From Candidatus Methanofastidiosum methylothiophilum (lineage in GTDB: Archaea; Methanobacteriota_B; Thermococci; Methanofastidiosales; Methanofastidiosaceae): a DNA stretch of 64,000 bases. Shown one piece after another: positions 1 through 64,000 of this stretch. Where the stretch lies: the NCBI GenBank assembly GCA_001587575.1, contig LNJC01000001.1, positions 47,864 through 111,863 of the forward strand. The letters are read 5' to 3'. The notes under the pieces were generated by a model. That model made no database searches. It was not told the origin of the DNA and saw nothing but the letters and a program-made list of their open reading frames with translations. The position numbers were made by a program, and so were the translations under genes. The first letter of the stretch is position 1. The number at the start of each line of letters is the position of its first letter.

Positions 1-1669
1 AAGTATCTCCTCTTTAGTTATTTCGTTCTCCTGAATCTTTTCCATCTGCTCTTCAAAGTGCTTAGTTAATTCTACTGAAACAATGTCGGGGCAGTACTTC
101 TCTAGAGTTTCAACGATACCCTCCCCAAGGTCAGTAACAATTATCTGGCGCCCATCAATATAGTTCCTATCATATAAAATATCAACAATGTTGGCGCGTG
201 TTGCCTTTGTTCCAATGCCAAGTTTTTCCATCTCAGAAACTGCTGATGCAGGATTATAACGAGGGGGAGGCTTTGTGGCCTTTTCTTCCTTCTTTGGGGA
301 TATCTTTTCTATCTTTTCTCCTTCTTTTATTTCAGGAAGAATGACTTCTTCAACTCCCGAATAATCGCCGTAGTATTTCAAAAATCCAGGGTCAATTCCA
401 ACTCTTCCGCTTGCAAAAAATGAGTGACCGTTAACATCAATCTCAACTGAAATAGACTCGTAAACATAAGGTTTTCCAAAAACAGCAAAGAATCTCCTGA
501 CAATTAGGTCATAGAGCTTTGCCTGGTCCTCAGTTAGTTTTTTAGGTAGCTCTCCTGTTGGATGAATTGCAGGGTGTGCCGGGTCGTCTTTTTTACCTTC
601 TGTTGGTATGAGTTTTGTTTTCAATAGCTCTGCGCAGTGATCAGAATAATCTTCAATTTTCTTTAACTTTTCCATAATGCCCCTTAGATTAATGCTAGAG
701 GGGTATTTTTGTGATGAGGTCCTTGGGTAAGAAATAAGCCCCGCTTCATAAAGGGACTGGGCAATGTCTTGAGTTCTTTTTGGTAAAAAGCTAAAGTTCT
801 TGTACGCTTCCTTTTGGAGTGTTCCAAGATCAAACGGATGTGGTGGATTTATCCTCTTTTCTTTCTTCGATATCTCCTTTACTAAGGCAGGTTTATTTTT
901 AATATCTTTAAAAATTCCCAAAGCTTCCTTTTCATCAAAGAACTCTTTTTGGTAAGAAGCCTTGACAGCTATGCCGTCCTTCTTAAATTCAATAAACAAA
1001 ATCCAGTAAGGCTCCGATACAAACTGGCATATCTCTTTTTCTCTCTCTAATAGGAATTTTAAAGTTGGGGTCTGGACCCTTCCAGCGGAGAGTGTAACGT
1101 ACCGACCGGATACTTTTTTCAAAGATTCGGTCATTGCCTTTGATGTGTTTATACCATAATACCAGTCAAGCACATGCCTTGCTAGACCTGCATTTATCAT
1201 AGGATAATCTGGAGGATTTAGATTTTCATAAGCAGATATTATCTCATCCTTTGTTAGTGATGAGAACTTCATCCTGTATGACTTTGAAATATCGGTCTTT
1301 GCAGCATAAGAAAGTGCGTTATGACCTATGACTGAACCTTCAATATCGTAGTCGCATGCATTTACAAATGTATCTATGTCCTTTGATATCTCTTCAATGA
1401 GCCTGACATACGGCTCGACATATTTGCTCTTTTTACTGTTCTTGAAAGTTTCAACCCACTCCACATCAAAAAAAGGGTAGTCCCTAATTGGAGTCCTTTG
1501 TCTCAATTTGTAAAGGTGACCCACTGCAGAAACAACATAGACCTTATTGTCACCTTCTTCAACTTCGTAGTATTTAACACCCTCGTACTGATTTTTTTTG
1601 GCCTTGCCGAGGAAGTTTGCTATCTTTTCGGCAACATTTGGCTTCTCTGTTAATATGAGGGTATTCATT
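1..1669 (-). CDS. topA: DNA topoisomerase type IA (TopA / Topo III-like), 5' part of gene only; the C-terminus runs off the window start
   Basis: The reverse strand from the ATG at 1667-1669 translates to MNTLILTEKPNVAEKIANFLGK... This gives a Toprim N-terminus (LILTEKP). Further downstream is ...SYPRTSSQ..., which resembles the type IA catalytic Tyr-Arg-Thr motif. The ORF track omits it because it is truncated by the window edge. Confidence 0.7.
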
Positions 1670-1735
1670 GGAAAGGGAAAAAGAACTCGATTTATAAGGC
1701 TTTTCAAAAAAGTGGGCAAATATCTGAAATAACGA

Positions 1736-2887
1736 CTATTTTAATATCCCTATATTCTCATGCTTTATTATTTCATTATAGTTCTTGTATCCTAGAATAG
1801 ATTCGATTTCATCGGTATTTCTGCCCTTTATTTTCTTAAGCTCTCTATCAGTGTAGTTTGTTACACCTTTAGCAAAAATTGTTTTATTCGACTCAATAGC
1901 TACTATGTCACCGGCATCAAAATTTCCATCGACATCAATAACGCCTCTTGGCAAAAGACTTTTGTGATCCAAGAGGGCGTTTTTTGCACCTTCATCCACA
2001 ATAATTTTACCTTTAGGCTTTGAAAGAGCGATCCACCTTATCTTGTTTTTTTCAATACTTTTTTTTGGGAGAAATAGTGTACCAATATCTTCTCCGCTCA
2101 TGACTCTTGAAATAAGGTCCTTTTCTTCACTTGACGCTATTATCATGTAGCACCCTGACTTCTGTGCTATCTTTGCAGCCTCTAGCTTTGTCTTCATTCC
2201 ACCGGTGCCTTTATCTCCAGCCCCCCCTCCAAAACTTTCTATTTCAGGGGTAATCTCTTCAATTACTGGAATCTTCTTTGCATCCTTTGACTTCTTTGGA
2301 TTCTTTGTATAAAGGCCATCTATATCGGTCATCAATATTAATAGGTCAGCTTCAACTTTGCTTGATACCATGGCTGAGAGCGTATCATTATCTCCAAATG
2401 TTTCCCCTATTTCGTGGACGCAGATTGGGTCATTTTCATTTATTATAGGTATTACGCCAAGCTCTAGAAGAGAGGACATGCTGTTTCTGAGATTTAGGTA
2501 TGTTTTCCTATCAGAAAAGGCATCGTAAGTTAAGAGTATCTGGGCAACTTTGAATCCGTACTCGCTAAATGCCTGGCTCCATTCGTGCATTAAAATGCTT
2601 TGTCCAACTGCTGCTGTAGCTTGTTTTAATGGTATAGATTTTGGCCTCTCCTTAAAGTCAAGCGCCTCGCAACCTGTACCTATGGCTCCTGATGATACTA
2701 GGATCACGTCTTTTCCCTCAGACTTTAACTTTGAAACTTGTCTTGCAATCTCCCTTGCAAACTCTCTGTTGAATTTCCCGTCTTTAGTGGTTAGGCTTGA
2801 TGTACCTATTTTTACGACAATCTTTTTGACATCCTTGAAAAGCTCTTTTCTGTTAATCATTTCATTCCTTCTGTTTCTTGGATTCAC
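1736..2887 (-). CDS. proB: Glutamate 5-kinase with C-terminal PUA domain; the true start is probably the internal MINRKEL
   Basis: It carries amino-acid-kinase family motifs (KIGTSSLT, VILVSSGAIGTG, ENDPI) and a C-terminal PUA domain. It overlaps the stop of proA and is the first gene of a proB-proA-proC run. Confidence 0.85.
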   Translation of the reverse strand: MNPRNRRNEMINRKELFKDVKKIVVKIGTSSLTTKDGKFNREFAREIARQVSKLKSEGKDVILVSSGAIGTGCEALDFKERPKSIPLKQATAAVGQSILMHEWSQAFSEYGFKVAQILLTYDAFSDRKTYLNLRNSMSSLLELGVIPIINENDPICVHEIGETFGDNDTLSAMVSSKVEADLLILMTDIDGLYTKNPKKSKDAKKIPVIEEITPEIESFGGGAGDKGTGGMKTKLEAAKIAQKSGCYMIIASSEEKDLISRVMSGEDIGTLFLPKKSIEKNKIRWIALSKPKGKIIVDEGAKNALLDHKSLLPRGVIDVDGNFDAGDIVAIESNKTIFAKGVTNYTDRELKKIKGRNTDEIESILGYKNYNEIIKHENIGILK

Positions 2888-4197
2888 AATTTCCTATGGG
2901 TAAAAGGCTTTGCGTTCTTACCTACATAGTCTGCTACCTTGTGGCCACTTCCTATTAATTTATACTTATAGATTAGCATCCCTTCCATGCCTGTTGGACC
3001 TCTTGCATGAATCTTTCCTGTGCTAATTCCTATCTCTGCACCCTTTCCATATCTAAATCCATCGGCAAATCTTGTTGAGGCATTTAGCATAACTGATGAT
3101 GAATCAACAAAGTTTAAGAAATACTCCCCGGCCTTTTTATCCTCAGTTAGAATCACATCAGTATGGTGGGAGCCGTATTTATTTATATGCTCTACAGCAT
3201 CTTCAAGAGAGGTAACGACTTTGATTGATATTATAAGGTCATTATATTCTGTTGACCAGTCCTTTTCCTTTGCCTTTTTTACTTTGAAATCTTTTAAAAT
3301 CTCAAAGCTTTGTGGGCAGCATCTGATTTCTACACCAGCTTCTTTGTACATCTTTGCTATTTTTGGTAGGAACTTCTTTGCTGATTTTTCATGGACTAGT
3401 AGAGTTTCAATAGCATTGCATACTGCAGGGTACTGAACCTTTGCATCAAAGCACACGTCAAGGGCCTTTTTTTCATCGTATTTCTTGTCAACATAAGCAT
3501 GGCATATACCGTCTGCATGGCCCAATACTGGGATTTTTGTGTTTGACTGAACAAATCTCACAAAATCATTTGAGCCTCTTGGGATAATCAGATCAATGTA
3601 TTTATCGAGCTTTAACATCTCTGTTACGTCTTCCCTTCTTTCAAGTAGCTGGAAGGCTTCCTTTGGAATTGATTTGTTTTTAATTGAGCCAGTTAGGACT
3701 TCATAAATTGCTCTGTTTGTATTTGCTGCTTCCCTTCCGCCTTTTAATAGGACGCCATTACCACTTTTAAGAGCTAGAGAAATTATCTGTGGAACTACAT
3801 CAGGCCTTGATTCAAAGACCATTCCGATTACTCCAATAGGCGTTGCAACTTGGTATAACTCTAGGCCAGAGTCAAGTTCAATAGCGCTAAGAGTTTTTCC
3901 AACTGGGTCTTCTAGCTTTGCCACATCTTTTATGCCAGTTATCATTTCGTCAATCTTTGAATTTGTGACCTCAAGCCTTTTTACTAGAGACTCTGTAAGC
4001 TCTCCTTTTTGGAGAAGTTTTTTTGCTTCAACGATGTCTTTATTATTCGCCTCTAAAATCTTCTTTCTATTATTATCAAGGGCCTTTGCCATAAGGAGCA
4101 AAGCATCATTCTTATCCTTTGTCTTGGCATTTGATAACTTTATGAAAGCTTCCTTTGCCATAATGGCCTTATCCTTAACACTTTCCATAAACTTCAC
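2884..4197 (-). CDS. proA: Gamma-glutamyl phosphate reductase
   Basis: A 437-aa aldehyde dehydrogenase-like protein with the catalytic Cys region (PAVCNAIETLLVHE). It sits between proB and proC and overlaps both. Confidence 0.85.
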   Translation of the reverse strand: MKFMESVKDKAIMAKEAFIKLSNAKTKDKNDALLLMAKALDNNRKKILEANNKDIVEAKKLLQKGELTESLVKRLEVTNSKIDEMITGIKDVAKLEDPVGKTLSAIELDSGLELYQVATPIGVIGMVFESRPDVVPQIISLALKSGNGVLLKGGREAANTNRAIYEVLTGSIKNKSIPKEAFQLLERREDVTEMLKLDKYIDLIIPRGSNDFVRFVQSNTKIPVLGHADGICHAYVDKKYDEKKALDVCFDAKVQYPAVCNAIETLLVHEKSAKKFLPKIAKMYKEAGVEIRCCPQSFEILKDFKVKKAKEKDWSTEYNDLIISIKVVTSLEDAVEHINKYGSHHTDVILTEDKKAGEYFLNFVDSSSVMLNASTRFADGFRYGKGAEIGISTGKIHARGPTGMEGMLIYKYKLIGSGHKVADYVGKNAKPFTHRKL

Positions 4198-4996
4198 CCA
4201 ACTCCTTTGACCTTTCAGTAGCCTTTTTTACAGCTTCTATTACTCCCTTCTCAAAGGAATGTTTTTCTAGCTCTATTAACCCCTTTTCAGTTGTGCCACC
4301 TGGAGTCTTCACCATGTTGATCAATTCATCAAACGCTTTCCCAGTTTTATCGGCCATCAAAACTGCGCCGTAAAGAGTATCTAAAGCAAGTTTTTTCGAT
4401 GTTTCTTCTGGCAGGCCTGCTTTGATGCCCCCTAAAGTCAAAGCCTTTAGGAATGAGAACACATAAGCTGGGCCAGAGCCTGAGAGTCCAGTTACCGCAT
4501 CCATCTTTTCTTCATCGACCTTAATAACAGTACCAAGATTATCAAAGACTTTTTTGAAATCCTCTTCATTTTCTTTAGTTACATACCTACCTATCGAATA
4601 ACAAGAAGGGGAGAATCCTATTGAGAGCGAAATGTTCGGCATGACACGAATAACTGGCGTTTCTTTAGTCATTTCCTCTATAAACTTTATTGGAACGCCT
4701 GCGGCAACTGAAACAATGAGCTTTTCTTTTAGATTTAAATCTTTGATACTATCCATTACAGGCGCAATTAAATTTGGCTTTACAGCAAGTATTATTATTT
4801 TAGAAGATGAAAAAACATCTCTGTTATTTGTTGATACCTCTATCCCGTATTCGGATTTTATAGGATTTAGAATGTTTTCTGACACATCGCTTAGTATAAT
4901 ATCTTGTTTACTAAACGCCTTTTTCTCTAGCAATCCTTTTACTATCCCGCTACCTATTTTTCCGGCGCCTACAACTCCTATTTTATACATATTCAT
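4175..4996 (-). CDS. proC: Pyrroline-5-carboxylate reductase
   Basis: The N-terminus has a Rossmann motif (KIGVVGAGKIGSGI), and the 273-aa length matches P5CR. It heads the proC-proA-proB operon on the minus strand. Confidence 0.8.
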   Translation of the reverse strand: MNMYKIGVVGAGKIGSGIVKGLLEKKAFSKQDIILSDVSENILNPIKSEYGIEVSTNNRDVFSSSKIIILAVKPNLIAPVMDSIKDLNLKEKLIVSVAAGVPIKFIEEMTKETPVIRVMPNISLSIGFSPSCYSIGRYVTKENEEDFKKVFDNLGTVIKVDEEKMDAVTGLSGSGPAYVFSFLKALTLGGIKAGLPEETSKKLALDTLYGAVLMADKTGKAFDELINMVKTPGGTTEKGLIELEKHSFEKGVIEAVKKATERSKELGEVYGKC

Positions 4997-5065
4997 TTTT
5001 CTATATTTTAATCATTTAAAACTTTACGTTGAAAACTTTATAAACAGAATTTTCTCTTCTAATAT

Positions 5066-5887
5066 ATGATTGAAGCTACTTTTTATTTGGAATCACAGAG
5101 CAACTCTAAAGAGGCTCTTGAGCTCTCTGTTAGGAAACTGTTAGAGGAGGTCAAGGGCTTAAACAATGTAAAGATATCTAGGGAGTTGTTCCATGAGATA
5201 TTGGAAGACGAGGATGAGATGGGGAGGATATTCTATTCCTCTGTCCTTGAAGTTGACATAAAGACTGAGTTTAGAGAGTACATCACGCTTTGCATGAGGC
5301 TTGTGCCATCGACAATTGAGATAATAAAGGGGGATGTAAAGATCAAAGGTAAAGAACTTCTCGAAGTATTTGGTGACGTTTCTTCAACAGTGAATAAGCT
5401 ATGCAAAAAATACAATCTGACCCTTTATAGGGTAGGCGAGGGAGAAGGATTGAAGCAGAGTAAGATTGGTTTGGAAGAGGAAGAGATTGAAGAAGCAGTT
5501 GAGCAAGGTGGGGCTCTATTCAAGTTTGTCGTTGAAGCAAGGGCAAAGAATGAGAAGTTTGCCATGGAGAAGACAAAGGAGCTTGTAAATGATACAGGCG
5601 GAATGATACACAAGATGCTTGCAAAAAAGGTCGGCGAAGGAGAAGCTTGGGAAGGTGTAGTTGGCATGGAAGTGCTATTCTTTGATATTGAGACCTTGTT
5701 TGATGCAGTGATCAAATTTTCTCCTGTTGCAATGAGCTTCATAGAGCCAGAGGTTGTACATTTGAACATGGCAGAGCTCCAGAATATTGGAATTGACATA
5801 GCAGGGATTATACAGCAGCTTACATTTGATGTTATTACAAGAGGCATGAGAGGTGGCCAAGGAAGCTTTAGGGCGACTCAAGCCTAA
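5066..5887 (+). CDS. Hypothetical acidic cytoplasmic protein of 273 aa
   Basis: The ORF is clean with consistent codon usage and has no recognisable motif. It lies directly upstream of the S-layer gene pair. Confidence 0.45.
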   Translation: MIEATFYLESQSNSKEALELSVRKLLEEVKGLNNVKISRELFHEILEDEDEMGRIFYSSVLEVDIKTEFREYITLCMRLVPSTIEIIKGDVKIKGKELLEVFGDVSSTVNKLCKKYNLTLYRVGEGEGLKQSKIGLEEEEIEEAVEQGGALFKFVVEARAKNEKFAMEKTKELVNDTGGMIHKMLAKKVGEGEAWEGVVGMEVLFFDIETLFDAVIKFSPVAMSFIEPEVVHLNMAELQNIGIDIAGIIQQLTFDVITRGMRGGQGSFRATQA

Positions 5888-5908
5888 AAATTTTTATCCT
5901 TTTCTTAA

Positions 5909-5925
5909 ACAAAAGATTTATAAAC
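5909..5925 (+). promoter_or_regulatory. Putative BRE/TATA promoter of S-layer gene A (AAAAGATTTATAAAC)
   Basis: It is an A-rich BRE-like element plus TTTATAAA located about 70 nt upstream of the ATG at 5995. The same CAAAAGATTTATA(A/T)AC element recurs upstream of the second S-layer gene. Confidence 0.5.
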
Positions 5926-5994
5926 AACCCAATTCAATAGATTATTGTACCCTTCTAGAGAAATTAAAATAAAACCTATTAAAGGTGAAAATAT

Positions 5995-8373
5995 ATGAAA
6001 TTAAGAACAATTGGAGCAGTCCTCGCAGGGGCTGCAATGATTGGAGCTACTGTAGCAGGCGCTGCCGCTGCAGCAACAGTTCCAGGAAAAGCTTGGTTTA
6101 TTGACCCAGCAACGGGCACACCAAACGTAACAATAGTCGTTGGAGCACAAGCCAACGCATCCGATGTAGTTTCTGCATCTTTGATTGCAGCAGCAGTCGG
6201 TAACATGGCAACTGTCGAGCAGACAGCATCCGTACCAACAACTGCTTCAGCAACATGGGATAAGATTGGAGACTACAATTACACATATGTTCCAACTACA
6301 ACGACATACAATGCTACATGTGCAGACAGACCTGCTACATGGTACACAGACTATGGTCTACTATCTACTAGATACTGGGAAACATCTGAAGATGACTACC
6401 CCTCAGAGAATGCAGCAGCAGGCGGATACAGGACATACGTCCAGATTGCAACACCCTCAGAAATAAGGCATGGAACAGGCGGAGCCCAAGTCACAAAGGG
6501 ACTTAGCACCCTATGGTTCTCAAACTCAGCAAAAGACTGGGATGCAAATGACAGGATATACAAGCTTGCACCACAATCTGGAGCAGGCACAGGCTCATAC
6601 TGGCTTGTGAACAATGCAGTAACAGGATCACCAACTGCACTTATAACCAGAACTTTACCAAACTACGCTGGAGGAAGCTATGACGATGGAGACGGCCAGT
6701 GGGACCTTGACTACGCATTCTACACAACATTGGCATGGGTAAATGTAACTGACCCAGCCCCAAGACCTGCAGCACCAACAGTAGGCCAATACAGCAAAAC
6801 AGTCGACTGTGACTACGATTTCGGTGGAACAGGTACCGGAATGGAAGCACACGAAGAAATTCAGTTCATATTAACAAGCGATGACTGTGCAGGATGCGCA
6901 GCCACCGGATTACCCTTATTCAAGGGAGACAAGGGCGTCGTATCAGGTATAGTATACAGAACAACTGAAATCAGATACCCATTGTTAGAAAACGGCCAGA
7001 ACATCTGTGGAATCCAGAAGTGCTGGGGTATGGTTGACTTTGAAACTGCAAGAACAGGCAGATTCACACCAATCAAATTCCTCGGTAAGATGTACCAGCC
7101 AATGTTTGCAGGTGCAACATGGTATGAGACACCTGGATACCTTGGTGCATACTTCATGTACGGTAAGCCATACGCAGAGAAAGAAAAGATCATGAAGGTA
7201 GGGGACGTCTACAACTACCACGGATGGACTGTTACATTAAACGATGTAAACATATACGAAAACAAGGCATACATAACAGTTGCCGGTCCAACATTAACTG
7301 CACCATTTAACTTCATAATGGTCATGGACTCACTAGGCGACTGTGGACCATGCTGTCCAGACTGTGCAATATACGGTGGAAAGGGAGCTTTCACATCCAA
7401 CCCAACAAGAAGAAACGAATACGACCCATACGTTAACTACACAACTGTAACAAAGACAAAGGACGACTACGCATACAACTTCTTCAGATATGTAAACTTC
7501 ATGCTCGACGGTATCAAGACATTCGTCGGCGCAGACGGTACATACCTTGCAGAATTCAACTTGTACGCAATCGAAGACTTCGGATACTTAGAAGACAAGG
7601 GATGCTGTGACCCATTCGTCACAACACCAAACGACTACGGTCTTGCAATAACTGGTGGATGGAGAAAAGTTACAACAGTAATGGAAGAAACCACACCTCT
7701 TAAGAAAGCAGCAACTGTTGTTGGCCCATGGGAACTTAACGGTACAAGCGCTACTGATCCATTCGAGTACATCCAGTGGATGCCAGCCCCAGTATGCAAC
7801 GCATACTGCCCAGATGCAAACTTCGACACACTTGAATTAAGACTTTGCGACACAATAAAGGTACCAGACTGTGAAACATCATACACAGTCAACGGTCCAG
7901 AAAACTACTTCAAGATAGAATTACTTGACGTAGACTTTGGAACATACAACACCGACTTAACTATGTTCGATGAATACCTTACAAGAGAAGTATACGTAGG
8001 CAAATACACAAAGGCAGCACCAAATGACAAAGACGGTCTAAGAGCAAGACTCTCAATGACCACAGCAGGCCAGACAATAAAATACACAGCAAACGTCAAG
8101 ATCGACCCAGTTGAGCTCATAAAGCTTGACATAGAAGTCAACACTGCCACAAACAAGAAGAACTTAGTTCTTGTCGGCGGTCCAGTATACAACAGCATCG
8201 TAAAGGACTTAGTTGACATGGGAGCATCCACTGTCGACTGGGCAACATCCAGGGGAGAATGGGAATGGATAGCAGACCCAATGGCCAAAGGATACGATGT
8301 CTTAATAGTAGCTGGTGCCAACAGAGAAGAAACAAGAATGGCAGCAGAAGACTTAGTCAGAATGTTGAACTAA
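5995..8373 (+). CDS. S-layer (surface layer) protein, paralog A; secreted and cysteine-rich
   Basis: It has an N-terminal signal peptide (MKLRTIGAVLAGAAMIGATVAGAAAAA). This is followed by the motif VVGAQANASDVVSASLIAAAVGNMA, which resembles the Methanococcales S_layer_N domain. The C-terminus (NLVLVGGPVYNSIVKDLVDMGA...VLIVAGANREETRMAAEDLV) resembles S_layer_C. A strong RBS (AGGTGAAAA) precedes the start. Confidence 0.7.
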   Translation: MKLRTIGAVLAGAAMIGATVAGAAAAATVPGKAWFIDPATGTPNVTIVVGAQANASDVVSASLIAAAVGNMATVEQTASVPTTASATWDKIGDYNYTYVPTTTTYNATCADRPATWYTDYGLLSTRYWETSEDDYPSENAAAGGYRTYVQIATPSEIRHGTGGAQVTKGLSTLWFSNSAKDWDANDRIYKLAPQSGAGTGSYWLVNNAVTGSPTALITRTLPNYAGGSYDDGDGQWDLDYAFYTTLAWVNVTDPAPRPAAPTVGQYSKTVDCDYDFGGTGTGMEAHEEIQFILTSDDCAGCAATGLPLFKGDKGVVSGIVYRTTEIRYPLLENGQNICGIQKCWGMVDFETARTGRFTPIKFLGKMYQPMFAGATWYETPGYLGAYFMYGKPYAEKEKIMKVGDVYNYHGWTVTLNDVNIYENKAYITVAGPTLTAPFNFIMVMDSLGDCGPCCPDCAIYGGKGAFTSNPTRRNEYDPYVNYTTVTKTKDDYAYNFFRYVNFMLDGIKTFVGADGTYLAEFNLYAIEDFGYLEDKGCCDPFVTTPNDYGLAITGGWRKVTTVMEETTPLKKAATVVGPWELNGTSATDPFEYIQWMPAPVCNAYCPDANFDTLELRLCDTIKVPDCETSYTVNGPENYFKIELLDVDFGTYNTDLTMFDEYLTREVYVGKYTKAAPNDKDGLRARLSMTTAGQTIKYTANVKIDPVELIKLDIEVNTATNKKNLVLVGGPVYNSIVKDLVDMGASTVDWATSRGEWEWIADPMAKGYDVLIVAGANREETRMAAEDLVRMLN

Positions 8374-8607
8374 ATTAAAATAAATATATTTTATTTTTTT
8401 CTTTTATTTAAAATTTAAATTAAACTCATCTCTTCTTAGAATAGTTCTTATGCTAAAAGAATTCTTAGTGCAACTATTCATATAAATCTTTTAGATTCGC
8501 TATTATTTGAAGCTAGATTACTACACTTTTGTTATAGCTAATAGATTAGGCGATTATTGAACATAATATATAATATCAATACATATTATTTTCTCTATTA
8601 TTGCAAC

Positions 8608-8623
8608 CAAAAGATTTATATAC
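8608..8623 (+). promoter_or_regulatory. Putative BRE/TATA promoter of S-layer gene B (CAAAAGATTTATATAC)
   Basis: It is near-identical to the element upstream of gene A and lies about 60-75 nt upstream of the ATG at 8685. Confidence 0.5.
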
Positions 8624-8643
8624 TATTAAAAAAAATAGTATAT
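8618..8643 (+). promoter_or_regulatory. Perfect 10-bp-arm palindrome ATATACTATT-AAAAAA-AATAGTATAT overlapping the TATA box
   Basis: The inverted repeat was read directly from the sequence. Its position over the TATA box suggests a transcription-factor operator. Confidence 0.45.
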
Positions 8644-8647
8644 TGTA

Positions 8648-8667
8648 GCTAAACGTTATTGTTTAGC
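8648..8667 (+). promoter_or_regulatory. Inverted repeat GCTAAAC-N6-GTTTAGC in the 5' leader of S-layer gene B, just upstream of the RBS
   Basis: It forms a 7-bp perfect stem that ends 4 nt before the RBS AGAGGTGAAA. This could act as a leader hairpin or a second operator. Confidence 0.4.
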
Positions 8668-8684
8668 AATAGAGGTGAAATGAT

Positions 8685-11147
8685 ATGAGAATAAAAATGT
8701 TAGGGGCTGCTTTAACGGGAGCCCTAATGTTAGGAGCAACATTAGCAGGAGCAGCATCAGCCGCAACAGTTCCGCCAAAAAGCTTTTTCATCGATCCACT
8801 TACAGGAGCACCTGATGTCGTCATTGCCGTTGGCGCAACAGCAAATGCATCAGACGTAGTCTCCGCATCACTTATTGCAGCAGCAGTAGGCAACATGGCA
8901 ACCGTAGAAGAAACAAGGACTGTTACAAGAACAGCAAGTGCCACTTTTGACTATATGATGGACTACAACTATACATACGACAGGTCTAGTAAGAATATAG
9001 AATACTACAATTCAACCTGTACTGATACAGCAGCATGGGCAAAGTGGTACACAGACTATGAACTGTTTTCCACACAGTTCTGGGAAACTGCATCAGGCGA
9101 CGGAATTAAAGGAGATAAAGATGTTAAAGACTATGATATTTCAGTTGCAATAGCAATGCCAAAGGAAATAAGAAATCCAGATGGATATGTAGTTGCAAGA
9201 GAATTGAACACACTATGGTTTTCAAACTCTCCAAAAGATTGGGATTCAAACAACAGAATCTACTACCTTAAACCACAATCTGGAGCAGGTACAGGATTAT
9301 ACTATCTTGTAAATACAAAGGTAACAGCAGCTGAAGTAGGAGCAGTATCTCCAACAGCAAACATAGTCAAAACTTTACCTGCATACGCAGGCGGAAGCTA
9401 TGACAATGGAAATGGATCATGGGATTTTAATTACGTTACAGGAGAGTATGCTTTCTTTTCAACAAAAGCTTGGGTAAATGTAACTGATCAAACAACAACC
9501 GCTACCTACGCACCAAAAGCTGACTGTGACTATGTCTTCGGTGGAACAGGTACAGAAATGGAGCCTCATGAGGAAATCCAGATCATTCTCGCAGACATCG
9601 AAACAACACCAGACGGTTTGGTAGATATGAGAGGAGACAGAGGTTCTGCATCTGGTATAATATACAGAACAGCAGAAATCAGATACCCCTTGTTAGAAAA
9701 CGGCCAGAACATCTGTGGAATAAGTAACTGCGACGGTATGGTAGACTTTGAAACTGCAAGAACAGGCAGATTCACACCAATCAAATTCCTCGGTAAGATG
9801 TACCAGCCAATGTTTGCAGGTGCAACATACAACTCTGAAGGGGGATACCTTGGTGCATACTTCACATACGGTAAGCCATACGCTGAGAAAGAAAAAATCA
9901 TGAAGGTAGGAGACTCTTATAACTTCCACGGATGGACTATAAATCTATCCGACGTAAACATCTATGAAAACAAAGCTTTCATAACAGTTTCTGGACCAGA
10001 TCTAGCTTCTCCATTTAGCTTCATAATGGTCATGGACTCTCTTGGCGACTGTGGCCCATGCTGTCCAGACTGTGCAATATACGGTGGGGGAGGAGCATTT
10101 ACATCCAACCCAACAAGAAGAAACGAATACGACCCATACAGAGTCAAAATAACAAAGACAAAGGAAGTAGATGGCAGAACATATAATCTATTTAACTATG
10201 TACCTTTCATGCTCGATGGTATAAAGACATTCGTCGGTGCAGACGGTACATACCTTGCAGAATTCAACATCTACGCAGTTGAAGATTTCGGATGGTTTGA
10301 AGACAAGGGATGCTGTGACCCATTCGTCACAACGCCAAATGACTACGGTCTAGCAATAACTGGCGGATGGAGAAAAGTTGCATACAACGCAACTACACAA
10401 GACGTATCAGGATGGTTCTCTTGGGAAGATGGCATTGCAGCGGGAGACAGAAATGTATCTCAAGCATACATCCTATGGCAACCAGCACCAAGATGCAACA
10501 CACCATGTCCAGATGCAAACTTTGATACATTGGAACTCCAGCTTTGTGATAACATTGACATACCTGATTGTGAAACTGCATTTACCGTCAACGGTCCAGA
10601 GAACTACTTCTCTGTAGTAATACAGGATGTAGACTTTGGAAAGAAAAACAAAACATTGAATTTCGATACAATTGACCTATTGAATGCTCAAACTCCATAT
10701 GATCAACTACTTGGATACTATGAGACTACACCAATAACTCCAGAAACAATATTATTAGGAGTCTATGCAGGCAGAGCAAACAGCGACTCAGCAGACGTAG
10801 ATGGTGCAAAGATAATGATATCTCAGACAACAGTTGACACAGCTCAGTCGATCACTTACACAAAGAGTGTAAACATTGACCCAATTGAGCTAATAAAGCT
10901 TGATATCGAAATCAACACTGCATCACTTCAAAAGAACTTAGTTCTTGTCGGTGGACCAGTATACAACAGCATTGTTAGAGACCTTGGAAATATGGGTGCA
11001 TCAACAGTTAATTGGGCCGCATCACCTGGTGAGTGGGAATGGATAGCAGACCCATTCGGCAGAGGATATGATGTCCTTATAGTAGCCGGTGCCAACAGAG
11101 AAGAAACAAGGCTCGCTGCTCAGCAGTTAGTATCTCAATTGAGATAA
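8685..11147 (+). CDS. S-layer protein, paralog B
   Basis: It has the same architecture as paralog A: a signal peptide (MRIKMLGAALTGALMLGATLAGAASAA) and conserved N- and C-terminal S-layer domains. Internal blocks (for example 9661-9900 and 10011-10330) are nearly nucleotide-identical to gene A. Confidence 0.7.
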   Translation: MRIKMLGAALTGALMLGATLAGAASAATVPPKSFFIDPLTGAPDVVIAVGATANASDVVSASLIAAAVGNMATVEETRTVTRTASATFDYMMDYNYTYDRSSKNIEYYNSTCTDTAAWAKWYTDYELFSTQFWETASGDGIKGDKDVKDYDISVAIAMPKEIRNPDGYVVARELNTLWFSNSPKDWDSNNRIYYLKPQSGAGTGLYYLVNTKVTAAEVGAVSPTANIVKTLPAYAGGSYDNGNGSWDFNYVTGEYAFFSTKAWVNVTDQTTTATYAPKADCDYVFGGTGTEMEPHEEIQIILADIETTPDGLVDMRGDRGSASGIIYRTAEIRYPLLENGQNICGISNCDGMVDFETARTGRFTPIKFLGKMYQPMFAGATYNSEGGYLGAYFTYGKPYAEKEKIMKVGDSYNFHGWTINLSDVNIYENKAFITVSGPDLASPFSFIMVMDSLGDCGPCCPDCAIYGGGGAFTSNPTRRNEYDPYRVKITKTKEVDGRTYNLFNYVPFMLDGIKTFVGADGTYLAEFNIYAVEDFGWFEDKGCCDPFVTTPNDYGLAITGGWRKVAYNATTQDVSGWFSWEDGIAAGDRNVSQAYILWQPAPRCNTPCPDANFDTLELQLCDNIDIPDCETAFTVNGPENYFSVVIQDVDFGKKNKTLNFDTIDLLNAQTPYDQLLGYYETTPITPETILLGVYAGRANSDSADVDGAKIMISQTTVDTAQSITYTKSVNIDPIELIKLDIEINTASLQKNLVLVGGPVYNSIVRDLGNMGASTVNWAASPGEWEWIADPFGRGYDVLIVAGANREETRLAAQQLVSQLR

Positions 11148-11190
11148 ATAAATTAAAAATTTAATTTTTTTATTTATTTTTAAAAAAAAT
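11148..11190. terminator. AT-rich palindromic, T-tract region between convergent genes (S-layer B and eIF5A)
   Basis: The segment ATAAATTAAAAATTTAATTTTTTTATTTATTTTT lies between two convergent stop codons. Confidence 0.35.
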
Positions 11191-11191
11191 T

Positions 11192-11587
11192 TTAACCTTT
11201 TATTCTTGCAATTTTAATTCTACCCATTGTTTCGTGGTATTCAACTTCTTTACCTTCAAGCTCTTCTGCACTAAACTCAGAAGGCAATGGAATTTCAAAA
11301 GTTTCGTAACTTTCCATATCCATAAGCTGGATCTTTTCACCCATCACAGCATTAACAAGACCACTTTTTTTATCTATTATAGGTACAAAGACCTTATCAG
11401 ACGTCGGTTTAACTACAGTCCTTCTCTTATCATCATAGACTCCAAAAGCCTCAATTCTGGCTTTGGCCGATCCATGCTTTCCAGGAGAAGAAGTTTGAAT
11501 CTTAATAATTTTACATGGCTCATCATCGATTAGAATGAATCCACCTTCACGTAAAGTCCTGACCTCAACTTGCTTTTTGTCACCCAT
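11192..11587 (-). CDS. eif5a: Translation initiation factor 5A (aIF5A)
   Basis: A 131-aa protein with the hypusine-site motif [14 protein letters not shown] and the IF5A fold pattern. Confidence 0.85.
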
Positions 11588-11696
11588 GTAATTCCTCCTT
11601 TGAAATAGCTCACAAATCCACTTTTTAAAGCTTTCTTACATTTATTTATAAATCAAATACACAAACTTTAAAAATGGCCTTTTAGTTCTTAGGATA

Positions 11697-12335
11697 GTGA
11701 TAGGCATGAAGAAACAGTTTTTGGCAATTGGAACATTGTTTTTAGTATGCACTATGGCAATGTGTATTAATCAGGCCCAGATACCTGATAAGTTCAAAGA
11801 GGCATACACAAAAATAGAAACGACTCAAAAAGAGATAGAAACTATATATTTAGCATATGAAGAACAGGTCGATAAGCGAGTCGAATATGTTGAAAAACAA
11901 AAAATCAGTGCCAATGTGGATAACAAGTATCTTTTATCGCTTCTAGAATCTGAATCTCTATTAATTGAAGAACTAGCTCAAAAAAGTGCAACATACTCTA
12001 GTCAAATAAATGATCTATTTAACGAATCAAAAGAAATAAAAAATGCCGATGTTAAATCTAAGGCTACCGAATTAATTATCACTCTTAGAAACTCTCAACA
12101 GAATCTTAGTAATGGCGCTTTGAGTCTTAAAGAGGCAACTCAATCAGCAGGCGGAGCAATCTATTACTACGCAACAGGTGCGGACCTAAATGACCCATTA
12201 ATAAAACAAGATATCCAGGCTTTAAATCTAAACTCCAAAACACAATTTGACACTGCAGTAGTGCAACTGAACGCGTATTACAATGGCAAACTAGAAGCAA
12301 GAGCTTTGTACGATGAATTAATTAAAATGAAATAA
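11697..12335 (+). CDS. Secreted or lipoprotein-like coiled-coil hypothetical protein
   Basis: It has an N-terminal signal peptide with Cys residues (FLVCTMAMC), and the remainder is predicted helical. Confidence 0.45.
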   Translation: MIGMKKQFLAIGTLFLVCTMAMCINQAQIPDKFKEAYTKIETTQKEIETIYLAYEEQVDKRVEYVEKQKISANVDNKYLLSLLESESLLIEELAQKSATYSSQINDLFNESKEIKNADVKSKATELIITLRNSQQNLSNGALSLKEATQSAGGAIYYYATGADLNDPLIKQDIQALNLNSKTQFDTAVVQLNAYYNGKLEARALYDELIKMK

Positions 12336-12421
12336 TTTTTTCTATTCTTTTTTCTATAATTTAACCACAATATTTAAATATAAATCTCCTTTGAGACGAA
12401 ATAAAAAGGAGGTTAGAATAA

Positions 12422-14407
12422 ATGGACTTTACTTTAATAGCTATTCTTATAGGAATAGTTGGTATTATCTATGGTCTTTCATTGGCAAAAGTTGTTCTGT
12501 CATACAAAGTCACAGATAAGAACATGCTTAGAATATCTAGTGCAATATACAAAGGTGCCATGGCTTTTCTAAGAAGGGAATACACGACTATAGCCATAAT
12601 TGCAGCAATTCTTGCAGTTGTTTTTGGTATATTCATTAATATTGAGACTACTGTAACGTTTATTGTCGGTGCAGTTTTCAGTGCTCTAGCTGGATTTATA
12701 GGTATGAGCATCTCAACAAGGGCAAACGTTAGAGTCGCTTCAATTGCTAAAGAAGGTGTTGGAAAAGCATTAAGGCTCTCTTTCCAAGGGGGCGCTGTAA
12801 CTGGAATGACAGTTGCAGGTTTGGCACTATTAGGTGTCAGCGGTTTCTATTATCTCTATAGGGATCCTGCCCTAATTATTGGATTTGGATTTGGGGGGTG
12901 CTTGATATCCTTATTTGCAAGAATTGGTGGTGGAATATACACTAAGGCTGCAGACGTAGGAGCTGACCTAATTGGGAAAGTTGAGCAAGGTATACCTGAA
13001 GACGATCCAAGAAATCCTGCAGTTATAGCAGACAATGTTGGCGATAACGTCGGTGATTGTGCTGGTATGGGGGCAGATTTATTTGAAACATATGCAGTTA
13101 CTGCCATAGGCGCAATGCTCTTGGGAGTTGCACTTGGAAGAAACGATATCTATGTCATCTACCCATTGATTCTTGGCGCAATAGGAATAATTGGTTCAAT
13201 TCTAGGATCTTTCTTTGTAAGGGGAAAAGACAACATCATGAAGACTCTGTATAAAGGTGTTATAGCATCAGCAGTAATATCCCTAGTCGGGTTCTACTTT
13301 GTAACAGTAACATACCTTAAGCTTGACATAGCACTGTTCCTAACAACAGTTGTTGGAATAGTAATTGCATTGCTTATGTTCTTTATAACTGAATACTATA
13401 CAGCAAAGCCTTACAGGCCAGTTAGGAGCATAGCACACTCATCTCAATCTGGAGCGGCTGTCAACATTATAACAGGGCTTGCAGTCGGGATGGAGTCAAC
13501 ACTCATGCCGGTATTAGTAATATGTGCTGGAATTTTGATATCCCACTCCCTAGCAGGGTTATATGGAATAGCAATAGCAGCAATGTCAATGATATCACTA
13601 ACAGCAATAGTAGTTGCTCTAGATAGTTACGGACCAATTACAGACAATGCCGGGGGAATTGCAGAGATGGCGCACTTACCAGATAGCATCAGAAAGACAA
13701 CAGACGCTTTAGACTCAGTTGGTAACACAACAAAGGCAGTAACAAAGGCATTTGCCATAGGCTCTGCGGCTTTAGCATCTTTAACCCTATTTGCTGCATA
13801 CGTAGATGAAATTGCAAGATTCTCTTTAGGACAGGAAATAATCTTCAGTCTATCTGATGAAAAGGTTATTGTGGGATTATTCTTAGGTGCATTGATTCCG
13901 TTCCTCTTCTCCTCCCTTTGCATGAGGGCAGTAGGAAAAGCAGCATTTTCGATAGTTGAGGAAGTCAGAAGACAGTTTAGAGAAATTAAGGGAATCATGG
14001 AAGGAAAGACTGAGCCAGACTATGCAAGATGTGTTGATATTGTCACACGTGCATCTCTAAAGGAGCTAGTCCTTCCTGGAATTATTGCGGTATTATCTCC
14101 GCTTCTAGTAGGATTCTTACTTGGAAAGATTGCACTAGGTGGAATGTTAATCGGAAGCATACTATCAGGGTTCCTATTGGCATTGATGCTTGCAACTGGT
14201 GGTGGCGCATGGGACAACGCTAAGAAGTACATTGAAGATGGAAATCTTGGTGGAAAAGGAAGCCCAGCACACGCTGCAGCAGTCGTTGGTGACACAGTAG
14301 GAGATCCATCAAAAGACACAGCAGGGCCTGCAATAAATCCACTGATCAAAGTCATGAATACACTTGCAATCATCTTTGCAGTGCTTTTCGGATCAGGAAT
14401 AATTTAA
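12422..14407 (+). CDS. hppA: Membrane-bound proton-translocating pyrophosphatase (H+-PPase)
   Basis: A 661-aa polytopic membrane protein with the H+-PPase signature motifs [20 protein letters not shown] and [20 protein letters not shown] strong RBS (AAGGAGG) precedes it. Confidence 0.85.
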
Positions 14408-14505
14408 TTTATTTTTTTCTTTTATTTATTTAATATTGTCTTTTTCCCATTATAATGCTCTAATTCAGAATAATGTCCTTTTATATGAACAAACAAATAA
14501 TTGGA

Positions 14506-14715
14506 TTATAATATCTCCCATTTTTTTGGATAATATTTAATGCTAGTTCTAGCTCTAACTTCTCTACACCTATGTCCGTCCATGTCTTTAGTTGTAGTAG
14601 GACTAGAGATAACATCCGCCCTTAAATTTCCAGAATTTCCAAGAACATGTAATAAAATCCACTTCTCGTTCCTAAAATAGTGAACAGGGATTTTTACTTC
14701 TTTCACTTTATTCAA
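14506..14715 (-). CDS. Small hypothetical protein of 69 aa (TTG start), overlapping the upstream 98-aa gene; possibly the toxin-like partner of a two-gene module
   Basis: The ORF overlaps the stop of the 14708-15004 gene by 8 nt and has no recognisable motif. Confidence 0.3.
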   Translation of the reverse strand: MNKVKEVKIPVHYFRNEKWILLHVLGNSGNLRADVISSPTTTKDMDGHRCREVRARTSIKYYPKKWEIL

Positions 14716-15004
14716 TCTCTTTCACCATACCTTCTGTTTCTAGTTCTTCCATAATTTTACTAATTTGAATTAACGGTAAGTTAGATTTAGTATGTAAATC
14801 TATAACATCAATTTCTTTGATATCTTTAGACTTCAATGATTGAATTATGCCTTGAATAATTAATTTTGCCCCCTTGTCCTCTACTATTAGTTCAGAACTC
14901 TTTTTTAATTCTTCTAGTTCCTTTTCCAGTATCTCTATCCTTTGAAGAAGAGATTGTAAGGCTGTAGTTTCAAAATTATTTTTTTGAATTTCTACATAAG
15001 TCAT
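14708..15004 (-). CDS. Small coiled-coil protein with a possible C-terminal winged-helix (putative regulator or antitoxin-like)
   Basis: A 98-aa protein with an N-terminal coiled coil (LLQRIEILEKELEELKK) and a C-terminal segment LHTKSNLPLIQISKIMEELETEGMV that looks like an HTH. Confidence 0.4.
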   Translation of the reverse strand: MTYVEIQKNNFETTALQSLLQRIEILEKELEELKKSSELIVEDKGAKLIIQGIIQSLKSKDIKEIDVIDLHTKSNLPLIQISKIMEELETEGMVKEIE

Positions 15005-15112
15005 AATATAAAATTTAGATTGATTATTTATATACTTTACTTTTATTAACGAGAGTGCTAAATTTAAATTTTAAACAGAATATTTATAAGACAATTTAAT
15101 CTCTTTAGGCTC

Positions 15113-15745
15113 ATGGTGGCCTTGACCTTCTTCGTATATGCATTGACCTCTATATTCGTCATTGTAAATCCAGTAGGTGCAATGTTTACATTCATGTCAC
15201 TAACTGCCGATAAAGATAACAAGGAACGGATAAGGCTTGGCACAAGGTCTGTTTTAATTGGATGCTTACTTGCAGTAATATTTGCTATTAGCGGTGAAAT
15301 AATTTTAAGATTCTTTGGGGTCACTGTTGATAGCTTGAGAGTTGCAGGAGGAATTATTCTATTTAAAGTAGCATTGGACATGGTTTATGCAAAAACTTCA
15401 AGAGAAAGCTTTACTGAAGAAGAAAGAAAAGATGCTAAAGACAGAGATGATATATCAGTCTTTCCGGTGGCAATGCCCCTACTTACTGGGCCTGGAACGA
15501 TTACAACTGTAATTGTGGTAATAAGGTCAGTTCCTACAGTTGAGCTTAAGATGGTCGCAATACTTGCAATTCTTGTAACATTTGCAATCACATTCTTGAT
15601 GTTTAGGTTTTCAACTCCACTTAGTAAAATACTTGGTGTAACAGTGACTCTCGTATTTACCCGTATAATGGGATTACTACTTGGTGCAATAGCAATTAAC
15701 TTCCTTGCAACAGGGATTAAGAATATCTTTCTAGCAATGTTATAA
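15113..15745 (+). CDS. MarC family (UPF0056) integral membrane protein
   Basis: It has a six-TM pattern and the MarC-type N-terminus ALTSIFVIVNPVGAMFTF. Confidence 0.65.
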   Translation: MVALTFFVYALTSIFVIVNPVGAMFTFMSLTADKDNKERIRLGTRSVLIGCLLAVIFAISGEIILRFFGVTVDSLRVAGGIILFKVALDMVYAKTSRESFTEEERKDAKDRDDISVFPVAMPLLTGPGTITTVIVVIRSVPTVELKMVAILAILVTFAITFLMFRFSTPLSKILGVTVTLVFTRIMGLLLGAIAINFLATGIKNIFLAML

Positions 15746-15759
15746 AAAAAGAAAAACAG

Positions 15760-16075
15760 TTTGTCGCCTCACCTATGTTTTGTCTAGAGTATTATCCGAA
15801 TGTTTCGACGTCTCGAAACGGTCTCTCCAAGGTTTCAAGAGAAACATAAAAATGTTTCTTCCAAACTCCTCCAAACTTACGTTTGATTAAGGATTTCGAC
15901 CATACTCGGGAAACTTCCTTTCTCCAGATGCTACAATATATCCGTAATAAGAGTAAACTCCTTCTACGAACAATATCTCAGCGTCTGAAATCAGGAATAT
16001 ACTTCGACATTAACACAAGTGAAGTTTCGACCTGTGGTAATTATAGTAAAAATTTTATAACTACTTAAATTTTAC
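15760..16075. ncRNA. Candidate structured non-coding RNA or regulatory region; class and strand undetermined
   Basis: The 434-bp gap between the MarC gene and the next CDS has no credible ORF, yet its base composition is coding-like rather than that of an AT-rich spacer. It contains hairpins GTTTCGA-CGTC-TCGAAAC (15802-15819) and GAAACAT-AAAA-ATGTTTC (15841-15858). It also contains four copies of (T/C)TTCGAC. Confidence 0.3.
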
Positions 16076-16179
16076 TATTATTGATTATTTAGAATTAGAA
16101 AAAATATTTTTAAAATATGCCCTATCCTAAATCTGTAACGTTGACAGTATTTAATCATTAAGATAAAAAGTAACTATTT

Positions 16180-17085
16180 TTAGAAGTCTCTTATTAGATA
16201 CTCTGCAATACCGTAACCTTTCTTCCCATTCATTTCATATTCAGTTAGAGTTTCATGCATGATCGATTGTTTCTTTCCATCGCCGCTTGTAAATGGCAGC
16301 TTTACATTTTTTATTATCTTTGCCTTGACTTTGTGCACATCGCCTTTTTTGTCAAATAGCTCCATATCAAAAGAATTTGGGCTTCCATCTTGATTGTATT
16401 GGGTATTTATTGTAGCCTTGATTATTGGTAAGTTCTCTCCGCCCAAGTGGACAAAACCTGCATCAACTTCACCTTCAGAAACTGTAAGTTTTGTGACGTT
16501 TAGCGCCACCTCTTCAGAGAACTGGCATGTCAACCATATCCACATCTTTGGCGCATTCCAGTCTCTAACGCCCCACGAGTGGTCCCTTTCTCCCAATCCA
16601 GATATACTGTATTCTTTTTGACCTATCTTTAGTTTACCTACGGCTTTACCAAACTGCTCTAGGTGCTCAGAGGCAACCGATTGCGATATCTTTTCTTTAA
16701 ACCCACTTACACATTCTCTATAATCAAAGATTTTGTTAAGTGATTCAAATTCAAAGTTGAAAGAAACATCAACTGGCTTTTTACTGGAAAAATCAAATAA
16801 ATTTCCGTCAAATGTTAAATTCCATCTTTTCTCTGGCTCTATTTTATTAAAAGTCATGTTTTTTGCTGATAACAAGTCACCATCATATTTGTCGTCTTCT
16901 TTAAGGCCTATGTAAGAGCCATCAGGAAGCATAAAAAAACAGAACATATTTTTTAGAGGTTTATTAGGTTTAAGACCAATTCTCATAAAAGAGCATATGT
17001 CATTTGTCTTGTCATAGAAACTAAAGTAAAAACTCTCGTTCCATTCAACGTTATCCTTCTTTGGATGCACAACATCTGTATCCAT
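16180..17085 (-). CDS. Hypothetical beta-rich protein, possibly CrtC/AttH-like lipocalin-fold hydratase family; translationally coupled to the upstream phosphotransferase
   Basis: A 301-aa protein whose N-terminus (VHPKKDNVEWNESFYFSFYD) and internal motif (GERDHSWGVRDWN) recall the HP..EWWY and DH.W motifs of CrtC/AttH proteins. This is assigned from memory and is unverified. Its start codon overlaps the stop of the 876-aa gene by 1 nt. Confidence 0.5.
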   Translation of the reverse strand: MDTDVVHPKKDNVEWNESFYFSFYDKTNDICSFMRIGLKPNKPLKNMFCFFMLPDGSYIGLKEDDKYDGDLLSAKNMTFNKIEPEKRWNLTFDGNLFDFSSKKPVDVSFNFEFESLNKIFDYRECVSGFKEKISQSVASEHLEQFGKAVGKLKIGQKEYSISGLGERDHSWGVRDWNAPKMWIWLTCQFSEEVALNVTKLTVSEGEVDAGFVHLGGENLPIIKATINTQYNQDGSPNSFDMELFDKKGDVHKVKAKIIKNVKLPFTSGDGKKQSIMHETLTEYEMNGKKGYGIAEYLIRDF

Positions 17086-19715
17086 TAAGATTCCTCCACC
17101 AAGTAAATTATTCCCTCGTTTCCATCGATCTTAACCTTTTGACCGTTCTTGAAGATTTTTGTCGCGTTACTTACAGCTGTTACCGCAGGGATACCATACT
17201 CTCTTGATACAACTGCACCGTGGGACAGTATCCCTCCTGTTTCAGTTATTAGTCCCCCTATCTTAGAAAATACTGGGGTCCAGCCTGGGTCTGTATTAGA
17301 AGTTACTAAAATCTCATCATCTTTTACCTTGGGCAACTCTCTTATCGATTCGACTACCCTAATAATGCCAGTTGCAATTCCCGGGCTTGATGAAGTCCCA
17401 GTGACTTTAACTAGATTATCCTCTACCTCTATACTATCGTCAAATTCCACGTTACCTTTCAAGAACTTTGGCGGCAGAATATTCTTATACTTTTCAAACT
17501 CTTCTTTGCGTTTCTCAACTGTTTCCTTGTCAATTACGAGGTCTCCTTTAGAAATATCAAATATCTCCTCCTTAGAAAAGAAGAATATGTCCATCTGCGA
17601 ATCGATAATCCCTCTTTCTAAAAACCTCCTGCCGTATTCCATGAAGAGTCTCCTCTCTCTTGTTAGTTCGTGGTCAAGATAGAATCTTTGGTTCTCTCTG
17701 AAAATAAGATATCTCTGTGCATAGTCTAAGACCTTGGCAAATATGGGCTTTTTAATAAATCCGTTCTTTGTCTTTGAAACAGCATTAATTATCTCTACTT
17801 CTGCCTTTTGTCTCTCTTCCCTTTTTCTCTTTTCGACTTCTTCTAAATCAACTTCATTTGAATCGATAAGGCTTTTTAGAACTTCAGTTACAAGTGAAGG
17901 GTCATCTATCCATCTTGGATAGTAGATTTCTCTAGTGTGTGAGCGGTGACCGTAGTCGCTCATAAACTCATTGAACTTATACGAAAATTCTTTTAATTCC
18001 TCGTCCTTATCAAGACGGTCTAAAAACTCAGAAGAGGGAAGTTTCTTAATCAACTCAGTTACTTTTTTATTTTTCTTCGCTTCTTTTGCAAGTTTTGCCA
18101 TCTCTATATTTGTTACAATAGTTTTGTTATCAGGGAGGCCTGTGATTAGTTTAGAATATAGTACTCCAGATTTATCACCGAGCCAATCAGTTAGCCACCT
18201 TTTTAAAATAAGATTTGAACCTATGCTATGGGTAACCATCCCATATCTAATAAGCCTGTTGTGCTTTAGGAACTTTGCTCTTAATTTGACAAACTCTTCA
18301 TGTAATTCTTCATCATTTAAATTCTTTAGATCAATCTTGTCAAACTCTTTTATGTAGGATAAATAGTCATTTGCCCACTTTAGATAGGCTTTATCAGTAG
18401 TCGTTATTTTGCCATCAGGATCCATTATAGCAACTCTTACTTCAGCAAGAAGTCTCTTGAAGAGCTTTGCATCGGCATTTGCAATCCTCTCCTGCTCACT
18501 CTTTGGGAAGTAGTTAAGTAACTCTTTTGTTCTGCCAACTTTGGGATTATATGTAAATACATCCTCAAGTGCTTGTGCATTAAAGTATACGTGGCCTTTA
18601 TGTAATCTTAAGAGGTCCTTGTCCTTTAGCTCCTTGTAACCCATTATTTTAGCCCCTTCTTTGAATACATAATTCGATAGATTCTCACCAAGAAGAGAGA
18701 AGAAGAGAGGGGACGTTACATCAGCCCAGTATTCGTCAGAGTACCCCCTAGTCCAGAGGGTCTGGTCTTTTTCAATGGTGGTAATGCCCCTCGACTGCAA
18801 GATAAATATGCCTTCTTCTGAAGCTGCCCACTCAACATCTTGTGGCGATTTGAAATAAGCCTCAATCTTTTCCCCTAAATTTGATAAATAAATTATCTCT
18901 TCATCAGTTAAGGAGGGAAGCAGTTTCTTTGAACTTTCAATTTCCGAAGAAACACTTCCTTTATCAGAAAGATATATCCCCTTTGTCTTATTACTTATTT
19001 TTCTTTCAATAATCTCTTTAGATTTTTTTTCTAAAGTGAATCTATCTGGGCTTACAATACCTGAAACTATAGACTCTCCAAGGCCCCAGCTTGATTCAAT
19101 TACTATCTTGTCCTTATCTCCTGTTATTGGGTCAGCAGTGAACATGACACCCGCAGCCTTTGCATTTACCATGCTCTGAACTATAACAGCCATGCCACCT
19201 TCAAGATGAGAAATATTGTTATTGTGTCTGTAACTTATTGCCCTTTCGTTCCAGTAAGACGCCCAACAAAGTTTTACATGTTCAATAACATCTTTTGTTT
19301 TAATATTTAGAAAAGAGTCCTGTTGACCTGCAAAGGAAGCCTCTGCAAGGTCCTCTGCTAGAGCAGATGAACGCACTGCCCAAAGCTCTATTTTTTTATT
19401 TTTTGAAAGTATCTTTTCTATTTCATTTGATATTGATTTATCTATTGCCCCTGACAAAATTAGACCCTGAATATTTTTTGAAGTGCCGACAACGCTTTTT
19501 TTATAGTCATACTTCACTGTTTTTAGAAGCTCGGATATTTTTTCCTTGAAATTGTTATCATTAATAAATTTCTCGTAAGCTTCGGTTGTAACAACAAATC
19601 CATAAGGCACTTCAAATCCTTCTTTTTTTAATAAAGATAAATTCAATGCTTTGTTTCCAACTGAACTAGAATTGCTTTTTTTGACATCAGAAAAAGACAG
19701 TACGACATCTGACAT
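17085..19715 (-). CDS. PEP-utilizing-enzyme-family phosphotransferase with rifampin-phosphotransferase-like domain order; annotated in databases as PEP synthase-like but it lacks the PEP/pyruvate TIM-barrel domain
   Basis: An 876-aa protein whose N-terminus is a PPDK_N / ATP-grasp domain (VGNKALNLS, AVRSSALAEDLAEASFAGQQDSF, VIVQSMVNAKAAGVMFTADPITGD). The central ~450 aa are unassigned. The C-terminus is a PEP-utilizers mobile domain with a candidate phospho-His (GGILSHGAVVSREYGIPAVTAV). Confidence 0.7.
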   Translation of the reverse strand: MSDVVLSFSDVKKSNSSSVGNKALNLSLLKKEGFEVPYGFVVTTEAYEKFINDNNFKEKISELLKTVKYDYKKSVVGTSKNIQGLILSGAIDKSISNEIEKILSKNKKIELWAVRSSALAEDLAEASFAGQQDSFLNIKTKDVIEHVKLCWASYWNERAISYRHNNNISHLEGGMAVIVQSMVNAKAAGVMFTADPITGDKDKIVIESSWGLGESIVSGIVSPDRFTLEKKSKEIIERKISNKTKGIYLSDKGSVSSEIESSKKLLPSLTDEEIIYLSNLGEKIEAYFKSPQDVEWAASEEGIFILQSRGITTIEKDQTLWTRGYSDEYWADVTSPLFFSLLGENLSNYVFKEGAKIMGYKELKDKDLLRLHKGHVYFNAQALEDVFTYNPKVGRTKELLNYFPKSEQERIANADAKLFKRLLAEVRVAIMDPDGKITTTDKAYLKWANDYLSYIKEFDKIDLKNLNDEELHEEFVKLRAKFLKHNRLIRYGMVTHSIGSNLILKRWLTDWLGDKSGVLYSKLITGLPDNKTIVTNIEMAKLAKEAKKNKKVTELIKKLPSSEFLDRLDKDEELKEFSYKFNEFMSDYGHRSHTREIYYPRWIDDPSLVTEVLKSLIDSNEVDLEEVEKRKREERQKAEVEIINAVSKTKNGFIKKPIFAKVLDYAQRYLIFRENQRFYLDHELTRERRLFMEYGRRFLERGIIDSQMDIFFFSKEEIFDISKGDLVIDKETVEKRKEEFEKYKNILPPKFLKGNVEFDDSIEVEDNLVKVTGTSSSPGIATGIIRVVESIRELPKVKDDEILVTSNTDPGWTPVFSKIGGLITETGGILSHGAVVSREYGIPAVTAVSNATKIFKNGQKVKIDGNEGIIYLVEES

Positions 19716-19853
19716 AAAATCCCTTCTTTTTTTTAGTCATTTTGTTATTATATTTATAAAACTTTGTTTTTCCTAAATTTTTGCTTATTTCTATTAATTA
19801 TATTTATATTTTATTTCCATTAAAAATAAATAACTGGTTTCTTTATCTAGGCC

Positions 19854-21089
19854 ATGCATGTCCCAAAAACTAATCTTTGCACTATATGCAGGGGACATAA
19901 GAAACTATGTGGGCGAGGCATTTGCCCAATACTTGAAAAGAAGAGAATCAGGGAGTCAATAGTTCCTTTAATCAATAAGGATATCTTTGGCGCTTCGCCT
20001 TCTGCTTTTTTTGTAGGGGATTGGAACTATCCCAAGGTATTAGTTGGACCTTTAGTTCCACCAGTCCATGAAGGCACTGATATATTTGATCTACCGGAGG
20101 CATGGCACGGCAAGGAGCTTGACGAAATTATTAAATTTAGGTCACTTCTTGTTAGGTCAAAAGAATTTGTAAAAGTAACAGACGCTAAAAATCCCAAGGG
20201 ATACTTGGAAAAAAGTCAGGAAATAGTGATGTCAAAAAAACCTGTTGATGTCGAGCTGGTATTAAAGAAAACCCCCCACTTTGCTTTAGAATTTTCTCAA
20301 TTTTCTCCACCCACTGGACCTTCAGAATTCGTTGAAAGTTTTAAGATAGCAGAAAATCCTAAAGTGCCGAGAGTTATTGATAAGATTAATTCAGACGACA
20401 TAAAAGCGTCGAAGGGCATATCTCTACTCTATGATAAAGATATACCGGTGTCCCATATTTCAAAACTGTTGTCTGCAGGTCTTTTGGGGGAACAAAAAAA
20501 CAGAAAACTAGTACCTACTAGGTGGAGCATTACTGCAACTGATGACTCACTTTCCAAATCCCACTTAAAGAAGATTAAATCTTCTCCAGAAATAAATAAG
20601 TTTGAAATATATCACGACGAAGATGTGGGAAACAAGTTTGTTGTAATATTATTTCCTTCAATGTGGTGCTACGAGTTCCTTGAATGCTGGCTACCTGGAT
20701 CATTGTTCTTAGAGAGCTCCCTTTCTCCAAATGTGATATCAGACCATGAGTTATTTGATGGTAGAAATGAGTATGCATCGCTTACGGCAGGTGCATATTA
20801 TGCAGCAAGATTTTCAGTCACAGAACACCTTTATGAAAGGAGGAGACAGTCAGGTGCACTAGTATTTATGGAAGTTCACCCTTCTTATCACACTCCAGTT
20901 GGGGTATGGAGAGTCAGGGAAATAACAAGAAATGCTTTGCAAAAAAAGCCCGAATCTTTTGATACAGAGGAAGAAGTACTAAAAAAAGCTTCAGAAATAC
21001 TATCGCTTCCATTTGAAAAATATAGAGAAAAGAGCAATATATTAAGTTTCAAGCACAGACAGAAGACATTATCTGATTGGATGAACTGA
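19854..21089 (+). CDS. NreA-like archaeal DNA repair protein (Nre family)
   Basis: The N-terminus CTICRGHKKLCGRGICPIL (a Cys4 cluster) and the ~410-aa length match the archaeal Nre family. Confidence 0.55.
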   Translation: MHVPKTNLCTICRGHKKLCGRGICPILEKKRIRESIVPLINKDIFGASPSAFFVGDWNYPKVLVGPLVPPVHEGTDIFDLPEAWHGKELDEIIKFRSLLVRSKEFVKVTDAKNPKGYLEKSQEIVMSKKPVDVELVLKKTPHFALEFSQFSPPTGPSEFVESFKIAENPKVPRVIDKINSDDIKASKGISLLYDKDIPVSHISKLLSAGLLGEQKNRKLVPTRWSITATDDSLSKSHLKKIKSSPEINKFEIYHDEDVGNKFVVILFPSMWCYEFLECWLPGSLFLESSLSPNVISDHELFDGRNEYASLTAGAYYAARFSVTEHLYERRRQSGALVFMEVHPSYHTPVGVWRVREITRNALQKKPESFDTEEEVLKKASEILSLPFEKYREKSNILSFKHRQKTLSDWMN

Positions 21090-21137
21090 TGAGAAAGGCT
21101 TTTATCCTTTTTAACTAGTAATATTCTAGGTGTATTT

Positions 21138-22418
21138 ATGGAAATTAGAGAATTTATCGCTCATGAAAAAGACATTATCAAAATTGATAGAGAGTTAGAG
21201 AAATATGAGATGGCAAAGATAATTCATGAGAATCCAACTAAAATATTACAGTTTAAAGATAAAGGCTACGATGTTTTTTGTAATATATGGTCTACTAGAG
21301 ATCGTGTTGCAAAATATCTGAAATTGGACAAATCAAAGCTCCTTTTTTCTTTGAAAGAAGCCATGGATAAACCAACACCTTACAAAATCGTCGATAAAAG
21401 TCCATTCATTGAAAACGAGGTTAAAAATTTTGATCTTAGAAAAATTCCAATTCAATACCATTACCCACAAGATGGCGGACCCTATGTTACGTCAGGTGTT
21501 GTTTTTGTAAAAGATGAAAAGGGCAACAGAAACATGTCCTTTCATAGAATGATGGTAACAGGAAAGGACACTTTTACAATAAGAATAGTCCCAAGACATC
21601 TCTTTGCAATGTATAACGAAGCAAAGGCAAAGAACAAGGATTTAGAAATCGTTTTGGTCATAGGACTTCCCCCTTACGTGCTTTTACCTGCTGCAATGTC
21701 TATATCTTATGGTATAAATGAACTTGAGATTGCAAATACATTAAAGAAAATGGGACTGGGCAATGAACTTACTGCATATAGATTTGAAAATGGAATCGAT
21801 GTTCCAACTTCTTCTCAATTTGTTTTTTGTGGAAGGATAACTCTTGAAGAAGGAGATGAAGGCCCATTTGTAGACATAACTGGGACTTATGACTTTGTAA
21901 GAAAACAGCCCGTAGTAAAGATAGACAAGGTCTACCAAGCAAAAAATGCATTTTTCCATGCACTCATGCCAGGAGGATATGAGCACTTCCTTTTGATGGG
22001 GATGCCAAGAGAGCCAATCATCTATGAGGGCGTATCAAAAGTTGTTCCAAAGGTATATGGCGTTAGATTGACAGAAGGCGGGGATTGCTGGCTTCATGGA
22101 GTTGTATCGATTAAAAAGCAGAAAGAAGGTGATGGAAAGAACGCTATAATGGCTGCACTCGCATCACATCCTTCAATGAAGAGAGTTGTTATTGTAGATG
22201 AGGACATAGATATCTATTCAGACACAGATGTAGAATGGGCAATTGCAACTAGATTTCAGGCCGATAAAGATTTATTAGTTGTGACAAACGCCGCAGGCTC
22301 AAGTCTTGATCCTTCAGTTAAAGGTGATGGCACCACAGCAAAGATGGGAATTGATGCAACAATGCCCTTAAAGAATAATGAAGGATATAAAAGAGCAATA
22401 AATTTCCTTAAAAAATAA
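21138..22418 (+). CDS. UbiD-family (prenyl-FMN-dependent) decarboxylase, possibly the anhydromevalonate-phosphate decarboxylase type
   Basis: A 426-aa protein with UbiD-like N-terminal and central regions. The specific substrate cannot be assigned from the sequence. Confidence 0.55.
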   Translation: MEIREFIAHEKDIIKIDRELEKYEMAKIIHENPTKILQFKDKGYDVFCNIWSTRDRVAKYLKLDKSKLLFSLKEAMDKPTPYKIVDKSPFIENEVKNFDLRKIPIQYHYPQDGGPYVTSGVVFVKDEKGNRNMSFHRMMVTGKDTFTIRIVPRHLFAMYNEAKAKNKDLEIVLVIGLPPYVLLPAAMSISYGINELEIANTLKKMGLGNELTAYRFENGIDVPTSSQFVFCGRITLEEGDEGPFVDITGTYDFVRKQPVVKIDKVYQAKNAFFHALMPGGYEHFLLMGMPREPIIYEGVSKVVPKVYGVRLTEGGDCWLHGVVSIKKQKEGDGKNAIMAALASHPSMKRVVIVDEDIDIYSDTDVEWAIATRFQADKDLLVVTNAAGSSLDPSVKGDGTTAKMGIDATMPLKNNEGYKRAINFLKK

Positions 22419-22422
22419 TTTA

Positions 22423-23289
22423 TTATTTTTCTCTTGTAATTATTAAAATTGCAATTAAAATCAATGCCCCACCAATTATGGTACCTTGTGTAACTCTTTC
22501 GCTTAATATAAAATAGGCAAGGATACCTGCTAAAACACCTTCAGATAATACTATGACCGAGGCTTTAGTTGCGATAATATGTTTTAATGCGATACTGTAC
22601 AAGAGAAAAGCGCCTGCAGTGCATAGGAATCCTAGTATAAACAACATCGAAAGAGAAAAAGGAGTAAGTATTTCTGAGCCGTAGAAAAATGGCGACATAA
22701 TAATAGTTGCAAATATGAACATCCAGAGGGTAGTTGTTAGGCCGTCATATTTCTTACCAAGAGCCCTTATACTTATTGTATACAAAGCCCACCCAAATCC
22801 GGAAAAAGTTGACATGACATTTCCATAGAAGTTTGTCGTGACGTTCATAGAAGAGAGGTCATAATAAAAAATAATAAACCCGCCTGCAATACCAATCAAT
22901 ACAGCAACAGCAGTTTTCTTTGATGCCTTTTCTTTTAATAATAGTGCAGAAATAACAAGGACGTAAAGCGGTGCCATCTGTTGCAAAAATACAGTATTTG
23001 CTATGGTGGTAGTTTTAAGGCCAATTGTATAGGTATAGATTGTAAATGATAGTAAAATTGCAGGAACTAAAAGGTAGGGGATGTCCTTTAAATTTATTTT
23101 AATAGTTGAAGATTTTTTTGTTATAATTCCATATATCAGTAGAACAAGTGAAGCAAAAAGGAACCTATATGCGACTATCATTCCAGAATTTACTTCAGGA
23201 ATCCACCTCACAGGTATGCCTATGAAGCTCCATAAAATTACGGCAAAGAAAGTATAGGATACTCCTAGATAATTATCTTTATGGTCCAT
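22423..23289 (-). CDS. EamA/DMT-family transporter
   Basis: It has ten predicted TM helices and the duplicated EamA pattern. Confidence 0.6.
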   Translation of the reverse strand: MDHKDNYLGVSYTFFAVILWSFIGIPVRWIPEVNSGMIVAYRFLFASLVLLIYGIITKKSSTIKINLKDIPYLLVPAILLSFTIYTYTIGLKTTTIANTVFLQQMAPLYVLVISALLLKEKASKKTAVAVLIGIAGGFIIFYYDLSSMNVTTNFYGNVMSTFSGFGWALYTISIRALGKKYDGLTTTLWMFIFATIIMSPFFYGSEILTPFSLSMLFILGFLCTAGAFLLYSIALKHIIATKASVIVLSEGVLAGILAYFILSERVTQGTIIGGALILIAILIITREK

Positions 23290-24149
23290 TAAATCAAATC
23301 TTGTTTTTTACTACTTTTCCTTTTTAGGTATAAAATATAGGCTGCGATTATTATCGCCAACATCCCTAAATATAGGGCCCAAGAGGGAAATGATCCCTCT
23401 GGAGTATCTCCTAGCCATGCGAATAAATTCTTTGCAAATTGTTTGTTATTCTTGTCTCCTATTTTCCCGTTATCAAAAATAAATGAGCTACCTATTACTG
23501 CTACTTTGCCACTCCCTTTTTCAGAAACTGCAACTATGACGATATTTTCCCCGCCAAGGGGCTCGCTTCCAAGAGCAAAGGTATCGTTGTCTCCTCTTGC
23601 TATTGCAATAGCGTTTCCTTTAATCTCAAGAGATGCTGGCTTGTATAAAATAATTGATTCAATCCCTTCATTAATTGGATGTTTTGCTAAGTTGTGTATA
23701 ATTGGGGTACAGCTGCATCCCTGCCTGTTTGTAGGATCATCAGTTCCATTTTTCATAATTCTAATCCCAAAATGGCCTAGAAGCGAATTAAGAGAATCTC
23801 TTGTTGTATCTATCATGTCATGCTCATGAGATCCAAGAACAAGAAGGCTTCCTCCATTTTCAACAAATTTCATGAGAGCATTTATTTCACTTTCTTCTAA
23901 AGGATTATTAATATTCCACAAAACAACTATATCGCTCCCCTTAAGGCTACTGTCAGAAAAGGGCTCAGTGCTAACTTTATTCTTAAATCCCATAGAAGAT
24001 AGTTCTTGAAAAAGATATCTTCCAGTTCCTTCGGGGTCACCCCACCAGTTATCTGTATCGTGGTATTTATCGATTAATATCGTTTTTTCAGCAGAGACAA
24101 AATTTAGGGATAATAATAAAAATATTAATGCGAAAGCATATTTTTTCAT
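23289..24149 (-). CDS. Secreted, C-terminally membrane-anchored DUF4350-like protein
   Basis: It has a signal peptide, the motif VENGGSLLVLGS, and a C-terminal TM helix followed by a basic tail. It is a paralog of the 28451-29923 gene. Confidence 0.5.
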   Translation of the reverse strand: MKKYAFALIFLLLSLNFVSAEKTILIDKYHDTDNWWGDPEGTGRYLFQELSSMGFKNKVSTEPFSDSSLKGSDIVVLWNINNPLEESEINALMKFVENGGSLLVLGSHEHDMIDTTRDSLNSLLGHFGIRIMKNGTDDPTNRQGCSCTPIIHNLAKHPINEGIESIILYKPASLEIKGNAIAIARGDNDTFALGSEPLGGENIVIVAVSEKGSGKVAVIGSSFIFDNGKIGDKNNKQFAKNLFAWLGDTPEGSFPSWALYLGMLAIIIAAYILYLKRKSSKKQDLI

Positions 24150-24187
24150 AAAAGTTAATTCAAGATTCGATTTATAAATATTTTTAA

Positions 24188-24598
24188 TTAGTTTTTCCTT
24201 TGTTGCTCAGCTTCTAAAAATCTCCTTTGGGCCATAATACAATTATCATAGATTACATCTATCCCATTATTCTTACAAAATATTATAGCTTCTTCAGATT
24301 CAGATCCTGGCTGCATCCAAACCTTAGTGATCCCTAGCTCTTTGCACTCCTTTACTATCTGCTCTGTGACATGCGGTGGAACTACTGTATCGACAACATC
24401 TACTTTTGTTGGTATTTCTGAAAGAGAATGGTAGCATTTATCCCCTTCTACAGTATCTGCTTTTGGATTTACTGGAATTACTTTGTAACCCGAAGCTCTT
24501 AAGTCTCTATATATTATATTTCCATATTTGTCCCTGTTGTCCGATGCGCCAACTATAGCTATAACATTTTTTTTGTCAAGAAAAGCCTTAAAGTCCAA
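24188..24598 (-). CDS. CoA-binding domain protein
   Basis: The motif VIAIVGASDNRDKYGNIIYRDL and the 136-aa length fit a CoA-binding domain. Confidence 0.65.
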   Translation of the reverse strand: MDFKAFLDKKNVIAIVGASDNRDKYGNIIYRDLRASGYKVIPVNPKADTVEGDKCYHSLSEIPTKVDVVDTVVPPHVTEQIVKECKELGITKVWMQPGSESEEAIIFCKNNGIDVIYDNCIMAQRRFLEAEQQRKN

Positions 24599-24602
24599 AA
24601 TC

Positions 24603-25754
24603 TCACATCCTCTTTATAACTTTTTCAATTCTGTCCATAGCTTCAGAAAGATCACTCTGCGGAACGTCAGCAAATGAAAACCTTACATAACCGTCCCAAT
24701 CCTTTCCAAATGAGATTCCAGGAACGCATAATACTTTAGCGACCTTTAACAAGAACTTTGCAAATCCGAGTGAATCCATCCTGTAAGAAGAAATGTCTGA
24801 AAATGCATAGTATGCACCTTCAGGAAGATTTGAAGGGAGCCCAATTTCATTTAGTCTCTTAACAACAAAGTCTCTTCTCTTCCTGTATTCTTCAGTTGTT
24901 GCTTTAACAAAATTTAATGATGTTTCATCATTAACAGCCTTTAAAGCTGCAACTTGAATGAAGTCAGGGGCACTAACAACTAAGCTATTATGTATGGGTA
25001 AAATATTATCAATTATATCTTCTGTGGAATGCATGTACCCTATTCTCCACCCTGTCATAGAGTAGGCCTTTGAGAATCCAGATAGAGTTATAATATTCTC
25101 CTTTCCGTATTTTGCAATACTCTCATGCTTCTTTTCAAAAACAATATAGTCATATATCTCATCTGAAATCACAAGAAAATCCTGATTTGTGGCCATACGT
25201 TGAAGACTCTTTAGTTGCCTTCCATCGTAAATCTTACCAGTTGGATTGTTTGGTACATTAATAAGCATGGCCTTAGTTCTTTCATCAACTATATCTTCAA
25301 TTGCTTCAATATCTAGGGAGAAATCTCCCTCTTTGCAAGGGACTTCTACAACATCCGCTCCTACAAACTCTGCCATTATCCTGAAAAAAGGATGTGATGG
25401 AGTTGGAATTATAACTTTATCTCCTCTTTCAGCGTAAGTCATAAGCGATATGGATATGCCTTCGCTCACCCCAACTGTAACAAGTATCTCTTCAGGGGTG
25501 GCATCTATTTTATTGTAATCTCTCATCTTGTTAGCTAGAGCAACTCTCAACTCTTCAATTCCTCTTGAAAGAGTGTATTTAGTATGCCCTTCATCCAGGG
25601 CCTTTTTTGCAGCATTAATAACAGGGAGGGGAGTTTTAAAGACGGGCTTTCCTTGACCCATATTTATGAGACCTTCAACTTTTTTAGCAAGCTCATTCAT
25701 CTCTTCAATACCTGATAATTTTATCTTTTCTACACCAGAAGCAACTTTCACCAT
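24603..25754 (-). CDS. Class I/II (aspartate-type) PLP-dependent aminotransferase
   Basis: A 383-aa protein with the PLP lysine region (SGFSKAYSMTGWRIGY) and a fold-type I pattern. Confidence 0.75.
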   Translation of the reverse strand: MVKVASGVEKIKLSGIEEMNELAKKVEGLINMGQGKPVFKTPLPVINAAKKALDEGHTKYTLSRGIEELRVALANKMRDYNKIDATPEEILVTVGVSEGISISLMTYAERGDKVIIPTPSHPFFRIMAEFVGADVVEVPCKEGDFSLDIEAIEDIVDERTKAMLINVPNNPTGKIYDGRQLKSLQRMATNQDFLVISDEIYDYIVFEKKHESIAKYGKENIITLSGFSKAYSMTGWRIGYMHSTEDIIDNILPIHNSLVVSAPDFIQVAALKAVNDETSLNFVKATTEEYRKRRDFVVKRLNEIGLPSNLPEGAYYAFSDISSYRMDSLGFAKFLLKVAKVLCVPGISFGKDWDGYVRFSFADVPQSDLSEAMDRIEKVIKRM

Positions 25755-25811
25755 ATACCTTACTTATGAGAAATTATATTTAATAATTTCGGTATAAACC
25801 TTAAAAACAAA

Positions 25812-26870
25812 TTGCTTCTAATTTTAATCATGATAGCAAGTATTATTGGAGCTACAGGATATACTGGTGGAGAAGTATTAAGGCTTCTTTTAAATCATAA
25901 TAATATTGAGATAGGAATTCTTACTTCCGAAAGTTATGCAGGAAAGAAAGTTTCTGATGTTCATCCAAATCTTACAGGATTAGTTAATCAGAACTTTGTT
26001 GAGTTAAATATGGACAAAATTATAGAAGAGTCTGATGTTATTTTTGCAGCATTGCCACATGGAGCATCAAATGAGATTATCTCAAAAATATATTCAATCA
26101 ACGAGAATGTCAATTTGATAGATCTAAGCGGTGATTTTAGATTCGATGATTTAGCTGTTTATGAAGAATGGTACAAAATAAAACATACAGATCCTGAATT
26201 GAATAAAAAGGCAGTTTTTGGATTACCTGAATTATATAAAGAAAAAATAAAAAAAGCCAAGTTAATTGCAAATCCTGGCTGCTATCCCACAAGTGCAATC
26301 TTAGGTTCCGCACCTCTTTTAAAAAATAAACTTGTAAAGACCGATGTAATTGTCGATTCAAAATCAGGAGTTTCAGGAGCCGGTAAAAAACTTACAGCTA
26401 ACACTCATTTTCCAGAAGCTAATGAAAATTTCTCTGCTTACGGAATAGCTACTCACAGGCATTCTCCAGAGATACAACAGGAAATGGAAAAACTATTTGG
26501 AAACAAAGTAAACTTATCCTTTACACCACACCTTGTACCAATCAATAGAGGAATACTTACTACAATTTACATGACTTTCAACGAGTTCATGGAAACAAAG
26601 GACGTGATTAGCCTCTATCGTGAATTCTATAAAGACTGTCCATTTGTCAGAGTCTTGGAAGAAGGTAAATTCCCCCAAACTAAAGCTGTTTCTGGCTCTA
26701 ATTACTGCGATATAGGAATAAAATCAGATAAGAGAACTGGTAGGGTAATTGCAGTTTCAGCAATTGATAATCTCGTTAAAGGGGCTTCAGGCCAGGCCAT
26801 ACAGAACATGAATCTCATGATGGGATTTGATGAAAAAGAAGGTCTTAGGGTAGTTCCACTTTATCCATGA
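25812..26870 (+). CDS. argC: N-acetyl-gamma-glutamyl-phosphate reductase (ArgC/LysY)
   Basis: It has the N-terminal motif ASIIGATGYTGGEVLRLL and the catalytic Cys region ANPGCYPTSA. Confidence 0.85.
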   Translation: MLLILIMIASIIGATGYTGGEVLRLLLNHNNIEIGILTSESYAGKKVSDVHPNLTGLVNQNFVELNMDKIIEESDVIFAALPHGASNEIISKIYSINENVNLIDLSGDFRFDDLAVYEEWYKIKHTDPELNKKAVFGLPELYKEKIKKAKLIANPGCYPTSAILGSAPLLKNKLVKTDVIVDSKSGVSGAGKKLTANTHFPEANENFSAYGIATHRHSPEIQQEMEKLFGNKVNLSFTPHLVPINRGILTTIYMTFNEFMETKDVISLYREFYKDCPFVRVLEEGKFPQTKAVSGSNYCDIGIKSDKRTGRVIAVSAIDNLVKGASGQAIQNMNLMMGFDEKEGLRVVPLYP

Positions 26871-26879
26871 GGTGAAAGA

Positions 26880-27719
26880 ATGTTTGAAGATCTTTACAAT
26901 AATCTGGACGATATAAAAGAACTAAAAGACAAACTAGTCGTGATTAAATACGGTGGACACGCAATGAAAGATGAAGAATTAAAAATGGCATTTGCCAAAG
27001 ATATCTCCCTTATCAAATCTCTAGGCGCTTCACCTGTAATCGTTCATGGAGGCGGGCCAGAAATTACTTCAATGCTTGACAAGCTTGGAATAAAGTCTGA
27101 ATTCTACAAAGGATTAAGAATAACTGAAAAAGACGCAATGAAAGTAGTTGAAATGGTTCTTCACGGCGCAGTTAATCGAGAACTTGTAACTCTGATTAAC
27201 AATGAAGGCGAATACGCAGTTGGTTTATCTGGGAGAGATGGAAGTATAGTAAAAGCAATTAAAAAAACTGTAGACGGGGTAGACCTTGGATTCGTTGGAG
27301 AAATTAATAGCGTTAATACTTGGTTATTGTGGACTTTAATCGACGAAGGGTACATACCTGTGATCTCACCTATTGGGGAAGGTGAAAATGGAGGTTACAA
27401 TGTCAATGCTGATGAATTTGCATATTCGATTGCAGCAGCCATGGGAGCTGAAAAACTATTGTTAATTACAGACGTGGATGGAATCTACCTTGATCCAAAT
27501 GACCCATCAACAAGAATCCCACTTCTAACTGAATCAGATGCAAATGATATGATCGATAGTGGTAAGATATCAGGTGGAATGATCCCTAAAGTTCTTTCAT
27601 CAATATCTGCACTAAAGGAAGGCGTAGGAGAAGTTCATGTAATTAACGGAAAGTCAAAACACGTTATTCTTCAGGCCTTAATCAACGCTCAAAGCTGCGG
27701 TACAAGAATAGTTCTATGA
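26880..27719 (+). CDS. argB: Acetylglutamate kinase (ArgB/LysZ)
   Basis: It shows the amino-acid-kinase fold (VIKYGGHAM, PVIVHGGGPEI) and is adjacent to and co-directional with argC. Confidence 0.85.
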   Translation: MFEDLYNNLDDIKELKDKLVVIKYGGHAMKDEELKMAFAKDISLIKSLGASPVIVHGGGPEITSMLDKLGIKSEFYKGLRITEKDAMKVVEMVLHGAVNRELVTLINNEGEYAVGLSGRDGSIVKAIKKTVDGVDLGFVGEINSVNTWLLWTLIDEGYIPVISPIGEGENGGYNVNADEFAYSIAAAMGAEKLLLITDVDGIYLDPNDPSTRIPLLTESDANDMIDSGKISGGMIPKVLSSISALKEGVGEVHVINGKSKHVILQALINAQSCGTRIVL

Positions 27720-28400
27720 TTTGTCTTCAAAACTAACTGAATCTATAACTAAAACACCACTTAAATTTTCCATTATTTTTCTTGATTTTTCTATAATCAA
27801 TTTCTTCTTGAATATAGGGGCATCTATGACAAAAGTTTCATATTCCCCCCCTTCACCTGCGGCATGCACCCCATACTTTTTGTTTAATATTTTTAATTTT
27901 GACAGAATCTCGAGGTCAATTACTTTTCCAAGGTAGGATTCATCAAGCCCAAGAGCAGAAACTGATACAATTATAGCCTTGAAGCCATTACTAATCAGGG
28001 ATTCCATATATTCGTTTGTATCAGTTTTCCATAGAGGTGCATAGTGAAATATACCATAATCATCAGCGATCTTTTGTATTCTTTCCCTCTGGTAATTCGA
28101 TTCAATAGCTCCTGTTATTATTCCATCGATTTCTTTATTTTTTACAAACTCCCCAATGATTTTGTACAGTTCTATTACCTCTTTTTCTTTTTCACCTTTG
28201 ACCTTCTTTTGAATCAAAGGGATACCCATAGCCTTAGCCTGAAAAGAGGTAAGTGAAATATTTGGAACATGAAACATATACGAATCTTCTCTTTCTGACT
28301 CTAAAGATAAGAGAGAAACAACTTCATGCCCTTCTTTTATTGCAAGATAGGCAGCATAAAGGGAGTCTTTTCCCCCAGAAAACAAAGACATCAGTCTCAT
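27714..28400 (-). CDS. Diphthine-ammonia ligase-like PP-loop ATPase (Dph6 / MJ0570 family)
   Basis: The N-terminal PP-loop MSLFSGGKDS and the 228-aa length match the Dph6 / MJ0570 family. Confidence 0.7.
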   Translation of the reverse strand: MRLMSLFSGGKDSLYAAYLAIKEGHEVVSLLSLESEREDSYMFHVPNISLTSFQAKAMGIPLIQKKVKGEKEKEVIELYKIIGEFVKNKEIDGIITGAIESNYQRERIQKIADDYGIFHYAPLWKTDTNEYMESLISNGFKAIIVSVSALGLDESYLGKVIDLEILSKLKILNKKYGVHAAGEGGEYETFVIDAPIFKKKLIIEKSRKIMENLSGVLVIDSVSFEDKS

Positions 28401-28450
28401 AATTAGAATAAACTCAAAAAATTTAAATACCTTCTGCCGTATTAAGACTT

Positions 28451-29923
28451 ATGAAAAAGATTATGGGATTCTCTATTTTGGGGATTTTTCTCTTTTCTTT
28501 ATTTTCTCCTTTAGTGTTAGCTGAAACTCAAAACATTCTATTCTACGGGAAAAGTCTAGGAAAGATCGAAGATTCAATAAAAGTTAATTATAATATTACA
28601 AAAACTCAACAGATTCCCCAAAATCTTTCTTCGTATAAAGTTGTTGCTATAATCGTTCCAGATAGAGGGATATCTTCTGAAGAAATACCAAGACTTTTAG
28701 AGTATGTAAACTCTGGAGGATCTTTATTGATTATTGGCGAAGATTTCACTGAAGCATCTTCTATAACTCAAATAAATAGGCTTCTATCTTCTTTAAACAT
28801 TGAATTTAATGTAGATAGGGTCTATGACGATACAAATAATAGAAATTTTAACACCCGTGTTTTAATACAAGGAGATTCGAATTATCCGCCTTCAAAGGGT
28901 GTTTCTAGGTTATTATATGCTAGTGGTTCAAGTCTTAAAGGCAAGTTTGACAGAGAATTTAGGAGCAATGTTACTTCTTATTCTAAGAATTATGACGAAT
29001 TTGAAACCTATAAGAGAGGCGAAAGACCGCCAGTATCAGGATATATTAAATCTGGCAATGGAATGATATTACTCATAGGCGATAAATCACTTTTTGAAGA
29101 TACCTATGTTGTCCAGGAAGATAATGCCCTTTTTGCTTTGAATCTATTTGACTTTGCTGCAGGAAACTCTAATCTTATTGACCAAAGAATACAATACAAA
29201 GGAAATTATGACGAGGAATCAACTTCCTTTTTAACCGCTTTTGATTCAATGAAAAAGAATGGATTCTCTGAAATAAAACCAACTGAAACTAACACAATAA
29301 ATTCTTTGATTCAACAAGCACAAAATAATTACTCCTTTGGGCTTTACAGGGAGGCATATACAACTATCTCTCAAGCAATAACTATCTTCGAATCTCAAAC
29401 AAATTCTATAAACAACGATTTTAATGAAAGGCTTCAGAAAGCAAAGAATCTAGAAAATGAGGCACGAAACAAAGGCATCACTGTTTCCGAAGAAGCTGTA
29501 TTTAATGAAGGAGTGTATTACTTATCTCAAGCTGAAAAAGAGAGCAATCTCAAGAAGAGAATTGAACTGATAGATAAATCAATAGAAATTCTTGAAAGAC
29601 TTGGACAGGGAGAAATGCAAAGGGCCAAAATTGAGATTGACACTGCAGACAGTAAACTAAAGGAAGCAAAAAATACAATGTTTTATGAAAACGACGTCCA
29701 AAAAGCAGATGATCTCTTAACAGAAGCAAGAAGACTTTATAACAGGGGAAGATACACTGATGCTATCGCATCTGCCATAGAATCTCAGAAATATTCTGAC
29801 AGAGCAATCGGAAAATACAATATATTTAAAATCATAGTTGGTCTAGGGCTTCTATTGGGTGCATTGTTACTGATGATCGTTACAAAGAGGATTTTATCAT
29901 GGAAGGCACAAAAGAAAAAATAA
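28451..29923 (+). CDS. Secreted, C-terminally membrane-anchored DUF4350-like protein
   Basis: It has a signal peptide, the motif VNSGGSLLIIGE, a C-terminal coiled coil, and a TM anchor followed by KKK. A DUF95 gene lies downstream, which matches the known DUF4350-DUF95 neighbourhood. Confidence 0.5.
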   Translation: MKKIMGFSILGIFLFSLFSPLVLAETQNILFYGKSLGKIEDSIKVNYNITKTQQIPQNLSSYKVVAIIVPDRGISSEEIPRLLEYVNSGGSLLIIGEDFTEASSITQINRLLSSLNIEFNVDRVYDDTNNRNFNTRVLIQGDSNYPPSKGVSRLLYASGSSLKGKFDREFRSNVTSYSKNYDEFETYKRGERPPVSGYIKSGNGMILLIGDKSLFEDTYVVQEDNALFALNLFDFAAGNSNLIDQRIQYKGNYDEESTSFLTAFDSMKKNGFSEIKPTETNTINSLIQQAQNNYSFGLYREAYTTISQAITIFESQTNSINNDFNERLQKAKNLENEARNKGITVSEEAVFNEGVYYLSQAEKESNLKKRIELIDKSIEILERLGQGEMQRAKIEIDTADSKLKEAKNTMFYENDVQKADDLLTEARRLYNRGRYTDAIASAIESQKYSDRAIGKYNIFKIIVGLGLLLGALLLMIVTKRILSWKAQKKK

Positions 29924-30534
29924 CTTCTTTTTACAAAAATGAAGTTTTTCAAACAATAAAAGAAAATAATATCCTGATACTAGTATCCTTGGGATTATTT
30001 CTTTTAGGAGCTTTTTCAGGAGTTTATATTTTCAAAGTATTGCTGAATAATAATCCTGAAGTCATAGATGCTTTCTTAAAAGAATTCCAAGACATGTTTG
30101 GGCCTTTAAAGGAAATGAGCAAAATTGAGCTATTCTTCACCATATTCTTTGTTAACACTAGAACATCTTTTCTTATAATGATGCTAGGAGTTTTCTTCGG
30201 ATTTTTCCCTTTCATTTCCCTATGGGGAAACGGAACTGTTTTGGGAATCCTATACGGCAAATTTATTGCTGAAGGGGGAAATAACTTAGTTTTCTCAATG
30301 GGAATACTCCCTCACGGTATAATTGAAATACCTGCCATCTTAATAGCCGCTTCTCAAGGATTTAGGCTTGGAAAAGATATTATCTTGCCGCCCCAAGGCA
30401 AATCAAGGTCTGAAGCCCTTAAGATTAACATAAAAAAAGGACTTAAGTTATTTGCATTAATAATTCCTCTATTGCTAATCGCCGCTCTAATTGAAGTATA
30501 TATCTCTGCACATCTCTTTAATGCAAATCTATGA
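29899..30534 (+). CDS. SpoIIM-like / DUF95 membrane protein
   Basis: It carries the motif ILPHGIIEIPAILIAASQG characteristic of the SpoIIM/DUF95 family and has five TM helices. Confidence 0.6.
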   Translation: MEGTKEKITSFYKNEVFQTIKENNILILVSLGLFLLGAFSGVYIFKVLLNNNPEVIDAFLKEFQDMFGPLKEMSKIELFFTIFFVNTRTSFLIMMLGVFFGFFPFISLWGNGTVLGILYGKFIAEGGNNLVFSMGILPHGIIEIPAILIAASQGFRLGKDIILPPQGKSRSEALKINIKKGLKLFALIIPLLLIAALIEVYISAHLFNANL

Positions 30535-30594
30535 AAATTCGTTATATTTATATATGAATATTTTTCCTGACTTTAAGCTCTTAGGTGTATCAGG

Positions 30595-31665
30595 ATGGAT
30601 ATAAATTCTCTACTTTCACAAACATATTTTGATAATACCCTTATCTCTTACTTAATTTTCTTTTTAGTTACAGCAGGGTTTGTAGTTATAGGAAAAACTG
30701 TATACTATTTTTCAAAGACACTTCTGAAAAAAATTGCAAAGAAAACACAAACTAAATTTGACGACATACTTGTGGACATGGTGGAGGAGCCTCTTGTAAT
30801 TTTTATTGTGATCTTTGGATTGATGTTAGGTTGGGGATTCCTATCATTTCCAAATTATCCTATGATACCTAAATACTTTGGGCATATAGTTTACATGATT
30901 GTAGCCCTAAACGTTGCTTGGTTTATATCAAGATTTTTAGATTCATTGATTGAGAACTATCTTTTACCACTAACACAAAAAACTAAAACTGACTTGGATG
31001 ATCACCTTTTGCCCATAATTAGAAAAGTTATTAGTGTTATAGTTTTTGGAATTGCAATTATCACTATCTTGGATGAATTTGGAATTGAAATAGGTCCAAT
31101 GTTAGCAGGTCTTGGTATAGGGGGCCTTGCGTTTGCCCTTGCCTCAAAAGACCTTATTAGTAATTTATTCGGATCAACAACAGTCTTATTTGATAAACCT
31201 TTCTTTTTAGGAGAGAGAATAAAAGTTGGAAGTTATGATGGTACTGTTAAAGAAATAGGTATTAGAACTACCCAGATAGAAACTCTGGAAGGATCCATAG
31301 TTTTTATTCCAAACTCAAAATTTACCCAAACAGAAGTTGAAAACATTTCAAGGCAATGGGCAAGAAGAATGAAGATGACAATTGGCCTTACTTATAATAT
31401 GAATTCTGAGAAAATAAAAAAAGCAAAAGAACTTATTCGTGAAGCTGTTTTATCCGAAGAAGGAACTTCAAAAGAAAGGATAATGATCAACTTCACTGAA
31501 TTTGGCGATTTTTCAAAAAATATTATGGTAATATACTGGGTGACTAACAAACCAAATTATTTTGAGATTGTTGATAGAATTAATCTAAAAATTATGGAGT
31601 CTTTTGAAAAACATAAGATCGAATTCGCTTTCCCAACGCAAACTATCGAATTAGTTAATAAATAG
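30595..31665 (+). CDS. Small-conductance mechanosensitive channel (MscS family)
   Basis: It has N-terminal TM helices followed by the MscS beta-domain pattern (GERIKVGSYDGTVKEIGIRTTQIETLEGSIVFIPNSKF). Confidence 0.75.
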   Translation: MDINSLLSQTYFDNTLISYLIFFLVTAGFVVIGKTVYYFSKTLLKKIAKKTQTKFDDILVDMVEEPLVIFIVIFGLMLGWGFLSFPNYPMIPKYFGHIVYMIVALNVAWFISRFLDSLIENYLLPLTQKTKTDLDDHLLPIIRKVISVIVFGIAIITILDEFGIEIGPMLAGLGIGGLAFALASKDLISNLFGSTTVLFDKPFFLGERIKVGSYDGTVKEIGIRTTQIETLEGSIVFIPNSKFTQTEVENISRQWARRMKMTIGLTYNMNSEKIKKAKELIREAVLSEEGTSKERIMINFTEFGDFSKNIMVIYWVTNKPNYFEIVDRINLKIMESFEKHKIEFAFPTQTIELVNK

Positions 31666-31725
31666 ATTCAATAAGCTAAGGGCGCATATGGAAATTCTTT
31701 TAAATGACTTAACTCAATTCTTTTC

Positions 31726-32004
31726 ATGGACGACAGAGAAGAAAGCTATGAGCAGGAAGAAGAATATCAGAGTGCAGGTGCTGAAAAACCTTTTGACATT
31801 GTTCACAACAATATCGGAGAAACAGTCAGCATTGTTCTAAAAGATGGCAGGAAAATTGACGGAACTTTAGCAGGTTATGACTTAGAACTCAATTTAGTAA
31901 TGGAAAATGTAAAAATTCTAAGAGGCGACGAAGTTAAAGACAAGCCTTTAATAATAGTTAGAAGGAACAATATTCTTGCAATTGGGGATCATATCTTAAC
32001 TTGA
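31726..32004 (+). CDS. Sm-like (LSm) protein with an acidic N-terminal extension
   Basis: The Sm1 and Sm2 motifs are present (VSIVLKDGRKIDGTLAGYDLELNLVM; IIVRRNNILAI). Confidence 0.7.
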   Translation: MDDREESYEQEEEYQSAGAEKPFDIVHNNIGETVSIVLKDGRKIDGTLAGYDLELNLVMENVKILRGDEVKDKPLIIVRRNNILAIGDHILT

Positions 32005-32514
32005 TTATATATTCTCTTTTAGAAAAATCCCTTTGTATAAAGAGTCATCTGTCAAAGTTCTCATAAATACTAATTGCAGAACTCTTGCATCCTTGAATAT
32101 TTTTATGCCTTTTTCGTTATCAACTGAAAGCAAGGATTCGCTTCTTCCACTGTAACCCCTATCCCACACAGCGGTCCCAACGTTTGCACCACACCTTAAT
32201 AGAGTTGAACGTGGTCTTCCTAGAGCTACTATATTAGAAGGTATATTTACAATCTCGTTGTATATAATTTTGTAAGCTCCCTTTTCTAAAAAAACAAAAT
32301 CATTAACAAATTCTATTTTCTTTGTTTCAGACAATTTCCTCTTCTGATTACTAAAATCTACAGCACCTTCAGATACAATTCTATGAACTTCTCTAACAGT
32401 CATATCAAACCCGTTAGGCGTAATCTGCGTATCTAGATCAATATAGTTCTGGATAAGACTATTATCTTCTATAAGTTTTCTAATTTCATTTCCTGTAAGA
32501 ACACAACTTTCCAT
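32005..32514 (-). CDS. dcd: dCTP deaminase / dUTPase-superfamily protein
   Basis: A 169-aa protein with the pattern GAYKIIYNEIVNIPSNIVALGRPRSTLLRCGANVGTAVWDRGYSG, typical of Dcd/Dut. Confidence 0.7.
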   Translation of the reverse strand: MESCVLTGNEIRKLIEDNSLIQNYIDLDTQITPNGFDMTVREVHRIVSEGAVDFSNQKRKLSETKKIEFVNDFVFLEKGAYKIIYNEIVNIPSNIVALGRPRSTLLRCGANVGTAVWDRGYSGRSESLLSVDNEKGIKIFKDARVLQLVFMRTLTDDSLYKGIFLKENI

Positions 32515-32539
32515 AAATATAGTTAATTGAAAACCTTTT

Positions 32540-33388
32540 ATGTATTTTGGATTAATGTTCTATGTGGAAGATAGGAAAATAAAAAAACTAAGAGAGCAAC
32601 TAATGACGAAGATATCTGGAGACGATATAAAAAAAATAATGAAGGGCTATGAACAACTTGGGGACATTATAATTCTTGTGATTCCTGAGGAGTACAAGCA
32701 GTTGAAAGATTTTATTGGCAGATGTTTTTATGAAAGTTTCAAATGCAAGGCCGTTTTAGAAAAAGGACTCGTCTCAGGTGAATTTAGAATCCCTCATTAT
32801 CAAATCATAATAGGCGATAGCTTTGTTACAATCCATAAAGAAAATGGAATTCTATACAAAATCGATCTTTCTAAAGTGATGTTTTCTTCAGGGAATATTG
32901 CTGAGAGGATAAGAATGGCCCATATATCGGCTCCAGATGAAGTAGTCATCGATATGTTTTCTGGGATTGGATACTTCACATTGCCAATTGCAAAATATGG
33001 GAAATCTAAAGTTTGGGCTTTAGAAAAAAATCCGAATAGTTATGATCTTCTATTAGATAATATAGCGCTAAATAATCTTGAAGGACGTGTCACGGCGGTA
33101 AACACTGATTGTCTTGATTTTAATCCAAACTTCAAAGCAGATAGAATAATAATGGGATATTTCTCTGACGATGAGAAGTTTCTCCTAAAGGCTTTGGATA
33201 TGATAAAAGACGGCGGCATTATCCACTATCACAACACCGTGCCAGAAAAAGTTGAGCTTAATTTTAAGAGCCATATTGAAAAGATACTATCTAAAAAAGG
33301 AAAACATTTGGAATCAATTTCCTATAGAAAGATAAAAAAATATTCCCCTGGTGTTTGGCACGTAGTTTTTGATTTCAAAGTCATCTAA
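32540..33388 (+). CDS. tRNA methyltransferase of the Trm5/TYW2 (Met-10+) family
   Basis: It has the SAM motif VIDMFSGIGYFTLPIAKYG and the Trm5/Taw2 pattern. Confidence 0.7.
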   Translation: MYFGLMFYVEDRKIKKLREQLMTKISGDDIKKIMKGYEQLGDIIILVIPEEYKQLKDFIGRCFYESFKCKAVLEKGLVSGEFRIPHYQIIIGDSFVTIHKENGILYKIDLSKVMFSSGNIAERIRMAHISAPDEVVIDMFSGIGYFTLPIAKYGKSKVWALEKNPNSYDLLLDNIALNNLEGRVTAVNTDCLDFNPNFKADRIIMGYFSDDEKFLLKALDMIKDGGIIHYHNTVPEKVELNFKSHIEKILSKKGKHLESISYRKIKKYSPGVWHVVFDFKVI

Positions 33389-33678
33389 TACATTCTTCTT
33401 CTCTTTAAATCATCAAAGGCCCCAGAATAAGTTTGCCTTTCCTGGGCAGCTCTAGCATTTTTAATCATCTGAAGAATTATCTTCTTTTCTTTTTTCAGTC
33501 TCTTTTCTCGCCTATCTAAAATCAGGATAAATAATCCAAGGATAAATATGATTGTAATAATTACAGATAGTATCAGAAGCATTGTTGGATTATCTATTAA
33601 ACTATAATATATTGAAAAATAGCCACCTATTATAATTCCCACACCCATGATTGATAATCCAATTATTCTTTTTATCAT
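33385..33678 (-). CDS. Small two-TM membrane protein
   Basis: A hydrophobic N-terminus is followed by a basic tail. Confidence 0.4.
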   Translation of the reverse strand: MIKRIIGLSIMGVGIIIGGYFSIYYSLIDNPTMLLILSVIITIIFILGLFILILDRREKRLKKEKKIILQMIKNARAAQERQTYSGAFDDLKRRRMY

Positions 33679-33823
33679 TAGACATCTCCGGGCATAATTA
33701 TATGCTTTCTCAAGTTTTTATAATTGATGGTAAAAAATATATTATTATTTTAAATAAATATTAGTATTGGTATACTTCTTCTTTTCCGATAACTATTTTA
33801 AAGATAATGTTTTCCTATGATTT

Positions 33824-34378
33824 GTGTGTAAACATTTAGAATATGAAGTAATAAAAAAAAGAGGAAGACAGGAATTAAGGAAATGTAATAATTGTGGTGA
33901 AATATTTCAAGTTATTCTTGAAAAAGAGGCGTTGATTAAGATCACTGCTGTAATTTCTTACTTTGAAGAATCAAAAAAAATATTAATCGATTCCCCCGAA
34001 AATAAACTCTTTGAAGTTGGTGAATTACTGGAAGTCAATAAGAAAAAATACTATGTTAATCATATTGATTCTAAAATAAAAGGGGATTCCTCATTGGCTA
34101 AAGATATTAACACTTTATACATCATCCCAGAAGATATCCCTTCAGTCCTTAAGATTACTTTAAGAACTGAAAATGGGCATCTCTCTCTAAGAGCTTTTGC
34201 AGAAAGAGAAGAGATGTTCTCTAAAGGAGATAACATTACTATTGATGATTATGATATGGTAATTGAAAAAATACTCGCTTCAAAAGGTTATGAGTTTTCT
34301 GCTCCCGCTTCTGAAATTAGAAGGATATACTGCTCACAATCCGCTAAAAGTGGAAGGAGTCTTGATGTCCATAAATGA
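33824..34378 (+). CDS. Hypothetical protein with an N-terminal putative zinc ribbon
   Basis: The N-terminus CKHLEY...CNNCGE resembles a zinc ribbon. Its stop overlaps the pcm start. Confidence 0.4.
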   Translation: MCKHLEYEVIKKRGRQELRKCNNCGEIFQVILEKEALIKITAVISYFEESKKILIDSPENKLFEVGELLEVNKKKYYVNHIDSKIKGDSSLAKDINTLYIIPEDIPSVLKITLRTENGHLSLRAFAEREEMFSKGDNITIDDYDMVIEKILASKGYEFSAPASEIRRIYCSQSAKSGRSLDVHK

Positions 34379-35018
34379 CGAATCTAGGAATAAAATGGTT
34401 TCTTATCTTGAAAAATTTGGCTACATTAAAAGTGAACATGTAAAAGAGGCCTTCTTGAAAGTTGACAGAAGTAATTTCATTCCTGGAAATCTAAAAGAAG
34501 AGGCTTACAGAGATACTCCACTTTCAATCGGTTCTGGGCAGACTATCTCTGCACCTTCAATGATTGCGTTGATGTTAGAAGTTTCAGAACTTAAATTTGG
34601 GCTCAAAATATTAGAGATAGGAACAGGATCTGGCTATAATGCTGCATTGATTGCTGAAATATGTGGAGATCAAAACATTGTTACAATTGAAAGAATACCT
34701 GAAGTATATCAATTCGGTAGGGAGAATCTCAAAAAGGCTGGATACAATGTGAAGGTAGTTCTTGGGGATGGCACAAAAGGATACCTAGAAGATGCACCAT
34801 ACGATAGGATAATCGTGACTGCAGCAGCCCCACAAGTTCCACAAAGTTGGAAAGATCAGTTGAAAGAAGATGGCATGATAATAGCTCCTGTGGGGATGGA
34901 AAGATACTATCAGGAACTTCTGGTAGTAAAAAAGAAAAATGACACAACATTTGACATAAAGAAGCATGGCGGGTGCGTTTTTGTGCCCTTAGTCGGAGAG
35001 GATGGGTGGAAGGAGTAA
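34365..35018 (+). CDS. pcm: Protein-L-isoaspartate O-methyltransferase
   Basis: It carries the motifs GSGQTISAPSMIA and LEIGTGSGYNAA. The ATG at 34365 is preceded by GGAAGGAG, and the upstream ORF-track extension from 34263 is rejected. Confidence 0.85.
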   Translation: MSINDESRNKMVSYLEKFGYIKSEHVKEAFLKVDRSNFIPGNLKEEAYRDTPLSIGSGQTISAPSMIALMLEVSELKFGLKILEIGTGSGYNAALIAEICGDQNIVTIERIPEVYQFGRENLKKAGYNVKVVLGDGTKGYLEDAPYDRIIVTAAAPQVPQSWKDQLKEDGMIIAPVGMERYYQELLVVKKKNDTTFDIKKHGGCVFVPLVGEDGWKE

Positions 35019-36430
35019 TGAGATTCACTGAATACGGCACCATTAAAAAAAAAGCAATTAATAGATTTGCATTAATATATCCAGATGTATACCGTGCCGG
35101 TAACTCAAATCTTGGTCTTCATTATATTTATAATATTGTAAATGAGGCAGAAGGATTTTCAGTAGAAAGATTTTTTCTGGATTTTGAAAGATCAATTGAA
35201 TCTCAAGATATGCTGAAAAATTTTAAAGCATTTTTGTTTTCTCTAAATTATGAGTATGGTATCATCAATCTTCTTAAAATTCTTAAAAAGAACAATATAC
35301 CATTGTTGAGAGAGAATAGAAAAGATCATTTAGTTATTACAGGCGGCCCACTTAACGTCAATCCTTTCATATTAGACGATGTTTTTGATATTGCATTTAT
35401 TGGTGACGCTGAAAAATCTCTAGTCGAGTTTTTAGATATTTATTCTACTTTAGATGACCCGAAAAAAGAAATAGATGAATTTGGAAAAATAGAAGGGCTC
35501 TATATACCCGAGATTCACAAAGAAAATAAGATCAAAAGAAGAATAGAAAAACTTACTTATCATCCGCTTTATGAACCTATCCAGTGGGGAGACTTTGAGG
35601 AGTCATTCAATCGGACATTTCTTTTAGAAGTATCGCGAGGTTGTAGAAGTAGATGCGCATTCTGTCTTACAGGAAATGCTCTTGGCCCTTATAGGGAACG
35701 GAGCAAGGAAGAATTAATTAATATAATAAAAGAAGGCCAAAAGAGAACAAAGTTTGAAAAGATTGCTTTGATAGGATCAGATATGCCTTCGTCACTTGAT
35801 GAAATTATCAAAAGTTTAAGTGGACTAGGATTCCAAATTTCTCTTCCGTCACTAAAACTTATGGACATAGATGAGAAAACGATACCTTTACTTGGGCAGG
35901 ACACTATAACGTTGGCTCCAGAATCTTCAGAATCTTTGAGGTGTGAAGTGGGTAAATACTATAAGGATGAAGAGTTCTTTGATAAAATAAGTCTGATAAA
36001 AAAATACTCCAAATCAGTAAAGCTTTACTTTATTTTTGGACTTCCAGGGGAAGAACAAAAAGACCTTGACGAAATTATTAATTTCATAAAAATCTCAAGG
36101 AAAATAATAAGGACAAAATCTTCATTTAATCCATTTGTTCCAAAGCCCCACACACCTTTTGAAGATCATATTTTTGATTTTGGTGAATTAAAAGAAAAGA
36201 TGAAGTATATTTCTACAAATATAAAAGATGTTAGGATGGAAGACTTGAAAGGTGCATTTATACAGTATGTTATCTCCCTTGGTGGAAGAGATGTTGGTAA
36301 GTTTATTATTGACGGAGTAGAAAACAGTAAGAATTTAACTTATTCTTCATTCAACAAAGCTATAGAGCAGGATGAAATAGAAGTCCCATCAAATGAAAAG
36401 GAGTGGAAAAGAATTGAAGTATCAGTTTGA
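35018..36430 (+). CDS. Radical SAM protein with an N-terminal B12-binding-like domain
   Basis: It has the cluster motif CRSRCAFC (CxxxCxxC). The start overlaps the pcm stop as TAATG, and the gene overlaps dph2 by 38 nt. Confidence 0.65.
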   Translation: MRFTEYGTIKKKAINRFALIYPDVYRAGNSNLGLHYIYNIVNEAEGFSVERFFLDFERSIESQDMLKNFKAFLFSLNYEYGIINLLKILKKNNIPLLRENRKDHLVITGGPLNVNPFILDDVFDIAFIGDAEKSLVEFLDIYSTLDDPKKEIDEFGKIEGLYIPEIHKENKIKRRIEKLTYHPLYEPIQWGDFEESFNRTFLLEVSRGCRSRCAFCLTGNALGPYRERSKEELINIIKEGQKRTKFEKIALIGSDMPSSLDEIIKSLSGLGFQISLPSLKLMDIDEKTIPLLGQDTITLAPESSESLRCEVGKYYKDEEFFDKISLIKKYSKSVKLYFIFGLPGEEQKDLDEIINFIKISRKIIRTKSSFNPFVPKPHTPFEDHIFDFGELKEKMKYISTNIKDVRMEDLKGAFIQYVISLGGRDVGKFIIDGVENSKNLTYSSFNKAIEQDEIEVPSNEKEWKRIEVSV

Positions 36431-37406
36431 TTTAAACCCATTATTAAAGAGATTAGAAGAATTGAAGGTAAAGAGAGTAGGGCTAGTATTGCCTGAAGGA
36501 TTAAAGATTTATGCAGATTATATTTCTAGCGAACTTAAAAAACATGGATATGAAGTAATAGTCTCTGGAAATTTTAATTATGGTGCCTGTGACGTTCCAA
36601 GTTTTGAGTTTGAAGAAGAATGTGATTGTTTAGTTAATTTTGGTCATGCATCTTTACCCATTGAAAGTAGTATTCCAATGATTTTCATAGAGGTTGATTT
36701 CGTTTTCCCATATATGGAGTTATTAAAAGATAACATTGATTCGATAAAGAAGGAAGGAAAAAAAGTGGGATTGGTATCAACTGTAAATTATGTGAGAGAA
36801 CTTCCAAAAGTAAAAGAATACTTAGAAAGTGAAGGATTTGAAGTAGTTATTGGGAAAGGAGATATCAGAGTAAAATATCCTGGCCAGATATTGGGGTGTG
36901 ACTTTTCCTCTGCTTCTAAAGTTTCTGATAAAGTCGATTTTTTTATTTTTGTAGGTGAGGGAAGATTTCACCCACTAGGAGTTGCAATATCTACTGAGAA
37001 AAAGGTCTTTGCTTTCGATTGTGATGGAATTTATTCACTAAATGATTACCGGGATAAGATCTTAAAGGAAAGATTTGGGGCAATTTTTAGAGCAAAAGAT
37101 TCAAAGAAATTTGGGTTAATTGTTTCATCAAAGAAAGGGCAGAAGAGGATGGCCTTAGCAAAAATACTAAAGAGGAAGATAGAAGACTCTGGATTTATTG
37201 CAGATATAATTTTGATGGATGAAGTTTCGCCTGATAAGATTTATGGTTTTGATTATGATAGCTATGTAATATGCGCATGCCCAAGGATTGGAATCGACGA
37301 TGCAAAAAGGTACAAAAAACCTTTATTGACCCCAAAAGAGCTTGAAATAGTGCTAGATGGGAAAGAAGATTATTTCATGGATGAAATAGATCAAAACGAT
37401 TTTTGA
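36393..37406 (+). CDS. dph2: Diphthamide synthesis protein Dph2 (2-(3-amino-3-carboxypropyl)histidine synthase)
   Basis: A 337-aa protein with three conserved Cys-containing subdomains and the archaeal Dph2 pattern (LPEGLKIYADYIS). Confidence 0.75.
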   Translation: MKRSGKELKYQFDLNPLLKRLEELKVKRVGLVLPEGLKIYADYISSELKKHGYEVIVSGNFNYGACDVPSFEFEEECDCLVNFGHASLPIESSIPMIFIEVDFVFPYMELLKDNIDSIKKEGKKVGLVSTVNYVRELPKVKEYLESEGFEVVIGKGDIRVKYPGQILGCDFSSASKVSDKVDFFIFVGEGRFHPLGVAISTEKKVFAFDCDGIYSLNDYRDKILKERFGAIFRAKDSKKFGLIVSSKKGQKRMALAKILKRKIEDSGFIADIILMDEVSPDKIYGFDYDSYVICACPRIGIDDAKRYKKPLLTPKELEIVLDGKEDYFMDEIDQNDF

Positions 37407-37485
37407 CGAATAATAAAATAATCAATTCGGCAATAAGGGAAATATTTAAATATTGATTTGCAATTTTATATGTAAAGGTGTACCT

Positions 37486-38367
37486 ATGAATAAGAAATAT
37501 ATTTCTTTAAGTATTGTATTGTTATTAGCGATTAGCACGTTGCCAACTCTTTTTGGGCAAACTCATATAACTCCCGGTATTATTATAGGAGAAGTTGATG
37601 GAAAAAATGAGTGTTATAGTATAAAACTACTGCAGTCCGTAAATGAAACATTACAACCTGGGCAATCTGCAACCTATTACCCGCCAAGTGGGGCTAGTGA
37701 GGATTGTATTTATTTGTTAGATATAAGTGGAAGTGATTTGAATTGTCAACTTTGTGATGATGGATGCATAGTGGGGTGTGCTGATTATAACGTGACTATA
37801 AAATTAAAAAATCAACAAGAAATGACTGAACCATTCTATTCTTGTGGGGGAGATTCAATTTCTTTTTTTTACCCTGTTCCGGGTATACTCTGGAAGGAAG
37901 TAGAATACATTAAAGTAGTTAATGATCCCCAAACTTCTCGGTGTGGAATTACTTACACTTGGAAACTATACTCACTTTGTCCATGTGAGAAGGGAAAACA
38001 AGCGCTTTACCCAAAAGTTGACATCGAACAGTTTGCAGTGACAGGCGGAGACACAATAATACGAGATGGAAAGATTTTAACAAACTTCAATGTTGTCCCC
38101 GGAGTCCAGCAGACATTTATACAGGTAGAAAACAGAGGATTCTTCACCCAAAACGATGTCAAGGTAAGGGTAATGGGGCTACCACAAGGTGTAAATGTAA
38201 ATATAACGCCTGGCACACAAAAGATTAAAGCACACAATCTAGGGACTTACCAGGCCACCTTTGAAGTAGGGTCAAATGTTCCTTCAGGCACATATAAGAT
38301 TACTATGATGGCATATTCCGACAACGGAGTATTTGACACAATTCAGATGGACCTTATAGTTCCATAA
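37486..38367 (+). CDS. Secreted cysteine-rich protein with a C-terminal CARDB/DUF11-like beta domain
   Basis: The signal peptide is MNKKYISLSIVLLLAISTLPTLFG, and the C-terminus reads QVENRGFFTQNDVKV...GTYKITMMAYSD. The ATG at 37486 has an RBS; the TTG start at 37453 is rejected. Confidence 0.5.
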   Translation: MNKKYISLSIVLLLAISTLPTLFGQTHITPGIIIGEVDGKNECYSIKLLQSVNETLQPGQSATYYPPSGASEDCIYLLDISGSDLNCQLCDDGCIVGCADYNVTIKLKNQQEMTEPFYSCGGDSISFFYPVPGILWKEVEYIKVVNDPQTSRCGITYTWKLYSLCPCEKGKQALYPKVDIEQFAVTGGDTIIRDGKILTNFNVVPGVQQTFIQVENRGFFTQNDVKVRVMGLPQGVNVNITPGTQKIKAHNLGTYQATFEVGSNVPSGTYKITMMAYSDNGVFDTIQMDLIVP

Positions 38368-38533
38368 ATTTATTTTAATTTTTTTAATTCTACTTATCAA
38401 TCAGAAACACTTATAAATGAACTTTAAATTCTTAAGTTTAGTAGCATTACTAGTTTTGAGAGGGCACTTGCTCAATTTTTGAACATTTCGCTTTTTCTAT
38501 GGGCAATGCTGAATTTAATAAGAGGTAAATAGA

Positions 38534-39763
38534 ATGAATTTTGAAAGCTTAGGCTTAAGTAGAGAGCTACTTATCGCCATAAAAAAATTAGGATTTAGCA
38601 CACCAACAGAGATACAAAAAATGTCTATACCTGACATTATGGCGGGTAAAGATATTATTGGAGAATCATCAACAGGCTCAGGCAAAACATTGGCCTTTGG
38701 ATGCGGAATAGTTGAGCAACTAAGTCCAAAAGAAGGATTACAAGCACTAGTTCTCACACCAACTAGAGAACTTGCTGAACAAGTTAAAGAATCACTTAGA
38801 CAGATTTCAACTCAGAAAAATTTGAAAGTTATTCCTGTATATGGTGGGGTATCGATTAATCAACAGATTAAAGATATACCAAAAGCCCATGTAGTTATAG
38901 CTACGCCGGGCAGATTAATGGATCACCTTCAAAGAGGAACAATTAATCTTTCTAAGATAAAAATACTCGTGCTAGACGAAGCAGACAGAATGCTTGACAT
39001 GGGATTCTTAGAAGATGTAGAAAAAATAATAATGGAATGTCCAACTAACAGACAAACTTTATTCTTCTCTGCAACTATTTCAAGAGACATCAAAAGATTG
39101 GCAAACAAATATATGATTAAACCAACAAGTGTCTCAGCAGAAAAGATGGTCGACCCAGAAAAACTAAAACAAGTGTACTACGACATACCTAGAAACATGA
39201 AGTTATCCCTTCTTGTGCACCTATTAAATACTGAAAACTCAGATCTTGCAATGATATTCTGTAACACTAGAAACACAACAGATTATGTTGTTAAAAATCT
39301 CCGGGCAAATAACATTAGAGCAATTCCAATTCACGGTGGATTGACACAAAACAAGCGTACAAAAAATATTAAACAATTCAACGATGCTAAAGCCGGTGTA
39401 TTAGTATGTACTGATGTTGCCGCTAGAGGCCTTCACATAGATAATGTTTCTCACATCTATAACTACGACATATCAAATGATTCTAACGATTATGTTCACA
39501 GAATAGGCAGAACTGCAAGAGCCGGAGAGTCCGGAAAAGTAATTAACCTTTTGACAGACAGAGACTACAATAACTTTACAAAAATACTTGATACCTATCC
39601 ATCATTTACAATAGAAAGCGTAGAAAGACCTTACTTGAAAAAAATAATGGCTATAACAGTAGATAATGAAAGATATTCTCAAGATCAAAGAAGGCACTCT
39701 CAGAAGGACAGAAGACACTCTCAAAGAAGAAACAAATCACGCAGCTACCACAAAGGTAATTAA
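38534..39763 (+). CDS. DEAD-box ATP-dependent RNA helicase with an Arg/Ser-rich C-terminal tail
   Basis: The Q motif, the Walker A motif GSGKTLAF, DEAD, SAT and HRIGRTAR are all present. The tail reads RRHSQKDRRHSQRRNKSRSYHKGN. Confidence 0.85.
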   Translation: MNFESLGLSRELLIAIKKLGFSTPTEIQKMSIPDIMAGKDIIGESSTGSGKTLAFGCGIVEQLSPKEGLQALVLTPTRELAEQVKESLRQISTQKNLKVIPVYGGVSINQQIKDIPKAHVVIATPGRLMDHLQRGTINLSKIKILVLDEADRMLDMGFLEDVEKIIMECPTNRQTLFFSATISRDIKRLANKYMIKPTSVSAEKMVDPEKLKQVYYDIPRNMKLSLLVHLLNTENSDLAMIFCNTRNTTDYVVKNLRANNIRAIPIHGGLTQNKRTKNIKQFNDAKAGVLVCTDVAARGLHIDNVSHIYNYDISNDSNDYVHRIGRTARAGESGKVINLLTDRDYNNFTKILDTYPSFTIESVERPYLKKIMAITVDNERYSQDQRRHSQKDRRHSQRRNKSRSYHKGN

Positions 39764-39825
39764 TAATATTTTTTCTTCTATTTTTTAATAGTTAAATTTA
39801 ATTATTCTAAATTTTATTTATATTC

Positions 39826-40512
39826 ATGAAAGGTGTAAAAAAGCACTTTGAAGAAGAAGCTTCAGAATTTGACAATATTATTGTTAAATTGGTTCCAGAC
39901 TATATCCAAATGATCGATGCCCTAGTTTCTTCTATTCCTTTTAACAAAAAAAATTCCTTCAATGTAATCGACCTAGGATGTGGAACTGGATATGTTTCAA
40001 TGAAGATAAAAGAAAGATTCCCAGATTCAAATCTCACATGCCTTGACTTTGCCGAAAACATGATTGCACAAGCCAAAATACGATTGAACAAATACAAAAA
40101 TGTAAATTTTTATCTTCAAGACATAAGAAAATTTGAATTTGATAAAAATTATGATGCTGTAGTATCCTCTTTAGCGCTTCACCACTTAGAAACAAAAAAA
40201 GAGAAAATTAAGTTCTATACCAAAATATTTAATTCCCTATCAGAAGGAGGAGTTTTCTATAACGCTGATATCATTTTAGGTTCAAGTGAATCCCTTCATA
40301 AATTATACATCGCTAAATGGAAAGATTTTATGGCTCAAAGCCTTCCAGGAGATGAAATAGAGGATACATGGATGGCAAAGCACCATAAAGAGGATAGGCC
40401 TGAAATACTCCTAGATCAACTTTCTTGGCTAAAAGAAATTGGATTTAGTGAAATTGATGTTGTGTGGAAATACTATAACTTTGCAGTATATGGAGGGACA
40501 AAACCTAAATAA
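39826..40512 (+). CDS. Class I SAM-dependent methyltransferase
   Basis: It has motif I VIDLGCGTGYVS. Confidence 0.65.
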   Translation: MKGVKKHFEEEASEFDNIIVKLVPDYIQMIDALVSSIPFNKKNSFNVIDLGCGTGYVSMKIKERFPDSNLTCLDFAENMIAQAKIRLNKYKNVNFYLQDIRKFEFDKNYDAVVSSLALHHLETKKEKIKFYTKIFNSLSEGGVFYNADIILGSSESLHKLYIAKWKDFMAQSLPGDEIEDTWMAKHHKEDRPEILLDQLSWLKEIGFSEIDVVWKYYNFAVYGGTKPK

Positions 40513-40783
40513 ATAATTTTTTTGGAATTGAAATAACAAGTCCCTCTACATCTTTTTTAAAAAGAATTTCTCCACCTCTATTAAAAATTATTTTTATCCT
40601 ATGGAATGGAATAGTCTTTGTTTCAAAATGAATGCCTGTACCATCAAAATGTGAAATGTCGCTACACCTGATGTACCTCAAAGTTGGCCTTTTCTCTACC
40701 CAGTGAAGATATCCTATACCATAATTATCGGGATCCTCTCCTCCATAGAATATCTTTGATAGAATGTTTTTAGATTGATTCAC
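40505..40783 (-). CDS. UPF0248 / DUF504 family small protein
   Basis: The stretch EDPDNYGIGYLHW...IPFHRIKIIFNRGGEILFKK matches the archaeal UPF0248 pattern, assigned from memory. Confidence 0.45.
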   Translation of the reverse strand: MNQSKNILSKIFYGGEDPDNYGIGYLHWVEKRPTLRYIRCSDISHFDGTGIHFETKTIPFHRIKIIFNRGGEILFKKDVEGLVISIPKKLFI

Positions 40784-40865
40784 AAAATTATCTCAAACTC
40801 ATTATATTAAACATTAATTGAAATTTATATATAAATTTATATACTTAAAGAAAATAACTATAGGC

Positions 40866-41576
40866 ATGGATGAAACTAAATTAGAACGTTATTTTGAGAT
40901 TCCAATGATTATTTTTGGGATTCTCGTGCTTCCTGTTTTGTACATACAATTGACAAGCACAATACCTCTTTTGAGGCTAATAGCATATGTAATAGATATT
41001 TTAATTTGGCTTGCTTTTGTCTTTGAGTTTGTGGCAATGATTTCAGCCACCAAAGACAAAAGAAATTATGTGAAGACAAATTGGTTAAATCTAGCTATTA
41101 TTTTATTGACCCCTCCTTTGCCTTTGAGAGGTTTGGCGGGATTGGAAGGTTTAAGGATACTAAGAATTCTCAGAGTATTGAGGGTGTTTGTTGTTATGGG
41201 CAGAGGAACAAAAGGATTTAAAAAATTCTATGCTAAAAATTCGATCAACTACGTTTTGTATCTCACAGTTATTTTAGTTTTTATCTGTGGATTTATTTTT
41301 TCTTTATTTGAAAAAGGCAAATCTTTTTTTGACGGAATTTGGTGGGCCATAGAAACTGTTTCAACAGTTGGATACGGGGACATTGCACCAATTACACCTG
41401 CTGGGAGGGCCCTCGGCATAGTCCTTATCTTTTTAGGAATTGGTTTCATGTCAATGCTCACTGCAGCAATTTCTGCTTATTTTGTAGAGAAAGACTCAAA
41501 CAGAGAAATGAAACAAATTCTTGAAAAACTTGATATGCTAGGAAAAGAGATTGAAGAGCTAAAAAAGAATAAGTAA
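40866..41576 (+). CDS. Voltage-sensor-containing K+ channel (KvAP/MVP-like)
   Basis: It has an S4 helix with periodic Arg residues (LRILRILRVLRVFVV), the selectivity filter TVGYGD, and a C-terminal coiled coil. The start at 40866 is preferred; the upstream 40818-40865 segment looks like an AT-rich promoter. Confidence 0.7.
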   Translation: MDETKLERYFEIPMIIFGILVLPVLYIQLTSTIPLLRLIAYVIDILIWLAFVFEFVAMISATKDKRNYVKTNWLNLAIILLTPPLPLRGLAGLEGLRILRILRVLRVFVVMGRGTKGFKKFYAKNSINYVLYLTVILVFICGFIFSLFEKGKSFFDGIWWAIETVSTVGYGDIAPITPAGRALGIVLIFLGIGFMSMLTAAISAYFVEKDSNREMKQILEKLDMLGKEIEELKKNK

Positions 41577-41579
41577 GAG

Positions 41580-41651
41580 TGGACTGGGTGGGATTTGAAC
41601 CCACGGCCTCTCCCATGCCAAGGGAGTGCGCTTCCACTGCGCTACCAGCCC
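41580..41651 (-). tRNA. tRNA-Ala (anticodon GGC)
   Basis: The reverse complement GGGCTGGTAGCGCAGTGGAAGCGCACTCCCTTGGCATGGGAGAGGCCGTGGGTTCAAATCCCACCCAGTCCA folds as a 72-nt cloverleaf with a G3:U70 Ala identity pair and a GTTCAAATC T-loop. The CCA end is not encoded. Confidence 0.85.
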
Positions 41652-41674
41652 TAGATTTAATCATTAAAGTTTAA

Positions 41675-41684
41675 TTTATAAAAT
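41675..41684 (-). promoter_or_regulatory. TATA box (TTTTATAAAT on the minus strand) about 25 nt upstream of the tRNA-Ala 5' end
   Basis: Its spacing is that of a classic archaeal promoter. Confidence 0.5.
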
Positions 41685-41723
41685 TAATGGAGTCAAATTA
41701 CATTGTAATTAGAAAAAAATCAA

Positions 41724-42584
41724 TTAATTTTTATTAAGCTCTCGGCCCATCTTTATGAGTTTTAAGACCCTGAAAACGTTTTCTTCAGACGGAGAAACTA
41801 TAAAGTCATCAGAAGCTTCAACACGGTCAAGCCCAAGTATGCCTATGGCCTTTCGTATCTCAGAAGCAGTTGGCGATTGGTCATTAGAGATTTTTGACCA
41901 GTAGCTCTCAAGATCAAATATATTCAAAATCTTTGCCTCAAGATCTTTATATCTTGCCTCGAGTTCAAAAATCTTGTCATCTTTAGCAGTAAGTTCTTTT
42001 TTAAGTTCAGAATTCTCAAGCTCTATTTCATTCTTTTCAACATTTAATCTGTCTATGTCTTCTTCAAGTTTGGTAATTAAATCCTTCTCTCCCTCAAACC
42101 CGTCTAGAGTCTCTTCAAAAGTTTTTATCTTTTTGTTTAAATCCTCGTTTTCATTTTTTAAAGAGGATAATTCTCCCTCAAGAGAGCGTATTAATTTTTC
42201 CTTTTGTATCACAGCGCCCATCGATTTAAGGGACTTTAAACCAATTCTGACAAGGCTATTTTTTATCTCTTTAGAAACTAAAAAAAGATCTGTATGCTCA
42301 AGGTCACGCCCTTTAGGAAATTTGACCCTTTCAAGTATAACTCCATTTCCTTTAAGTTCTTCAAAAAGTCTGTCGGAGAGTTCCCTACCGGGTCTATCTG
42401 CATCTGTTGCAATTAAAACAATATCCGCACCAACTATTGATTTTTTAGCAATCTCAACGTTGGTAGTAGGAATTATAGAAGAGATTGTAACTCCAAATTC
42501 AGAACCCAAGGCTAAATCTTGTATAGCCTTTGACAAGGTTTCAATATCTGAAACTCCTTCTACTATAATCCTTGTGTCAATCAT
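41724..42584 (-). CDS. Toprim-domain protein with a central coiled coil
   Basis: The N-terminal Toprim domain ([14 protein letters not shown]...[15 protein letters not shown]) is followed by a ~120-aa coiled coil. It is co-directional with L37e and overlaps its stop by 4 nt. Confidence 0.6.
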
Positions 42585-42745
42585 TTCCTCTTACACCAAT
42601 TGTAGCTTCTCATCTTTGCAGATTTACCAAAGCCACATGATGCGCAGACGCCATGAGAAGCATGATAAGAATGATTTCCACACCTTCTGCATCTCACATG
42701 TGTTTTATTGTTCCTCTTACCGTAGGAAGGTGTTCCTTTACTCAT
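42581..42745 (-). CDS. rpl37e: 50S ribosomal protein L37e, 54 aa, below the ORF-track size cutoff
   Basis: The reverse-strand translation [54 protein letters not shown] shows the C4 zinc ribbon typical of L37e. It lies between the Sm gene and the Toprim gene. Confidence 0.85.
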
Positions 42746-42746
42746 A

Positions 42747-42977
42747 TTAATCCTCCAAACTTGGTGAAATCAAAACAACGTTGTCTCCCCTTACAACTAC
42801 ATGTCCTAACTTTCTTACAGATTCTCCGTTCTGAAGCTCTTCAGCAGCCTCCATTACAAGATTCATATGAATGTCATAACCTTTAAGAGTTCCTCTGAAC
42901 TCTCTACCGCCTTTAAGCTCTACTAGGACATTGGAATCCAAAGCTCTGTGTATGATGTCGAGTGGTCTTTGAGCCAA
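42747..42977 (-). CDS. Sm-like archaeal protein SmAP1
   Basis: The motifs [25 protein letters not shown] and [13 protein letters not shown] match SmAP1. The gene is immediately upstream of L37e, which is the conserved archaeal arrangement. Confidence 0.8.
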
Positions 42978-43089
42978 TATATCACCTATTATGAAAACAT
43001 CATGGAATAGTATTTAAAGTTAACGGCGGAATATTTCAAAAAAATTTCCCTATAAACTTAAATACATAATAAAGTAATATAAAAGTTAT

Positions 43090-43587
43090 ATGAAGAAAAA
43101 ATCGCTTCACGACCTAAAAAAAGGTGAAATAAAAGATGCTTTAACTTCCATTCGAAATCTTTTCGGAGAAAACATTTTACAAAGCATAGATGCCAAGTCT
43201 TCATTTAAAATCTCAAATTTAGATGAAAACATTGACATAATATATGTAAACGATTCACCTTCTTTTTTGAAACTGAAAAATAATTTCATCCCGTCCTTGA
43301 AACTTTTAATATCACTTAAAAAAGACGAGATCCCTAGAAGAATAGTAATTGATATGGGCGCAGTTCCATTTATATCTAAAGGGGCAGATGTCATGCGGCC
43401 GGGAATAAAAGAAGTAGATCCAAAAATAGAAAAAGATGGGCCGGTGATAATTTTAGACGAAAAACATGGGAAGCCAATTGCAGTTGGTATTGCAATGTAC
43501 AGTTCTGAAGAGATATCTTCAATGAAAGAAGGGAAGGTGATAAAGACCCTTCACTACGTCGGGGATAAAATCTGGCAAGGGCTTTGA
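43090..43587 (+). CDS. PUA-domain RNA-binding protein
   Basis: A C-terminal PUA-like segment (GADVMRPGIKEVDPKIEKDGPVIILDEKHGKPIAVGIAMYSSEE) is present. Confidence 0.55.
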   Translation: MKKKSLHDLKKGEIKDALTSIRNLFGENILQSIDAKSSFKISNLDENIDIIYVNDSPSFLKLKNNFIPSLKLLISLKKDEIPRRIVIDMGAVPFISKGADVMRPGIKEVDPKIEKDGPVIILDEKHGKPIAVGIAMYSSEEISSMKEGKVIKTLHYVGDKIWQGL

Positions 43588-45327
43588 CTATTTAACGGTA
43601 ACAGACTTTGCAAGATTCCTTGGCTTATCTATCGGAAGTCCTTTTTTTCTTGCAATATAGTATGTCAGGAGCTGGCCTATGATAACAGAAAGAATTGCAA
43701 ATTTTCCATCATTTATTGTTACGTCAATCTTAAAGTCAGAATCCATCATGTTAGCTATTTTAATTACTCTTGCCCCTCTAGCCTCAACTTCCTTTGCATT
43801 TGAGTACATGTCAAAATCTTTTCCAGGGATCAATGCTATAACTGGAGTACCGGGCTCAATCAATGCTATAGTTCCGTGTTTTAATTCTCCTCCCATCATA
43901 CCTTCTGCATGAATATAAGAAATCTCTTTTAACTTCAAAGCCACTTCCCTAGAAGGAGGATAAGACAAACCTCTTCCGATTATATATATGTCCTTTTTCT
44001 CATAAAGCTCATCGGCCATCTTTTTAATGGCCTCTTCGTTTTCTTTTATCACATAATCTATTTTTTCAGGGATAGTTTTCATGTTGACTGAAAATCCCAA
44101 TAAGTGTGAAAGATACAAAAGTGCAACAATCTGGTTTGTAAATGTCTTAGTAGCTGCCACGCATATTTCAGGTCCAGCGTGAATTTCAAGAGAGATATCA
44201 GACATCCTCTGAAGTGTTGAGTGTGGAACATTAACAAGCGATACTATCTTAGCCCCTCTATCTCTTGCCCACTTTGTTGCAGCCACGACATCCATTGTTT
44301 CACCACTCTGAGATATTGCAATGAAGAGGGTATCCTTATCAACAAGCATAAAATTCTGGAATTCACTTGCGATAAGTGTGTGGGCATTTACACCGACTCT
44401 GTTGAGGAAATAAATTCCAAGAAGAGAAGCATAATAAGAACTTCCTGCAGCAGTAAATACGACTCTCTTTGAGCTCTTGATAAGGCTAGCTATCTTATTG
44501 ACCTTATCATGCTGCTCAACATCAAGAGAATTAATCAATCTTTGAGCAGATATCGGCTGCTCATGGATCTCCTTTAGCATGTAATGCGGATAATCATGAA
44601 CTGATTCTTCTTGAGAGATTGCCCAGCTGAATTCGTATGTTCCTTTTTTCAATTCATCGCCATTTTTATCGTAAAAAGCATATCTATCAGGATCTATTAT
44701 TGCAAACTCCTCATCTTCAAAAAAAATTGCCTTATTGGTATTATCTGAAAATGCATAAATATCAGAGGCCAAATAGAACCTGTCTTTTGCAAGTCCCAAA
44801 ACAAGAGGAGAATCCTTCTTTATGGCATAAATCCTGTTCTTACCTTTCTCAATTATAAGTATGGCATATGTTCCTTCAATCCTTTTGATGAAAGACTTTA
44901 TGGCTTCAATCATATTTTTAGATTTAAGCTCTTCTTCAAAAAAATGTGAAATTACCTCAGAGTCAGTTTCTGTAATAAAAACATGGCCTTTTGAAATAAG
45001 CTCTTTTTTTAAATCTTCGTAATTTTCAATAATCCCATTGTGAACAGTAAATATATTCTTATGACAATCCCAGTGTGGATGGGAATTTGTTTTTGTGACT
45101 CCTCCATGTGTCGCCCATCTTGTATGAGAAATCGCACATGAAGTTGTGGAATCTTTTATGTTATCCATGAATTTAGATATTTCGCCTACCTCTTTTTCTA
45201 CATTACCTTGTGAATCAGCGTAGCCTACCGAGTCATAACCTCTGTATTCAAGCCTTTTTAAGGACTTTAAGAGGTCATTTTTTATCGATACATTGCCTCC
45301 ATTGATAATTCCTACGATTCCACACAT
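43588..45327 (-). CDS. glmS: Glutamine--fructose-6-phosphate aminotransferase
   Basis: The N-terminal nucleophile is MCGIVGI, with the start set at the second Met of the ORF. Two SIS domains and the C-terminal motif KSVTVE-like are present. Confidence 0.85.
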   Translation of the reverse strand: MCGIVGIINGGNVSIKNDLLKSLKRLEYRGYDSVGYADSQGNVEKEVGEISKFMDNIKDSTTSCAISHTRWATHGGVTKTNSHPHWDCHKNIFTVHNGIIENYEDLKKELISKGHVFITETDSEVISHFFEEELKSKNMIEAIKSFIKRIEGTYAILIIEKGKNRIYAIKKDSPLVLGLAKDRFYLASDIYAFSDNTNKAIFFEDEEFAIIDPDRYAFYDKNGDELKKGTYEFSWAISQEESVHDYPHYMLKEIHEQPISAQRLINSLDVEQHDKVNKIASLIKSSKRVVFTAAGSSYYASLLGIYFLNRVGVNAHTLIASEFQNFMLVDKDTLFIAISQSGETMDVVAATKWARDRGAKIVSLVNVPHSTLQRMSDISLEIHAGPEICVAATKTFTNQIVALLYLSHLLGFSVNMKTIPEKIDYVIKENEEAIKKMADELYEKKDIYIIGRGLSYPPSREVALKLKEISYIHAEGMMGGELKHGTIALIEPGTPVIALIPGKDFDMYSNAKEVEARGARVIKIANMMDSDFKIDVTINDGKFAILSVIIGQLLTYYIARKKGLPIDKPRNLAKSVTVK

Positions 45328-45512
45328 TAAACCACACAAATAATGCCTTTGCTGTCTATTTTAAAGTTTCGGGTGAAACACTTTTTTATTAAGTATATTG
45401 TAAAACAATAATGACTAAAAAAACGAAATAAAAGCTAATTTGGGCTTCATTCAATTTCTAGCGCTGTATTATGCCATAAAACCTTTTAAATATAGGTAAT
45501 TAATTATTTTCA

Positions 45513-46487
45513 ATGAACGAGCATCTAAAATCAATGATTTCTGATAAAACATTTAATGAAAAGATAGAGGAAATTAAAGAAACCCACATATCATATGTCT
45601 TTCTAACAAAAAAGCACGCATATAAAATAAAAAAGGATATTAAATATCCATTCCTTGATTACTCAACTCTCAATAAAAGAGAACTCTATTGCATAGAAGA
45701 GTATAGAATTAACAAGTTATTGTGTCCTGACATGTATCTTAAAGTTTCACCATTGATAAAAGATGGTGATGTTTTAGTTCTCTCAGATGCCGGATTGCCC
45801 CTTGAATACACTATAGTAATGAAGAGGCTTCCTGAAAAATACATAATGAGAAACCTAATAGGAAAAAACAAGATTACAAAAGATATAGTCGAAGAAATAG
45901 CATTGAAGATACTACTTTTCCATAAAATGGCAAAAGTCGACTCTAATGGAAAATATGGGTCTTTAGCCAACGTAAAAAAGAACGTTATGGATAACTTCAA
46001 GGATTTGGAATTTTTCATAGGCGAACTATTTTCAAGCGATGAGTTCAATACTCTTATTGGAAAAAATCTTGAGTTCATTAATAATAATGCTGCACTTTTT
46101 GAAAGAAGAGTTAAAAAAGGCAAAATACTAGAAACTCATGGAGACCTTCATTCTGGGAATATTTTTGTCACTCCAAAAGATACCTATATCTTTGATGCAA
46201 TTGAATTCAACCCAGCAATTAACACAACAGACGTTGCAGCCGAGATTGCATTCCTATGCATGGATTTAGAGTTTCTTGGGAGAGAAGACCTTTCTAAAGC
46301 CTTCTCTGATAAATATATCCTAGAGAGTAATGACAAGGAAATACAAAAACTGCTTTTATTCTATAAATGTTATAGGGCATGTGTTCGGGCAAAGGTAAAT
46401 GGATACAGGGCTGCAGTAGATAGCTCTGCCAAAGAACTTACAAAGAAATACTTCTATTTGGCTTTAAAATACGCGGGGGAGTTATAG
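45513..46487 (+). CDS. APH/choline-kinase-family small-molecule phosphotransferase
   Basis: It carries the Brenner motif HGDLHSGNIFV and a DxxE-like downstream motif. Confidence 0.55.
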   Translation: MNEHLKSMISDKTFNEKIEEIKETHISYVFLTKKHAYKIKKDIKYPFLDYSTLNKRELYCIEEYRINKLLCPDMYLKVSPLIKDGDVLVLSDAGLPLEYTIVMKRLPEKYIMRNLIGKNKITKDIVEEIALKILLFHKMAKVDSNGKYGSLANVKKNVMDNFKDLEFFIGELFSSDEFNTLIGKNLEFINNNAALFERRVKKGKILETHGDLHSGNIFVTPKDTYIFDAIEFNPAINTTDVAAEIAFLCMDLEFLGREDLSKAFSDKYILESNDKEIQKLLLFYKCYRACVRAKVNGYRAAVDSSAKELTKKYFYLALKYAGEL

Positions 46488-47659
46488 TGAAGATAAATGA
46501 GATAGCATCTAAGATTAACTCAAATTTTGATAAACAAGAAATGATAGATTTCTTATTTAGTCTAATTCAAACTGAAACTGTAAATCCACCAGGAGATGAA
46601 TATCTATTACACGACACCATAATGAAATGTATGAAAGAGATAGGCGCAGAAGTTCAAATAATCTCAAAAGACGAAAAGAGGCCAAACTATATTGGAAAAA
46701 TAGGCAACGGATCTCCTTCTGTTGCTATCATGTCTCATATGGACGTAGTTCCCCCAGGAGAAGGCTGGACACAGCATCCTTTCCAACCATATGAGAAGGA
46801 TGGCAAAATATATGGAAGAGGTGCGCTTGATAACAAAGGCAGTCTTGCAGCATCATGGGCGGGAATAAAAGCATTGATTAAAAGTGGATTAAAGTTCAAA
46901 GGAACTATTTATTTCTGTGCAGTTTCTGATGAGGAGATGGGGTCTCATTTTGGAGTTGAGTATATTGTTGAGAAAGGGTTTAAGCCAGACTATGCGATTG
47001 TTCCAGACAGTGGCTCAATAGACCGGGCAGTCATCGGAGAAAAAGGCGCAGTATGGTTTGATCTTGAAAGTTTTGGCAAGCAATCACACGGCTCAACACC
47101 AGAACTTGGAATCAATGCCATAATAAAAGTATCAAAGTTAATCTCTGATTTTGAAAAATTTGATTTTAATCTTAAATACGATTCTAGATTTACTCCACCA
47201 ACAGTAAATGTGGGAATGATATCTGGTGGAAATGCTCCAAATATAGTTGCTTCAAGGTGTAAAGTAACACTTGACGTAAGATATCCTGTTGGAATATCTG
47301 AGAATATGATTTTAAAAAGAATGTCTGAGGAAATTGATATTTTAAAGAAAAAAGATAAAGACATAGATATAAGAATAGGTGAAGTTACTACAAGGCACTA
47401 CCCTCACATCATAGAACAAAATAGTAAGTTACTTGATGCTTTCAAGAAAACCGCTGAAGAAATTGGGATGCCTATGGAATTTGAAACATCTTCGGGTATA
47501 ACAGTTGCAAAGATTCTAAATTTAAATGGTATACCTGCAATTGCCCATTCCCCTGATTCTGATAAGGCATGGCATATTTCTGACGAATATGTTAAAATAG
47601 AAAATCTGGAAAAATGCGCAGTCTTGTGGGCCTCAGTAATTTATCAGCTTGTGAAGTAG
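46487..47659 (+). CDS. M20-family metallohydrolase (ArgE/LysK/DapE-like deacylase)
   Basis: The metal-ligand motifs HMDVVPPG, the GALDNKG pattern and DEEMGS are present. The start overlaps the upstream kinase stop. Confidence 0.7.
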   Translation: MKINEIASKINSNFDKQEMIDFLFSLIQTETVNPPGDEYLLHDTIMKCMKEIGAEVQIISKDEKRPNYIGKIGNGSPSVAIMSHMDVVPPGEGWTQHPFQPYEKDGKIYGRGALDNKGSLAASWAGIKALIKSGLKFKGTIYFCAVSDEEMGSHFGVEYIVEKGFKPDYAIVPDSGSIDRAVIGEKGAVWFDLESFGKQSHGSTPELGINAIIKVSKLISDFEKFDFNLKYDSRFTPPTVNVGMISGGNAPNIVASRCKVTLDVRYPVGISENMILKRMSEEIDILKKKDKDIDIRIGEVTTRHYPHIIEQNSKLLDAFKKTAEEIGMPMEFETSSGITVAKILNLNGIPAIAHSPDSDKAWHISDEYVKIENLEKCAVLWASVIYQLVK

Positions 47660-47938
47660 TTACCTACTGGCATAGTACTTGTCAACGTAGAATCCATAAT
47701 TTTGCTCTATTTCTTTTTGAACTTCATTTTTAAATTCATCAGCCTTAAGTAGTCCCTTTTCTTCAAGTTTCTTTAATAGAAGGTCCAAAAAGACTTCTTG
47801 GTATGATATTTCAAAAATTATTCTGCCCCTTATTTCATCAGGATGGGCAACTTGAATAGAATAGTCATCATTCATCTCATTCATTAAATCACCAATTGAA
47901 CCTATCAATAAACTTTTAAAAGGTTTCTTATATCTCAT
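47660..47938 (-). CDS. Hypothetical small protein
   Basis: The ORF is clean and has no motif. Confidence 0.35.
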   Translation of the reverse strand: MRYKKPFKSLLIGSIGDLMNEMNDDYSIQVAHPDEIRGRIIFEISYQEVFLDLLLKKLEEKGLLKADEFKNEVQKEIEQNYGFYVDKYYASR

Positions 47939-47964
47939 ATTGTAACAACTATGTACTTCTGGAA

Positions 47965-48435
47965 GTGAAAAGATTGGATTACAAGAAGGAAGGCAAGGAA
48001 ATAATAGAAGGTATAATAATTGCCGTCGTGCTTTACCTAGTCATTAGCTTCACACTTTCATATGCACTGAAAGTTGATAATCCAGTAGCAGTCGTTATTT
48101 CTGGAAGCATGGAGCCTGTCTATTATAGGGGCGATATTATCGTGATTAAAGGAACTGATCCAAGCAGTATACAGATTGGAGACATTGTTGTCTATAAAAG
48201 GCCATACCAAGACATCCCCATAGTACACCGGGCGATTAGCATAATAGAAGAGGAAGGAACCTTATATTTTGTTACCAAAGGAGACAATAATCCTTTCGAA
48301 GATTCTTATTTTGAAAACGGCAAAAAACTTCCAGGGGTACCTGAATATGCTATTCTTGGGAAAAGCATCATGAAGATACCAAAACTTGGGTACGTTACAA
48401 TTTTCTTTAAGCGCCTTATTGGAGTTAGGATATGA
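47965..48435 (+). CDS. Signal peptidase I (archaeal Sec11/S26B type)
   Basis: It has a TM anchor, the catalytic Ser box SGSMEP, and the GDNN motif. Confidence 0.75.
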   Translation: MKRLDYKKEGKEIIEGIIIAVVLYLVISFTLSYALKVDNPVAVVISGSMEPVYYRGDIIVIKGTDPSSIQIGDIVVYKRPYQDIPIVHRAISIIEEEGTLYFVTKGDNNPFEDSYFENGKKLPGVPEYAILGKSIMKIPKLGYVTIFFKRLIGVRI

Positions 48436-48836
48436 GAAGATCCCCTTCACTGGCAGTTGATATCATTATTCTTATTGGTAATAAACTAGTTTTGATAAAA
48501 AGAGAGAATGAACCGTTCAAAGATTGTTTTGCCATTCCCGGAGGATTCGTTGAGTATGGAGAAACAGTTGAAACTGCAGCAATTAGGGAGGCAAAAGAGG
48601 AAACTGGGCTCGATGTTAAAAATCTCTCTTTTTTTAGAGTCTATTCAGATCCTGATAGAGATCCAAGAGGGCACACGATAAGCATAGTTTTTAACGGAGA
48701 AGGAAAAGGAATACCAAAAGCAGGAGACGATGCCAGAGAGCTTTATTTATTTGATTTAGATAAAATACCCGATAATTTAGCTTTTGACCATAACAAGATA
48801 ATCCAAGATTTTTTTGAAAAGTATAAGGTGGGGTAG
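48432..48836 (+). CDS. NUDIX hydrolase
   Basis: The Nudix box is GGFVEYGETVETAAIREAKEETGL. Confidence 0.8.
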   Translation: MRRSPSLAVDIIILIGNKLVLIKRENEPFKDCFAIPGGFVEYGETVETAAIREAKEETGLDVKNLSFFRVYSDPDRDPRGHTISIVFNGEGKGIPKAGDDARELYLFDLDKIPDNLAFDHNKIIQDFFEKYKVG

Positions 48837-48868
48837 CTATAATTGATAATACTAATATCTCTGAAATC

Positions 48869-49495
48869 TTGAGGATATTAAGAGAAGAGATAAAGAAGTT
48901 CTCAGTTCCTATTGTTTCTGAAGTCGCAGCAGATAGAGACCCTTACAAAGTCTTGATATCTTGTGTATTGAGTCTTAGAACTAAGGATGAAGTTACAAAG
49001 ACGGCATCTCTTAAACTTTTTCAACATGCCGACACCCCTCAAAAGATGATTAATCTAAATGAAACACAGATTCAGAAACTGGTATACCCTGTTGGATTCT
49101 ATAAAACAAAGGCAAAAAGGATTATTGAGATGTCTCACAGGATATTGGAAGATTATGATGGGAAAGTCCCTGATACAATAGATGAACTATTGAAATTAAA
49201 GGGCGTTGGTAGAAAGACGGCAAATATTGTCATAACACTTGGATACGGAAAACCCGGAGTTTGTGTCGACACACATGTGCACAGGATTTCAAACAGGTGG
49301 GGCTATGTCAAAACAAAAAATCCATTTCAGACCGAGTTTGCATTAAGAGAAAAACTTCCAGAAGAACATTGGATTGAATACAATGATATTCTTGTAACAT
49401 ATGGGCAAAATGTATGTGCCCCTATAAGTCCAAAATGCAGCATCTGCACCATAGAAAAATACTGTCCAAAAATAGGTGTATTAAAGCACAGATAG
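48869..49495 (+). CDS. nth: Endonuclease III (HhH-GPD glycosylase with a 4Fe-4S cluster)
   Basis: It has the HhH motif LKGVGRKTANIV, a catalytic Asp region, and the C-terminal cluster CxxxxxxCxxCxxxxxC. Confidence 0.8.
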   Translation: MRILREEIKKFSVPIVSEVAADRDPYKVLISCVLSLRTKDEVTKTASLKLFQHADTPQKMINLNETQIQKLVYPVGFYKTKAKRIIEMSHRILEDYDGKVPDTIDELLKLKGVGRKTANIVITLGYGKPGVCVDTHVHRISNRWGYVKTKNPFQTEFALREKLPEEHWIEYNDILVTYGQNVCAPISPKCSICTIEKYCPKIGVLKHR

Positions 49496-49541
49496 TTTAA
49501 AATACATTTAAATAAAAGTTTATATAAAAAAACTGATACAT

Positions 49542-50632
49542 ATGAGATATAAATTTTTAATCATATTATTATTCTTTGGAATTTTAATTATGTTCTTATG
49601 CTTATCAGAATTTATTCCTGTTTCAACACCAGTAATTAGAGGACAAGATGGAAAAATATTGGAGAATAGTGTAACAATGCTTGAAAAAATTGAGATTGGT
49701 GGAATGGAACAATGGATTCTAATTAGAGGCAACGATATTTCTAATCCAGTCTTGCTTTGGCTTCATGGTGGACCTGGAGCTTCTCAGATGAGTGTTTCCC
49801 AATACTTTAACGGAGATTTAGAAAAGGATTTTATTGTAGTTCACTGGGACCAAAGAGGCGCAGGTAAATCAAATCCAAGTAATTTTAATGAAAAAACAAT
49901 GACTATTGAACAATATGTATCCGACACACATGAATTAACTATATATTTAAAGAATAAATTTGGTAAAGAGAAAATATACCTTCTTGGCCATTCTTGGGGG
50001 GCTTTGCTTGGTATTGAAACTGTTAAAAATTATCCTGAAGATTATTATGCTTATATTGGAGTCAGTCAACCAGTTTCAAATGATATTATTTCTCAAAGTA
50101 TCTCATATGAGTGGCTCTCACAACAAATGCTAGCTAAGGGAAATCAAAAAGAATTAAAAAAGCTTAAAGATTTGGGAGAAATTCCTTATATAGATCATGA
50201 TAATTATGTTAAATTTGCTAATATGGTAAGTTCTTATGGGGGGGTATGGACTTAGATACCTTGCAGTTGGCCCTTATCTCCATTAGGTCCAAAGAGTATC
50301 GTTTGAGTGATTACTTGAAATGGCTTAAAGGTGCCAAAAGAGGCAGCGGGCCAATGTGGGAATCATATAGAATGTGGAATTCATTTAGGGAGGTGCCTAG
50401 AATAGACGTTCCTGTGTATTTCTTTTCTGGAAAGAACGATTATAACACACCACTCAAACTTGTTCAAGAGTATTACAGTAAATTGGAAGCCCCAAAAGGG
50501 AAAAAACTAATTATTTTTTATAATTCTGCTCATGCCCCATTCATGAAAGAATCTTTTGAATTTAATAGTGAAGTTATTAAAGTAAAGCAAGAAACTTATG
50601 ATAAGTGCAATAGTGGGCCCGCTGAGATTTGA
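49542..50632 (+). pseudogene. Alpha/beta-hydrolase (prolyl aminopeptidase-like) gene split by a -1 frameshift in a G7 homopolymer at 50238-50244
   Basis: ORF 49542-50255 carries GHSWGA (the nucleophile elbow), and ORF 50246-50632 carries the C-terminal SAHAPF (catalytic His). Inserting one G fuses them into a single ~365-aa protein. Confidence 0.6.
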
Positions 50633-50688
50633 ACTCAGGACCTCCCGGTTATCAGCCGGACGCTATAACCAATCTAAGCCACGGGCCC
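50614..50688 (-). tRNA. tRNA-Ile (anticodon GAT)
   Basis: The reverse complement GGGCCCGTGGCTTAGATTGGTTATAGCGTCCGGCTGATAACCGGGAGGTCCTGAGTTCAAATCTCAGCGGGCCCA is 75 nt long. It has a 7-bp acceptor stem, the anticodon loop CTGATAA and the T-loop TTCAAAT. Confidence 0.85.
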
Positions 50689-50745
50689 ATGTATATCACG
50701 GAAATATTAACAACGTATTTAAGATTTTCGTTCATATATGTAGTT

Positions 50746-51264
50746 ATGAAGCTTTTGGTCACAGGAGTTCCCGGTACAGGTAAGACCCTTATATCAAAAA
50801 AACTAGCCGAGTTATTAAATTTGGAATATATCAACTCTGGCGAGTATGCGAAAGATAATTTTGATTTTCCAGTTGAAGAAGAAGAGATTATAATAGATGA
50901 AGTTCAAATGGGAAACAAACTGGAAGAACGTGAAAACATTATTATTGATTCTCACATCCCCTTCAAAGCGGACAAAGCCATTATCTTAAGGTGTAATCCT
51001 CCTATACTCTTGGAGAGGTTACGTGAAAGGAGGTATAGTGAAGATAAAATAAAAGATAACTTGCTATCAGAGATCCTTGATTATGAAATATATGCTGTAA
51101 AGGAGCTCTTTAGTGAAGAAGATATTTATGAAGTTTTGAGTGAAAGTGTTGAAGACACAATTAAAGAAATAATTGATATAATTAAAGGCAAGGGTAAATC
51201 TCTAAAAAATGGAAATCATTTTAATTTTCTTACTGAAGATAATATATTTTTGATAGAAAAGTAA
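50746..51264 (+). CDS. Putative adenylate kinase / NTPase (Fap7/AK6-like)
   Basis: The P-loop MKLLVTGVPGTGKT at the ATG at 50746 marks the start. The ORF-track N-terminal extension from 50629 overlaps tRNA-Ile and is rejected. Confidence 0.6.
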   Translation: MKLLVTGVPGTGKTLISKKLAELLNLEYINSGEYAKDNFDFPVEEEEIIIDEVQMGNKLEERENIIIDSHIPFKADKAIILRCNPPILLERLRERRYSEDKIKDNLLSEILDYEIYAVKELFSEEDIYEVLSESVEDTIKEIIDIIKGKGKSLKNGNHFNFLTEDNIFLIEK

Positions 51265-51338
51265 AATATTTTTTTATATTTTAGAAATCACAAGTTTTAT
51301 AAGTTATAAAGTCGTAGAAGTATAGGGGAGGTATAGTT

Positions 51339-52718
51339 ATGGACCTCGTTATTAAAAACGGAACGATAGTTACCGCGACAGATATGTATGAGGCAGACAT
51401 TGGTATTGAAGGCGAAAAGATTGCTGCTATTGGTAAGGAGCTTTCAGGCTCTAAGGAAATTGATGCGAAGGGAATGATGATTTTCCCGGGATTTATAGAT
51501 GTGCATACGCATATTGAAATGCCTTTTATGGGCACATATTCTTCTGACACTTGGGAAACAGGGACTAGGGCCGCGGCCTTTGGTGGAACAACATGTGTCG
51601 TTGATTTTATAATTCAATCAAAGGGTGGAACTCTAAAAGCCGCTCTAGAAGAATGGAACAAAAGAGCAACTGGAAACGCATACATCGATTATGGATACCA
51701 CATGGCAATGACAGATGTAAATGACGATACCCTAAAAGAAATGGAGACGATGATATTAGAGGAAGGGATCCCAAGTTTTAAACTATTCTTTGCTTACAAA
51801 GGGGCACTTATGGTAGATGACGATGCATTCTACAAGGCTCTTGAAAAAGCCGGCGAATTTGGAGGTTTAATAATGCTTCATGCCGAAAACGGCCATATCA
51901 TAGATTTATACACAAAGAGACTCTTGGCAGAAAATAAGACAGAGCCAATGTACCACGCCGTTTCAAGACCGTCAATTCTTGAAGGCGAAGCATGTCAGAG
52001 GGCAATTACTCTTGCAGAACTTGCAGAAGCACCACTCTATATAGTTCACAACTCTTGCCTTGAAGCAGTTGAAGCAATTCATGAGGGAAGGGAAAGAGGA
52101 CTTCCAATTTATGGAGAGACATGCCCGCAGTATCTAACTCTTGATGAAGAAAGGTACACTGAGCCCGACTTTAACGGTGCAAAGTATGTTATGTCACCAC
52201 CATTACGATCAGAGTTTGACCAAGACGCACTGTGGTTTGCAATTGAGAGAGGCGATCTTCAAGTAATATCGACAGACCACTGTCCATTCTTCTTCAAAGG
52301 ACAGAAGGAGATGGGAAAAGAAAACTTTGCAAAAATACCAAACGGTGCTCCTGGACTTGAAACAAGGATGGCGGTAATGTATACAGCTGGAGTCCTTGAA
52401 GATTGGATAACAATTAATAAGTTTATTGAGCTTAACTCAACAAATCCTGCCAAACTTTTTGGATTATTCCCACAAAAAGGAACAATAGCAGTTGGGTCAG
52501 ATGCAGACATAGTGATATTTGATCCTGAGAAAGAAGTCACAATATCTGTGAAAAACCTTCACCAGAATACTGATTATACCCCTTGGGAGGGAATGGTAGT
52601 AAAAGGTTACCCAGTCACAGTATTGTCAAGAGGAAAACCAGTAGTCGAAGATGGCAAACTGACCGGCGAAAAAGGATGGGGCAAATTCGTAAAGAGGGAT
52701 AGATTCTATCCATTGTAA
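51339..52718 (+). CDS. Dihydropyrimidinase / D-hydantoinase (cyclic amidohydrolase)
   Basis: The metal-binding motifs FIDVHTHIEMPF, the carbamylated-Lys region and LMLHAENG are present in a 459-aa protein. Confidence 0.8.
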   Translation: MDLVIKNGTIVTATDMYEADIGIEGEKIAAIGKELSGSKEIDAKGMMIFPGFIDVHTHIEMPFMGTYSSDTWETGTRAAAFGGTTCVVDFIIQSKGGTLKAALEEWNKRATGNAYIDYGYHMAMTDVNDDTLKEMETMILEEGIPSFKLFFAYKGALMVDDDAFYKALEKAGEFGGLIMLHAENGHIIDLYTKRLLAENKTEPMYHAVSRPSILEGEACQRAITLAELAEAPLYIVHNSCLEAVEAIHEGRERGLPIYGETCPQYLTLDEERYTEPDFNGAKYVMSPPLRSEFDQDALWFAIERGDLQVISTDHCPFFFKGQKEMGKENFAKIPNGAPGLETRMAVMYTAGVLEDWITINKFIELNSTNPAKLFGLFPQKGTIAVGSDADIVIFDPEKEVTISVKNLHQNTDYTPWEGMVVKGYPVTVLSRGKPVVEDGKLTGEKGWGKFVKRDRFYPL

Positions 52719-52888
52719 ACTTATTAATTTTTATTTTATTTTTAAAATACCGATTTTTCCTTGGATATTTGACTAATTAATTAAGCATTATTAAACTATT
52801 TTCTATATATTCCAAGTTATAATCGAAAGTTATATAAATCTCTAAACAAATTAAGTAACTGTGCCTATTAGGATATAGGAGGCCTTTT

Positions 52889-54220
52889 ATGGAAGATTTT
52901 GCACAGATGGAAAAAGAATATGTCATGAGATCTTGGTCATGCCAAGCAGACGTCAAAGTCAACATGATAGAGAAGGCAGACGGAATATACTTCTGGGATA
53001 AATCAGGCAAAAGATATTCAGACTTCTCTTCCCAGCTTATGAGTACAAGCTGTGGTCACAATGTAAAAGAAATAAATGATGGTATTATTGAGCAGCTTAA
53101 TAAATATGCGTACATTGGCCCAGGGCTTGGGAGCGAAGCAAGGGCAAAACTTGGAAAAATGGTAGCAGACATAGCTGGTCCAAATTTTAAGAGAACATTC
53201 TTTTCTTCAAGTGGTACCGAAGCAAACGAAGCTGCAGTTAAAGCTGCAAAATGGTACACAGGGAAATATAAGATTATCTCCCGTTACCAATCCTATCACG
53301 GGGCAACTGGTATAGCCATGATGCTAACAGGAGACCCAAGGAGATATCCAAATGAGCCAGGTTATCCCGGCATATTGCACGGCCCAGACTGTTACTGTTA
53401 CAGATGTCCATTCAAGATGGAATACCCAAGCTGTGACATAATGTGCGCTAGATATATTGGTGACATGATTAGATTTGAAGCAAAAGAAACAGTCGCAGCT
53501 GTAATAGCTGAGCCCATTGTCGGTTCAAATGGTATCATACCACCTGTTAAGGAATACTTCCCAATGCTAAGGGAGATTTGTGATGAATACAATGTAGTCT
53601 TAATCGCTGATGAAGTCATGACTGGATTTGGTAGAACTGGAAAATGGTTTGCAGTTGAACACTACAAGTTCCAGCCAGATATAATTACATCTGCCAAGAA
53701 CCTATCTGCAACTTATGTCCCGTTGGGTGGAACAACTTACTCAAAGAAAATTTCTGACTACTTTGAAGACCACTGGTTTGTCGAAGGCCATACATACGCA
53801 GGTCATCCACTTGCATGTGCCGCCGGAGTTGCAACAATAGAATATATGAAGAAAAATAAACTAGTTGAAAATGCGGCAAAGATGGAGAAGGTAATGGAGA
53901 AGAGATTGAACGAGATAAAGGCAGACCACAAATCAGTAGGAGATGTAAGGGGAAAAGGTCTTTTCTGGGGAATTGAACTGATCAAAAACACAAAGACAAA
54001 AGAGCAGGCAGGAACAAGAGAAGAGAAGTTCATGAGAGGACATGCACCAATACCTGCAAAGGTAGCAGGGGAATGCATGAAGAACGGAGTATTCTTCTTA
54101 CAGATGGTTTCGACACTCTTATTTGCACCACCTCTAAGTATCAATGAAAAACAGATAAACGAAGCCCTTGATGTTGTTGACAAAGCTCTTGAGATCTCTG
54201 ACAAGGAAGTCGTGAAATAA
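52889..54220 (+). CDS. Class III (omega) PLP-dependent aminotransferase
   Basis: The motifs IADEVMTGFGRTGKWF and TSAKNLSATYVPLG (PLP Lys) are present. Confidence 0.8.
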   Translation: MEDFAQMEKEYVMRSWSCQADVKVNMIEKADGIYFWDKSGKRYSDFSSQLMSTSCGHNVKEINDGIIEQLNKYAYIGPGLGSEARAKLGKMVADIAGPNFKRTFFSSSGTEANEAAVKAAKWYTGKYKIISRYQSYHGATGIAMMLTGDPRRYPNEPGYPGILHGPDCYCYRCPFKMEYPSCDIMCARYIGDMIRFEAKETVAAVIAEPIVGSNGIIPPVKEYFPMLREICDEYNVVLIADEVMTGFGRTGKWFAVEHYKFQPDIITSAKNLSATYVPLGGTTYSKKISDYFEDHWFVEGHTYAGHPLACAAGVATIEYMKKNKLVENAAKMEKVMEKRLNEIKADHKSVGDVRGKGLFWGIELIKNTKTKEQAGTREEKFMRGHAPIPAKVAGECMKNGVFFLQMVSTLLFAPPLSINEKQINEALDVVDKALEISDKEVVK

Positions 54221-54293
54221 TTTTATTTATTTTTTTTATCTTATTTCTTTTATAACACCAAATTTTATATAGGGCCCTTCTAGATTAACTAAC

Positions 54294-54797
54294 ATGGAAA
54301 AATATGCTCTTCTAATCATTAACATGATAAATGAGTATGTCAACGGTAACAAAAAATGTGATAATCCAAAGGAGATAATAGGTCCAATTAAGGAGACTTC
54401 ATCCCTCTTTAGAGAAAATGGATTTCCTGTGATATATATATCAGATTTTGAAAGTAAAAATGATTGTGGAGAGAAAATAATAGATGATCTTGCCCCACAT
54501 GAGGGGGACTTCATCATAAAGAAAAGGAAATACAGTGGATTTTATGAAACTGAGTTGCATGAAATATTGATAAAGAATGAAATAAAGAACCTTGTTTTCT
54601 CTGGGCTTCAGACCTCTCTTTGCGTCAGGCATACAGCTGCAGACGCTTATTATAGAGATTATAAGTGTATCATGTTAACAAATGCATGTTGCGATGTCAA
54701 AAAAGATCTTCACTTAAAATCAATATTATATATAAGGGATTATTACGGCGCAAAGGCAGTGTCCACTATGAATTTCCCTCGTCTTTACTTATCTTAA
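54294..54797 (+). CDS. Isochorismatase-family cysteine hydrolase
   Basis: It shows the catalytic Cys pattern (FSGLQTSLCVRHTAADA). Confidence 0.7.
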   Translation: MEKYALLIINMINEYVNGNKKCDNPKEIIGPIKETSSLFRENGFPVIYISDFESKNDCGEKIIDDLAPHEGDFIIKKRKYSGFYETELHEILIKNEIKNLVFSGLQTSLCVRHTAADAYYRDYKCIMLTNACCDVKKDLHLKSILYIRDYYGAKAVSTMNFPRLYLS

Positions 54798-54809
54798 AGG
54801 AGGAATTAA

Positions 54810-55997
54810 ATGGATGTAGGAGTTATTGGAAAACCAAATGTAGGAAAATCAACTTTTTTTAATGCCGTCACTTTAGGTGGGGCAGAAATTGCAAATTATC
54901 CTTTTACTACGATTGATTCAAATATAGGGGCAACTTATGTTACTTATAACTGCCCATGCAAGGAGCTTCACGTTACATGCTCCCCCCAAAATTCAAAGTG
55001 TGTTGATGGAACAAGACTTGTTCCACTAAAGATAATAGATGTTGCGGGCCTTGTAAAAGGCGCCCATACTGGGAGGGGTCTTGGGAATAAATTCTTAAAT
55101 GACCTGTCAAGAGCTGAAACTTTGATTCACATAGTTGATGCTTCTGGCTCAACAGATATAGAAGGAAACCCTGTCCCAATAGGCACTCACAATCCAGTTG
55201 AAGACATTGAATTCTTGGAGGAAGAGATTAATCTTTGGTTCTTTGGTATATTAAACGACAACTGGTTTAGATTTGCAAGAAAGGTCTGCTCTGGGCATCA
55301 TGATTTCTGTAAGATTGTTGCCGAGCAGTTTACTGGAATTGGAATAACTGAAGGAAATGTCATAGCATCAATTAGAGAGACTGGTCTAAATCCCGAGCAG
55401 TGCATACACTGGAAGGACGAGGAGCTCTTGATATTTGCTAGATCCCTAAGAAAAATATCAAAACCAATAACTATAGTCTTAAATAAAGTAGATATCGCCC
55501 CATTAGAAAACATCAAAGCATTAAAAGAAAAGCTTGGAAACGTATATACAGTAAGTGCTGAAGCTGAACTTGTCTTAAGGAAAGCTGCAAATGCTGGACT
55601 TGTCAAATATGTCCCTTCCCAGAAGTCATTTGAGATAACTGGAAATCTAAATGATAAGCAGAAAGAGGCCCTGAATAGAATAAAGAGCTTCATGGAAAAA
55701 AATGACGGAACAGGAGTTCAGAACGTTATTAATGAGGTCGTGTTTAACATTCTGGGGAAGATAGTTGTATACCCTGTTGAAGATGAGTCCCACATGAAGG
55801 ATGGTAGGGGCAATATTTTACCTGATGCATATCTAATGGAAAAAGGCTCTACACCAAGGGATTTGGCCTTTAGAATACATACAGATATAGGAAAAAATTT
55901 CCTATACGCAGTAAATGCAAGAACTAAAATGAGAATAAAGGATGATTACGAACTTCAAAATGGGGACATCATCAAGATAGTTTCAGCTGCAAGATAG
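54810..55997 (+). CDS. Obg-like ATPase/GTPase of the YchF/OLA1 family with a C-terminal TGS domain
   Basis: The G1 motif GKPNVGKSTFFNA, the G3 motif DVAGLV and a C-terminal TGS-like region (NGDIIKIV) are present. Confidence 0.7.
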   Translation: MDVGVIGKPNVGKSTFFNAVTLGGAEIANYPFTTIDSNIGATYVTYNCPCKELHVTCSPQNSKCVDGTRLVPLKIIDVAGLVKGAHTGRGLGNKFLNDLSRAETLIHIVDASGSTDIEGNPVPIGTHNPVEDIEFLEEEINLWFFGILNDNWFRFARKVCSGHHDFCKIVAEQFTGIGITEGNVIASIRETGLNPEQCIHWKDEELLIFARSLRKISKPITIVLNKVDIAPLENIKALKEKLGNVYTVSAEAELVLRKAANAGLVKYVPSQKSFEITGNLNDKQKEALNRIKSFMEKNDGTGVQNVINEVVFNILGKIVVYPVEDESHMKDGRGNILPDAYLMEKGSTPRDLAFRIHTDIGKNFLYAVNARTKMRIKDDYELQNGDIIKIVSAAR

Positions 55998-55999
55998 AA

Positions 56000-56515
56000 C
56001 TAAATAAGTTCATCAAGAGGTATATCAACAAACTTGTTTAACTTTGGGAGCATATGTCTTGTAGTCTTTGGTGGAAAAAGTTCTCCTCGCCTTGCAGTCT
56101 TTACAACTTCTTCTTTTGTCACCCTCTTTGGAACTAAAATCGCACCGGCCTTTTCAGAGTATAGAAGCCAGTATGCCTTCTTTAAAGTCTTTTCGTACCT
56201 AACTGTCATCCCGTTTTTTTCCAATATCTCAACTATTTTACCAACGTCCCCGTATATAACTGGAAACCACTGGCCGAGCTTTATCTCTGGGTCATTGTAG
56301 TCAACAAGAAGACATGGAACCTTCTTACATCCAAGCCTTTTTGCAGCTTCAAATCTGTGGTGGCCATCGAGAATTGTCATAGTATTTGCATCTACTATGA
56401 TAGCAACAGAGAATTTTTTCTCTCTCTCTATCTTAATCATCAATCTGTTAAGAACACTTGGAACAATGCGCTCATGAGTATTCAGTTTTTCAATCTCGAT
56501 GTACTCTATATCCAT
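56000..56515 (-). CDS. ParB/Srx-fold (ParB-like nuclease domain) protein
   Basis: The motif ILDGHHRFEAAKRLG matches the ParB-like fold. It lies immediately downstream of hypF. Confidence 0.55.
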   Translation of the reverse strand: MDIEYIEIEKLNTHERIVPSVLNRLMIKIEREKKFSVAIIVDANTMTILDGHHRFEAAKRLGCKKVPCLLVDYNDPEIKLGQWFPVIYGDVGKIVEILEKNGMTVRYEKTLKKAYWLLYSEKAGAILVPKRVTKEEVVKTARRGELFPPKTTRHMLPKLNKFVDIPLDELI

Positions 56516-56538
56516 ACATAGATACTTGAATTAAAATC

Positions 56539-58758
56539 TTATATGTTTTTGTATGCAAAAAGAGACTGGCCAAAGGAAACTCCTCCATCACCGCATGGAA
56601 CGAGTTTATGTTCAAAATATTTTAAGCCACTTGATTCAACATTTTTCTTGATAACATCAGAGAATATCTTGTTATAGGCCACACCCCCTGAAAAGCCAAT
56701 TGGAAGATGGTCTTTTTTAGCTTCTTCAATAGCAATATCAGAAAAAGCTTTGGCAAGTGAAACATGGACAGTCTTTGCCAGGTCATTCTTGTCTTGTTTA
56801 TTTCTTAAATCAAATATTTTCTTTGCAAACTCATCTATCTTTATGATGTTGCCTTCTAATTCAATTGGTATCTTGAGGTCCTTGCCATTCCATGCTAGCG
56901 ACTCAAGCTTCATGGCAGGTTCGCCCTCGTAAGTTCTTTCCGAGCATGAAAAAAGCATCACGGAAAACATGTCAAGTATTCTGCCACAAGAAGTTGAATA
57001 AATCTTCTCTTCCCTAGTTAACTTCTTTAGAGCATCTATTCCCTCTTGACCGTATCTATACATACTGGCATAATCTGAGAGATCTTCATCCCTTAGAAGA
57101 GAAACAAGAACTCTCAAAGGTTCCTTTGCTGCTTTGTCCCCTCCTAAAAGTTGGTACTCATTCAAGTGGCCTATCCTCTCTTCGCTATTACCTTTAACAT
57201 GGAATATCTCCCCGCCCCAAGATTTCCCATCAAGACCATATCCTGTCCCATCGCAGACTATTGCTATACCTTCATTTATTTTGTTTTCAGTAAACACTGC
57301 CCGGGCATGAGAAACGTGGTGCTGTATCCGTATCAAAGGTATTCCAGTTTCTTTTGAGTATCTTTCAGCAAGCTTTGTTGTCTCATAGTGCGGGTGAAGA
57401 TCAGATATCAAAAGCTCTATCTCCTCCCTCTTCATGTTTAGAAGTGTCAGCATCTTTTTTATCGCATCTTCAAAGTACAATAGGGTATCATAATGAGTGG
57501 TATTACCAATGTGCTGAGAGATAAATGCTTTCTTTTCCTTTGTAATTGTGAACGCGTTGTTAAGTTCCGCACCAAAGGCCAAGATTTTTTTTGAGTGCGG
57601 TATGTCAATTCCTTGGGGAACAAATCCTCTTGACCTTCTTATAAACTTCCCATCGCGGATAACTGAATCGTCGCATCTATTGTATATCTTTAGGTTATGG
57701 CAAAGGAAATAATCAACATCAAGAGACTCAAAAGCAGAGCTGTTCTCAATTATCATTGGATCACCCGGCATGTTGGCCGAGGTCATAACAAAAAAATCAA
57801 TTGATGTGTAATTAAACAACAAAAAGTGAAGTGGGGAGTAAGGTAGCATTATCCCAACATTGTGAAGTCCAGGAGATGCAGTTTCAAATTGTTTTGGGTT
57901 CTTCTTTTCCAATACAACTATTGGGCGCTCGTGAGAAGAAATCAATTTTCTTTCTTCTTCACTAACTTTACAAACTTTTTCAATAGCTTCTAAATTCCTT
58001 GCAAGAATAGCAAAGGGCTGATAAGGCCTCCCAAGTCTTCTCCTAAGTTCATTTACCGGATCATTATTTAAGGCATCACAACCAATGTGGTATCCACCAA
58101 GACCTTTAATTGCAATAATTTTTCCATCTTCGAATAACTTTGCCGCAGCTTCAATAGGATTTTCTATCTTTTTTCTGGATCTATCAAAAAGCGAATAATG
58201 CGGGCCACATACAGGGCATGCTACAGGCTCTGCGTGATATCTCCTATTAAGAACATCTTTATATTCCTCTAGACAATCTGGACAAAGCTTAAACTTTCCC
58301 ATCGTCGTCATTTCCCTGTCATAGGGAGTCTTTTTTATTATTGTAAATCTTGGGCCGCAATTTGTGCAGTTGATAAATGGATAGAGGAATCTCCTATCAC
58401 TTTTTTGGAAGAGCTCCTTCTTACAATCTTCACACACACATATGTCAGGCGGAATTATTGAAGCGGAACCTGAACTTCCACCTTTACTTTCCTTTATGTA
58501 AAAAATATTAGATTTGAAATTTTCATCTGAGAACTTATCCTTTATGTCAAGCCTATCAATTTTAGCCAAAGGTGGCTTTTTTTTATCCAGATCCTCGATA
58601 AACTTACCAATCTTTTCAGATGGGCCATCAATTATAATCTCAACATATTCTCCTCTGTTTCTCACATAGCCGCTTACCCCATTTTCAACGGCAATTCTGT
58701 ATACAAATGGTCTAAATCCTACAGCCTGGACAGTTCCATAGACCATAATACTCTTCAT
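56539..58758 (-). CDS. hypF: [NiFe]-hydrogenase maturation carbamoyltransferase HypF
   Basis: It has an acylphosphatase domain (VQAVGFRPFVYRIA), two CxxC-x18-CxxC zinc fingers, a YrdC-like domain and a Kae1-like C-terminal domain. Confidence 0.85.
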   Translation of the reverse strand: MKSIMVYGTVQAVGFRPFVYRIAVENGVSGYVRNRGEYVEIIIDGPSEKIGKFIEDLDKKKPPLAKIDRLDIKDKFSDENFKSNIFYIKESKGGSSGSASIIPPDICVCEDCKKELFQKSDRRFLYPFINCTNCGPRFTIIKKTPYDREMTTMGKFKLCPDCLEEYKDVLNRRYHAEPVACPVCGPHYSLFDRSRKKIENPIEAAAKLFEDGKIIAIKGLGGYHIGCDALNNDPVNELRRRLGRPYQPFAILARNLEAIEKVCKVSEEERKLISSHERPIVVLEKKNPKQFETASPGLHNVGIMLPYSPLHFLLFNYTSIDFFVMTSANMPGDPMIIENSSAFESLDVDYFLCHNLKIYNRCDDSVIRDGKFIRRSRGFVPQGIDIPHSKKILAFGAELNNAFTITKEKKAFISQHIGNTTHYDTLLYFEDAIKKMLTLLNMKREEIELLISDLHPHYETTKLAERYSKETGIPLIRIQHHVSHARAVFTENKINEGIAIVCDGTGYGLDGKSWGGEIFHVKGNSEERIGHLNEYQLLGGDKAAKEPLRVLVSLLRDEDLSDYASMYRYGQEGIDALKKLTREEKIYSTSCGRILDMFSVMLFSCSERTYEGEPAMKLESLAWNGKDLKIPIELEGNIIKIDEFAKKIFDLRNKQDKNDLAKTVHVSLAKAFSDIAIEEAKKDHLPIGFSGGVAYNKIFSDVIKKNVESSGLKYFEHKLVPCGDGGVSFGQSLFAYKNI

Positions 58759-58904
58759 GAACTTTGCAATAATGTAGTTTATATAAAATTAATTATCAAT
58801 ATAGAACTTTTTAAGAAAAAATTGTATACCAAACGCTTATAAACGTCCGATTTCAAATATCTTTAAGGTGAAATTAATTTACTCATCAATAATTTCTAAT
58901 AAAG

Positions 58905-59915
58905 GTGAATTTCATGATCAATGTATTCATAAATGGATACGGTACAGTTGGGAAGAGGGTAGCAGATGCAGTCGCCCTCCAGAAAGATATGAAGATAATA
59001 GGCGTTTCGAAGAGAACGCCCGATTTTGATGCAGAACAGGCGATAAAGAAGGGCTATGATCTTTATTGCGTTGATGGCGCCGATGTGGACGCCTTCAAGA
59101 AGAGAGGATTGGAAACAAATGGTTACCTAAAAGATATTAAAGGCTCTGTAGACGTAGTCATAGACGGTGCTCCTGGAAAGCAGGGCGCGAAGAACATGGA
59201 GCTCTATAAGTCACTTGGTCTTAATGCCATTTTCCAAGGAGGAGAAGATGCTTCAATAGGCACCTCCTTTAACGCTCACGCTAATTTTGATAAAAATATA
59301 GGCCAGAAATACATAAGGGTCGTTTCTTGCAACACAACTGGACTTGCAAGGACATTAAGCTGCCTAAACGAAGCCAACGCCATAAAGAAGGTCAAGGCTG
59401 TAATGATTAGAAGGGCAGCAGATCCAGGCGATAACAAAAGAGGCCCTATAAATGCCATAGTACCTGAAGTAAAGGTACCCTCGCACCATGGCCCCGATTT
59501 AAAGACTGTTCTCCCAATTGATATCGAAACAGTAGCTGTAAAGGTGCCAACAACACTGATGCACCTTCACACAATAATGGTGGATTTAAAGAAGGATATA
59601 ACTAGGGAGGAAGTAATAAACTTATTCAATAACAGATCAAGAGTTATTCTAGTAAGTAAAGAAGAGGGAATAGATTCTACCGCAGATATAATGGAATTTG
59701 CAAAGAATCTGGGTAGAAATAGAGGGGACATGTATGAGATTAATGTCTGGAAGGATTCAATTAATGTAAAGGACGGAACACTTTACTATATCCAGGCTAT
59801 TCATCAGGAATCAGACATTGTCCCAGAAAATGTAGATGCCATAAGAGCAATGTTTGAAATTAAGAGTGGCCCAGAGTCAATCGAAATGACAAACAAGGCT
59901 CTCGGCATTCTATAA
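58905..59915 (+). CDS. gap: Glyceraldehyde-3-phosphate dehydrogenase, archaeal type II
   Basis: The N-terminus VFINGYGTVGKRVADAV and the catalytic-Cys segment VVSCNTTGL match archaeal type II GAPDH. Confidence 0.85.
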   Translation: MNFMINVFINGYGTVGKRVADAVALQKDMKIIGVSKRTPDFDAEQAIKKGYDLYCVDGADVDAFKKRGLETNGYLKDIKGSVDVVIDGAPGKQGAKNMELYKSLGLNAIFQGGEDASIGTSFNAHANFDKNIGQKYIRVVSCNTTGLARTLSCLNEANAIKKVKAVMIRRAADPGDNKRGPINAIVPEVKVPSHHGPDLKTVLPIDIETVAVKVPTTLMHLHTIMVDLKKDITREEVINLFNNRSRVILVSKEEGIDSTADIMEFAKNLGRNRGDMYEINVWKDSINVKDGTLYYIQAIHQESDIVPENVDAIRAMFEIKSGPESIEMTNKALGIL

Positions 59916-59940
59916 TTCTTTTGAGGGAGGGAATTTTATT

Positions 59941-61272
59941 ATGAGCGATAAAGATTTTATTGAGGATATTGTATCGAAGAAGGGAGACGATTATTTTAAA
60001 GAGATAAAAGAAGAGATTGGTACAACTAAATACATCATCAAAGCACAAATAACAGCTAGCGGGATTGTTGAAAGGCCCGATGTTGTAGGTGCCATATTTG
60101 GCCAGACCGAGGGATTGCTAAGTGATGATCTTGATTTAAGGGAGTTGCAAAAGACCGGAAGGATAGGAAGAATTAGAGTTAACATCAATTCAAAAAACGG
60201 AAAAAGCACAGGAGAGATAATAGTTCCATCAAGTCTTGATAAGGTTGAAACAGCTATTCTTGCAGCATCACTTGAGACAATAGATAGAGTGGGGCCATGC
60301 AACGCTAGAATCGATGTGACTACAATTGAAGATGTAAGGAAATCAAAGAGGAACTATGTAATCGATAGGGCCAAGATAATACTTACAACAATGGTTGATG
60401 AGATAACGCCTGAAAGCTCTGAACTTACAGACGAGGTAAAGGAATCTGTTAGAATGGGAGAAATTAAGGCCTTTGGAGAAGATCAGCTCCCGGCAGGTCC
60501 AAATGTTGATGAAAGCGATGCAATTATTGTAGTTGAAGGAAGGGCAGATGTCTTAAACTTATTGAAGTATGGAATTAAGAATACCATTGCCGTTGAAGGG
60601 ACAAGCGTTTCAAAGACAATAGCGGCCATATCCCATGAAAAGACAGTCACAGCATTTGTTGATGGCGATAGAGGGGGAGAGCTAATCCTAAAGGAGCTTT
60701 TTCAGATAGCTGAGATAGACTACATTGCAAGAGCGCCAATGGGAAAAGAAGTTGAAGACCTTACAAAAAAAGAGATAATTAAGGCCTTAAGAAACAAGAT
60801 ACCAGCAGAGCAGTGGATTGTTGAGAATATCGACAAGCCAAGAACAGAAGCCCCAAAACAACAGCCAAAACCTGAGGATAGAGAACACCCACAAAAATAC
60901 CACCACCACGAGCCACAGCAAAAACAACCCGAGCCAGTACAGCCAAAAAAACCTTATTCTGATCTAGATAGATTTGGAGAGATAATTGAAAAGTTGCCCG
61001 GGACTCTTGATGCATACCTTCTAGATGCAGACGGTAAAGTTAAGCACAAGGTTTCTGTAAGGGATTTAGTCGATGCAATGAGATACACTGAGGACTATGA
61101 AGCAGTAGTATTTGACGGTGTTGTTACTCAGAGACTTGTCGACATTGCAGGCGAGAAGGGAGTAAAGTTCCTTGTTGGCGTTAAGACAGGAAACATAACA
61201 AAGAAGCCCGTTAACTTGAAAGTAATTTCATTTAAGGAGCAAGGCGGAGAAATGGAAGCAGCAGGTGTCTAG
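59941..61272 (+). CDS. dnaG: Archaeal DnaG-type primase (Toprim), exosome-associated
   Basis: The conserved archaeal DnaG N-terminus (IIKAQITASGIVERPDVVGAIFGQTEGLL) and the Toprim segment (IIVVEGRADVLNLLKYGI...AFVDGDRGGELI) are present. Confidence 0.85.
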   Translation: MSDKDFIEDIVSKKGDDYFKEIKEEIGTTKYIIKAQITASGIVERPDVVGAIFGQTEGLLSDDLDLRELQKTGRIGRIRVNINSKNGKSTGEIIVPSSLDKVETAILAASLETIDRVGPCNARIDVTTIEDVRKSKRNYVIDRAKIILTTMVDEITPESSELTDEVKESVRMGEIKAFGEDQLPAGPNVDESDAIIVVEGRADVLNLLKYGIKNTIAVEGTSVSKTIAAISHEKTVTAFVDGDRGGELILKELFQIAEIDYIARAPMGKEVEDLTKKEIIKALRNKIPAEQWIVENIDKPRTEAPKQQPKPEDREHPQKYHHHEPQQKQPEPVQPKKPYSDLDRFGEIIEKLPGTLDAYLLDADGKVKHKVSVRDLVDAMRYTEDYEAVVFDGVVTQRLVDIAGEKGVKFLVGVKTGNITKKPVNLKVISFKEQGGEMEAAGV

Positions 61273-61501
61273 AATTAAGGTTAAACTTTCCTTTTTTTTC
61301 GACAGCGAAAAAACGGCGGAGGCTTATTACAACGGAATTTATGTTGATAATAAACCTTTTAAAGGAACTTCCATCTCTACTAGAATATATAAAGAGACCT
61401 TAGAGGTTGAATCTGAGTCTGAATCTATAGGGACTCTTAAAAATACTGTAGATGATATCATCGCATGTGTTGAGGCAATTAGGAAAACATTAGTATTATA
61501 G
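61265..61501 (+). CDS. KEOPS complex Pcc1-like subunit (tentative)
   Basis: The 78-aa pattern KVKLSFFFDSEKTAEAYYNGI...IGTLKNTVDDIIACVEAIRK resembles archaeal Pcc1, assigned from memory. Confidence 0.45.
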   Translation: MSRIKVKLSFFFDSEKTAEAYYNGIYVDNKPFKGTSISTRIYKETLEVESESESIGTLKNTVDDIIACVEAIRKTLVL

Positions 61502-61512
61502 GAGGAATTTTA

Positions 61513-62112
61513 TTGGCTAGAAAAAGAGTAGCAGGAAAAGACCCATGGAAGGCAAAGACATGGTATACCATTTATGCTCCTGACATGTTTGAGAAGAAGG
61601 AGATTGGTGAGACGATATCCGATAAACCAGAGAAGGTTTTAGGTAGAAAGATCGAGACAAATATGAAGGAGATTACAGGTGACTTAAAGAAAGGCCACAT
61701 CAAATTAATCTTTAGAGTAAAAGAAGTCACAGGCGAAAGTGCCTATACTGAATTCTTTAGACAGGAACTTTCAAGATCATACCTTAGAAGCCAGATAAGG
61801 AGAAGAAACTCAAAAGTTGACTCAATCTTCAACATAAAGACAAAGGACGGGTACAACTTGAGGGCATCAACTTCTGCAATCCTTACAACAAGGATACTTA
61901 CTTCCCAGAAGAAGGCTATAAGGGAAATAATTAATCAAGAGCTCTCATCAATTAGCGCAAACAATGACTTTGCGCAGTTCTTAGATGAAGTAACAAGTGG
62001 CAAGATGTCAAGTGAGATTTACAAGAAGGCAAGGAAAATCTACCCACTTAAGAGAGTAGAAGTCACAAAGATAAAGCTTGTTGAAAAGCCACAAACAAAA
62101 GAGGCTGCATAA
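61513..62112 (+). CDS. rps3ae: 30S ribosomal protein S3Ae
   Basis: The N-terminus is MARKRVAGKDPWKAKTWYTIYAPDMF. Confidence 0.85.
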   Translation: MARKRVAGKDPWKAKTWYTIYAPDMFEKKEIGETISDKPEKVLGRKIETNMKEITGDLKKGHIKLIFRVKEVTGESAYTEFFRQELSRSYLRSQIRRRNSKVDSIFNIKTKDGYNLRASTSAILTTRILTSQKKAIREIINQELSSISANNDFAQFLDEVTSGKMSSEIYKKARKIYPLKRVEVTKIKLVEKPQTKEAA

Positions 62113-62115
62113 ACT

Positions 62116-62523
62116 GTGGAAGATTTCCATAGTATTTTTTCTTCTTTGAAGGAACTTAAAATCCCTTTTAACTTTGATATTATAGTCGGGATTGCAAGAG
62201 GCGGGATAATCCCTTCCTCAATTTTATCATTTATTTATGAGAAAGAGCTTTTGCTCTTGTGGTTAAATCTGTATGGCGAAGGCATGCCGCCTGAAAGAGC
62301 CCACGAAAAGCCAGAACTTGTGAGACCATTTGATCATGACATTTCTGGGAAGAATATACTTATAGTAGATGATCTCTCAAGAACAGGAGAAACAATAGAA
62401 TTTGCAAAAAAGATTCTTAAAGGAAGGGGAGCATCCGAAATAAAGTCTCTTGTCCTAATTGGCAAGGGGGATTATTTTCTAGAAGAGTTTAAAGGATGCG
62501 TTAAGTTCCCCTGGAAATTTTAA
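62116..62523 (+). CDS. Phosphoribosyltransferase-domain protein
   Basis: The PRPP-binding loop ILIVDDLSRTGETIE is present. Confidence 0.55.
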   Translation: MEDFHSIFSSLKELKIPFNFDIIVGIARGGIIPSSILSFIYEKELLLLWLNLYGEGMPPERAHEKPELVRPFDHDISGKNILIVDDLSRTGETIEFAKKILKGRGASEIKSLVLIGKGDYFLEEFKGCVKFPWKF

Positions 62524-63130
62524 CTTTTGATGGCAAATCGATAAATTCTTTTATCTCTGATATTATTGCCGAGTCATTAGTTGCTATTATACCTAGACTA
62601 TTCTTTAGGGTATAATCAACGTTTGAAACAGTCTCTGAATCCCCCCTTAGATTTCTTTCTTCTAACCCATCTCTTATAATTTCAGAAATCTTCCCACTCT
62701 TACTCATCATTTTGTCTAGGTAAACTTGAGTACTTTCTGGTGGATATTTTTCCAAAAGGTCCAATATACACTCAATCGACTCTAAAGTATCCTTTGTTAT
62801 CTTATGCTTTTTTGAAACATTCCTTGTGTCCCTAATTAGCCCGTCCATTGAAACAAAGGCCTTTCCCATAAGAACTGACTCAGTTGTAATTATGACATTA
62901 TATCCATCAATGAAAATAGATTTTCCTTTTATATCTTTTAGATTTAGTTTCTTTTTTCTAGTATTATCTATATAAGACTTAGAAAAAACAGATCTTGAAA
63001 GAATGTACCTTTGCTCATTTTTTAGGCCATAATGGTCACCTACAAATCTTAGTGCATAAGATTTCGGATAGTTTCTATTCAGTAGAAGATAAAGATCTTT
63101 TTTAGCACTATCAAATGCATTATTTTTCAT
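62501..63130 (-). CDS. Conserved archaeal hypothetical protein (DUF434-like)
   Basis: A 209-aa protein; the assignment is from memory and carries no catalytic claim. Confidence 0.35.
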   Translation of the reverse strand: MKNNAFDSAKKDLYLLLNRNYPKSYALRFVGDHYGLKNEQRYILSRSVFSKSYIDNTRKKKLNLKDIKGKSIFIDGYNVIITTESVLMGKAFVSMDGLIRDTRNVSKKHKITKDTLESIECILDLLEKYPPESTQVYLDKMMSKSGKISEIIRDGLEERNLRGDSETVSNVDYTLKNSLGIIATNDSAIISEIKEFIDLPSKVKISRGT

Positions 63131-63136
63131 TAAGAA

Positions 63137-63607
63137 TTATTGTCTTTTCTTGTTAAAATTCTTTTTGGAGTTTACATCATTTAGCGTTTCACTATTATCT
63201 CTAGATTTCTCTACTTCAAGATTTTCAATTGCACGAAAGGCCACAATTTCTCTGATTAAATCAAATGGAACTGGCTCATCGAGAGGGAATTTTACTGTGC
63301 CTTTTGACCATTCATAAACAGAGATCTCGCTTTTAAATTTTTCAATTCCAGAGGGCGTCGGATAAAATCCTATATGAGTCCTATAGGCTGCAAAGTGAAC
63401 TAAGTTTTTGCCTTTAAGGACAAATGTTGGCATCCCATAGCTTATCTTCTCCTCCGCGCAAGGCGCCACTTCTTTAATTATTTCCCTTATCTTCTTTAGT
63501 TTCTCTTGAACTTCTTTAGGAAAGAGTTTGATATATCCATCAATGTCTTTGGCCATTCCTTTTTTTAGTCTTGATTTAGATTCCTCTTTTTTCATAACTT
63601 CATTCAA
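63137..63607 (-). CDS. DUF1801 (YdhG-like) domain protein
   Basis: The pattern resembles YdhG-like proteins. Confidence 0.45.
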   Translation of the reverse strand: MNEVMKKEESKSRLKKGMAKDIDGYIKLFPKEVQEKLKKIREIIKEVAPCAEEKISYGMPTFVLKGKNLVHFAAYRTHIGFYPTPSGIEKFKSEISVYEWSKGTVKFPLDEPVPFDLIREIVAFRAIENLEVEKSRDNSETLNDVNSKKNFNKKRQ

Positions 63608-63742
63608 AGTATGGCCTATATTTAATAAAATTAACTAAGTATATTCTCAATATAGGTAACATATTACCTAATAGAAAGCTTTATAAACAGATCAGATTAC
63701 AAAAGAATAAAGGTAACATATTACCTATTAGGAGGAAAAATT

Positions 63743-64000
63743 ATGGAAAAAATTTATTTACAAGCAATTGGAATATGGGTATTATTTGTATTCGTGGCAA
63801 TTTTAAACGGATCAATAAGACAGTTCTTAATATTACCAAGGGTAAATGAACTTACGGCCCACCAGATAAGCTGCTTTACAGGCGTATCATTGTTTTTCTT
63901 AGTAATGTTGCTGTGGCTTAAGTTCACAGGTGCGACATATACCGGAAATAATTTAATTGTCATAGGCATATCTTTCCTAATTGCAACAATTGTATTTGAG
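63743..64000 (+). CDS. Membrane protein, 5' partial that runs off the window end
   Basis: The ATG at 63743 follows a GGAGG RBS. The region is hydrophobic, and the frame stays open to position 64000. Confidence 0.4.
   Translation, partial: MEKIYLQAIGIWVLFVFVAILNGSIRQFLILPRVNELTAHQISCFTGVSLFFLVMLLWLKFTGATYTGNNLIVIGISFLIATIVFE

What the first reader, a model, noticed from the sequence alone, without database searches (positions are those of the whole stretch)
5995..11147. Tandem S-layer paralogs with a mosaic of near-identical and highly diverged segments, the signature of gene conversion or a phase-variable surface
The two genes encode 792 and 820 aa. They share nucleotide stretches that are nearly identical, for example 6958-7200 versus 9661-9900, 7300-7440 versus 10010-10140, 7500-7640 versus 10200-10340, and the last ~250 nt of each gene. 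The N-terminal third after the signal peptide and a ~500-nt segment before the C-terminal domain are strongly diverged, and gene B carries insertions. Blocks that are nearly identical at synonymous sites, sitting beside diverged blocks, indicate ongoing gene conversion rather than a simple old duplication. The diverged segments would be the surface-exposed, variable parts. The shared blocks also generate mirrored antisense ORFs (6861-7193 and 9566-9901) that are artefacts.
Basis: seen in the sequence. Interest (0 to 1): 0.6.

Follow-up and report, generated by a model that had tools for sequence, protein, structure and literature searches.

The report
Tandem S-layer genes, one conversion patch
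Two neighbouring cell-surface (S-layer) protein genes of the uncultured methanogen Candidatus Methanofastidiosum are an ancient duplicate pair that both look active, and one short stretch of the first gene was copied into the second; this is ordinary gene-family evolution, not a surface-switching device.

Summary
Gene A (5995-8373) and gene B (8685-11147) encode Methanococcales-type S-layer proteins. They are 67% identical as protein, and nucleotide identity runs from about 50% to 91% along the genes.

Comparison with 51 related loci splits this mosaic into three causes:
- **Ancient duplication.** The tandem A-B pair is conserved across Methanofastidiosum lineages whose housekeeping genes are saturated at synonymous sites. 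The N- and C-terminal parts, which together form the anchor domain matching PDB 9FSA, are strictly paralog-specific. The "last ~250 nt" are only 75% identical and were not converted.
- **Family-wide conservation.** Most of the "near-identical" blocks are conserved core sequence in every homolog.
- **One supported A-to-B conversion tract.** The core is A 7027-7123 to B 9735-9831; low divergence extends over 6955-7207. It contains an 85-nt exact match. Synonymous difference (pS) is 0.20, against 0.51-0.91 for cross-genome A-B pairs. W_B nests beside W_A inside the A clade (bootstrap 0.87-0.89). An independent, cleaner conversion hit the same spot in another lineage.

The tract has since diverged by about 4%, so conversion is episodic rather than "ongoing". 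Phase variation is not supported: each gene has its own conserved promoter, 5' UTR and terminator, both show strong codon bias, and there is no conserved invertible element.

The parts
5910..5925 (+). Promoter of gene A: archaeal BRE/TATA motif CAAAAGATTTATAAAC
   Evidence: The sequence was read. It is conserved in 9 A-upstream regions from other genomes, and the repeat finder pairs it with the B promoter (D10). Promoter function is inferred from the motif and its conservation; it was not tested.
5926..5994 (+). A-specific conserved 5' UTR, with ribosome-binding site GGTGA at 5984-5988
   Evidence: One search shows near-invariant sequence across species whose flanking genes are saturated at synonymous sites.
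5995..8373 (+). Gene A, an S-layer protein of 792 aa with a signal peptide
   Evidence: Supported (P0001 is 100% identical and is named S-layer protein precursor of Ca. Methanofastidiosum methylothiophilum). Effective codon number Nc is 37.2 and GC3 is 0.42.
6112..6219 (+). Gene A, N-terminal half of the split anchor/dimerisation domain (aa 40-75)
   Evidence: phmmer match to PDB 9FSA residues 16-51. The paper describing 9FSA defines the construct as aa 24-75 plus 484-576 of the M. voltae S-layer protein. The A and B clades are each monophyletic in 100% of bootstraps for 5995-6504.
6265..6460 (+). Gene A, hypervariable segment 1
   Evidence: A-B nucleotide identity is 42-67%. The distance to the nearest ortholog is 0.23-0.31. 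A broader stretch containing it (about aa 97-297) is only 77-89% identical between strains L016 and L018, whose flanks are 98-99% identical.
6955..7207 (+). Donor side of the region of low A-B divergence. The firmly supported conversion core is 7027-7123. Two short patches (7015-7026 and 7124-7141) stay diverged.
   Evidence: Core: 4/97 mismatches, against at least 14/97 to any A ortholog and at least 20/97 to any B ortholog. There is an 85-nt exact run at 7036.
7285..7641 (+). Family-wide conserved core blocks (7285-7374 and 7495-7641), separated by a more variable stretch
   Evidence: Cross-genome A-B distances equal the within-genome distance. W's pS is 0.33 and 0.27, at the 7th and 2nd percentile of cross-genome pairs. 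Most diagnostic sites stay paralog-specific, with one isolated A-like site at 7492. An older or partial conversion cannot be excluded.
7642..8050 (+). Gene A, hypervariable pre-C-terminal region (mainly 7642-7780 and 7900-8050)
   Evidence: 59% identity with 114 gap columns. pN is 0.43-0.47. pN/pS is about 0.5-1 between close orthologs, against about 0.03-0.3 in the core.
8116..8367 (+). Gene A, C-terminal half of the anchor domain (aa 708-791)
   Evidence: Matches 9FSA residues 68-149. Foldseek aligns the model to 9FSA at rmsd 1.4 A and 41% identity. Not converted: A monophyly 1.0, B monophyly 0.99, pS 0.61.
8374..8420 (+). T-rich terminator region after gene A
   Evidence: Sequence read. Its first ~23 nt are identical, and the T-rich stretch that follows is nearly so, in all 12 aligned intergenic regions. 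Terminator function is inferred.
8607..8622 (+). Promoter of gene B: BRE/TATA motif CCAAAAGATTTATATA
   Evidence: The motif is invariant in all 12 aligned intergenic regions.
8623..8684 (+). B-specific conserved 5' UTR, with hairpin GCTAAAC/GTTTAGC (8648-8667) and ribosome-binding site GGTGA (8674-8678)
   Evidence: Conservation shown. The fold has -9.5 kcal/mol and z=-1.9.
8685..11147 (+). Gene B, the paralogous S-layer protein of 820 aa
   Evidence: Supported (P0025). Nc is 39.4. The exact protein is encoded on 3 assembled contigs, including GCA_001587695.1.
9663..9915 (+). Recipient side of the conversion. The A-type core lies at 9735-9831.
   Evidence: W_B sits inside the A clade as sister to W_A, with bootstrap 0.87-0.89. 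It is A-like at diagnostic sites 9759, 9760, 9863 and 9864. W_B is closer to other genomes' A genes (11/97) than to any B gene (20/97).
10815..11138 (+). Gene B, C-terminal half of the anchor domain
   Evidence: TIGR01564 match at aa 711-818. The segment is B-clade specific.
11148..11190 (+). T-rich terminator region after gene B
   Evidence: Sequence read. Function is inferred.
6861..7193 (-). Antisense ORF inside gene A (artefact)
   Evidence: The frame is interrupted by stops in nearly all homologs.
9566..9901 (-). Antisense ORF inside gene B (artefact)

Best explanation
Genes A and B are an ancient tandem duplicate pair of Methanococcales-type S-layer protein genes in Candidatus Methanofastidiosum methylothiophilum.

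- **Expression (inferred).** Each gene is an independent transcription unit. Both are probably highly expressed.
- **Three sources of the mosaic.**
  1. The N- and C-terminal pieces fold together into the membrane-proximal anchor/dimerisation domain. They are conserved within each paralog class but have been diverged between classes since the duplication.
  2. The beta-rich core is under strong purifying selection in the whole family, which by itself produces 85-91% nucleotide identity.
  3. Hypervariable segments turn over quickly, largely by recombination between strains.
- **The conversion (shown).** On top of this, one short non-reciprocal transfer copied roughly 100-250 bp of A's core into B, using the flanking conserved blocks as homology. 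It happened after this lineage split from all sampled relatives and has since diverged by about 4%.
- **Recurrence (shown).** Similar conversions recur sporadically in other lineages. They are always inside the central 6505-7641 region and never in the termini.
- **Not tested.** Expression of both genes, and how the two proteins share the lattice.
For: **Family and fold**
- HMM hits above the curated cutoffs.
- Sequence and fold match to the M. voltae anchor domain 9FSA, and a DUF1608-like core matching 3U2G.

**Ancient, conserved pair**
- The A-B tandem with a ~310-nt spacer occurs in at least 11 other loci.
- The gene order proC - up273 - A - B - aIF5A - orf212 - H+-PPase is conserved, while flanking-gene pS is 0.39-0.74.
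- A and B are each monophyletic in 99-100% of bootstraps at both gene ends.

**Conversion in the window**
- Tract pS is 0.20. Seven of the eight other genomes' pairs show 0.56-0.82 (the eighth, L012, shows 0.09), and 161 cross-genome pairs show 0.51-0.91. The W pair ranks below all 215 cross-genome pairs.
- In a local-score test, W scores 55.6 (permutation p<=0.0005). W and L012 are the top 2 of 192 A-B pairs; the best cross-genome pair scores 44.2.
- In the tract tree W_B is sister to W_A inside the A clade (bootstrap 0.87-0.89).
- The tract contains an 85-nt exact run.

**Independent case at the same place**
- L012_B differs from the otherwise near-identical allele L029_B at 64 sites. Of these, 61 lie within A coordinates 7035-7191, and at 57 of the 64 L012_B carries the base of its neighbour L012_A.

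**Both genes maintained**
- Each has a conserved promoter, UTR and terminator.
- Nc is 37.2 and 39.4, against 41-54 for nearly all other long genes in the window.

**Not an assembly error**
- The tract copies are not identical to each other.
- The exact W_B protein is encoded on 3 assembled contigs.
Against: - No close relative of this genome was found, so there is no "before" allele for the window's own tract, and its age is only bracketed.
- The tract is interrupted by two diverged patches (7015-7026 and 7124-7141). These could mean two events, patchy mismatch repair, or later divergence.
- Blocks 7495-7641 and 7285-7374 have somewhat low pS (2nd and 7th percentile). More conversion than I credit may therefore have occurred.
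- The permutation test assumes exchangeable polymorphic sites. I controlled for this only empirically, using cross-genome pairs.
- Expression of both genes is inferred from sequence signals and codon bias only.
- All data come from metagenome assemblies.
Confidence: 0.8

Rival explanations
1. There was no gene conversion. The mosaic simply reflects uneven purifying selection, plus codon bias lowering synonymous change in the most constrained parts of a highly expressed gene.
For: Most of the high-identity blocks (7285-7374 and 7495-7641) are equally conserved between A and B of different genomes. Both genes have strong codon bias. Cross-genome A-B pS is lower in the core blocks (0.50-0.52) than elsewhere (0.6-0.7).
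Against: In the tract 6985-7203, seven other genomes' pairs have pS 0.56-0.82 and cross-genome pairs never fall below 0.51, whereas W has 0.20. W_B nests inside the A clade only in this tract. The L012/L029 comparison shows a conversion directly.
Confidence: 0.06
2. Conversion is pervasive and ongoing across all conserved blocks, including the 3' end. This is the first reader's stronger version: A and B are being continually homogenised except where diversifying selection resists it.
For: A and B monophyly collapses throughout 6505-7641. Several genomes (L012, L022, L013, L002) have their own low-pS blocks there. In the core blocks, A-B pS equals A-A and B-B pS.
Against: The 3' 318 nt and the 5' 510 nt show 99-100% paralog-specific clades and saturated pS. 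Genomes L001, L014, L016 and L032 show little or no within-genome signal. W_B keeps B-diagnostic bases at nearly all sites outside the tract. The W tract has already re-diverged by about 4%.
Confidence: 0.15
3. The locus is a phase-variation or antigenic-variation device. One copy is expressed at a time, with switching by promoter inversion, cassette recombination or slipped-strand mispairing.
For: The genes are tandem surface-protein paralogs with shared blocks. In the window there is an inverted copy of the B promoter motif at 8480-8505 / 8596-8621 (I3), and an A8 run lies between the B TATA box and the likely transcription start.
Against: Both genes carry their own promoter, UTR and ribosome-binding site, all conserved across species. 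The inverted motif is not conserved in 11 other intergenic regions. Tandem-repeat search finds no simple-sequence repeats of note. None of the five flanking genes examined is a recombinase. Both genes have high-expression codon bias. The pair has been stably kept in the same order across species.
Confidence: 0.03
4. The shared tract is an assembly artefact. A de Bruijn graph assembler may have threaded the A path through the B gene at shared k-mers.
For: The sequence is a metagenome-assembled genome. The tract is flanked by exact repeats of 20-39 nt shared by A and B, which is the situation in which assemblers can cross over.
Against: The two copies differ at 4/97 sites in the core and by two diverged patches, so B's tract is not a copy of the assembled A. 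The exact W_B protein is encoded on 3 contigs of different lengths, one of them in a named NCBI assembly. The same phenomenon appears in an unrelated assembly, again with non-identical copies.
Confidence: 0.03

Closest known systems
Methanococcales/Thermococcales-type archaeal S-layer proteins (TIGR01564 S_layer_MJ; Pfam PF05124), e.g. the Methanococcus voltae S-layer protein whose anchor domain is PDB 9FSA
   Same: The HMM matches are above cutoff. The split N- plus C-terminal anchor/dimerisation domain is shared (41% identity, rmsd 1.4 A to 9FSA). The core is beta-rich and resembles the Methanosarcina DUF1608 domain (3U2G). There is a signal peptide and no C-terminal transmembrane helix.
   Different: The proteins here are about 220-250 aa longer than the M. 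voltae protein (576 aa), with large family-specific insertions and hypervariable segments. They occur as a conserved tandem pair of diverged paralogs rather than as a single described lattice protein.
Concerted evolution of duplicated genes by short-tract gene conversion (from my own knowledge: bacterial tufA/tufB and many tandem paralog families)
   Same: The transfer is non-reciprocal and runs between paralogs in one genome. It is bounded by conserved sequence and is detected as a local collapse of synonymous divergence and as phylogenetic incongruence.
   Different: Here conversion is rare, short (about 0.1-0.25 kb) and confined to the central core. The gene ends have kept paralog identity since before the sampled species split, so the pair is not being homogenised.
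Campylobacter fetus sap locus (S-layer antigenic variation; PMC4943207 describes multiple sapA/sapB copies and sapAB recombinants)
   Same: There are several S-layer gene homologs at one locus that share conserved blocks, recombine with one another, and carry variable regions thought to be under diversifying selection.
   Different: From my own knowledge, sap uses a single promoter that is moved by inversion between promoterless cassettes sharing a conserved 5' end. Here there are only two copies, each with its own conserved promoter, no inversion elements, and paralog-specific 5' and 3' ends.
Strain-level mosaic surface-protein loci maintained by homologous recombination in natural archaeal and bacterial populations (general phenomenon, from my own knowledge)
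   Same: Related strains with 98-100% identical flanks carry A or B alleles that differ by 11-45% in particular segments. Different A and B alleles are found in different combinations.
   Different: This was seen in related loci, not in the window's own population, for which no close strain was retrieved. The selective agent (viruses, grazers, syntrophic partners) is unknown.

Membership tests
Methanococcales-type S-layer protein family (TIGR01564 / PF05124) | Profile HMM match above the curated cutoff | tested here: met
   PF05124 scores 121.9 and 106.1 bits against a cutoff of 23.9. TIGR01564 scores 103.8 and 80.9 bits against a cutoff of 25.
Methanococcales-type S-layer protein family (TIGR01564 / PF05124) | Split anchor/dimerisation domain built from N- and C-terminal segments | tested here: met
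   phmmer aligns aa 40-75 and aa 708-791 to the 9FSA construct. Foldseek gives rmsd 1.4 A and probability 1.00. The construct is defined in PMC11410804.
Methanococcales-type S-layer protein family (TIGR01564 / PF05124) | N-terminal secretion signal | tested here: met
   The sequence shows a charged N-terminus followed by a hydrophobic stretch: MKLRTIGAVLAGAAMIGATVAGAAAA in A and MRIKMLGAALTGALMLGATLAGAASA in B. This is conserved in all homologs. It was judged by eye, not by a predictor.
Methanococcales-type S-layer protein family (TIGR01564 / PF05124) | Forms the 2-D crystalline cell-surface lattice | not testable with these tools
   This needs microscopy or multimer modelling.
Inter-paralog gene conversion | Within-genome paralogs are closer to each other than to their orthologs in a bounded tract, and not in the flanks | tested here: met
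   At 7027-7123 there are 4/97 A-B mismatches, against at least 14/97 to A orthologs and at least 20/97 to B orthologs. The flanks 7208-7284 have 19/77.
Inter-paralog gene conversion | Synonymous divergence collapses in the tract relative to a control that shares the same constraints | tested here: met
   pS is 0.20, against a cross-genome A-B median of 0.71-0.73 and minimum of 0.51. The W pair ranks below all 215 cross-genome pairs.
Inter-paralog gene conversion | Phylogenetic incongruence between the tract and the rest of the gene | tested here: met
   In the tract, W_A and W_B are sisters inside the A clade in 87-89% of bootstraps. At the gene ends, A and B are each monophyletic in 99-100%.
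Inter-paralog gene conversion | Statistically significant shared fragment (GENECONV-type test) | tested here: met
   My own local-score and permutation implementation gives p<=0.0005. The W and L012 pairs rank as the top 2 of 192 pairs. GENECONV and RDP themselves were not run.
Inter-paralog gene conversion | An unconverted allele is available for direct before/after comparison | tested here: inconclusive
   This is met for the L012 lineage using L029_B. No such allele was found for the window's own lineage.
Phase-variable or antigenic-variation S-layer system (sap-type or invertible-promoter type) | A single promoter serves alternative promoterless cassettes | tested here: not met
   Both genes have their own BRE/TATA, UTR and ribosome-binding site, conserved across species.
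Phase-variable or antigenic-variation S-layer system (sap-type or invertible-promoter type) | Conserved inverted repeats flank an invertible segment, with an associated recombinase | tested here: not met
   The only candidate inverted repeat (8480-8505 / 8596-8621, 77% complementary) is not conserved in other genomes. The five flanking genes examined are proC, an MJ0538-family gene, aIF5A, a lipoprotein-like ORF and H+-PPase, none of them a recombinase.
Phase-variable or antigenic-variation S-layer system (sap-type or invertible-promoter type) | Slippage-prone simple repeats in the promoter or 5' coding region | tested here: not met
   Tandem Repeats Finder reports only three weak two-copy arrays. 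The A8 run upstream of B varies between species as ordinary sequence.

The most novel reading that the evidence does not exclude
The two paralogs may be obligate partners in a two-component S-layer. Their anchor domains have been kept distinct since before the sampled species diverged. They could pair as an A-B heterodimer at the position where the M. voltae protein forms a homodimeric two-fold axis.

Under this reading, the repeatedly converted core segment (aa ~345-400, hit independently in two lineages) would be a lattice contact that must stay matched between the partners. The hypervariable cassettes, exchanged between strains through ultra-conserved gene ends, would diversify the exposed face, for example against viruses.
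Probability: 0.2. Interest if true: 0.6.

Novelty: new member of a known kind. Interest (0 to 1): 0.33.

Why it matters
- **Annotation.** It fixes the annotation and evolutionary history of the main cell-envelope genes of an uncultured methyl-reducing methanogen class. The envelope is encoded by two long-maintained S-layer paralogs that both look expressed, not by one gene plus a spare copy.
- **A documented archaeal example.** It gives a clean case of short-tract gene conversion between archaeal paralogs, including a before/after allele pair in a sister lineage. It also shows that conversion is tolerated only in the conserved core.
- **Practical use.** The paralog-specific anchor segments and the hypervariable cassettes are useful for strain typing. 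They also guide the design of multimer models or proteomic assays.
- **Limits.** It does not reveal a new mechanism.

Tried and rejected
- **Codon bias or purifying selection as the sole cause of low pS.** Rejected for the tract using other genomes' A-B pairs as a control.
- **Conversion of the C-terminal 250 nt.** Rejected (75% identity, pS 0.61, clade support 99-100%).
- **Conversion of 7495-7641 and 7285-7374.** Not established. pS is low (2nd and 7th percentile), but most diagnostic sites remain paralog-specific and cross-genome pairs are equally close.
- **Weak mutual-nearest signal at 6508-6598 / 9210-9300**. The tree gives only 8% support for W_A and W_B as sisters, and pS is at the 4th percentile. 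I treat it as unresolved.
- **Invertible promoter** (I3). Rejected because it is not conserved.
- **Antisense ORFs as genes.** Rejected.
- **Rfam scan of the window.** It found only two tRNAs and nothing in this locus.
- **Literature searches** for Methanofastidiosum S-layer biology or archaeal S-layer gene conversion. They found nothing specific.
- **Search for a close relative of this genome to serve as an unconverted reference.** None was found. The genome and metagenome scans returned only lineages with saturated synonymous divergence.
Full report
**1. What is at the coordinates**

Two same-strand ORFs occupy the region: A at 5995-8373 (792 aa) and B at 8685-11147 (820 aa). Both match the S-layer models PF05124 and TIGR01564 well above their curated cutoffs. 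A and B are identical to proteins that NCBI names "S-layer protein precursor" of Candidatus Methanofastidiosum methylothiophilum (P0001 and P0025).

The Pfam match spans almost the whole protein because the domain is split between the two ends. Residues 40-75 and 708-791 of A align to PDB 9FSA. 9FSA is an engineered fusion of aa 24-75 and 484-576 of the Methanococcus voltae S-layer protein. Its authors describe it as the domain responsible for dimerisation of the anchor, lying on a two-fold axis of the lattice (PMC11410804).

An AlphaFold model of A has mean pLDDT 70 and pTM 0.68. Its best PDB matches are the DUF1608 S-layer domain of Methanosarcina acetivorans (3U2G, E=8e-8) and 9FSA (rmsd 1.4 A, 41% identity). 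The architecture is therefore a signal peptide, half an anchor domain, a large beta-rich body with insertions, and the other half of the anchor domain.

**2. Checking the observation**

A and B are 67% identical as proteins and 70% as aligned DNA. Whole-gene Nei-Gojobori proportions are pS 0.56 (synonymous) and pN 0.22 (non-synonymous). The profile is clearly uneven. In 30-codon windows, nucleotide identity ranges from 0.42 to 0.91 and pS from 0.09 to above 0.9.

| Block in A vs block in B | Identity |
|---|---|
| 6958-7200 vs 9666-9908 | 88.5% |
| 7300-7440 vs 10008-10148 | 86.5% |
| 7500-7640 vs 10208-10348 | 90.8% |
| Last 250 nt of each gene | 75.2% |

- The longest exact match is 85 nt (7036/9744). 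All other exact matches are 39 nt or shorter.
- The heterogeneity is real. "Nearly identical" is too strong, and the 3' end does not belong in the list.
- The antisense ORFs exist but carry 1-8 stops in the same frame in nearly all homologs.

**3. Bringing in relatives**

One genome scan and one metagenome scan returned 51 loci.

- **Conserved pair.** The A-then-B tandem, with a spacer of about 310 nt, is present in at least 11 other loci. It sits in the conserved gene order proC - MJ0538-family gene - A - B - aIF5A (opposite strand) - small lipoprotein-like ORF - H+-pyrophosphatase.
- **Old divergence.** Between the window and every one of these relatives, the flanking housekeeping genes have pS of 0.39-0.74. 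That is at or near saturation. The pair therefore predates the divergence of all sampled lineages, and no close relative of this genome is available.
- **A third type.** A third homolog type ("C") lies in a different genomic context. I used it as the outgroup.

**4. Separating conservation from conversion**

I built a 35-gene codon alignment and used A-B pairs from different genomes as the control. Such pairs share the same selective constraints but cannot have exchanged sequence within a genome.

*Gene ends*
- For 5995-6504 and 8050-8367, W's pS (0.61-0.83) equals the cross-genome values.
- A and B each form a clade in 99-100% of bootstraps. There is no conversion at the ends.

*The block 6985-7203*
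- W's pS is 0.20 (8.6 synonymous differences over 43.8 sites).
- Seven of the eight other genomes' pairs show 0.56-0.82; the eighth, L012, shows 0.09. Across 161 cross-genome pairs the range is 0.51-0.91. The W pair ranks below all 215 cross-genome pairs.

*GENECONV-like test*
- I scored local runs of agreement at the 1295 polymorphic ungapped sites and assessed them with 2000 permutations.
- W's best fragment lies at A 7038-7200 / B 9746-9908, with score 55.6 and p<=0.0005.
- Among all 192 A-B pairs, the two best are the within-genome pairs of L012 (92.8) and W. The best cross-genome pair scores 44.2.

*Tree of the tract*
- A neighbour-joining tree of the tract places W_B as sister to W_A inside the A clade (bootstrap 0.87-0.89).
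- L012_B is sister to L012_A (bootstrap 1.0). All other B genes form the B clade.
- The direction is therefore A to B, and the two events are independent.

*Fine structure*
- The firm core is 7027-7123: 4/97 mismatches between W_A and W_B. The nearest A ortholog differs from W_A at 14/97. The nearest B ortholog differs from W_B at 20/97.
- W_B is closer to another genome's A gene (11/97) than to any B gene.
- Low divergence extends over about 6955-7207.
- Two short patches remain diverged: 7015-7026 (QKCW vs SNCD) and 7124-7141 (WYETP vs YNSEG). These lie in loops that vary across the whole family.
- After about 7207, W_B returns to B-type diagnostic residues (INLSD, KAF).

- At 7285-7374 and 7495-7641, cross-genome A-B distances equal the within-genome distance.
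- W_B keeps B-type bases at most diagnostic sites in this stretch, including 7496, 7570, 7586 and 7587; a single isolated site at 7492 is A-like.
- W's pS (0.33 and 0.27) is at the 7th and 2nd percentile.
- I treat these blocks as family-wide conservation, with an older or partial conversion not excluded.

**5. A direct demonstration in a sister lineage**

L012_B and the separately assembled allele L029_B differ at 64 of 2388 aligned sites.
- 61 of the 64 lie within 157 nt, at A coordinates 7035-7191.
- At 57 of the 64 sites L012_B carries the base of its tandem neighbour L012_A.
- Only 3 differences lie elsewhere.

This is a before/after pair for an A-to-B conversion at the same position as the window's tract. 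Other genomes have their own low-pS blocks (L022, L013, L002), always between 6505 and 7641. L001, L014, L016 and L032 show little or none. Conversion in this family is therefore episodic, short, confined to the conserved core, and absent from the anchor-domain ends.

**6. Are both genes live, and is there a switch?**

*Signs that both genes are maintained*
- Each gene is preceded by a near-identical archaeal BRE/TATA motif (CAAAAGATTTATA) at 5910-5925 and 8607-8622.
- Each has a paralog-specific 5' UTR and a GGTGA ribosome-binding site, and is followed by a T-rich stretch.
- These elements are almost invariant across species whose coding synonymous sites are saturated. The middle ~170 nt of the spacer is not conserved.
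- A and B have the strongest codon bias among the long genes of the 64-kb window: Nc 37.2 and 39.4, against 41-54 for nearly all others.

I infer two independently transcribed, highly expressed genes. This was not tested.

*Signs that there is no switch*
- The one inverted repeat that includes the B promoter motif (8480-8505 / 8596-8621) is not conserved elsewhere.
- There are no slippage-prone repeats.
- None of the five flanking genes examined is a recombinase.

The phase-variation reading is not supported.

**7. The variable parts**

*Rates of change*
- Segments 6265-6460, 7642-7780 and 7900-8050 are the most diverged between A and B (pN 0.35-0.47). They are also the most diverged among orthologs.
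- Between close orthologs, pN/pS there is about 0.5-1. In the core it is about 0.03-0.3 (median about 0.13), and in the anchor it is at most about 0.2 (mostly below 0.05).
- pN and pS jump together. That points to allele replacement rather than to point mutation in place.

*Strain comparisons*
- L010 and L014 are 100% identical through gene A and the spacer, then only 55-72% identical inside B.
- L011 and L012 are 92-100% identical through the flanks and A, but 75-88% in B.
- L018 and L016 have 98-99% identical flanks and a 100% identical B. Their A genes fall to 72-89% identity over about aa 97-297 and 563-753.

The locus is thus also a site of recombination between strains that reshuffles the variable segments. 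It could not be examined for the window's own population.

**8. Assembly artefact?**

The two tract copies are not identical to each other. The exact W_B protein is encoded on three assembled contigs of different lengths, including one in GCA_001587695.1. The L012 case comes from an unrelated assembly and also has non-identical copies. A chimera is unlikely, but only read mapping would exclude it.

**9. Comparison with known systems**

- **Family.** By every sequence and fold test I could run, these are members of the Methanococcales-type S-layer family.
- **Process.** This is ordinary short-tract gene conversion between tandem paralogs.
- **C. fetus sap locus.** It resembles that locus in having several S-layer homologs that recombine (PMC4943207). 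It lacks sap's defining single movable promoter and promoterless cassettes; those features of sap are from my own knowledge.
- **Prior literature.** I found no paper on Methanofastidiosum S-layer genes or on gene conversion in archaeal S-layer paralogs.

**10. Verdict**

- The finding is a well-behaved example of known processes in a known protein family: ancient duplication, domain-specific constraint, one short conversion, and strain-level recombination.
- The points worth a specialist's attention are these:
  - the strict preservation of paralog-specific anchor domains;
  - the repeated use of the same ~160-nt conversion site in two lineages;
  - the unusually low synonymous divergence of the A gene ends among species.
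- Together these leave room for a two-component-lattice hypothesis that I could not test.

Noticed in passing
L012:6982-9376 vs L029:23-2423 (homologous to window 7035-7191): L012_B and L029_B are near-identical except for 61 differences packed into 157 nt. At nearly all of these sites L012_B matches its neighbour L012_A. This is a textbook conversion tract with its unconverted allele.
   Followed up: yes
L010 vs L014; L011 vs L012; L018 vs L016 (whole loci): Strains with 98-100% identical flanks, and one identical S-layer gene, carry a strongly different allele of the other gene (55-89% identity in parts). This indicates recombination between strains and reassortment of A and B alleles.
   Followed up: partly
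window 5995-6114 and 8050-8367 (also 5910-5994 and 8374-8420): Among A orthologs, the gene ends have median pS of 0.13 and 0.28. That is far below the gene's own core (0.42-0.63) and below the flanking housekeeping genes (0.39-0.74). The promoter, 5' UTR and terminator are also almost invariant. The cause could be RNA-level selection or homogenisation between lineages; it is not resolved.
   Followed up: partly
window 8648-8667: A conserved hairpin (GCTAAAC-N6-GTTTAGC) lies in the B 5' UTR just upstream of the ribosome-binding site. Its stem is invariant in 12 genomes. The fold has -9.5 kcal/mol and z=-1.9. It may be an mRNA-stability or translation element.
   Followed up: partly
window 8480-8505 / 8596-8621: An inverted, 77% complementary copy of the B promoter motif lies 90 nt upstream of the real one. 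It is not conserved in other genomes.
   Followed up: yes
L002:6001-8361: In one MAG contig, an A-type S-layer gene sits downstream of the H+-pyrophosphatase gene (order B - aIF5A - orf212 - HPPase - A). This is either a relocated or an extra A copy.
   Followed up: no
L023, L024, L028, L030, L036, L038, L040: A third homolog type is equidistant from A and B (53-61% identity). It lies in a different genomic context. In L030 there is no second copy within 5.6 kb upstream or 3.3 kb downstream.
   Followed up: partly
window 5066-5887: The conserved upstream neighbour is a 273-aa acidic protein. It had no hit in the Pfam or NCBIfam copies I searched, but is labelled PF27325 (MJ0538 family) in precomputed annotations. 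It is always adjacent to gene A in the related loci whose upstream flank was available.
   Followed up: no
window 11697-12335: The small ORF downstream of aIF5A has a lipoprotein-like signal (MKKQFLAIGTLFLVCTMAMC). It evolves fast (46-71% aa identity, pN about 0.3) while its neighbours are 92-98% identical.
   Followed up: no
window 6001-8000 vs 8001-10000: Gene A is more GC-rich than B (window GC 0.46 vs 0.39; GC3 0.42 vs 0.34), and A orthologs show lower pS than B orthologs at the gene ends. This could mean stronger translational selection on A, which would then be the major subunit.
   Followed up: partly

Follow-up and report, generated by a model that had tools for sequence, protein, structure and literature searches.

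Organization of the locus

The window (the whole 64-kb stretch of DNA that was analyzed) contains a gap between a MarC-family gene on the plus strand (positions 15113-15745) and a DUF7065/DUF7064 gene on the minus strand (16180-17085). Between the end of the MarC gene at 15745 and position 16180, the only open reading frames (ORFs) comprise 33, 36, and 61 amino acids. The original prediction described this gap as an ORF-free island of coding-like composition, and our analysis agrees on both points: no frame is longer than 61 amino acids, the 61-aa frame on the plus strand is broken in homologous loci, and the GC content is 0.36-0.40 across positions 15750-16050. Across positions 16050-16180 the GC content is 0.19-0.23, and this AT-rich part of the gap is the promoter. 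The accompanying statement that almost all other spacers of the window are shorter than 150 bp is only roughly correct, in that nine other gaps of at least 150 nt appear on a crude map of ORFs. The GC-richer of these long gaps are occupied by small genes, one for L37e, one for an Sm-like protein, and one being a 69-aa ORF; the remainder are AT-rich.

A search with the MarC protein led to contigs of Methanofastidiosum and of metagenome-assembled genomes (MAGs) of Methanofastidiosia, in which MarC shares 79-93% amino-acid identity with the protein of the window. This assigns the window to an archaeon of the Methanofastidiosum lineage. By blastn the region was recovered in 8 of 12 genome loci. 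Use of the invariant 20-mer AGACCGTTTCGAGACGTCGA as a metagenome search key yielded nine additional loci, and contigs encoding MarC at 80-81% identity contributed two more divergent copies. The resulting set comprises 17 distinct sequences, namely that of the window and 16 others with 71-84% nucleotide identity to it.

Comparison of these sequences indicates that the gap almost certainly holds a stand-alone gene for a structured non-coding RNA, which lies on the minus strand, convergent with the MarC gene and on the same strand as the DUF7065/DUF7064 gene on the far side of the gap. The strand had been left unstated in the original prediction. A covariance model of the RNA (R1, described below) matches positions 15752-16037 of the minus strand with 285.5 bits (E = 3e-69), and the comparison between strands gives 285 bits for the minus strand versus 17 bits for the plus strand. 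Likewise, the minimum free energy (MFE) of the fold is -100.3 kcal/mol for the minus strand (z = -6.9) and -73.5 kcal/mol for the plus strand (z = -4.3). Most sequences carry G-U pairs at alignment columns 15/287, 23/280, 60/118, 145/252, and 180/223, which fix the minus strand as the transcribed one because they would be A-C mismatches in an RNA made from the opposite strand. The weaker fold, the G-U pairs, and the 17-bit model score together rule out a plus-strand RNA.

The gene is preceded by an apparent archaeal promoter on the minus strand (16062-16076), in which a BRE-like AGTAAA is followed by the TATA-like element ATTTAAGTA. This arrangement, AGTAAA-(A/T)TTTAAGTA, precedes the first paired base by ~25-30 nt, and it resembles in kind and in distance the TATA elements of both tRNA genes present in the window. 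The surrounding block, ...AACAGTAAA(A/T)TTTAAGTAT..., is kept in all homologs, including L004 and L009, in which the upstream gene or the spacing differs. From the position of these elements we infer that transcription would start near 16040, ~25-30 nt downstream of the BRE/TATA elements, and would stop in a run of T residues at ~15750. The primary transcript is thereby predicted to span positions 15752-16040 of the minus strand (~285-290 nt), its 5′ end being placed by the distance from the TATA element and its 3′ end by the T-run.

The putative terminator, UUUUUCUUUUUUU (15744-15756, minus strand), directly follows the structured part and its closing bulge-helix-bulge (BHB) motif, and it overlaps the MarC stop codon. 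Fifteen of the 17 sequences have a run of 5-7 T residues after the RNA, although in three of the homologs (L009, L022, and L025) it occurs 8 nt further downstream, and only UUU is left in L004 and L018 (UUCUAYUAAA). A similar T-run stands at the end of the window's tRNA-Ala gene. A scan for promoters and terminators of the bacterial type was uninformative because the host is an archaeon.

Secondary structure and covariation

Folding with RNAalifold, applied to 9 and then to 15 sequences, gave a consistent structure that was refined by hand. The covariance model R1 comprises 285 positions and 93 pairs, and all 17 sequences were realigned to it. With the caveat that an alignment fitted to the R1 structure biases the counts toward that structure, and that the 17 sequences are fairly close relatives, 95.1% of the cells (17 sequences, 93 pairs) are standard-paired, a share that drops to 37.6-47.5% once the 3′ partners are shifted along by 1-3 columns. 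Double-sided changes are seen at 29 pairs, versus 7-19 when the partners are slid and 12.0 ± 2.3 when they are shuffled, and these changes amount to 72 cells, versus 19.7 ± 3.8 in the shuffles. None of 500 shuffles reached the observed value on any of five measures. Covariation among relatives had been proposed as a check on the RNA, and the 29 compensatory pairs in the 17 sequences bear it out.

The structure begins and ends in a long irregular closing stem formed between positions 16035-15999 and 15792-15756 of the minus strand. This stem encloses two domains. The first, H4 (15925-15987, minus strand; 63 nt), is an irregular, extended hairpin made up of three stacked helices and is the most variable domain of the RNA, with 9 of its 22 pairs changed on both sides, as exemplified by the UA, CG, and GC pairs at columns 78/100. 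The second is a conserved 3′ domain of 116 nt (15795-15910, minus strand) composed of helices H5 through H10. Here, H5, H6 (GGUC/GACC), and H10 meet in a tight three-way junction that is closed by H5, and a GAAA/GA internal loop connects H6 to H7, which is followed by H8, capped by a GNRA-type loop (GUAA or GCAA), and by the long hairpin H9. Helices H5, H7, and H9 covary; columns 158/225, for instance, are CG in nine sequences and AU in eight, and columns 142/255 are UA in eight and CG in five. H6 and H10 are invariant.

Two hairpins had been noted in the DNA of the gap, GTTTCGA-CGTC-TCGAAAC at 15802-15819 and GAAACAT-AAAA-ATGTTTC at 15841-15858. Both were confirmed base by base at these coordinates, and both prove to be true helices of the minus-strand RNA. 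The first corresponds to H10 (GUUUCGA-GACG-UCGAAAC), which belongs to a block, AGACCGUUUCGAGACGUCGA, that is identical in all 17 sequences. The second forms the tip of H9, where the pairing of columns 191-199 with 206-214 is retained through changes among GU, AU, GC, CG, and UA pairs.

Given its invariant junction and hairpin, its GNRA-type loop, and its A-rich bulges, the RNA may well fold into a specific three-dimensional shape and bind a protein. Inspection by eye for a K-turn, an 11-nt GNRA receptor, a sarcin-ricin loop, an H/ACA pocket with an ACA box, and a T-loop revealed none that fits the conserved positions.

A bulge-helix-bulge motif formed by the RNA termini

The ends of the RNA pair with each other to form a canonical hBHBh′ structure, in which ACAG-GUCG-AAA-CUUCAC is matched with GUGAGG-CGAC-AAA-CUGU. 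The 5′ strand of the motif (16019-16035, minus strand) consists of h (ACAG, 16035-16032), the central helix H (GUCG, 16031-16028), a bulge (AAA, 16027-16025), and h′ (CUUCAC, 16024-16019). The 3′ strand (15756-15772, minus strand) consists of h′ (GUGAGG, 15772-15767), H (CGAC, 15766-15763), a bulge (AAA, 15762-15760), and h (CUGU, 15759-15756). Published substrates of the tRNA splicing endonuclease EndA contain a 4-bp helix, two 3-nt bulges, and flanking helices (PMC7714728, PMC4731332, PMC4090602), and the strand order in pre-tRNAs is h-H-bulge-h′, with anticodon nucleotides 34-35 located in the central helix (PMC4090602). Each of these elements is present here, and in the same strand order. 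The central helix GUCG/CGAC is exactly 4 bp in all 17 sequences, the two AAA bulges reside on opposite strands, each 3′ of its own H strand and of constant length in 17 of 17, and both flanking helices are formed (h with 4-6 bp, h′ with 6 bp).

Whereas other loops of the RNA differ in length among homologs, the BHB geometry is preserved without any indel in all 17 sequences. Covariation is evident in h′, which occurs as CUUCAC/GUGAGG, CUUCGC/GCGAGG, and CUUUGC/GCAAAG, and also in h; the sequence of H and the bulges is invariant, which places the pairing of H beyond proof by covariation. The isolated BHB duplex folds into the predicted h-H-bulge-h′ arrangement at -12.4 kcal/mol, and the motif also appears in the MFE fold of the full-length single sequence. 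For comparison, the cut-off for BHB motifs used by Schwarz et al. is -9 kcal/mol (PMC7714728). Loosely defined BHB-shaped pairings (4+4+6 bp, spanning up to 3500 nt) are common by chance, with 36 in the window compared with 21.7 in shuffled sequences, and the assignment of this motif therefore depends on its position exactly at the RNA termini and on its invariance.

These features are consistent with a maturation pathway in which the first 17 and the last 17 structured nucleotides of the transcript would pair to form the hBHBh′ motif and EndA would cut after the second nucleotide of each bulge, at the predicted sites 16026/16025 and 15761/15760 of the minus strand. An RtcB-type ligase would then close the internal piece into a circle of ~265 nt that should resist exonucleases, and the tiny leader and trailer would be lost. 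On the basis of the BHB geometry and the known cleavage site, the excised and probably circular RNA is predicted to span positions 15761-16025 of the minus strand (265 nt), with lengths of 258-271 nt in the homologs. Ligation would join 15761 to 16025 at the predicted junction ...GGCGACAA|ACUUCAC..., and would cap helix h′ with the 7-nt loop CGACAAA. The mature RNA would thus be composed of the long irregular stem, the variable hairpin H4, and the strongly conserved multi-helix domain. Given a true gene, processing by EndA and RtcB appears probable from the geometry of the motif, and for the reading as a whole, in which a stand-alone gene yields a transcript from which cuts at the two bulges and subsequent ligation generate a ~265-nt circular structured RNA, we estimate a probability of roughly 0.65.

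The alternative that fares best is a stable sRNA that stays linear, in which the terminal stem with its staggered AAA bulges serves as an element for protein binding or tertiary contacts, EndA makes no cut, and the likeness to a BHB is coincidental. The evidence for the gene, its structure, and its conservation fits this explanation equally well, and BHB-shaped patterns are, as noted above, appreciably frequent by chance under a loose definition. Moreover, EndA reads structure and has no need for the invariant sequence of H and the bulges, which could equally be a protein-binding site on a linear RNA. A coincidence of this kind would nevertheless have produced all of the strict features of an hBHBh′ motif (4 bp, 3+3 nt, the right polarity, and a flanking helix on each side), precisely at the two RNA ends and with a constant length in 17 of 17 sequences while other loops vary. 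In addition, EndA is found in every archaeon and would, by established knowledge, cut any exposed motif of this type (PMC7714728). We consequently consider a linear product unlikely, although it deserves to be taken seriously.

Comparison with RNAs released by BHB processing

We propose that the excised RNA is circularized in the way known for tRNA introns, pre-rRNAs, and the SRP RNA of Thermoproteus. That SRP RNA, which is permuted, provides a close parallel (Plagens et al., 2015, eLife; PMC4731332): it too comes from an ncRNA gene of ~300 nt that stands alone under a TATA promoter of its own, and its short leader and trailer form a BHB from which the tRNA splicing endonuclease frees the RNA, followed by formation of a circle, as is predicted here. 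The Thermoproteus RNA, however, is a recognizable SRP RNA that has a helix-8 SRP54 motif as well as GNAR loops, whereas the RNA described here is without SRP features; furthermore, Thermoproteus is a crenarchaeon whose endonuclease has relaxed specificity, whereas the present RNA derives from a euryarchaeon and carries a strictly canonical BHB.

In the precursors of 16S and 23S rRNA, the 5′ and 3′ flanks likewise pair into an hBHBh′ structure, and the enclosed RNA is excised and circularized (PMC7714728), as we predict for the RNA of this locus. The rRNAs differ in being universal, 1.5-3 kb in length, and encoded in an operon, whereas the present RNA is a 265-nt orphan with its own promoter and without an Rfam rRNA match. 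The intron of tRNA-Trp that contains a C/D-box sRNA provides a third precedent, in which the functional RNA is itself the BHB-excised and circularized "intron" (PMC4090602, PMC12558985), an outcome that is predicted in our case. There, the exons make a tRNA, whereas the corresponding "exons" of the present gene are only ~15 and ~10 nt long and no tRNA was found; the RNA of this locus also lacks a C box and is four times longer.

Distribution and genomic context

The covariance model finds one copy of the RNA per locus, with no paralogs elsewhere in the window or in any homologous locus. The range known so far encompasses Methanofastidiosum and close relatives in which MarC is at least 80% identical, and the RNA is absent beside MarC homologs of 65-67% identity from other archaea (L026-L031). 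So narrow a range makes co-occurrence with other genes uninformative. Methanofastidiosum is an uncultured lineage of methyl-reducing methanogens that is common in anaerobic digesters, and metagenomes of digesters and sediments (Ga0209096, ERZ795032, and SRR32456880, for example) are the source of the loci compared here. A viral origin is not indicated, as the invariant 20-mer has no matches in viral contigs and blastn detected nothing in phage and plasmid collections.

At every locus the RNA is convergent with MarC and abuts its 3′ end, including L004, L018, and L022, where the neighboring gene on the opposite side varies. This constancy, together with the finding that the plus strand after MarC continues for ~30 nt without a T-run, raises the question of whether the RNA might act in cis as an antisense regulator of MarC by way of read-through transcripts, a function that would fit either route of maturation. 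Shared gene order carries little weight between relatives this close, however, and the compensatory changes show selection on intramolecular structure, which an antisense regulator would not need. The MarC homologs of other archaea, moreover, do without the RNA. We therefore judge this type of regulation to be improbable. For a gene whose product is predicted to be a circular structured RNA, our best guess is that the RNA acts in trans, as a lineage-specific ribonucleoprotein or scaffold RNA.

Comparison with known RNA families

The original prediction proposed an unclassified structured ncRNA with neither a tRNA cloverleaf nor the conserved boxes of RNase P or SRP RNA, and suggested an Rfam scan. 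No family was matched in the gap: at the gathering score, Rfam 15 identifies two tRNAs only in the whole window, and at E ≤ 10 it yields nothing for positions 15600-16300; a scan of 13 homologous loci was likewise without a match. ARAGORN and the Rfam tRNA model show only tRNA-Ala and tRNA-Ile, both elsewhere in the window; a tRNA or tmRNA in the gap is thereby rejected, and a split or permuted tRNA is unlikely. With its conservation and covariation, its own promoter and terminator, and the lack of an Rfam match or a conserved ORF, the RNA merits the description that it was originally given.

Other candidates were rejected on specific grounds. The C box RUGAUGA of C/D-box sRNAs occurs in none of the 17 sequences, and the CUGAxGA box of hammerhead ribozymes occurs in only 6 of 17, within a paired helix. 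A riboswitch or other cis-acting leader is excluded by the organization of the locus, in which the terminator of the RNA faces MarC's 3′ end and no downstream gene lies on the same strand. A coding gene or pseudogene is contradicted by the lack of any frame conserved in the homologs, and Pfam searches returned nothing at E ≤ 1. Archaeal SRP RNA (RF01857) and archaeal RNase P RNA (RF00373, RF02357) gave no model match. When the 17 sequences are doubled to represent circular molecules, the SRP helix-8 signature AGG...GNAR...AGCA is found in a single sequence, inside a stem, and CR-I and CR-V of RNase P RNA are found in none.

The SRP RNA of Thermoproteus, in its permuted form, and Pyrobaculum's type T RNase P RNA both reportedly escaped standard models at first, and so a highly divergent or circularly permuted version of one of these universal RNAs might be missed here as well. 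The length of ~265-290 nt, the stable-RNA-type promoter, the paired ends, and the BHB flanks are all reminiscent of the Thermoproteus SRP RNA (PMC4731332). Archaeal RNase P RNAs (types A, M, and T) are comparable in size, in being transcribed from an independent gene, in their paired termini, and in the order of a hairpin followed by a helix-enclosed core, such that the topology loosely recalls P1-P2, P3, and the core enclosed by P4. Against this, Rfam gives not even a partial match to SRP or RNase P RNA at E ≤ 10, the sequence signatures are missing as described above, and the GC content is merely 36-45%. The P4 helix of RNase P RNA is nearly invariant across all life, whereas H5, its would-be counterpart, covaries freely. 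A disguised SRP or RNase P RNA is thus very unlikely.

It is scarcely credible that the gap contains no RNA gene at all, but rather a small protein gene, the remains of a pseudogene, or clustered palindromes bound by protein at the DNA level (transcription-factor sites had been offered as an alternative in the original prediction). Palindromes, a repeated heptamer, and a 61-aa ORF on the plus strand do occur, but the compensatory and G-U-preserving substitutions reflect pairing in an RNA of one strand, stops and frameshifts interrupt the 61-aa frame in the homologs, Pfam has no match to it, and the indels are not multiples of three.

In the manner of its discovery the RNA resembles raiA, OLE, ROOL, and GOLLD, large bacterial and phage RNAs of unknown function. 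These similarly came to light as long stretches between genes that are richer in GC and devoid of ORFs, that covary extensively and have highly conserved junctions, and that have no regulated gene beside them. Those RNAs have no BHB, and there is no match between them and the present RNA in sequence or by model; the analogy is one of kind only.

A candidate class of archaeal structured RNA

We found no description in the literature searched of an RNA at 15752-16040 or of any ncRNA of Methanofastidiosa. The RNA family is new, and the route proposed for its maturation, by way of a BHB and the tRNA-splicing enzymes, is already known. To our knowledge, release of circular RNAs from BHB motifs has so far been described only for the precursors of rRNA, for introns of tRNAs, and for the permuted Thermoproteus SRP RNA, and we know of no stand-alone BHB-flanked gene in Euryarchaeota for an RNA other than rRNA, tRNA, or SRP RNA. 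We are aware of very few large archaeal RNAs that are structured and have no known function.

In its most extended form, our proposal is that these genes represent a new class of large archaeal structured RNA, in which a dedicated gene has a BHB-excised circle of ~265 nt as its sole product, and the three-way-junction domain is the core of a lineage-specific ribonucleoprotein or of a catalytic or ligand-binding RNA of these methyl-reducing methanogens. We hold the chances for and against this full proposal to be about even. If true, it would provide the first example of a stand-alone RNA other than rRNA, tRNA, and SRP RNA that is matured by the tRNA-splicing machinery. If the BHB prediction is correct, the pair of splicing endonuclease and ligase would gain a dedicated client, a gene that exists solely to produce a circular structured RNA. 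The RNA also constitutes a structured and conserved marker for an uncultured methanogen lineage, and the reach of these implications is limited by its narrow known range.

Repeated heptamers and palindromes

A palindrome of the form GTTTC-N4-GAAAC had been reported at 45366-45379 and likened to the hairpin at 15802. The palindrome is indeed present, and a strict search for this form returns 15832-15845 and 45366-45379; the 15802 hairpin has a spacer of N8 and falls outside it. The covariance model matches nothing related to the RNA at 45366 or elsewhere in the window, and a tie between the two sites is not supported.

The motif (T/C)TTCGAC had also been described as a four-fold repeat. All four copies occur at the reported positions (TTTCGAC at 15803, 15894, and 16025, and CTTCGAC at 16002), but they do not form a set of equivalent repeats, as they play different structural parts and two of them are altered in L022, the most divergent homolog. 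The copy at 16025 forms the central helix H and a bulge of the BHB motif, that at 15803 forms the 3′ strand of the invariant hairpin H10, and that at 15894 contributes to the junction helix H6 and an A-rich loop; the copy at 16002 is only partially conserved. The reverse complement of TTTCGAC, GTCGAAA, is found six times in the 64-kb window, and three of these occurrences fall within a single 230-nt stretch of the gap, which is above chance.

Genomic context of the RNA gene

Across the homologous loci used for comparison, the sole constant neighbor of the predicted structured RNA is the MarC gene. The DUF7065/DUF7064 gene (16180-17085, minus strand, in the window) precedes the RNA in most loci and is absent upstream of it in L004, L018, and L022, with a divergent gene taking its place in the last of these. 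The approximately 50 nt located 5′ of the TATA element of the RNA gene are likewise well conserved, reading TTTAAAA(T/A)TATTTTTCTTAATT.TAAATAATCAATAACAG (window positions 16077-16130; columns 30-75 of the aligned loci, A1), and this conservation holds in L004 too, despite the different upstream gene present there. The block could be bound by a transcription factor that controls the RNA gene.

One of the compared loci, L010 (JAKQFQ010000111.1), is a contig of 1.4 kb placed in a MAG that is labeled 'Bacillota bacterium'. The H+-pyrophosphatase and MarC proteins it encodes share 91-97% identity with the Methanofastidiosum proteins of the window; the likeliest explanation is that an archaeal contig was binned incorrectly. 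Beside the DUF7065 gene of another locus, L003 (Methanofastidiosum UBA9950), a PPDK_N/PEP-utilizer protein of 876 aa is matched at positions 5982-6394 only through residues 1-91 and approximately 831-876, a partial match that points to either a pseudogene or the loss of a large internal segment.

Palindromes and pairing potential

The original prediction had pointed to a second palindrome of the GTTTC-N4-GAAAC type at 45366-45379, and a pattern search of the whole window recovers exactly two such sites, versus 0.11 expected. One, at 15832-15845, forms a portion of helix H9 of the RNA. The other, GTTTCGGGTGAAAC, is indeed present at 45366-45379, inside a 173-nt AT-rich spacer (45340-45512), although its supposed kinship with the RNA is not borne out: a search of this spacer with R1, the covariance model of the RNA, yields no match, and the palindrome is therefore probably an operator-type site unrelated to the RNA.

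At 15915-15997 on the plus strand, opposite hairpin H4, the pairing TTCC-TTTC-TCC-AGATGC / GCGTCT-GAAA-TCA-GGAA has the shape of a bulge-helix-bulge motif, the substrate form of the archaeal splicing endonuclease EndA. The bases it relies on, GGAAGTTTCC, are peculiar to the window and lack conservation in the homologues, and the pairing is probably a chance by-product.

Small genes in the window

A 69-aa ORF that begins with TTG (14506-14715, minus strand) overlaps by 8 nt the stop of a 98-aa ORF (14708-15004), the protein product of which has no match in a Pfam search. DNA-level conservation of the 14506-14715 region is 76-81% in L003 and L005, and the two ORFs, flanked by the genes for the H+-pyrophosphatase and MarC, look like an unrecognized small gene pair. 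An apparent 505-nt gap elsewhere, which arises only if the ORF map is restricted to ORFs of at least 90 aa, is occupied by two short genes (42581-42977, minus strand). By eye, their products look like ribosomal protein L37e (a 54-aa zinc-ribbon protein) and an Sm-like protein of 76 aa.

Follow-up and report, generated by a model that had tools for sequence, protein, structure and literature searches.

A conserved kinase–lyase gene pair in Methanofastidiosum and other anaerobic archaea as a candidate two-step ATP-dependent dehydratase

The analysed window is a 64,000-nucleotide stretch of a Candidatus Methanofastidiosum methylothiophilum contig (LNJC01000001.1), and all coordinates are window positions. 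It contains two overlapping minus-strand genes, whose features, domains and flanking signals are as follows:

17085..19715, minus strand: gene of an RPH-type dikinase, 876 amino acids (aa) (open reading frame, Pfam, PDB match, Foldseek)
18762..19667, minus strand: ATP-grasp nucleotide-binding domain of the kinase, aa 17–318 (PF01326, PPDK_N, E 9e-95)
17436..18758, minus strand: central all-helical substrate-binding domain of the kinase, aa ~320–760, homologous to the RIF-binding domain (phmmer alignment, AF2 model)
17112..17324, minus strand: phospho-histidine swivel domain of the kinase, aa 798–868 (PF00391, PEP-utilizers mobile domain, E 9e-24)
16180..17085, minus strand: gene of a DUF7065+DUF7064 protein, 301 aa, a predicted phosphoester lyase (25-phosphosteroid-lyase family, AttH-like fold)
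16558..16593, minus strand: signature motif GERDHSWGVRDW, aa 165–176 of the lyase-like protein, where its two barrels meet (invariant columns, alignment A3)
17083..17097, minus strand: kinase/lyase coupling junction (read from sequence)
19716..19760, minus strand: putative promoter and leader of the kinase gene (inferred from sequence)
16161..16179, minus strand: T-rich tract CTTTTTATCTT directly past the lyase stop codon (read from sequence)

The initial annotation placed the start of the 301-aa frame on the last base of the upstream stop, and this is what the sequence contains: the two frames overlap by 1 base in TAATG, with the kinase stop codon TAA at 17087..17085 and the lyase ATG at 17085..17083. 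GGAGG lies 7 nt 5′ of this ATG (17097..17093). A TATA-like TTTATAAATA at 19760..19751 is a putative promoter element of the kinase gene, and GAAGGG at 19727..19722, before the kinase ATG, is a putative ribosome-binding site. The T-rich tract CTTTTTATCTT is a possible archaeal oligo-T terminator and would close the bicistronic operon; the next gene after the lyase gene, marC (15113..15745), is on the opposite strand. The operon contains no resistance, transporter, or regulator genes, and a PADLOC search returned no matches.

The 876-aa protein is an RPH-type dikinase composed of an ATP-grasp domain, a helical central domain, and a C-terminal swivel domain. Its closest PDB match is the Listeria rifampin phosphotransferase RPH-Lm (5fbs/5hv1, E 2.6e-115), and Foldseek matches it to 5hv1 over the full length (E 3.9e-49). 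The phmmer alignment with RPH-Lm spans kinase residues 3–314 and 503–872 (the latter aligned to RPH-Lm 496–865); residues 315–502 of the substrate domain gave no phmmer alignment to RPH-Lm, and the AF2 model is helical over residues 336–743. His832 (codon CAC, 17220..17222), within GGILSHGAVV, aligns with RPH-Lm His825. K22, R115, and S134 correspond to RPH-Lm Lys22, Arg117, and Thr136, and T532, R673, E674, and R677 align with Thr523, Arg666, Glu667, and Lys670. Among these, K22, R115, T532, R673, E674, R677, and H832 are invariant across 36 kinase homologues (alignment A2), and their counterparts in RPH-Lm are catalytic, as judged by mutagenesis or structure (PMC4844700). The archaeal kinase thus shares with RPH-Lm the domain order, the catalytic histidine, and the phosphoryl-transfer residues of both active sites (5fbs, 5hv1; PMC4844700), but overall identity is only 25–27%, and the NCBIfam equivalog cut-offs for rifamycin-inactivating phosphotransferases (NF041857 / NF000283) are missed (480.5 bits versus 999; 334 bits versus 1700). 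Another difference is that RPH works alone and its phosphorylated product is the end point, whereas the archaeal kinase has a dedicated downstream lyase attached to it. The precomputed family PF27448 is present in the kinase homologues.

The initial annotation had recognized the RPH-like arrangement and concluded that the protein is not a PEP synthase; both points stand. The PEP/pyruvate TIM barrel (PF02896, PEP-utilizers_C) finds no Pfam match in the 876-aa protein even at E ≤ 1, and the helical middle region of the AF2 model likewise gives no sign of a cryptic barrel. The histidine domain is C-terminal, not central. The TIGR01418 (PEP synthase) score is 403 versus a cut-off of 739.75, and in Foldseek PEPS and PPDK resemble the protein only through the ATP-grasp and histidine domains (TM ≤ 0.33). 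PEP synthase identity is ruled out by domain architecture. The same ATP-grasp and swivel-histidine scaffold serves non-pyruvate substrates in PigC/RedH/HapC, the two-component kinase HpeHI, and MarK; the 876-aa protein scores far under the cut-offs of these families, and the titles and abstracts found describe no DUF7064/7065 partner for them.

The 301-aa protein matches PF23213 (68.4 bits, cut-off 27) and PF23212 (66 bits, cut-off 24.7) in the expected order; this DUF7065+DUF7064 pair is also that of 25-phosphosteroid lyase (25-PSL). A 32-member profile of the 301-aa family matched only 25-PSL structures in the PDB (9fzn, 9g2i, and 9g4c; E 1.5e-12), of which 9g4c contains phosphate and the alkene product. 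The 25-PSL structure has been public only since January 2026. Foldseek, too, returned 25-PSL as the top match, and among fold relatives its identity is the highest (20% versus 11–12% for the others). The resemblance to CrtC/AttH suggested earlier holds at the level of fold, an AttH-like double β-barrel, but not at the level of family, since PF07143 and PF17186 do not match the protein at E ≤ 1. The motifs quoted in the initial annotation (GGILSHGAVV, HPKKDNVEWNESFYF, and GERDHSWGVRDW) are all present, and the last of them carries the likeness to 25-PSL: both proteins contain GxRDxSWGxR (GSRDRSWGVR in 25-PSL), and G165, R167, D168, S170, W171, G172, and R174 are common to bacterial 25-PSL-like proteins. 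In A3, a mixed alignment of archaeal and bacterial lyase-like proteins, the invariant residues are these seven together with Y20, F21, G37, P40, N41, F48, Q144, G146, and G150. Identity to 25-PSL is 17–20%, and the NCBIfam Rv3169 family cut-off (NF053593) is not reached (46.2 bits versus 150). The archaeal proteins form a separate subfamily, whose activity could differ from that of 25-PSL.

To estimate how consistently the genes are paired, we used the 80 best-matching archaeal loci with a homologue of the 301-aa protein in a species-representative genome collection. In 78 of them, the adjoining gene on the 5′ side encodes a kinase homologue in the same orientation; it is intact or cut solely by a contig end in 71 and a remnant in 7. 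The lyase gene stands alone in 2. Remnant and lyase-only loci may reflect occasional kinase-independent function of the lyase, assembly errors, or decaying copies. The distance from kinase stop to lyase start in related loci is −14 to +23 nt, mostly ≤7 nt, unless the genes are fused in frame, as in 5 of these 71 loci (1181–1187 aa). Fusions also make up 16 of the 120 best kinase homologues, with PF01326, PF27448, PF00391, PF23213, and PF23212 in a single chain. In the operon and in all fusions the kinase comes first (N-terminal) and the lyase second (C-terminal); in two distant relatives, the ATP-grasp domain is fused straight to the lyase. The module occurs in Methanofastidiosa, Methanomassiliicoccales and other Thermoplasmata, Methanomethylicia, Methanocella, and Conexivisphaerales. 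It spans three phyla of anaerobic archaea, among which identity is similar throughout at 50–60%. The genes around it differ from clade to clade; in Methanomassiliicoccales it occupies a stable position among housekeeping genes. The sequences of the module are unusually well conserved (mean column identity of 63–65% across phyla). The pairing is far beyond chance, and the two proteins are functionally linked. The initial annotation knew of no archaeal precedent for such a pairing, and we found none in the literature searched. Among six bacterial 25-PSL-like loci examined, only one, L081, had an adjacent kinase: an APH kinase gene separated by 3 nt from the 25-PSL-like gene that follows it, within a steroid side-chain cluster.

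Taken together, we propose, with a probability of about 55%, that the gene pair encodes a self-contained two-step ATP-dependent dehydratase that phosphorylates and then eliminates. By homology, the ATP-grasp domain would move the β-phosphate of ATP to His832 with release of AMP and Pi, and the swivel domain would ferry the phosphate to the central helical domain and onto the hydroxyl of a small molecule. The double-barrel protein, as a homologue of 25-PSL, would then bind the phosphoester and form a C=C bond as phosphate is expelled. Summed, the two steps would read R-OH + ATP + H2O → alkene + AMP + 2 Pi. Dehydration of a tertiary alcohol by a kinase followed by a lyase has a precedent (PMC7411048, PMC8449060). 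Tertiary phosphoesters match ATP in group-transfer potential (PMC8449060), and the kinase 25-HSK, which converts ATP to ADP, catalyzes a fully reversible reaction with a tertiary alcohol, with a Keq of 0.34 (PMC7411048, PMC8449060). A dikinase (ATP → AMP + Pi) would therefore be energetically sensible for phosphorylation of such alcohols. Translational coupling and, in some lineages, fusion would pass the labile, energy-rich phosphoester straight to the lyase.

The archaeal pair is best read, from sequence comparison, as a variant of the Sterolibacterium denitrificans 25-HSK/25-PSL system with a nonhomologous kinase. The two-step logic would be the same, a kinase making the phosphoester and a lyase making the alkene (PMC7411048, PMC8449060), and the lyases are homologous by Pfam pair, profile, Foldseek, and motif. 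In contrast, 25-HSK is an APH-like, ~40-kDa enzyme that works through a ternary complex and converts ATP to ADP (PMC8449060), whereas the archaeal kinase is a ~100-kDa RPH-type dikinase that, by analogy, would use a phospho-histidine intermediate and produce AMP and Pi. The genes are unlinked in Sterolibacterium (PMC8449060) but overlapping or fused in archaea. CrtC, kievitone hydratase, and the archaeal hydroxy-GDGT synthase Hgs (bioRxiv 10.1101/2025.10.20.683597) add water without ATP. The 301-aa protein lies outside the sequence families of these AttH-like hydratases, and its kinase partner points to an ATP-driven direction, the reverse of theirs.

The initial annotation had suggested the opposite order, in which a CrtC/AttH-type enzyme first hydrates an isoprenoid double bond and the new tertiary hydroxyl is then phosphorylated by the kinase, so that a phosphorylated lipid or isoprenoid is the end product. 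We know of no role for tertiary phosphoesters as stable end products, which counts against it. This order is probably reversed, because 25-PSL, the sole solved relative detectable by sequence, acts after a kinase, expels phosphate, and forms an alkene; a kinase-first order also fits the arrangement of the genes in the operon and of the domains in every fusion. Together with the unmatched CrtC/AttH families and a phosphoester group-transfer potential equal to ATP’s (PMC8449060), this makes hydration followed by phosphorylation quite improbable. An unlikely but somewhat better alternative is that the phosphoester acts as a leaving group, generating an electrophile that the double-barrel protein then cyclizes or uses to form an ether or C–C bond, as a terpene cyclase- or pericyclase-like enzyme or in analogy to PigC/RedH-type condensation. 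Pericyclases, however, are 9–13% identical to the 301-aa protein and give no HMM match, PigC and RedH scores are far under their cut-offs of 1300–1350, and the common sequence motif is shared with the lyase.

The same kinase–lyase chemistry could also inactivate a xenobiotic or antibiotic, such as an exogenous terpenoid alcohol, macrolide, or ansamycin-like compound, elimination making the inactivation irreversible. In favor of this role, the kinase family was founded on an antibiotic-resistance enzyme (PMC4844700). The self-contained module with flanks that differ between clades, the similar identity across three phyla, which suggests lateral spread, and the remnants and losses in several genomes agree with it as well. 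According to the initial annotation, however, rifamycin does not target the RNA polymerase of archaea, and the unusually high conservation, the stable site among housekeeping genes in Methanomassiliicoccales, and an operon lacking resistance, transporter, and regulator genes or PADLOC matches also speak against inactivation, which we regard as very improbable. That an ordinary PEP synthase gene adjoins an unrelated hypothetical gene by chance has a negligible probability: the shared ATP-grasp and histidine domains and the annotation of kinase homologues in the sources as phosphoenolpyruvate synthase or pyruvate, water dikinase would favor it, but it is opposed by the architecture and TIGR01418 score described above and by the conserved adjacency and fusion of the pair.

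To our knowledge, the anaerobic archaeal hosts are not steroid degraders. All characterized members of the lyase's fold superfamily work at or beside tertiary carbons of isoprenoid or polyketide chains. By analogy, the preferred phosphorylation–elimination reaction would most likely act on a lipophilic, isoprenoid-type molecule that bears a tertiary alcohol. Hydroxylated archaeal isoprenoid lipids are a speculative choice. There is a small chance that the pair is a dehydratase for tertiary hydroxyls of isoprenoid membrane lipids (hydroxy-GDGTs or hydroxyarchaeol), an ATP-dependent counterpart of Hgs.

So far, ATP-dependent dehydration by a kinase and a phosphate lyase has been demonstrated in a single setting, the breakdown of steroid side chains by anaerobic bacteria. 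Here, the lyase family is joined to an entirely different kinase, a swivelling RPH-type dikinase. The proposal offers a testable function for a DUF pair and for a widespread gene misannotated as PEP synthase, and, for enzymology, it suggests a dikinase as an answer to the thermodynamic problem of tertiary-alcohol phosphorylation. It also points to a dehydration reaction so far unrecognized in the metabolism of archaea, possibly that of isoprenoid lipids. Should the substrates prove to be hydroxylated membrane lipids, lipid hydroxylation would be enzymatically reversible in methanogen-related archaea, hydroxylated lipids being converted to unsaturated lipids and then re-reduced, which would bear on the reading of OH-GDGT-based temperature proxies.

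The two genes are arranged on the minus strand as follows:

17085..19715, minus strand: 876–amino acid (aa) ORF, first gene of the pair (referred to as the kinase)
16180..17085, minus strand: 301-aa ORF, second gene of the pair (referred to as the lyase)

As the initial annotation had noted, they overlap by one base: the last base of the kinase stop codon TAA (17087..17085) is the first base of the lyase ATG (17085..17083), and a GGAGG sequence is located 7 nt 5′ of this ATG. Judged from the sequence alone, the kinase gene is preceded by a putative TATA-like TTTATAAATA box and a putative GAAGGG ribosome-binding site, and a T-rich tract 3′ of the lyase gene is a putative terminator. The upstream neighbor, an nreA-like gene, is divergent from the pair, while the downstream neighbor, marC, is encoded on the other strand in convergent orientation. 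Given the one-base overlap, these putative signals, and the orientation of both neighbors, the pair is a stand-alone bicistronic operon with a predicted promoter and terminator. In the 435-nt gap between the lyase stop and marC (15746..16179), nothing matched Rfam at E ≤ 1, no ORF reached 80 aa, and the short ORFs (≤61 aa) were not convincing.

The 876-aa protein contains a PPDK_N adenosine triphosphate (ATP)–grasp domain at aa 17 to 318 (E = 9e-95) and a PEP-utilizers swivel domain at aa 798 to 868 (E = 9e-24) in Pfam. Its closest solved relative is the Listeria rifampin phosphotransferase (RPH-Lm; E = 2.6e-115, aligned over aa 3 to 314 and 503 to 872). In the AlphaFold2 model (pLDDT of 85), aa 336 to 743 are nearly all helical, and Foldseek matched this model to RPH-Lm over its full length (E = 3.9e-49, 909 columns); PEP synthase and PPDK matched through the shared end domains only. 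Eight RPH-Lm residues with described roles (PMC4844700) were mapped by alignment: Lys22, Arg117, Thr136, and Thr523 correspond to K22, R115, S134, and T532, and Arg666, Glu667, Lys670, and His825 to R673, E674, R677, and H832. Seven of the eight are invariant in 36 archaeal homologs, the exception being S134, which is mostly Thr in the homologs. Together, the domains, alignment, helical middle region, fold match, and conserved residues identify the protein as a predicted dikinase of the RPH type that retains both active sites. A genuine PEP synthase was rejected, in agreement with the initial annotation: the PEP/pyruvate TIM barrel, a cryptic version of which had been named there as a refuting finding, was absent by Pfam, AlphaFold2 model, and Foldseek; the His domain is C-terminal; and the protein scores under every NCBIfam cutoff, including those for PEP synthase, RPH, PigC, and RedH. 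The protein is not orthologous to the rifamycin-resistance enzyme, although it is predicted to work as RPH does.

The 301-aa protein consists of DUF7065 (aa 7 to 174) and DUF7064 (aa 176 to 297), and the literature search returned no paper naming either domain. In a phmmer search against the PDB, it weakly matched 25-phosphosteroid lyase (25-PSL), which was also the sole PDB protein matched by a profile of 32 archaeal homologs (E = 1.5e-12). According to PDB entry titles, the 25-PSL structures include a complex with phosphate and the alkene product (9g4c, desmost-1,4-diene-3-one). The AlphaFold2 model (pLDDT of 93) comprises two β-barrel/sandwich domains; Foldseek ranked 25-PSL first (E = 1.6e-14, TM of 0.70 to 0.74), followed by fungal Diels-Alderases, kievitone hydratase, and AttH. 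When the protein was aligned with bacterial 25-PSL–like proteins, 16 positions were invariant, including G165, R167, D168, S170, W171, G172, and R174 of the GERDHSWGVRDW motif. The CrtC/AttH assignment of the initial annotation was thus right at the superfamily level, as the barrels and Foldseek ranking indicate, but by sequence the protein belongs with the phosphate lyase: Pfam gave no CrtC/AttH match even at E ≤ 1, which rules out membership at the sequence level, the fold being common to both. Both kinase and lyase are soluble, and hydrophobic segments are absent.

The closest homologs are in Methanofastidiosum metagenome-assembled genomes (MAGs; 84 to 89% identity). Scanning a single genome from each GTDB species yielded 420 relatives of the 301-aa protein, and we analyzed the best 80 loci, scoring the kinase by tblastn. 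All 80 are archaeal, from Methanofastidiosa, Methanomassiliicoccales and other Thermoplasmata, Methanomethylicia, Methanocella, Conexivisphaerales, and others. The conservation of the pair as neighbors, a check proposed in the initial annotation, was borne out: at 71 of these 80 loci, a kinase gene that is intact or cut by a contig end only lies directly upstream on the same strand, 7 have only kinase remnants in this position, and 2 lack an upstream kinase. The distance from kinase stop to lyase start ranges from −14 to +23 nt and is mostly ≤7 nt. At five loci (L029, L038, L040, L063, and L071), one 1181- to 1187-aa ORF covers both proteins; independently, in a collection of 5.8 billion proteins, 16 of the 120 best kinase homologs are 1174- to 1228-aa chains with all five Pfam domains. 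The kinase is N-terminal and the lyase C-terminal in all fusions. Flanking genes are housekeeping genes kept within clades only, beyond which no conserved pathway neighbors of the pair were found. The conserved adjacency, short spacing, fusions, and unconserved flanks therefore make a strong genomic case that one and the same molecule is handled by both proteins in successive steps. Divergence of the kinase correlates with that of the lyase (Pearson r = 0.87), but this was set aside as independent evidence, since shared ancestry alone would produce it.

Several loci depart from the standard arrangement. The lyase is intact and the upstream kinase reduced to remnants at L002, L016, L018, L054, L064, L068, and L072, while L017 and L074 have a lyase without a kinase within 6 kb; the L074 lyase follows a 1052-aa secreted-protease–like ORF. 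These loci could reflect decay, misassembly, or a role that does not need the kinase. In a Methanomassiliicoccus MAG (L008, 7058..7963), a second 301-aa lyase paralog lies right downstream of a normal pair, with GERAHTQGIRDP in place of GERDHSWGVRDW and QNESFYF in place of WNESFYF; since its signature motif is degenerate, it may be a noncatalytic copy. In two distant relatives, the metagenome singletons P0380 (766 aa) and P0399 (801 aa), a PPDK_N ATP-grasp is joined straight to a full DUF7065/7064 domain, without the central and swivel-His domains; their ATP-grasp is 26% identical to that of the window kinase and has an altered nucleotide-site motif. P0503 (445 aa; His domain and lyase) was not treated as an architecture of its own because its contig is only 1.4 kb long and it is probably part of a complete fusion protein.

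In Sterolibacterium denitrificans, 25-hydroxysteroid kinase (25-HSK) converts a tertiary alcohol into its 25-phosphoester, from which 25-PSL expels phosphate, yielding an alkene (PMC7411048 and PMC8449060). By analogy, we infer what the two archaeal enzymes do, in which direction, and on what kind of substrate: the archaeal kinase would phosphorylate the substrate alcohol, and the lyase would then eliminate phosphate from the resulting ester, an ATP-driven dehydration rather than hydration followed by phosphorylation as initially proposed. A kinase-first sequence agrees with how the genes are arranged and with the N-to-C layout of all fusions. The archaeal lyase belongs to the same family as 25-PSL, but its identity to 25-PSL is low and it scores below the Rv3169-family cutoff; the archaeal kinase is not homologous to 25-HSK. 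The latter is an APH-like, ~40-kDa enzyme converting ATP to ADP in a fully reversible reaction (Keq of 0.34), since tertiary phosphoesters reach the group-transfer potential of ATP (PMC8449060). RPH-type dikinases convert ATP to AMP and Pi (PMC4844700), which would drive tertiary-alcohol phosphorylation to completion, and translational coupling or fusion would hand the labile ester directly to the lyase. The literature search found no description of an archaeal ATP-dependent dehydratase of this kinase-lyase kind.

Bacterial loci were searched with a 161-aa partial 25-PSL rebuilt from alignments, and matches were mostly short or fragmented gene calls. Kinase adjacency is no general rule for this branch, since a kinase adjoins the 25-PSL–like gene in one of the six neighborhoods examined (L081) and the L081 kinase had no tblastn match in L082 or L083. 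In L081, a bacterial MAG locus (3930..6097), the gene for an APH-family kinase stops 3 nt ahead of the 25-PSL–like gene, which is frameshifted in the assembly; the two lie within a cluster for degradation of steroid side chains (ChsH2-like, thiolases, acyl-CoA dehydrogenase, and enoyl-CoA hydratase). In the bacterial locus L085 (4001..6126), a sulfotransferase gene (PF00685) comes after the 25-PSL–like gene, which hints that in some relatives the leaving group may be a sulfate rather than a phosphate ester.

Apart from the pair, the window carries the genes of an ordinary archaeal chromosome (S-layer proteins, H+-PPase, proline and diphthamide genes, tRNA methyltransferase, HypF, GAPDH, and ribosomal protein S3Ae). 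An anti-phage defense reading was rejected, as PADLOC gave no matches. No lipid or isoprenoid pathway genes were found elsewhere in the window except a generic UbiD-family decarboxylase (21138..22418, plus strand; TIGR00148, 372 bits) two genes upstream of the pair, beyond the nreA-like gene. UbiD-type enzymes function in the archaeal mevalonate pathway; this neighborhood is common to only five related loci. Tandem S-layer–like paralogs (PF05124; 792 and 820 aa) lie at 5995..8373 and 8685..11147 on the plus strand. The first sits in the window’s top G+C 2-kb bin (0.459 at 6001 to 8000 versus ~0.35 typically), and the second spans bins of 0.38 to 0.39. A radical SAM protein gene (34973..36430, plus strand; PF04055 and Radical_SAM_N2) overlaps the end of a PCMT gene and is followed by a diphthamide synthesis gene; its TIGR03960 (B12-binding radical SAM) score of 170.6 bits is far under the 462.3 cutoff.

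As to the substrate, an exogenous terpenoid or antibiotic is possible, which would fit the star-like distribution of the pair (~50 to 60% identity across phyla) and the kinase remnants in several genomes. An endogenous lipid is the other candidate. The window gave no match to Ted, Hgs, or AttH in searches that used no Hgs query sequence, and the taxon distributions of the pair and of Hgs/Ted overlap only in part. Characterized members of the lyase’s fold all act on isoprenoid or polyketide chains. The AttH-like hydratase Hgs makes hydroxy-GDGTs, which bear tertiary alcohols; the same 2025 preprint reports that Ca. Methanofastidiosum has Hgs homologs and that Methanomassiliicoccus has the desaturase Ted (bioRxiv 10.1101/2025.10.20.683597). 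The substrates of the fold, the Hgs precedent, and the reported presence of Hgs homologs and Ted in these taxa make it an attractive hypothesis that the pair would serve as an ATP-driven reversal of lipid hydroxylation.
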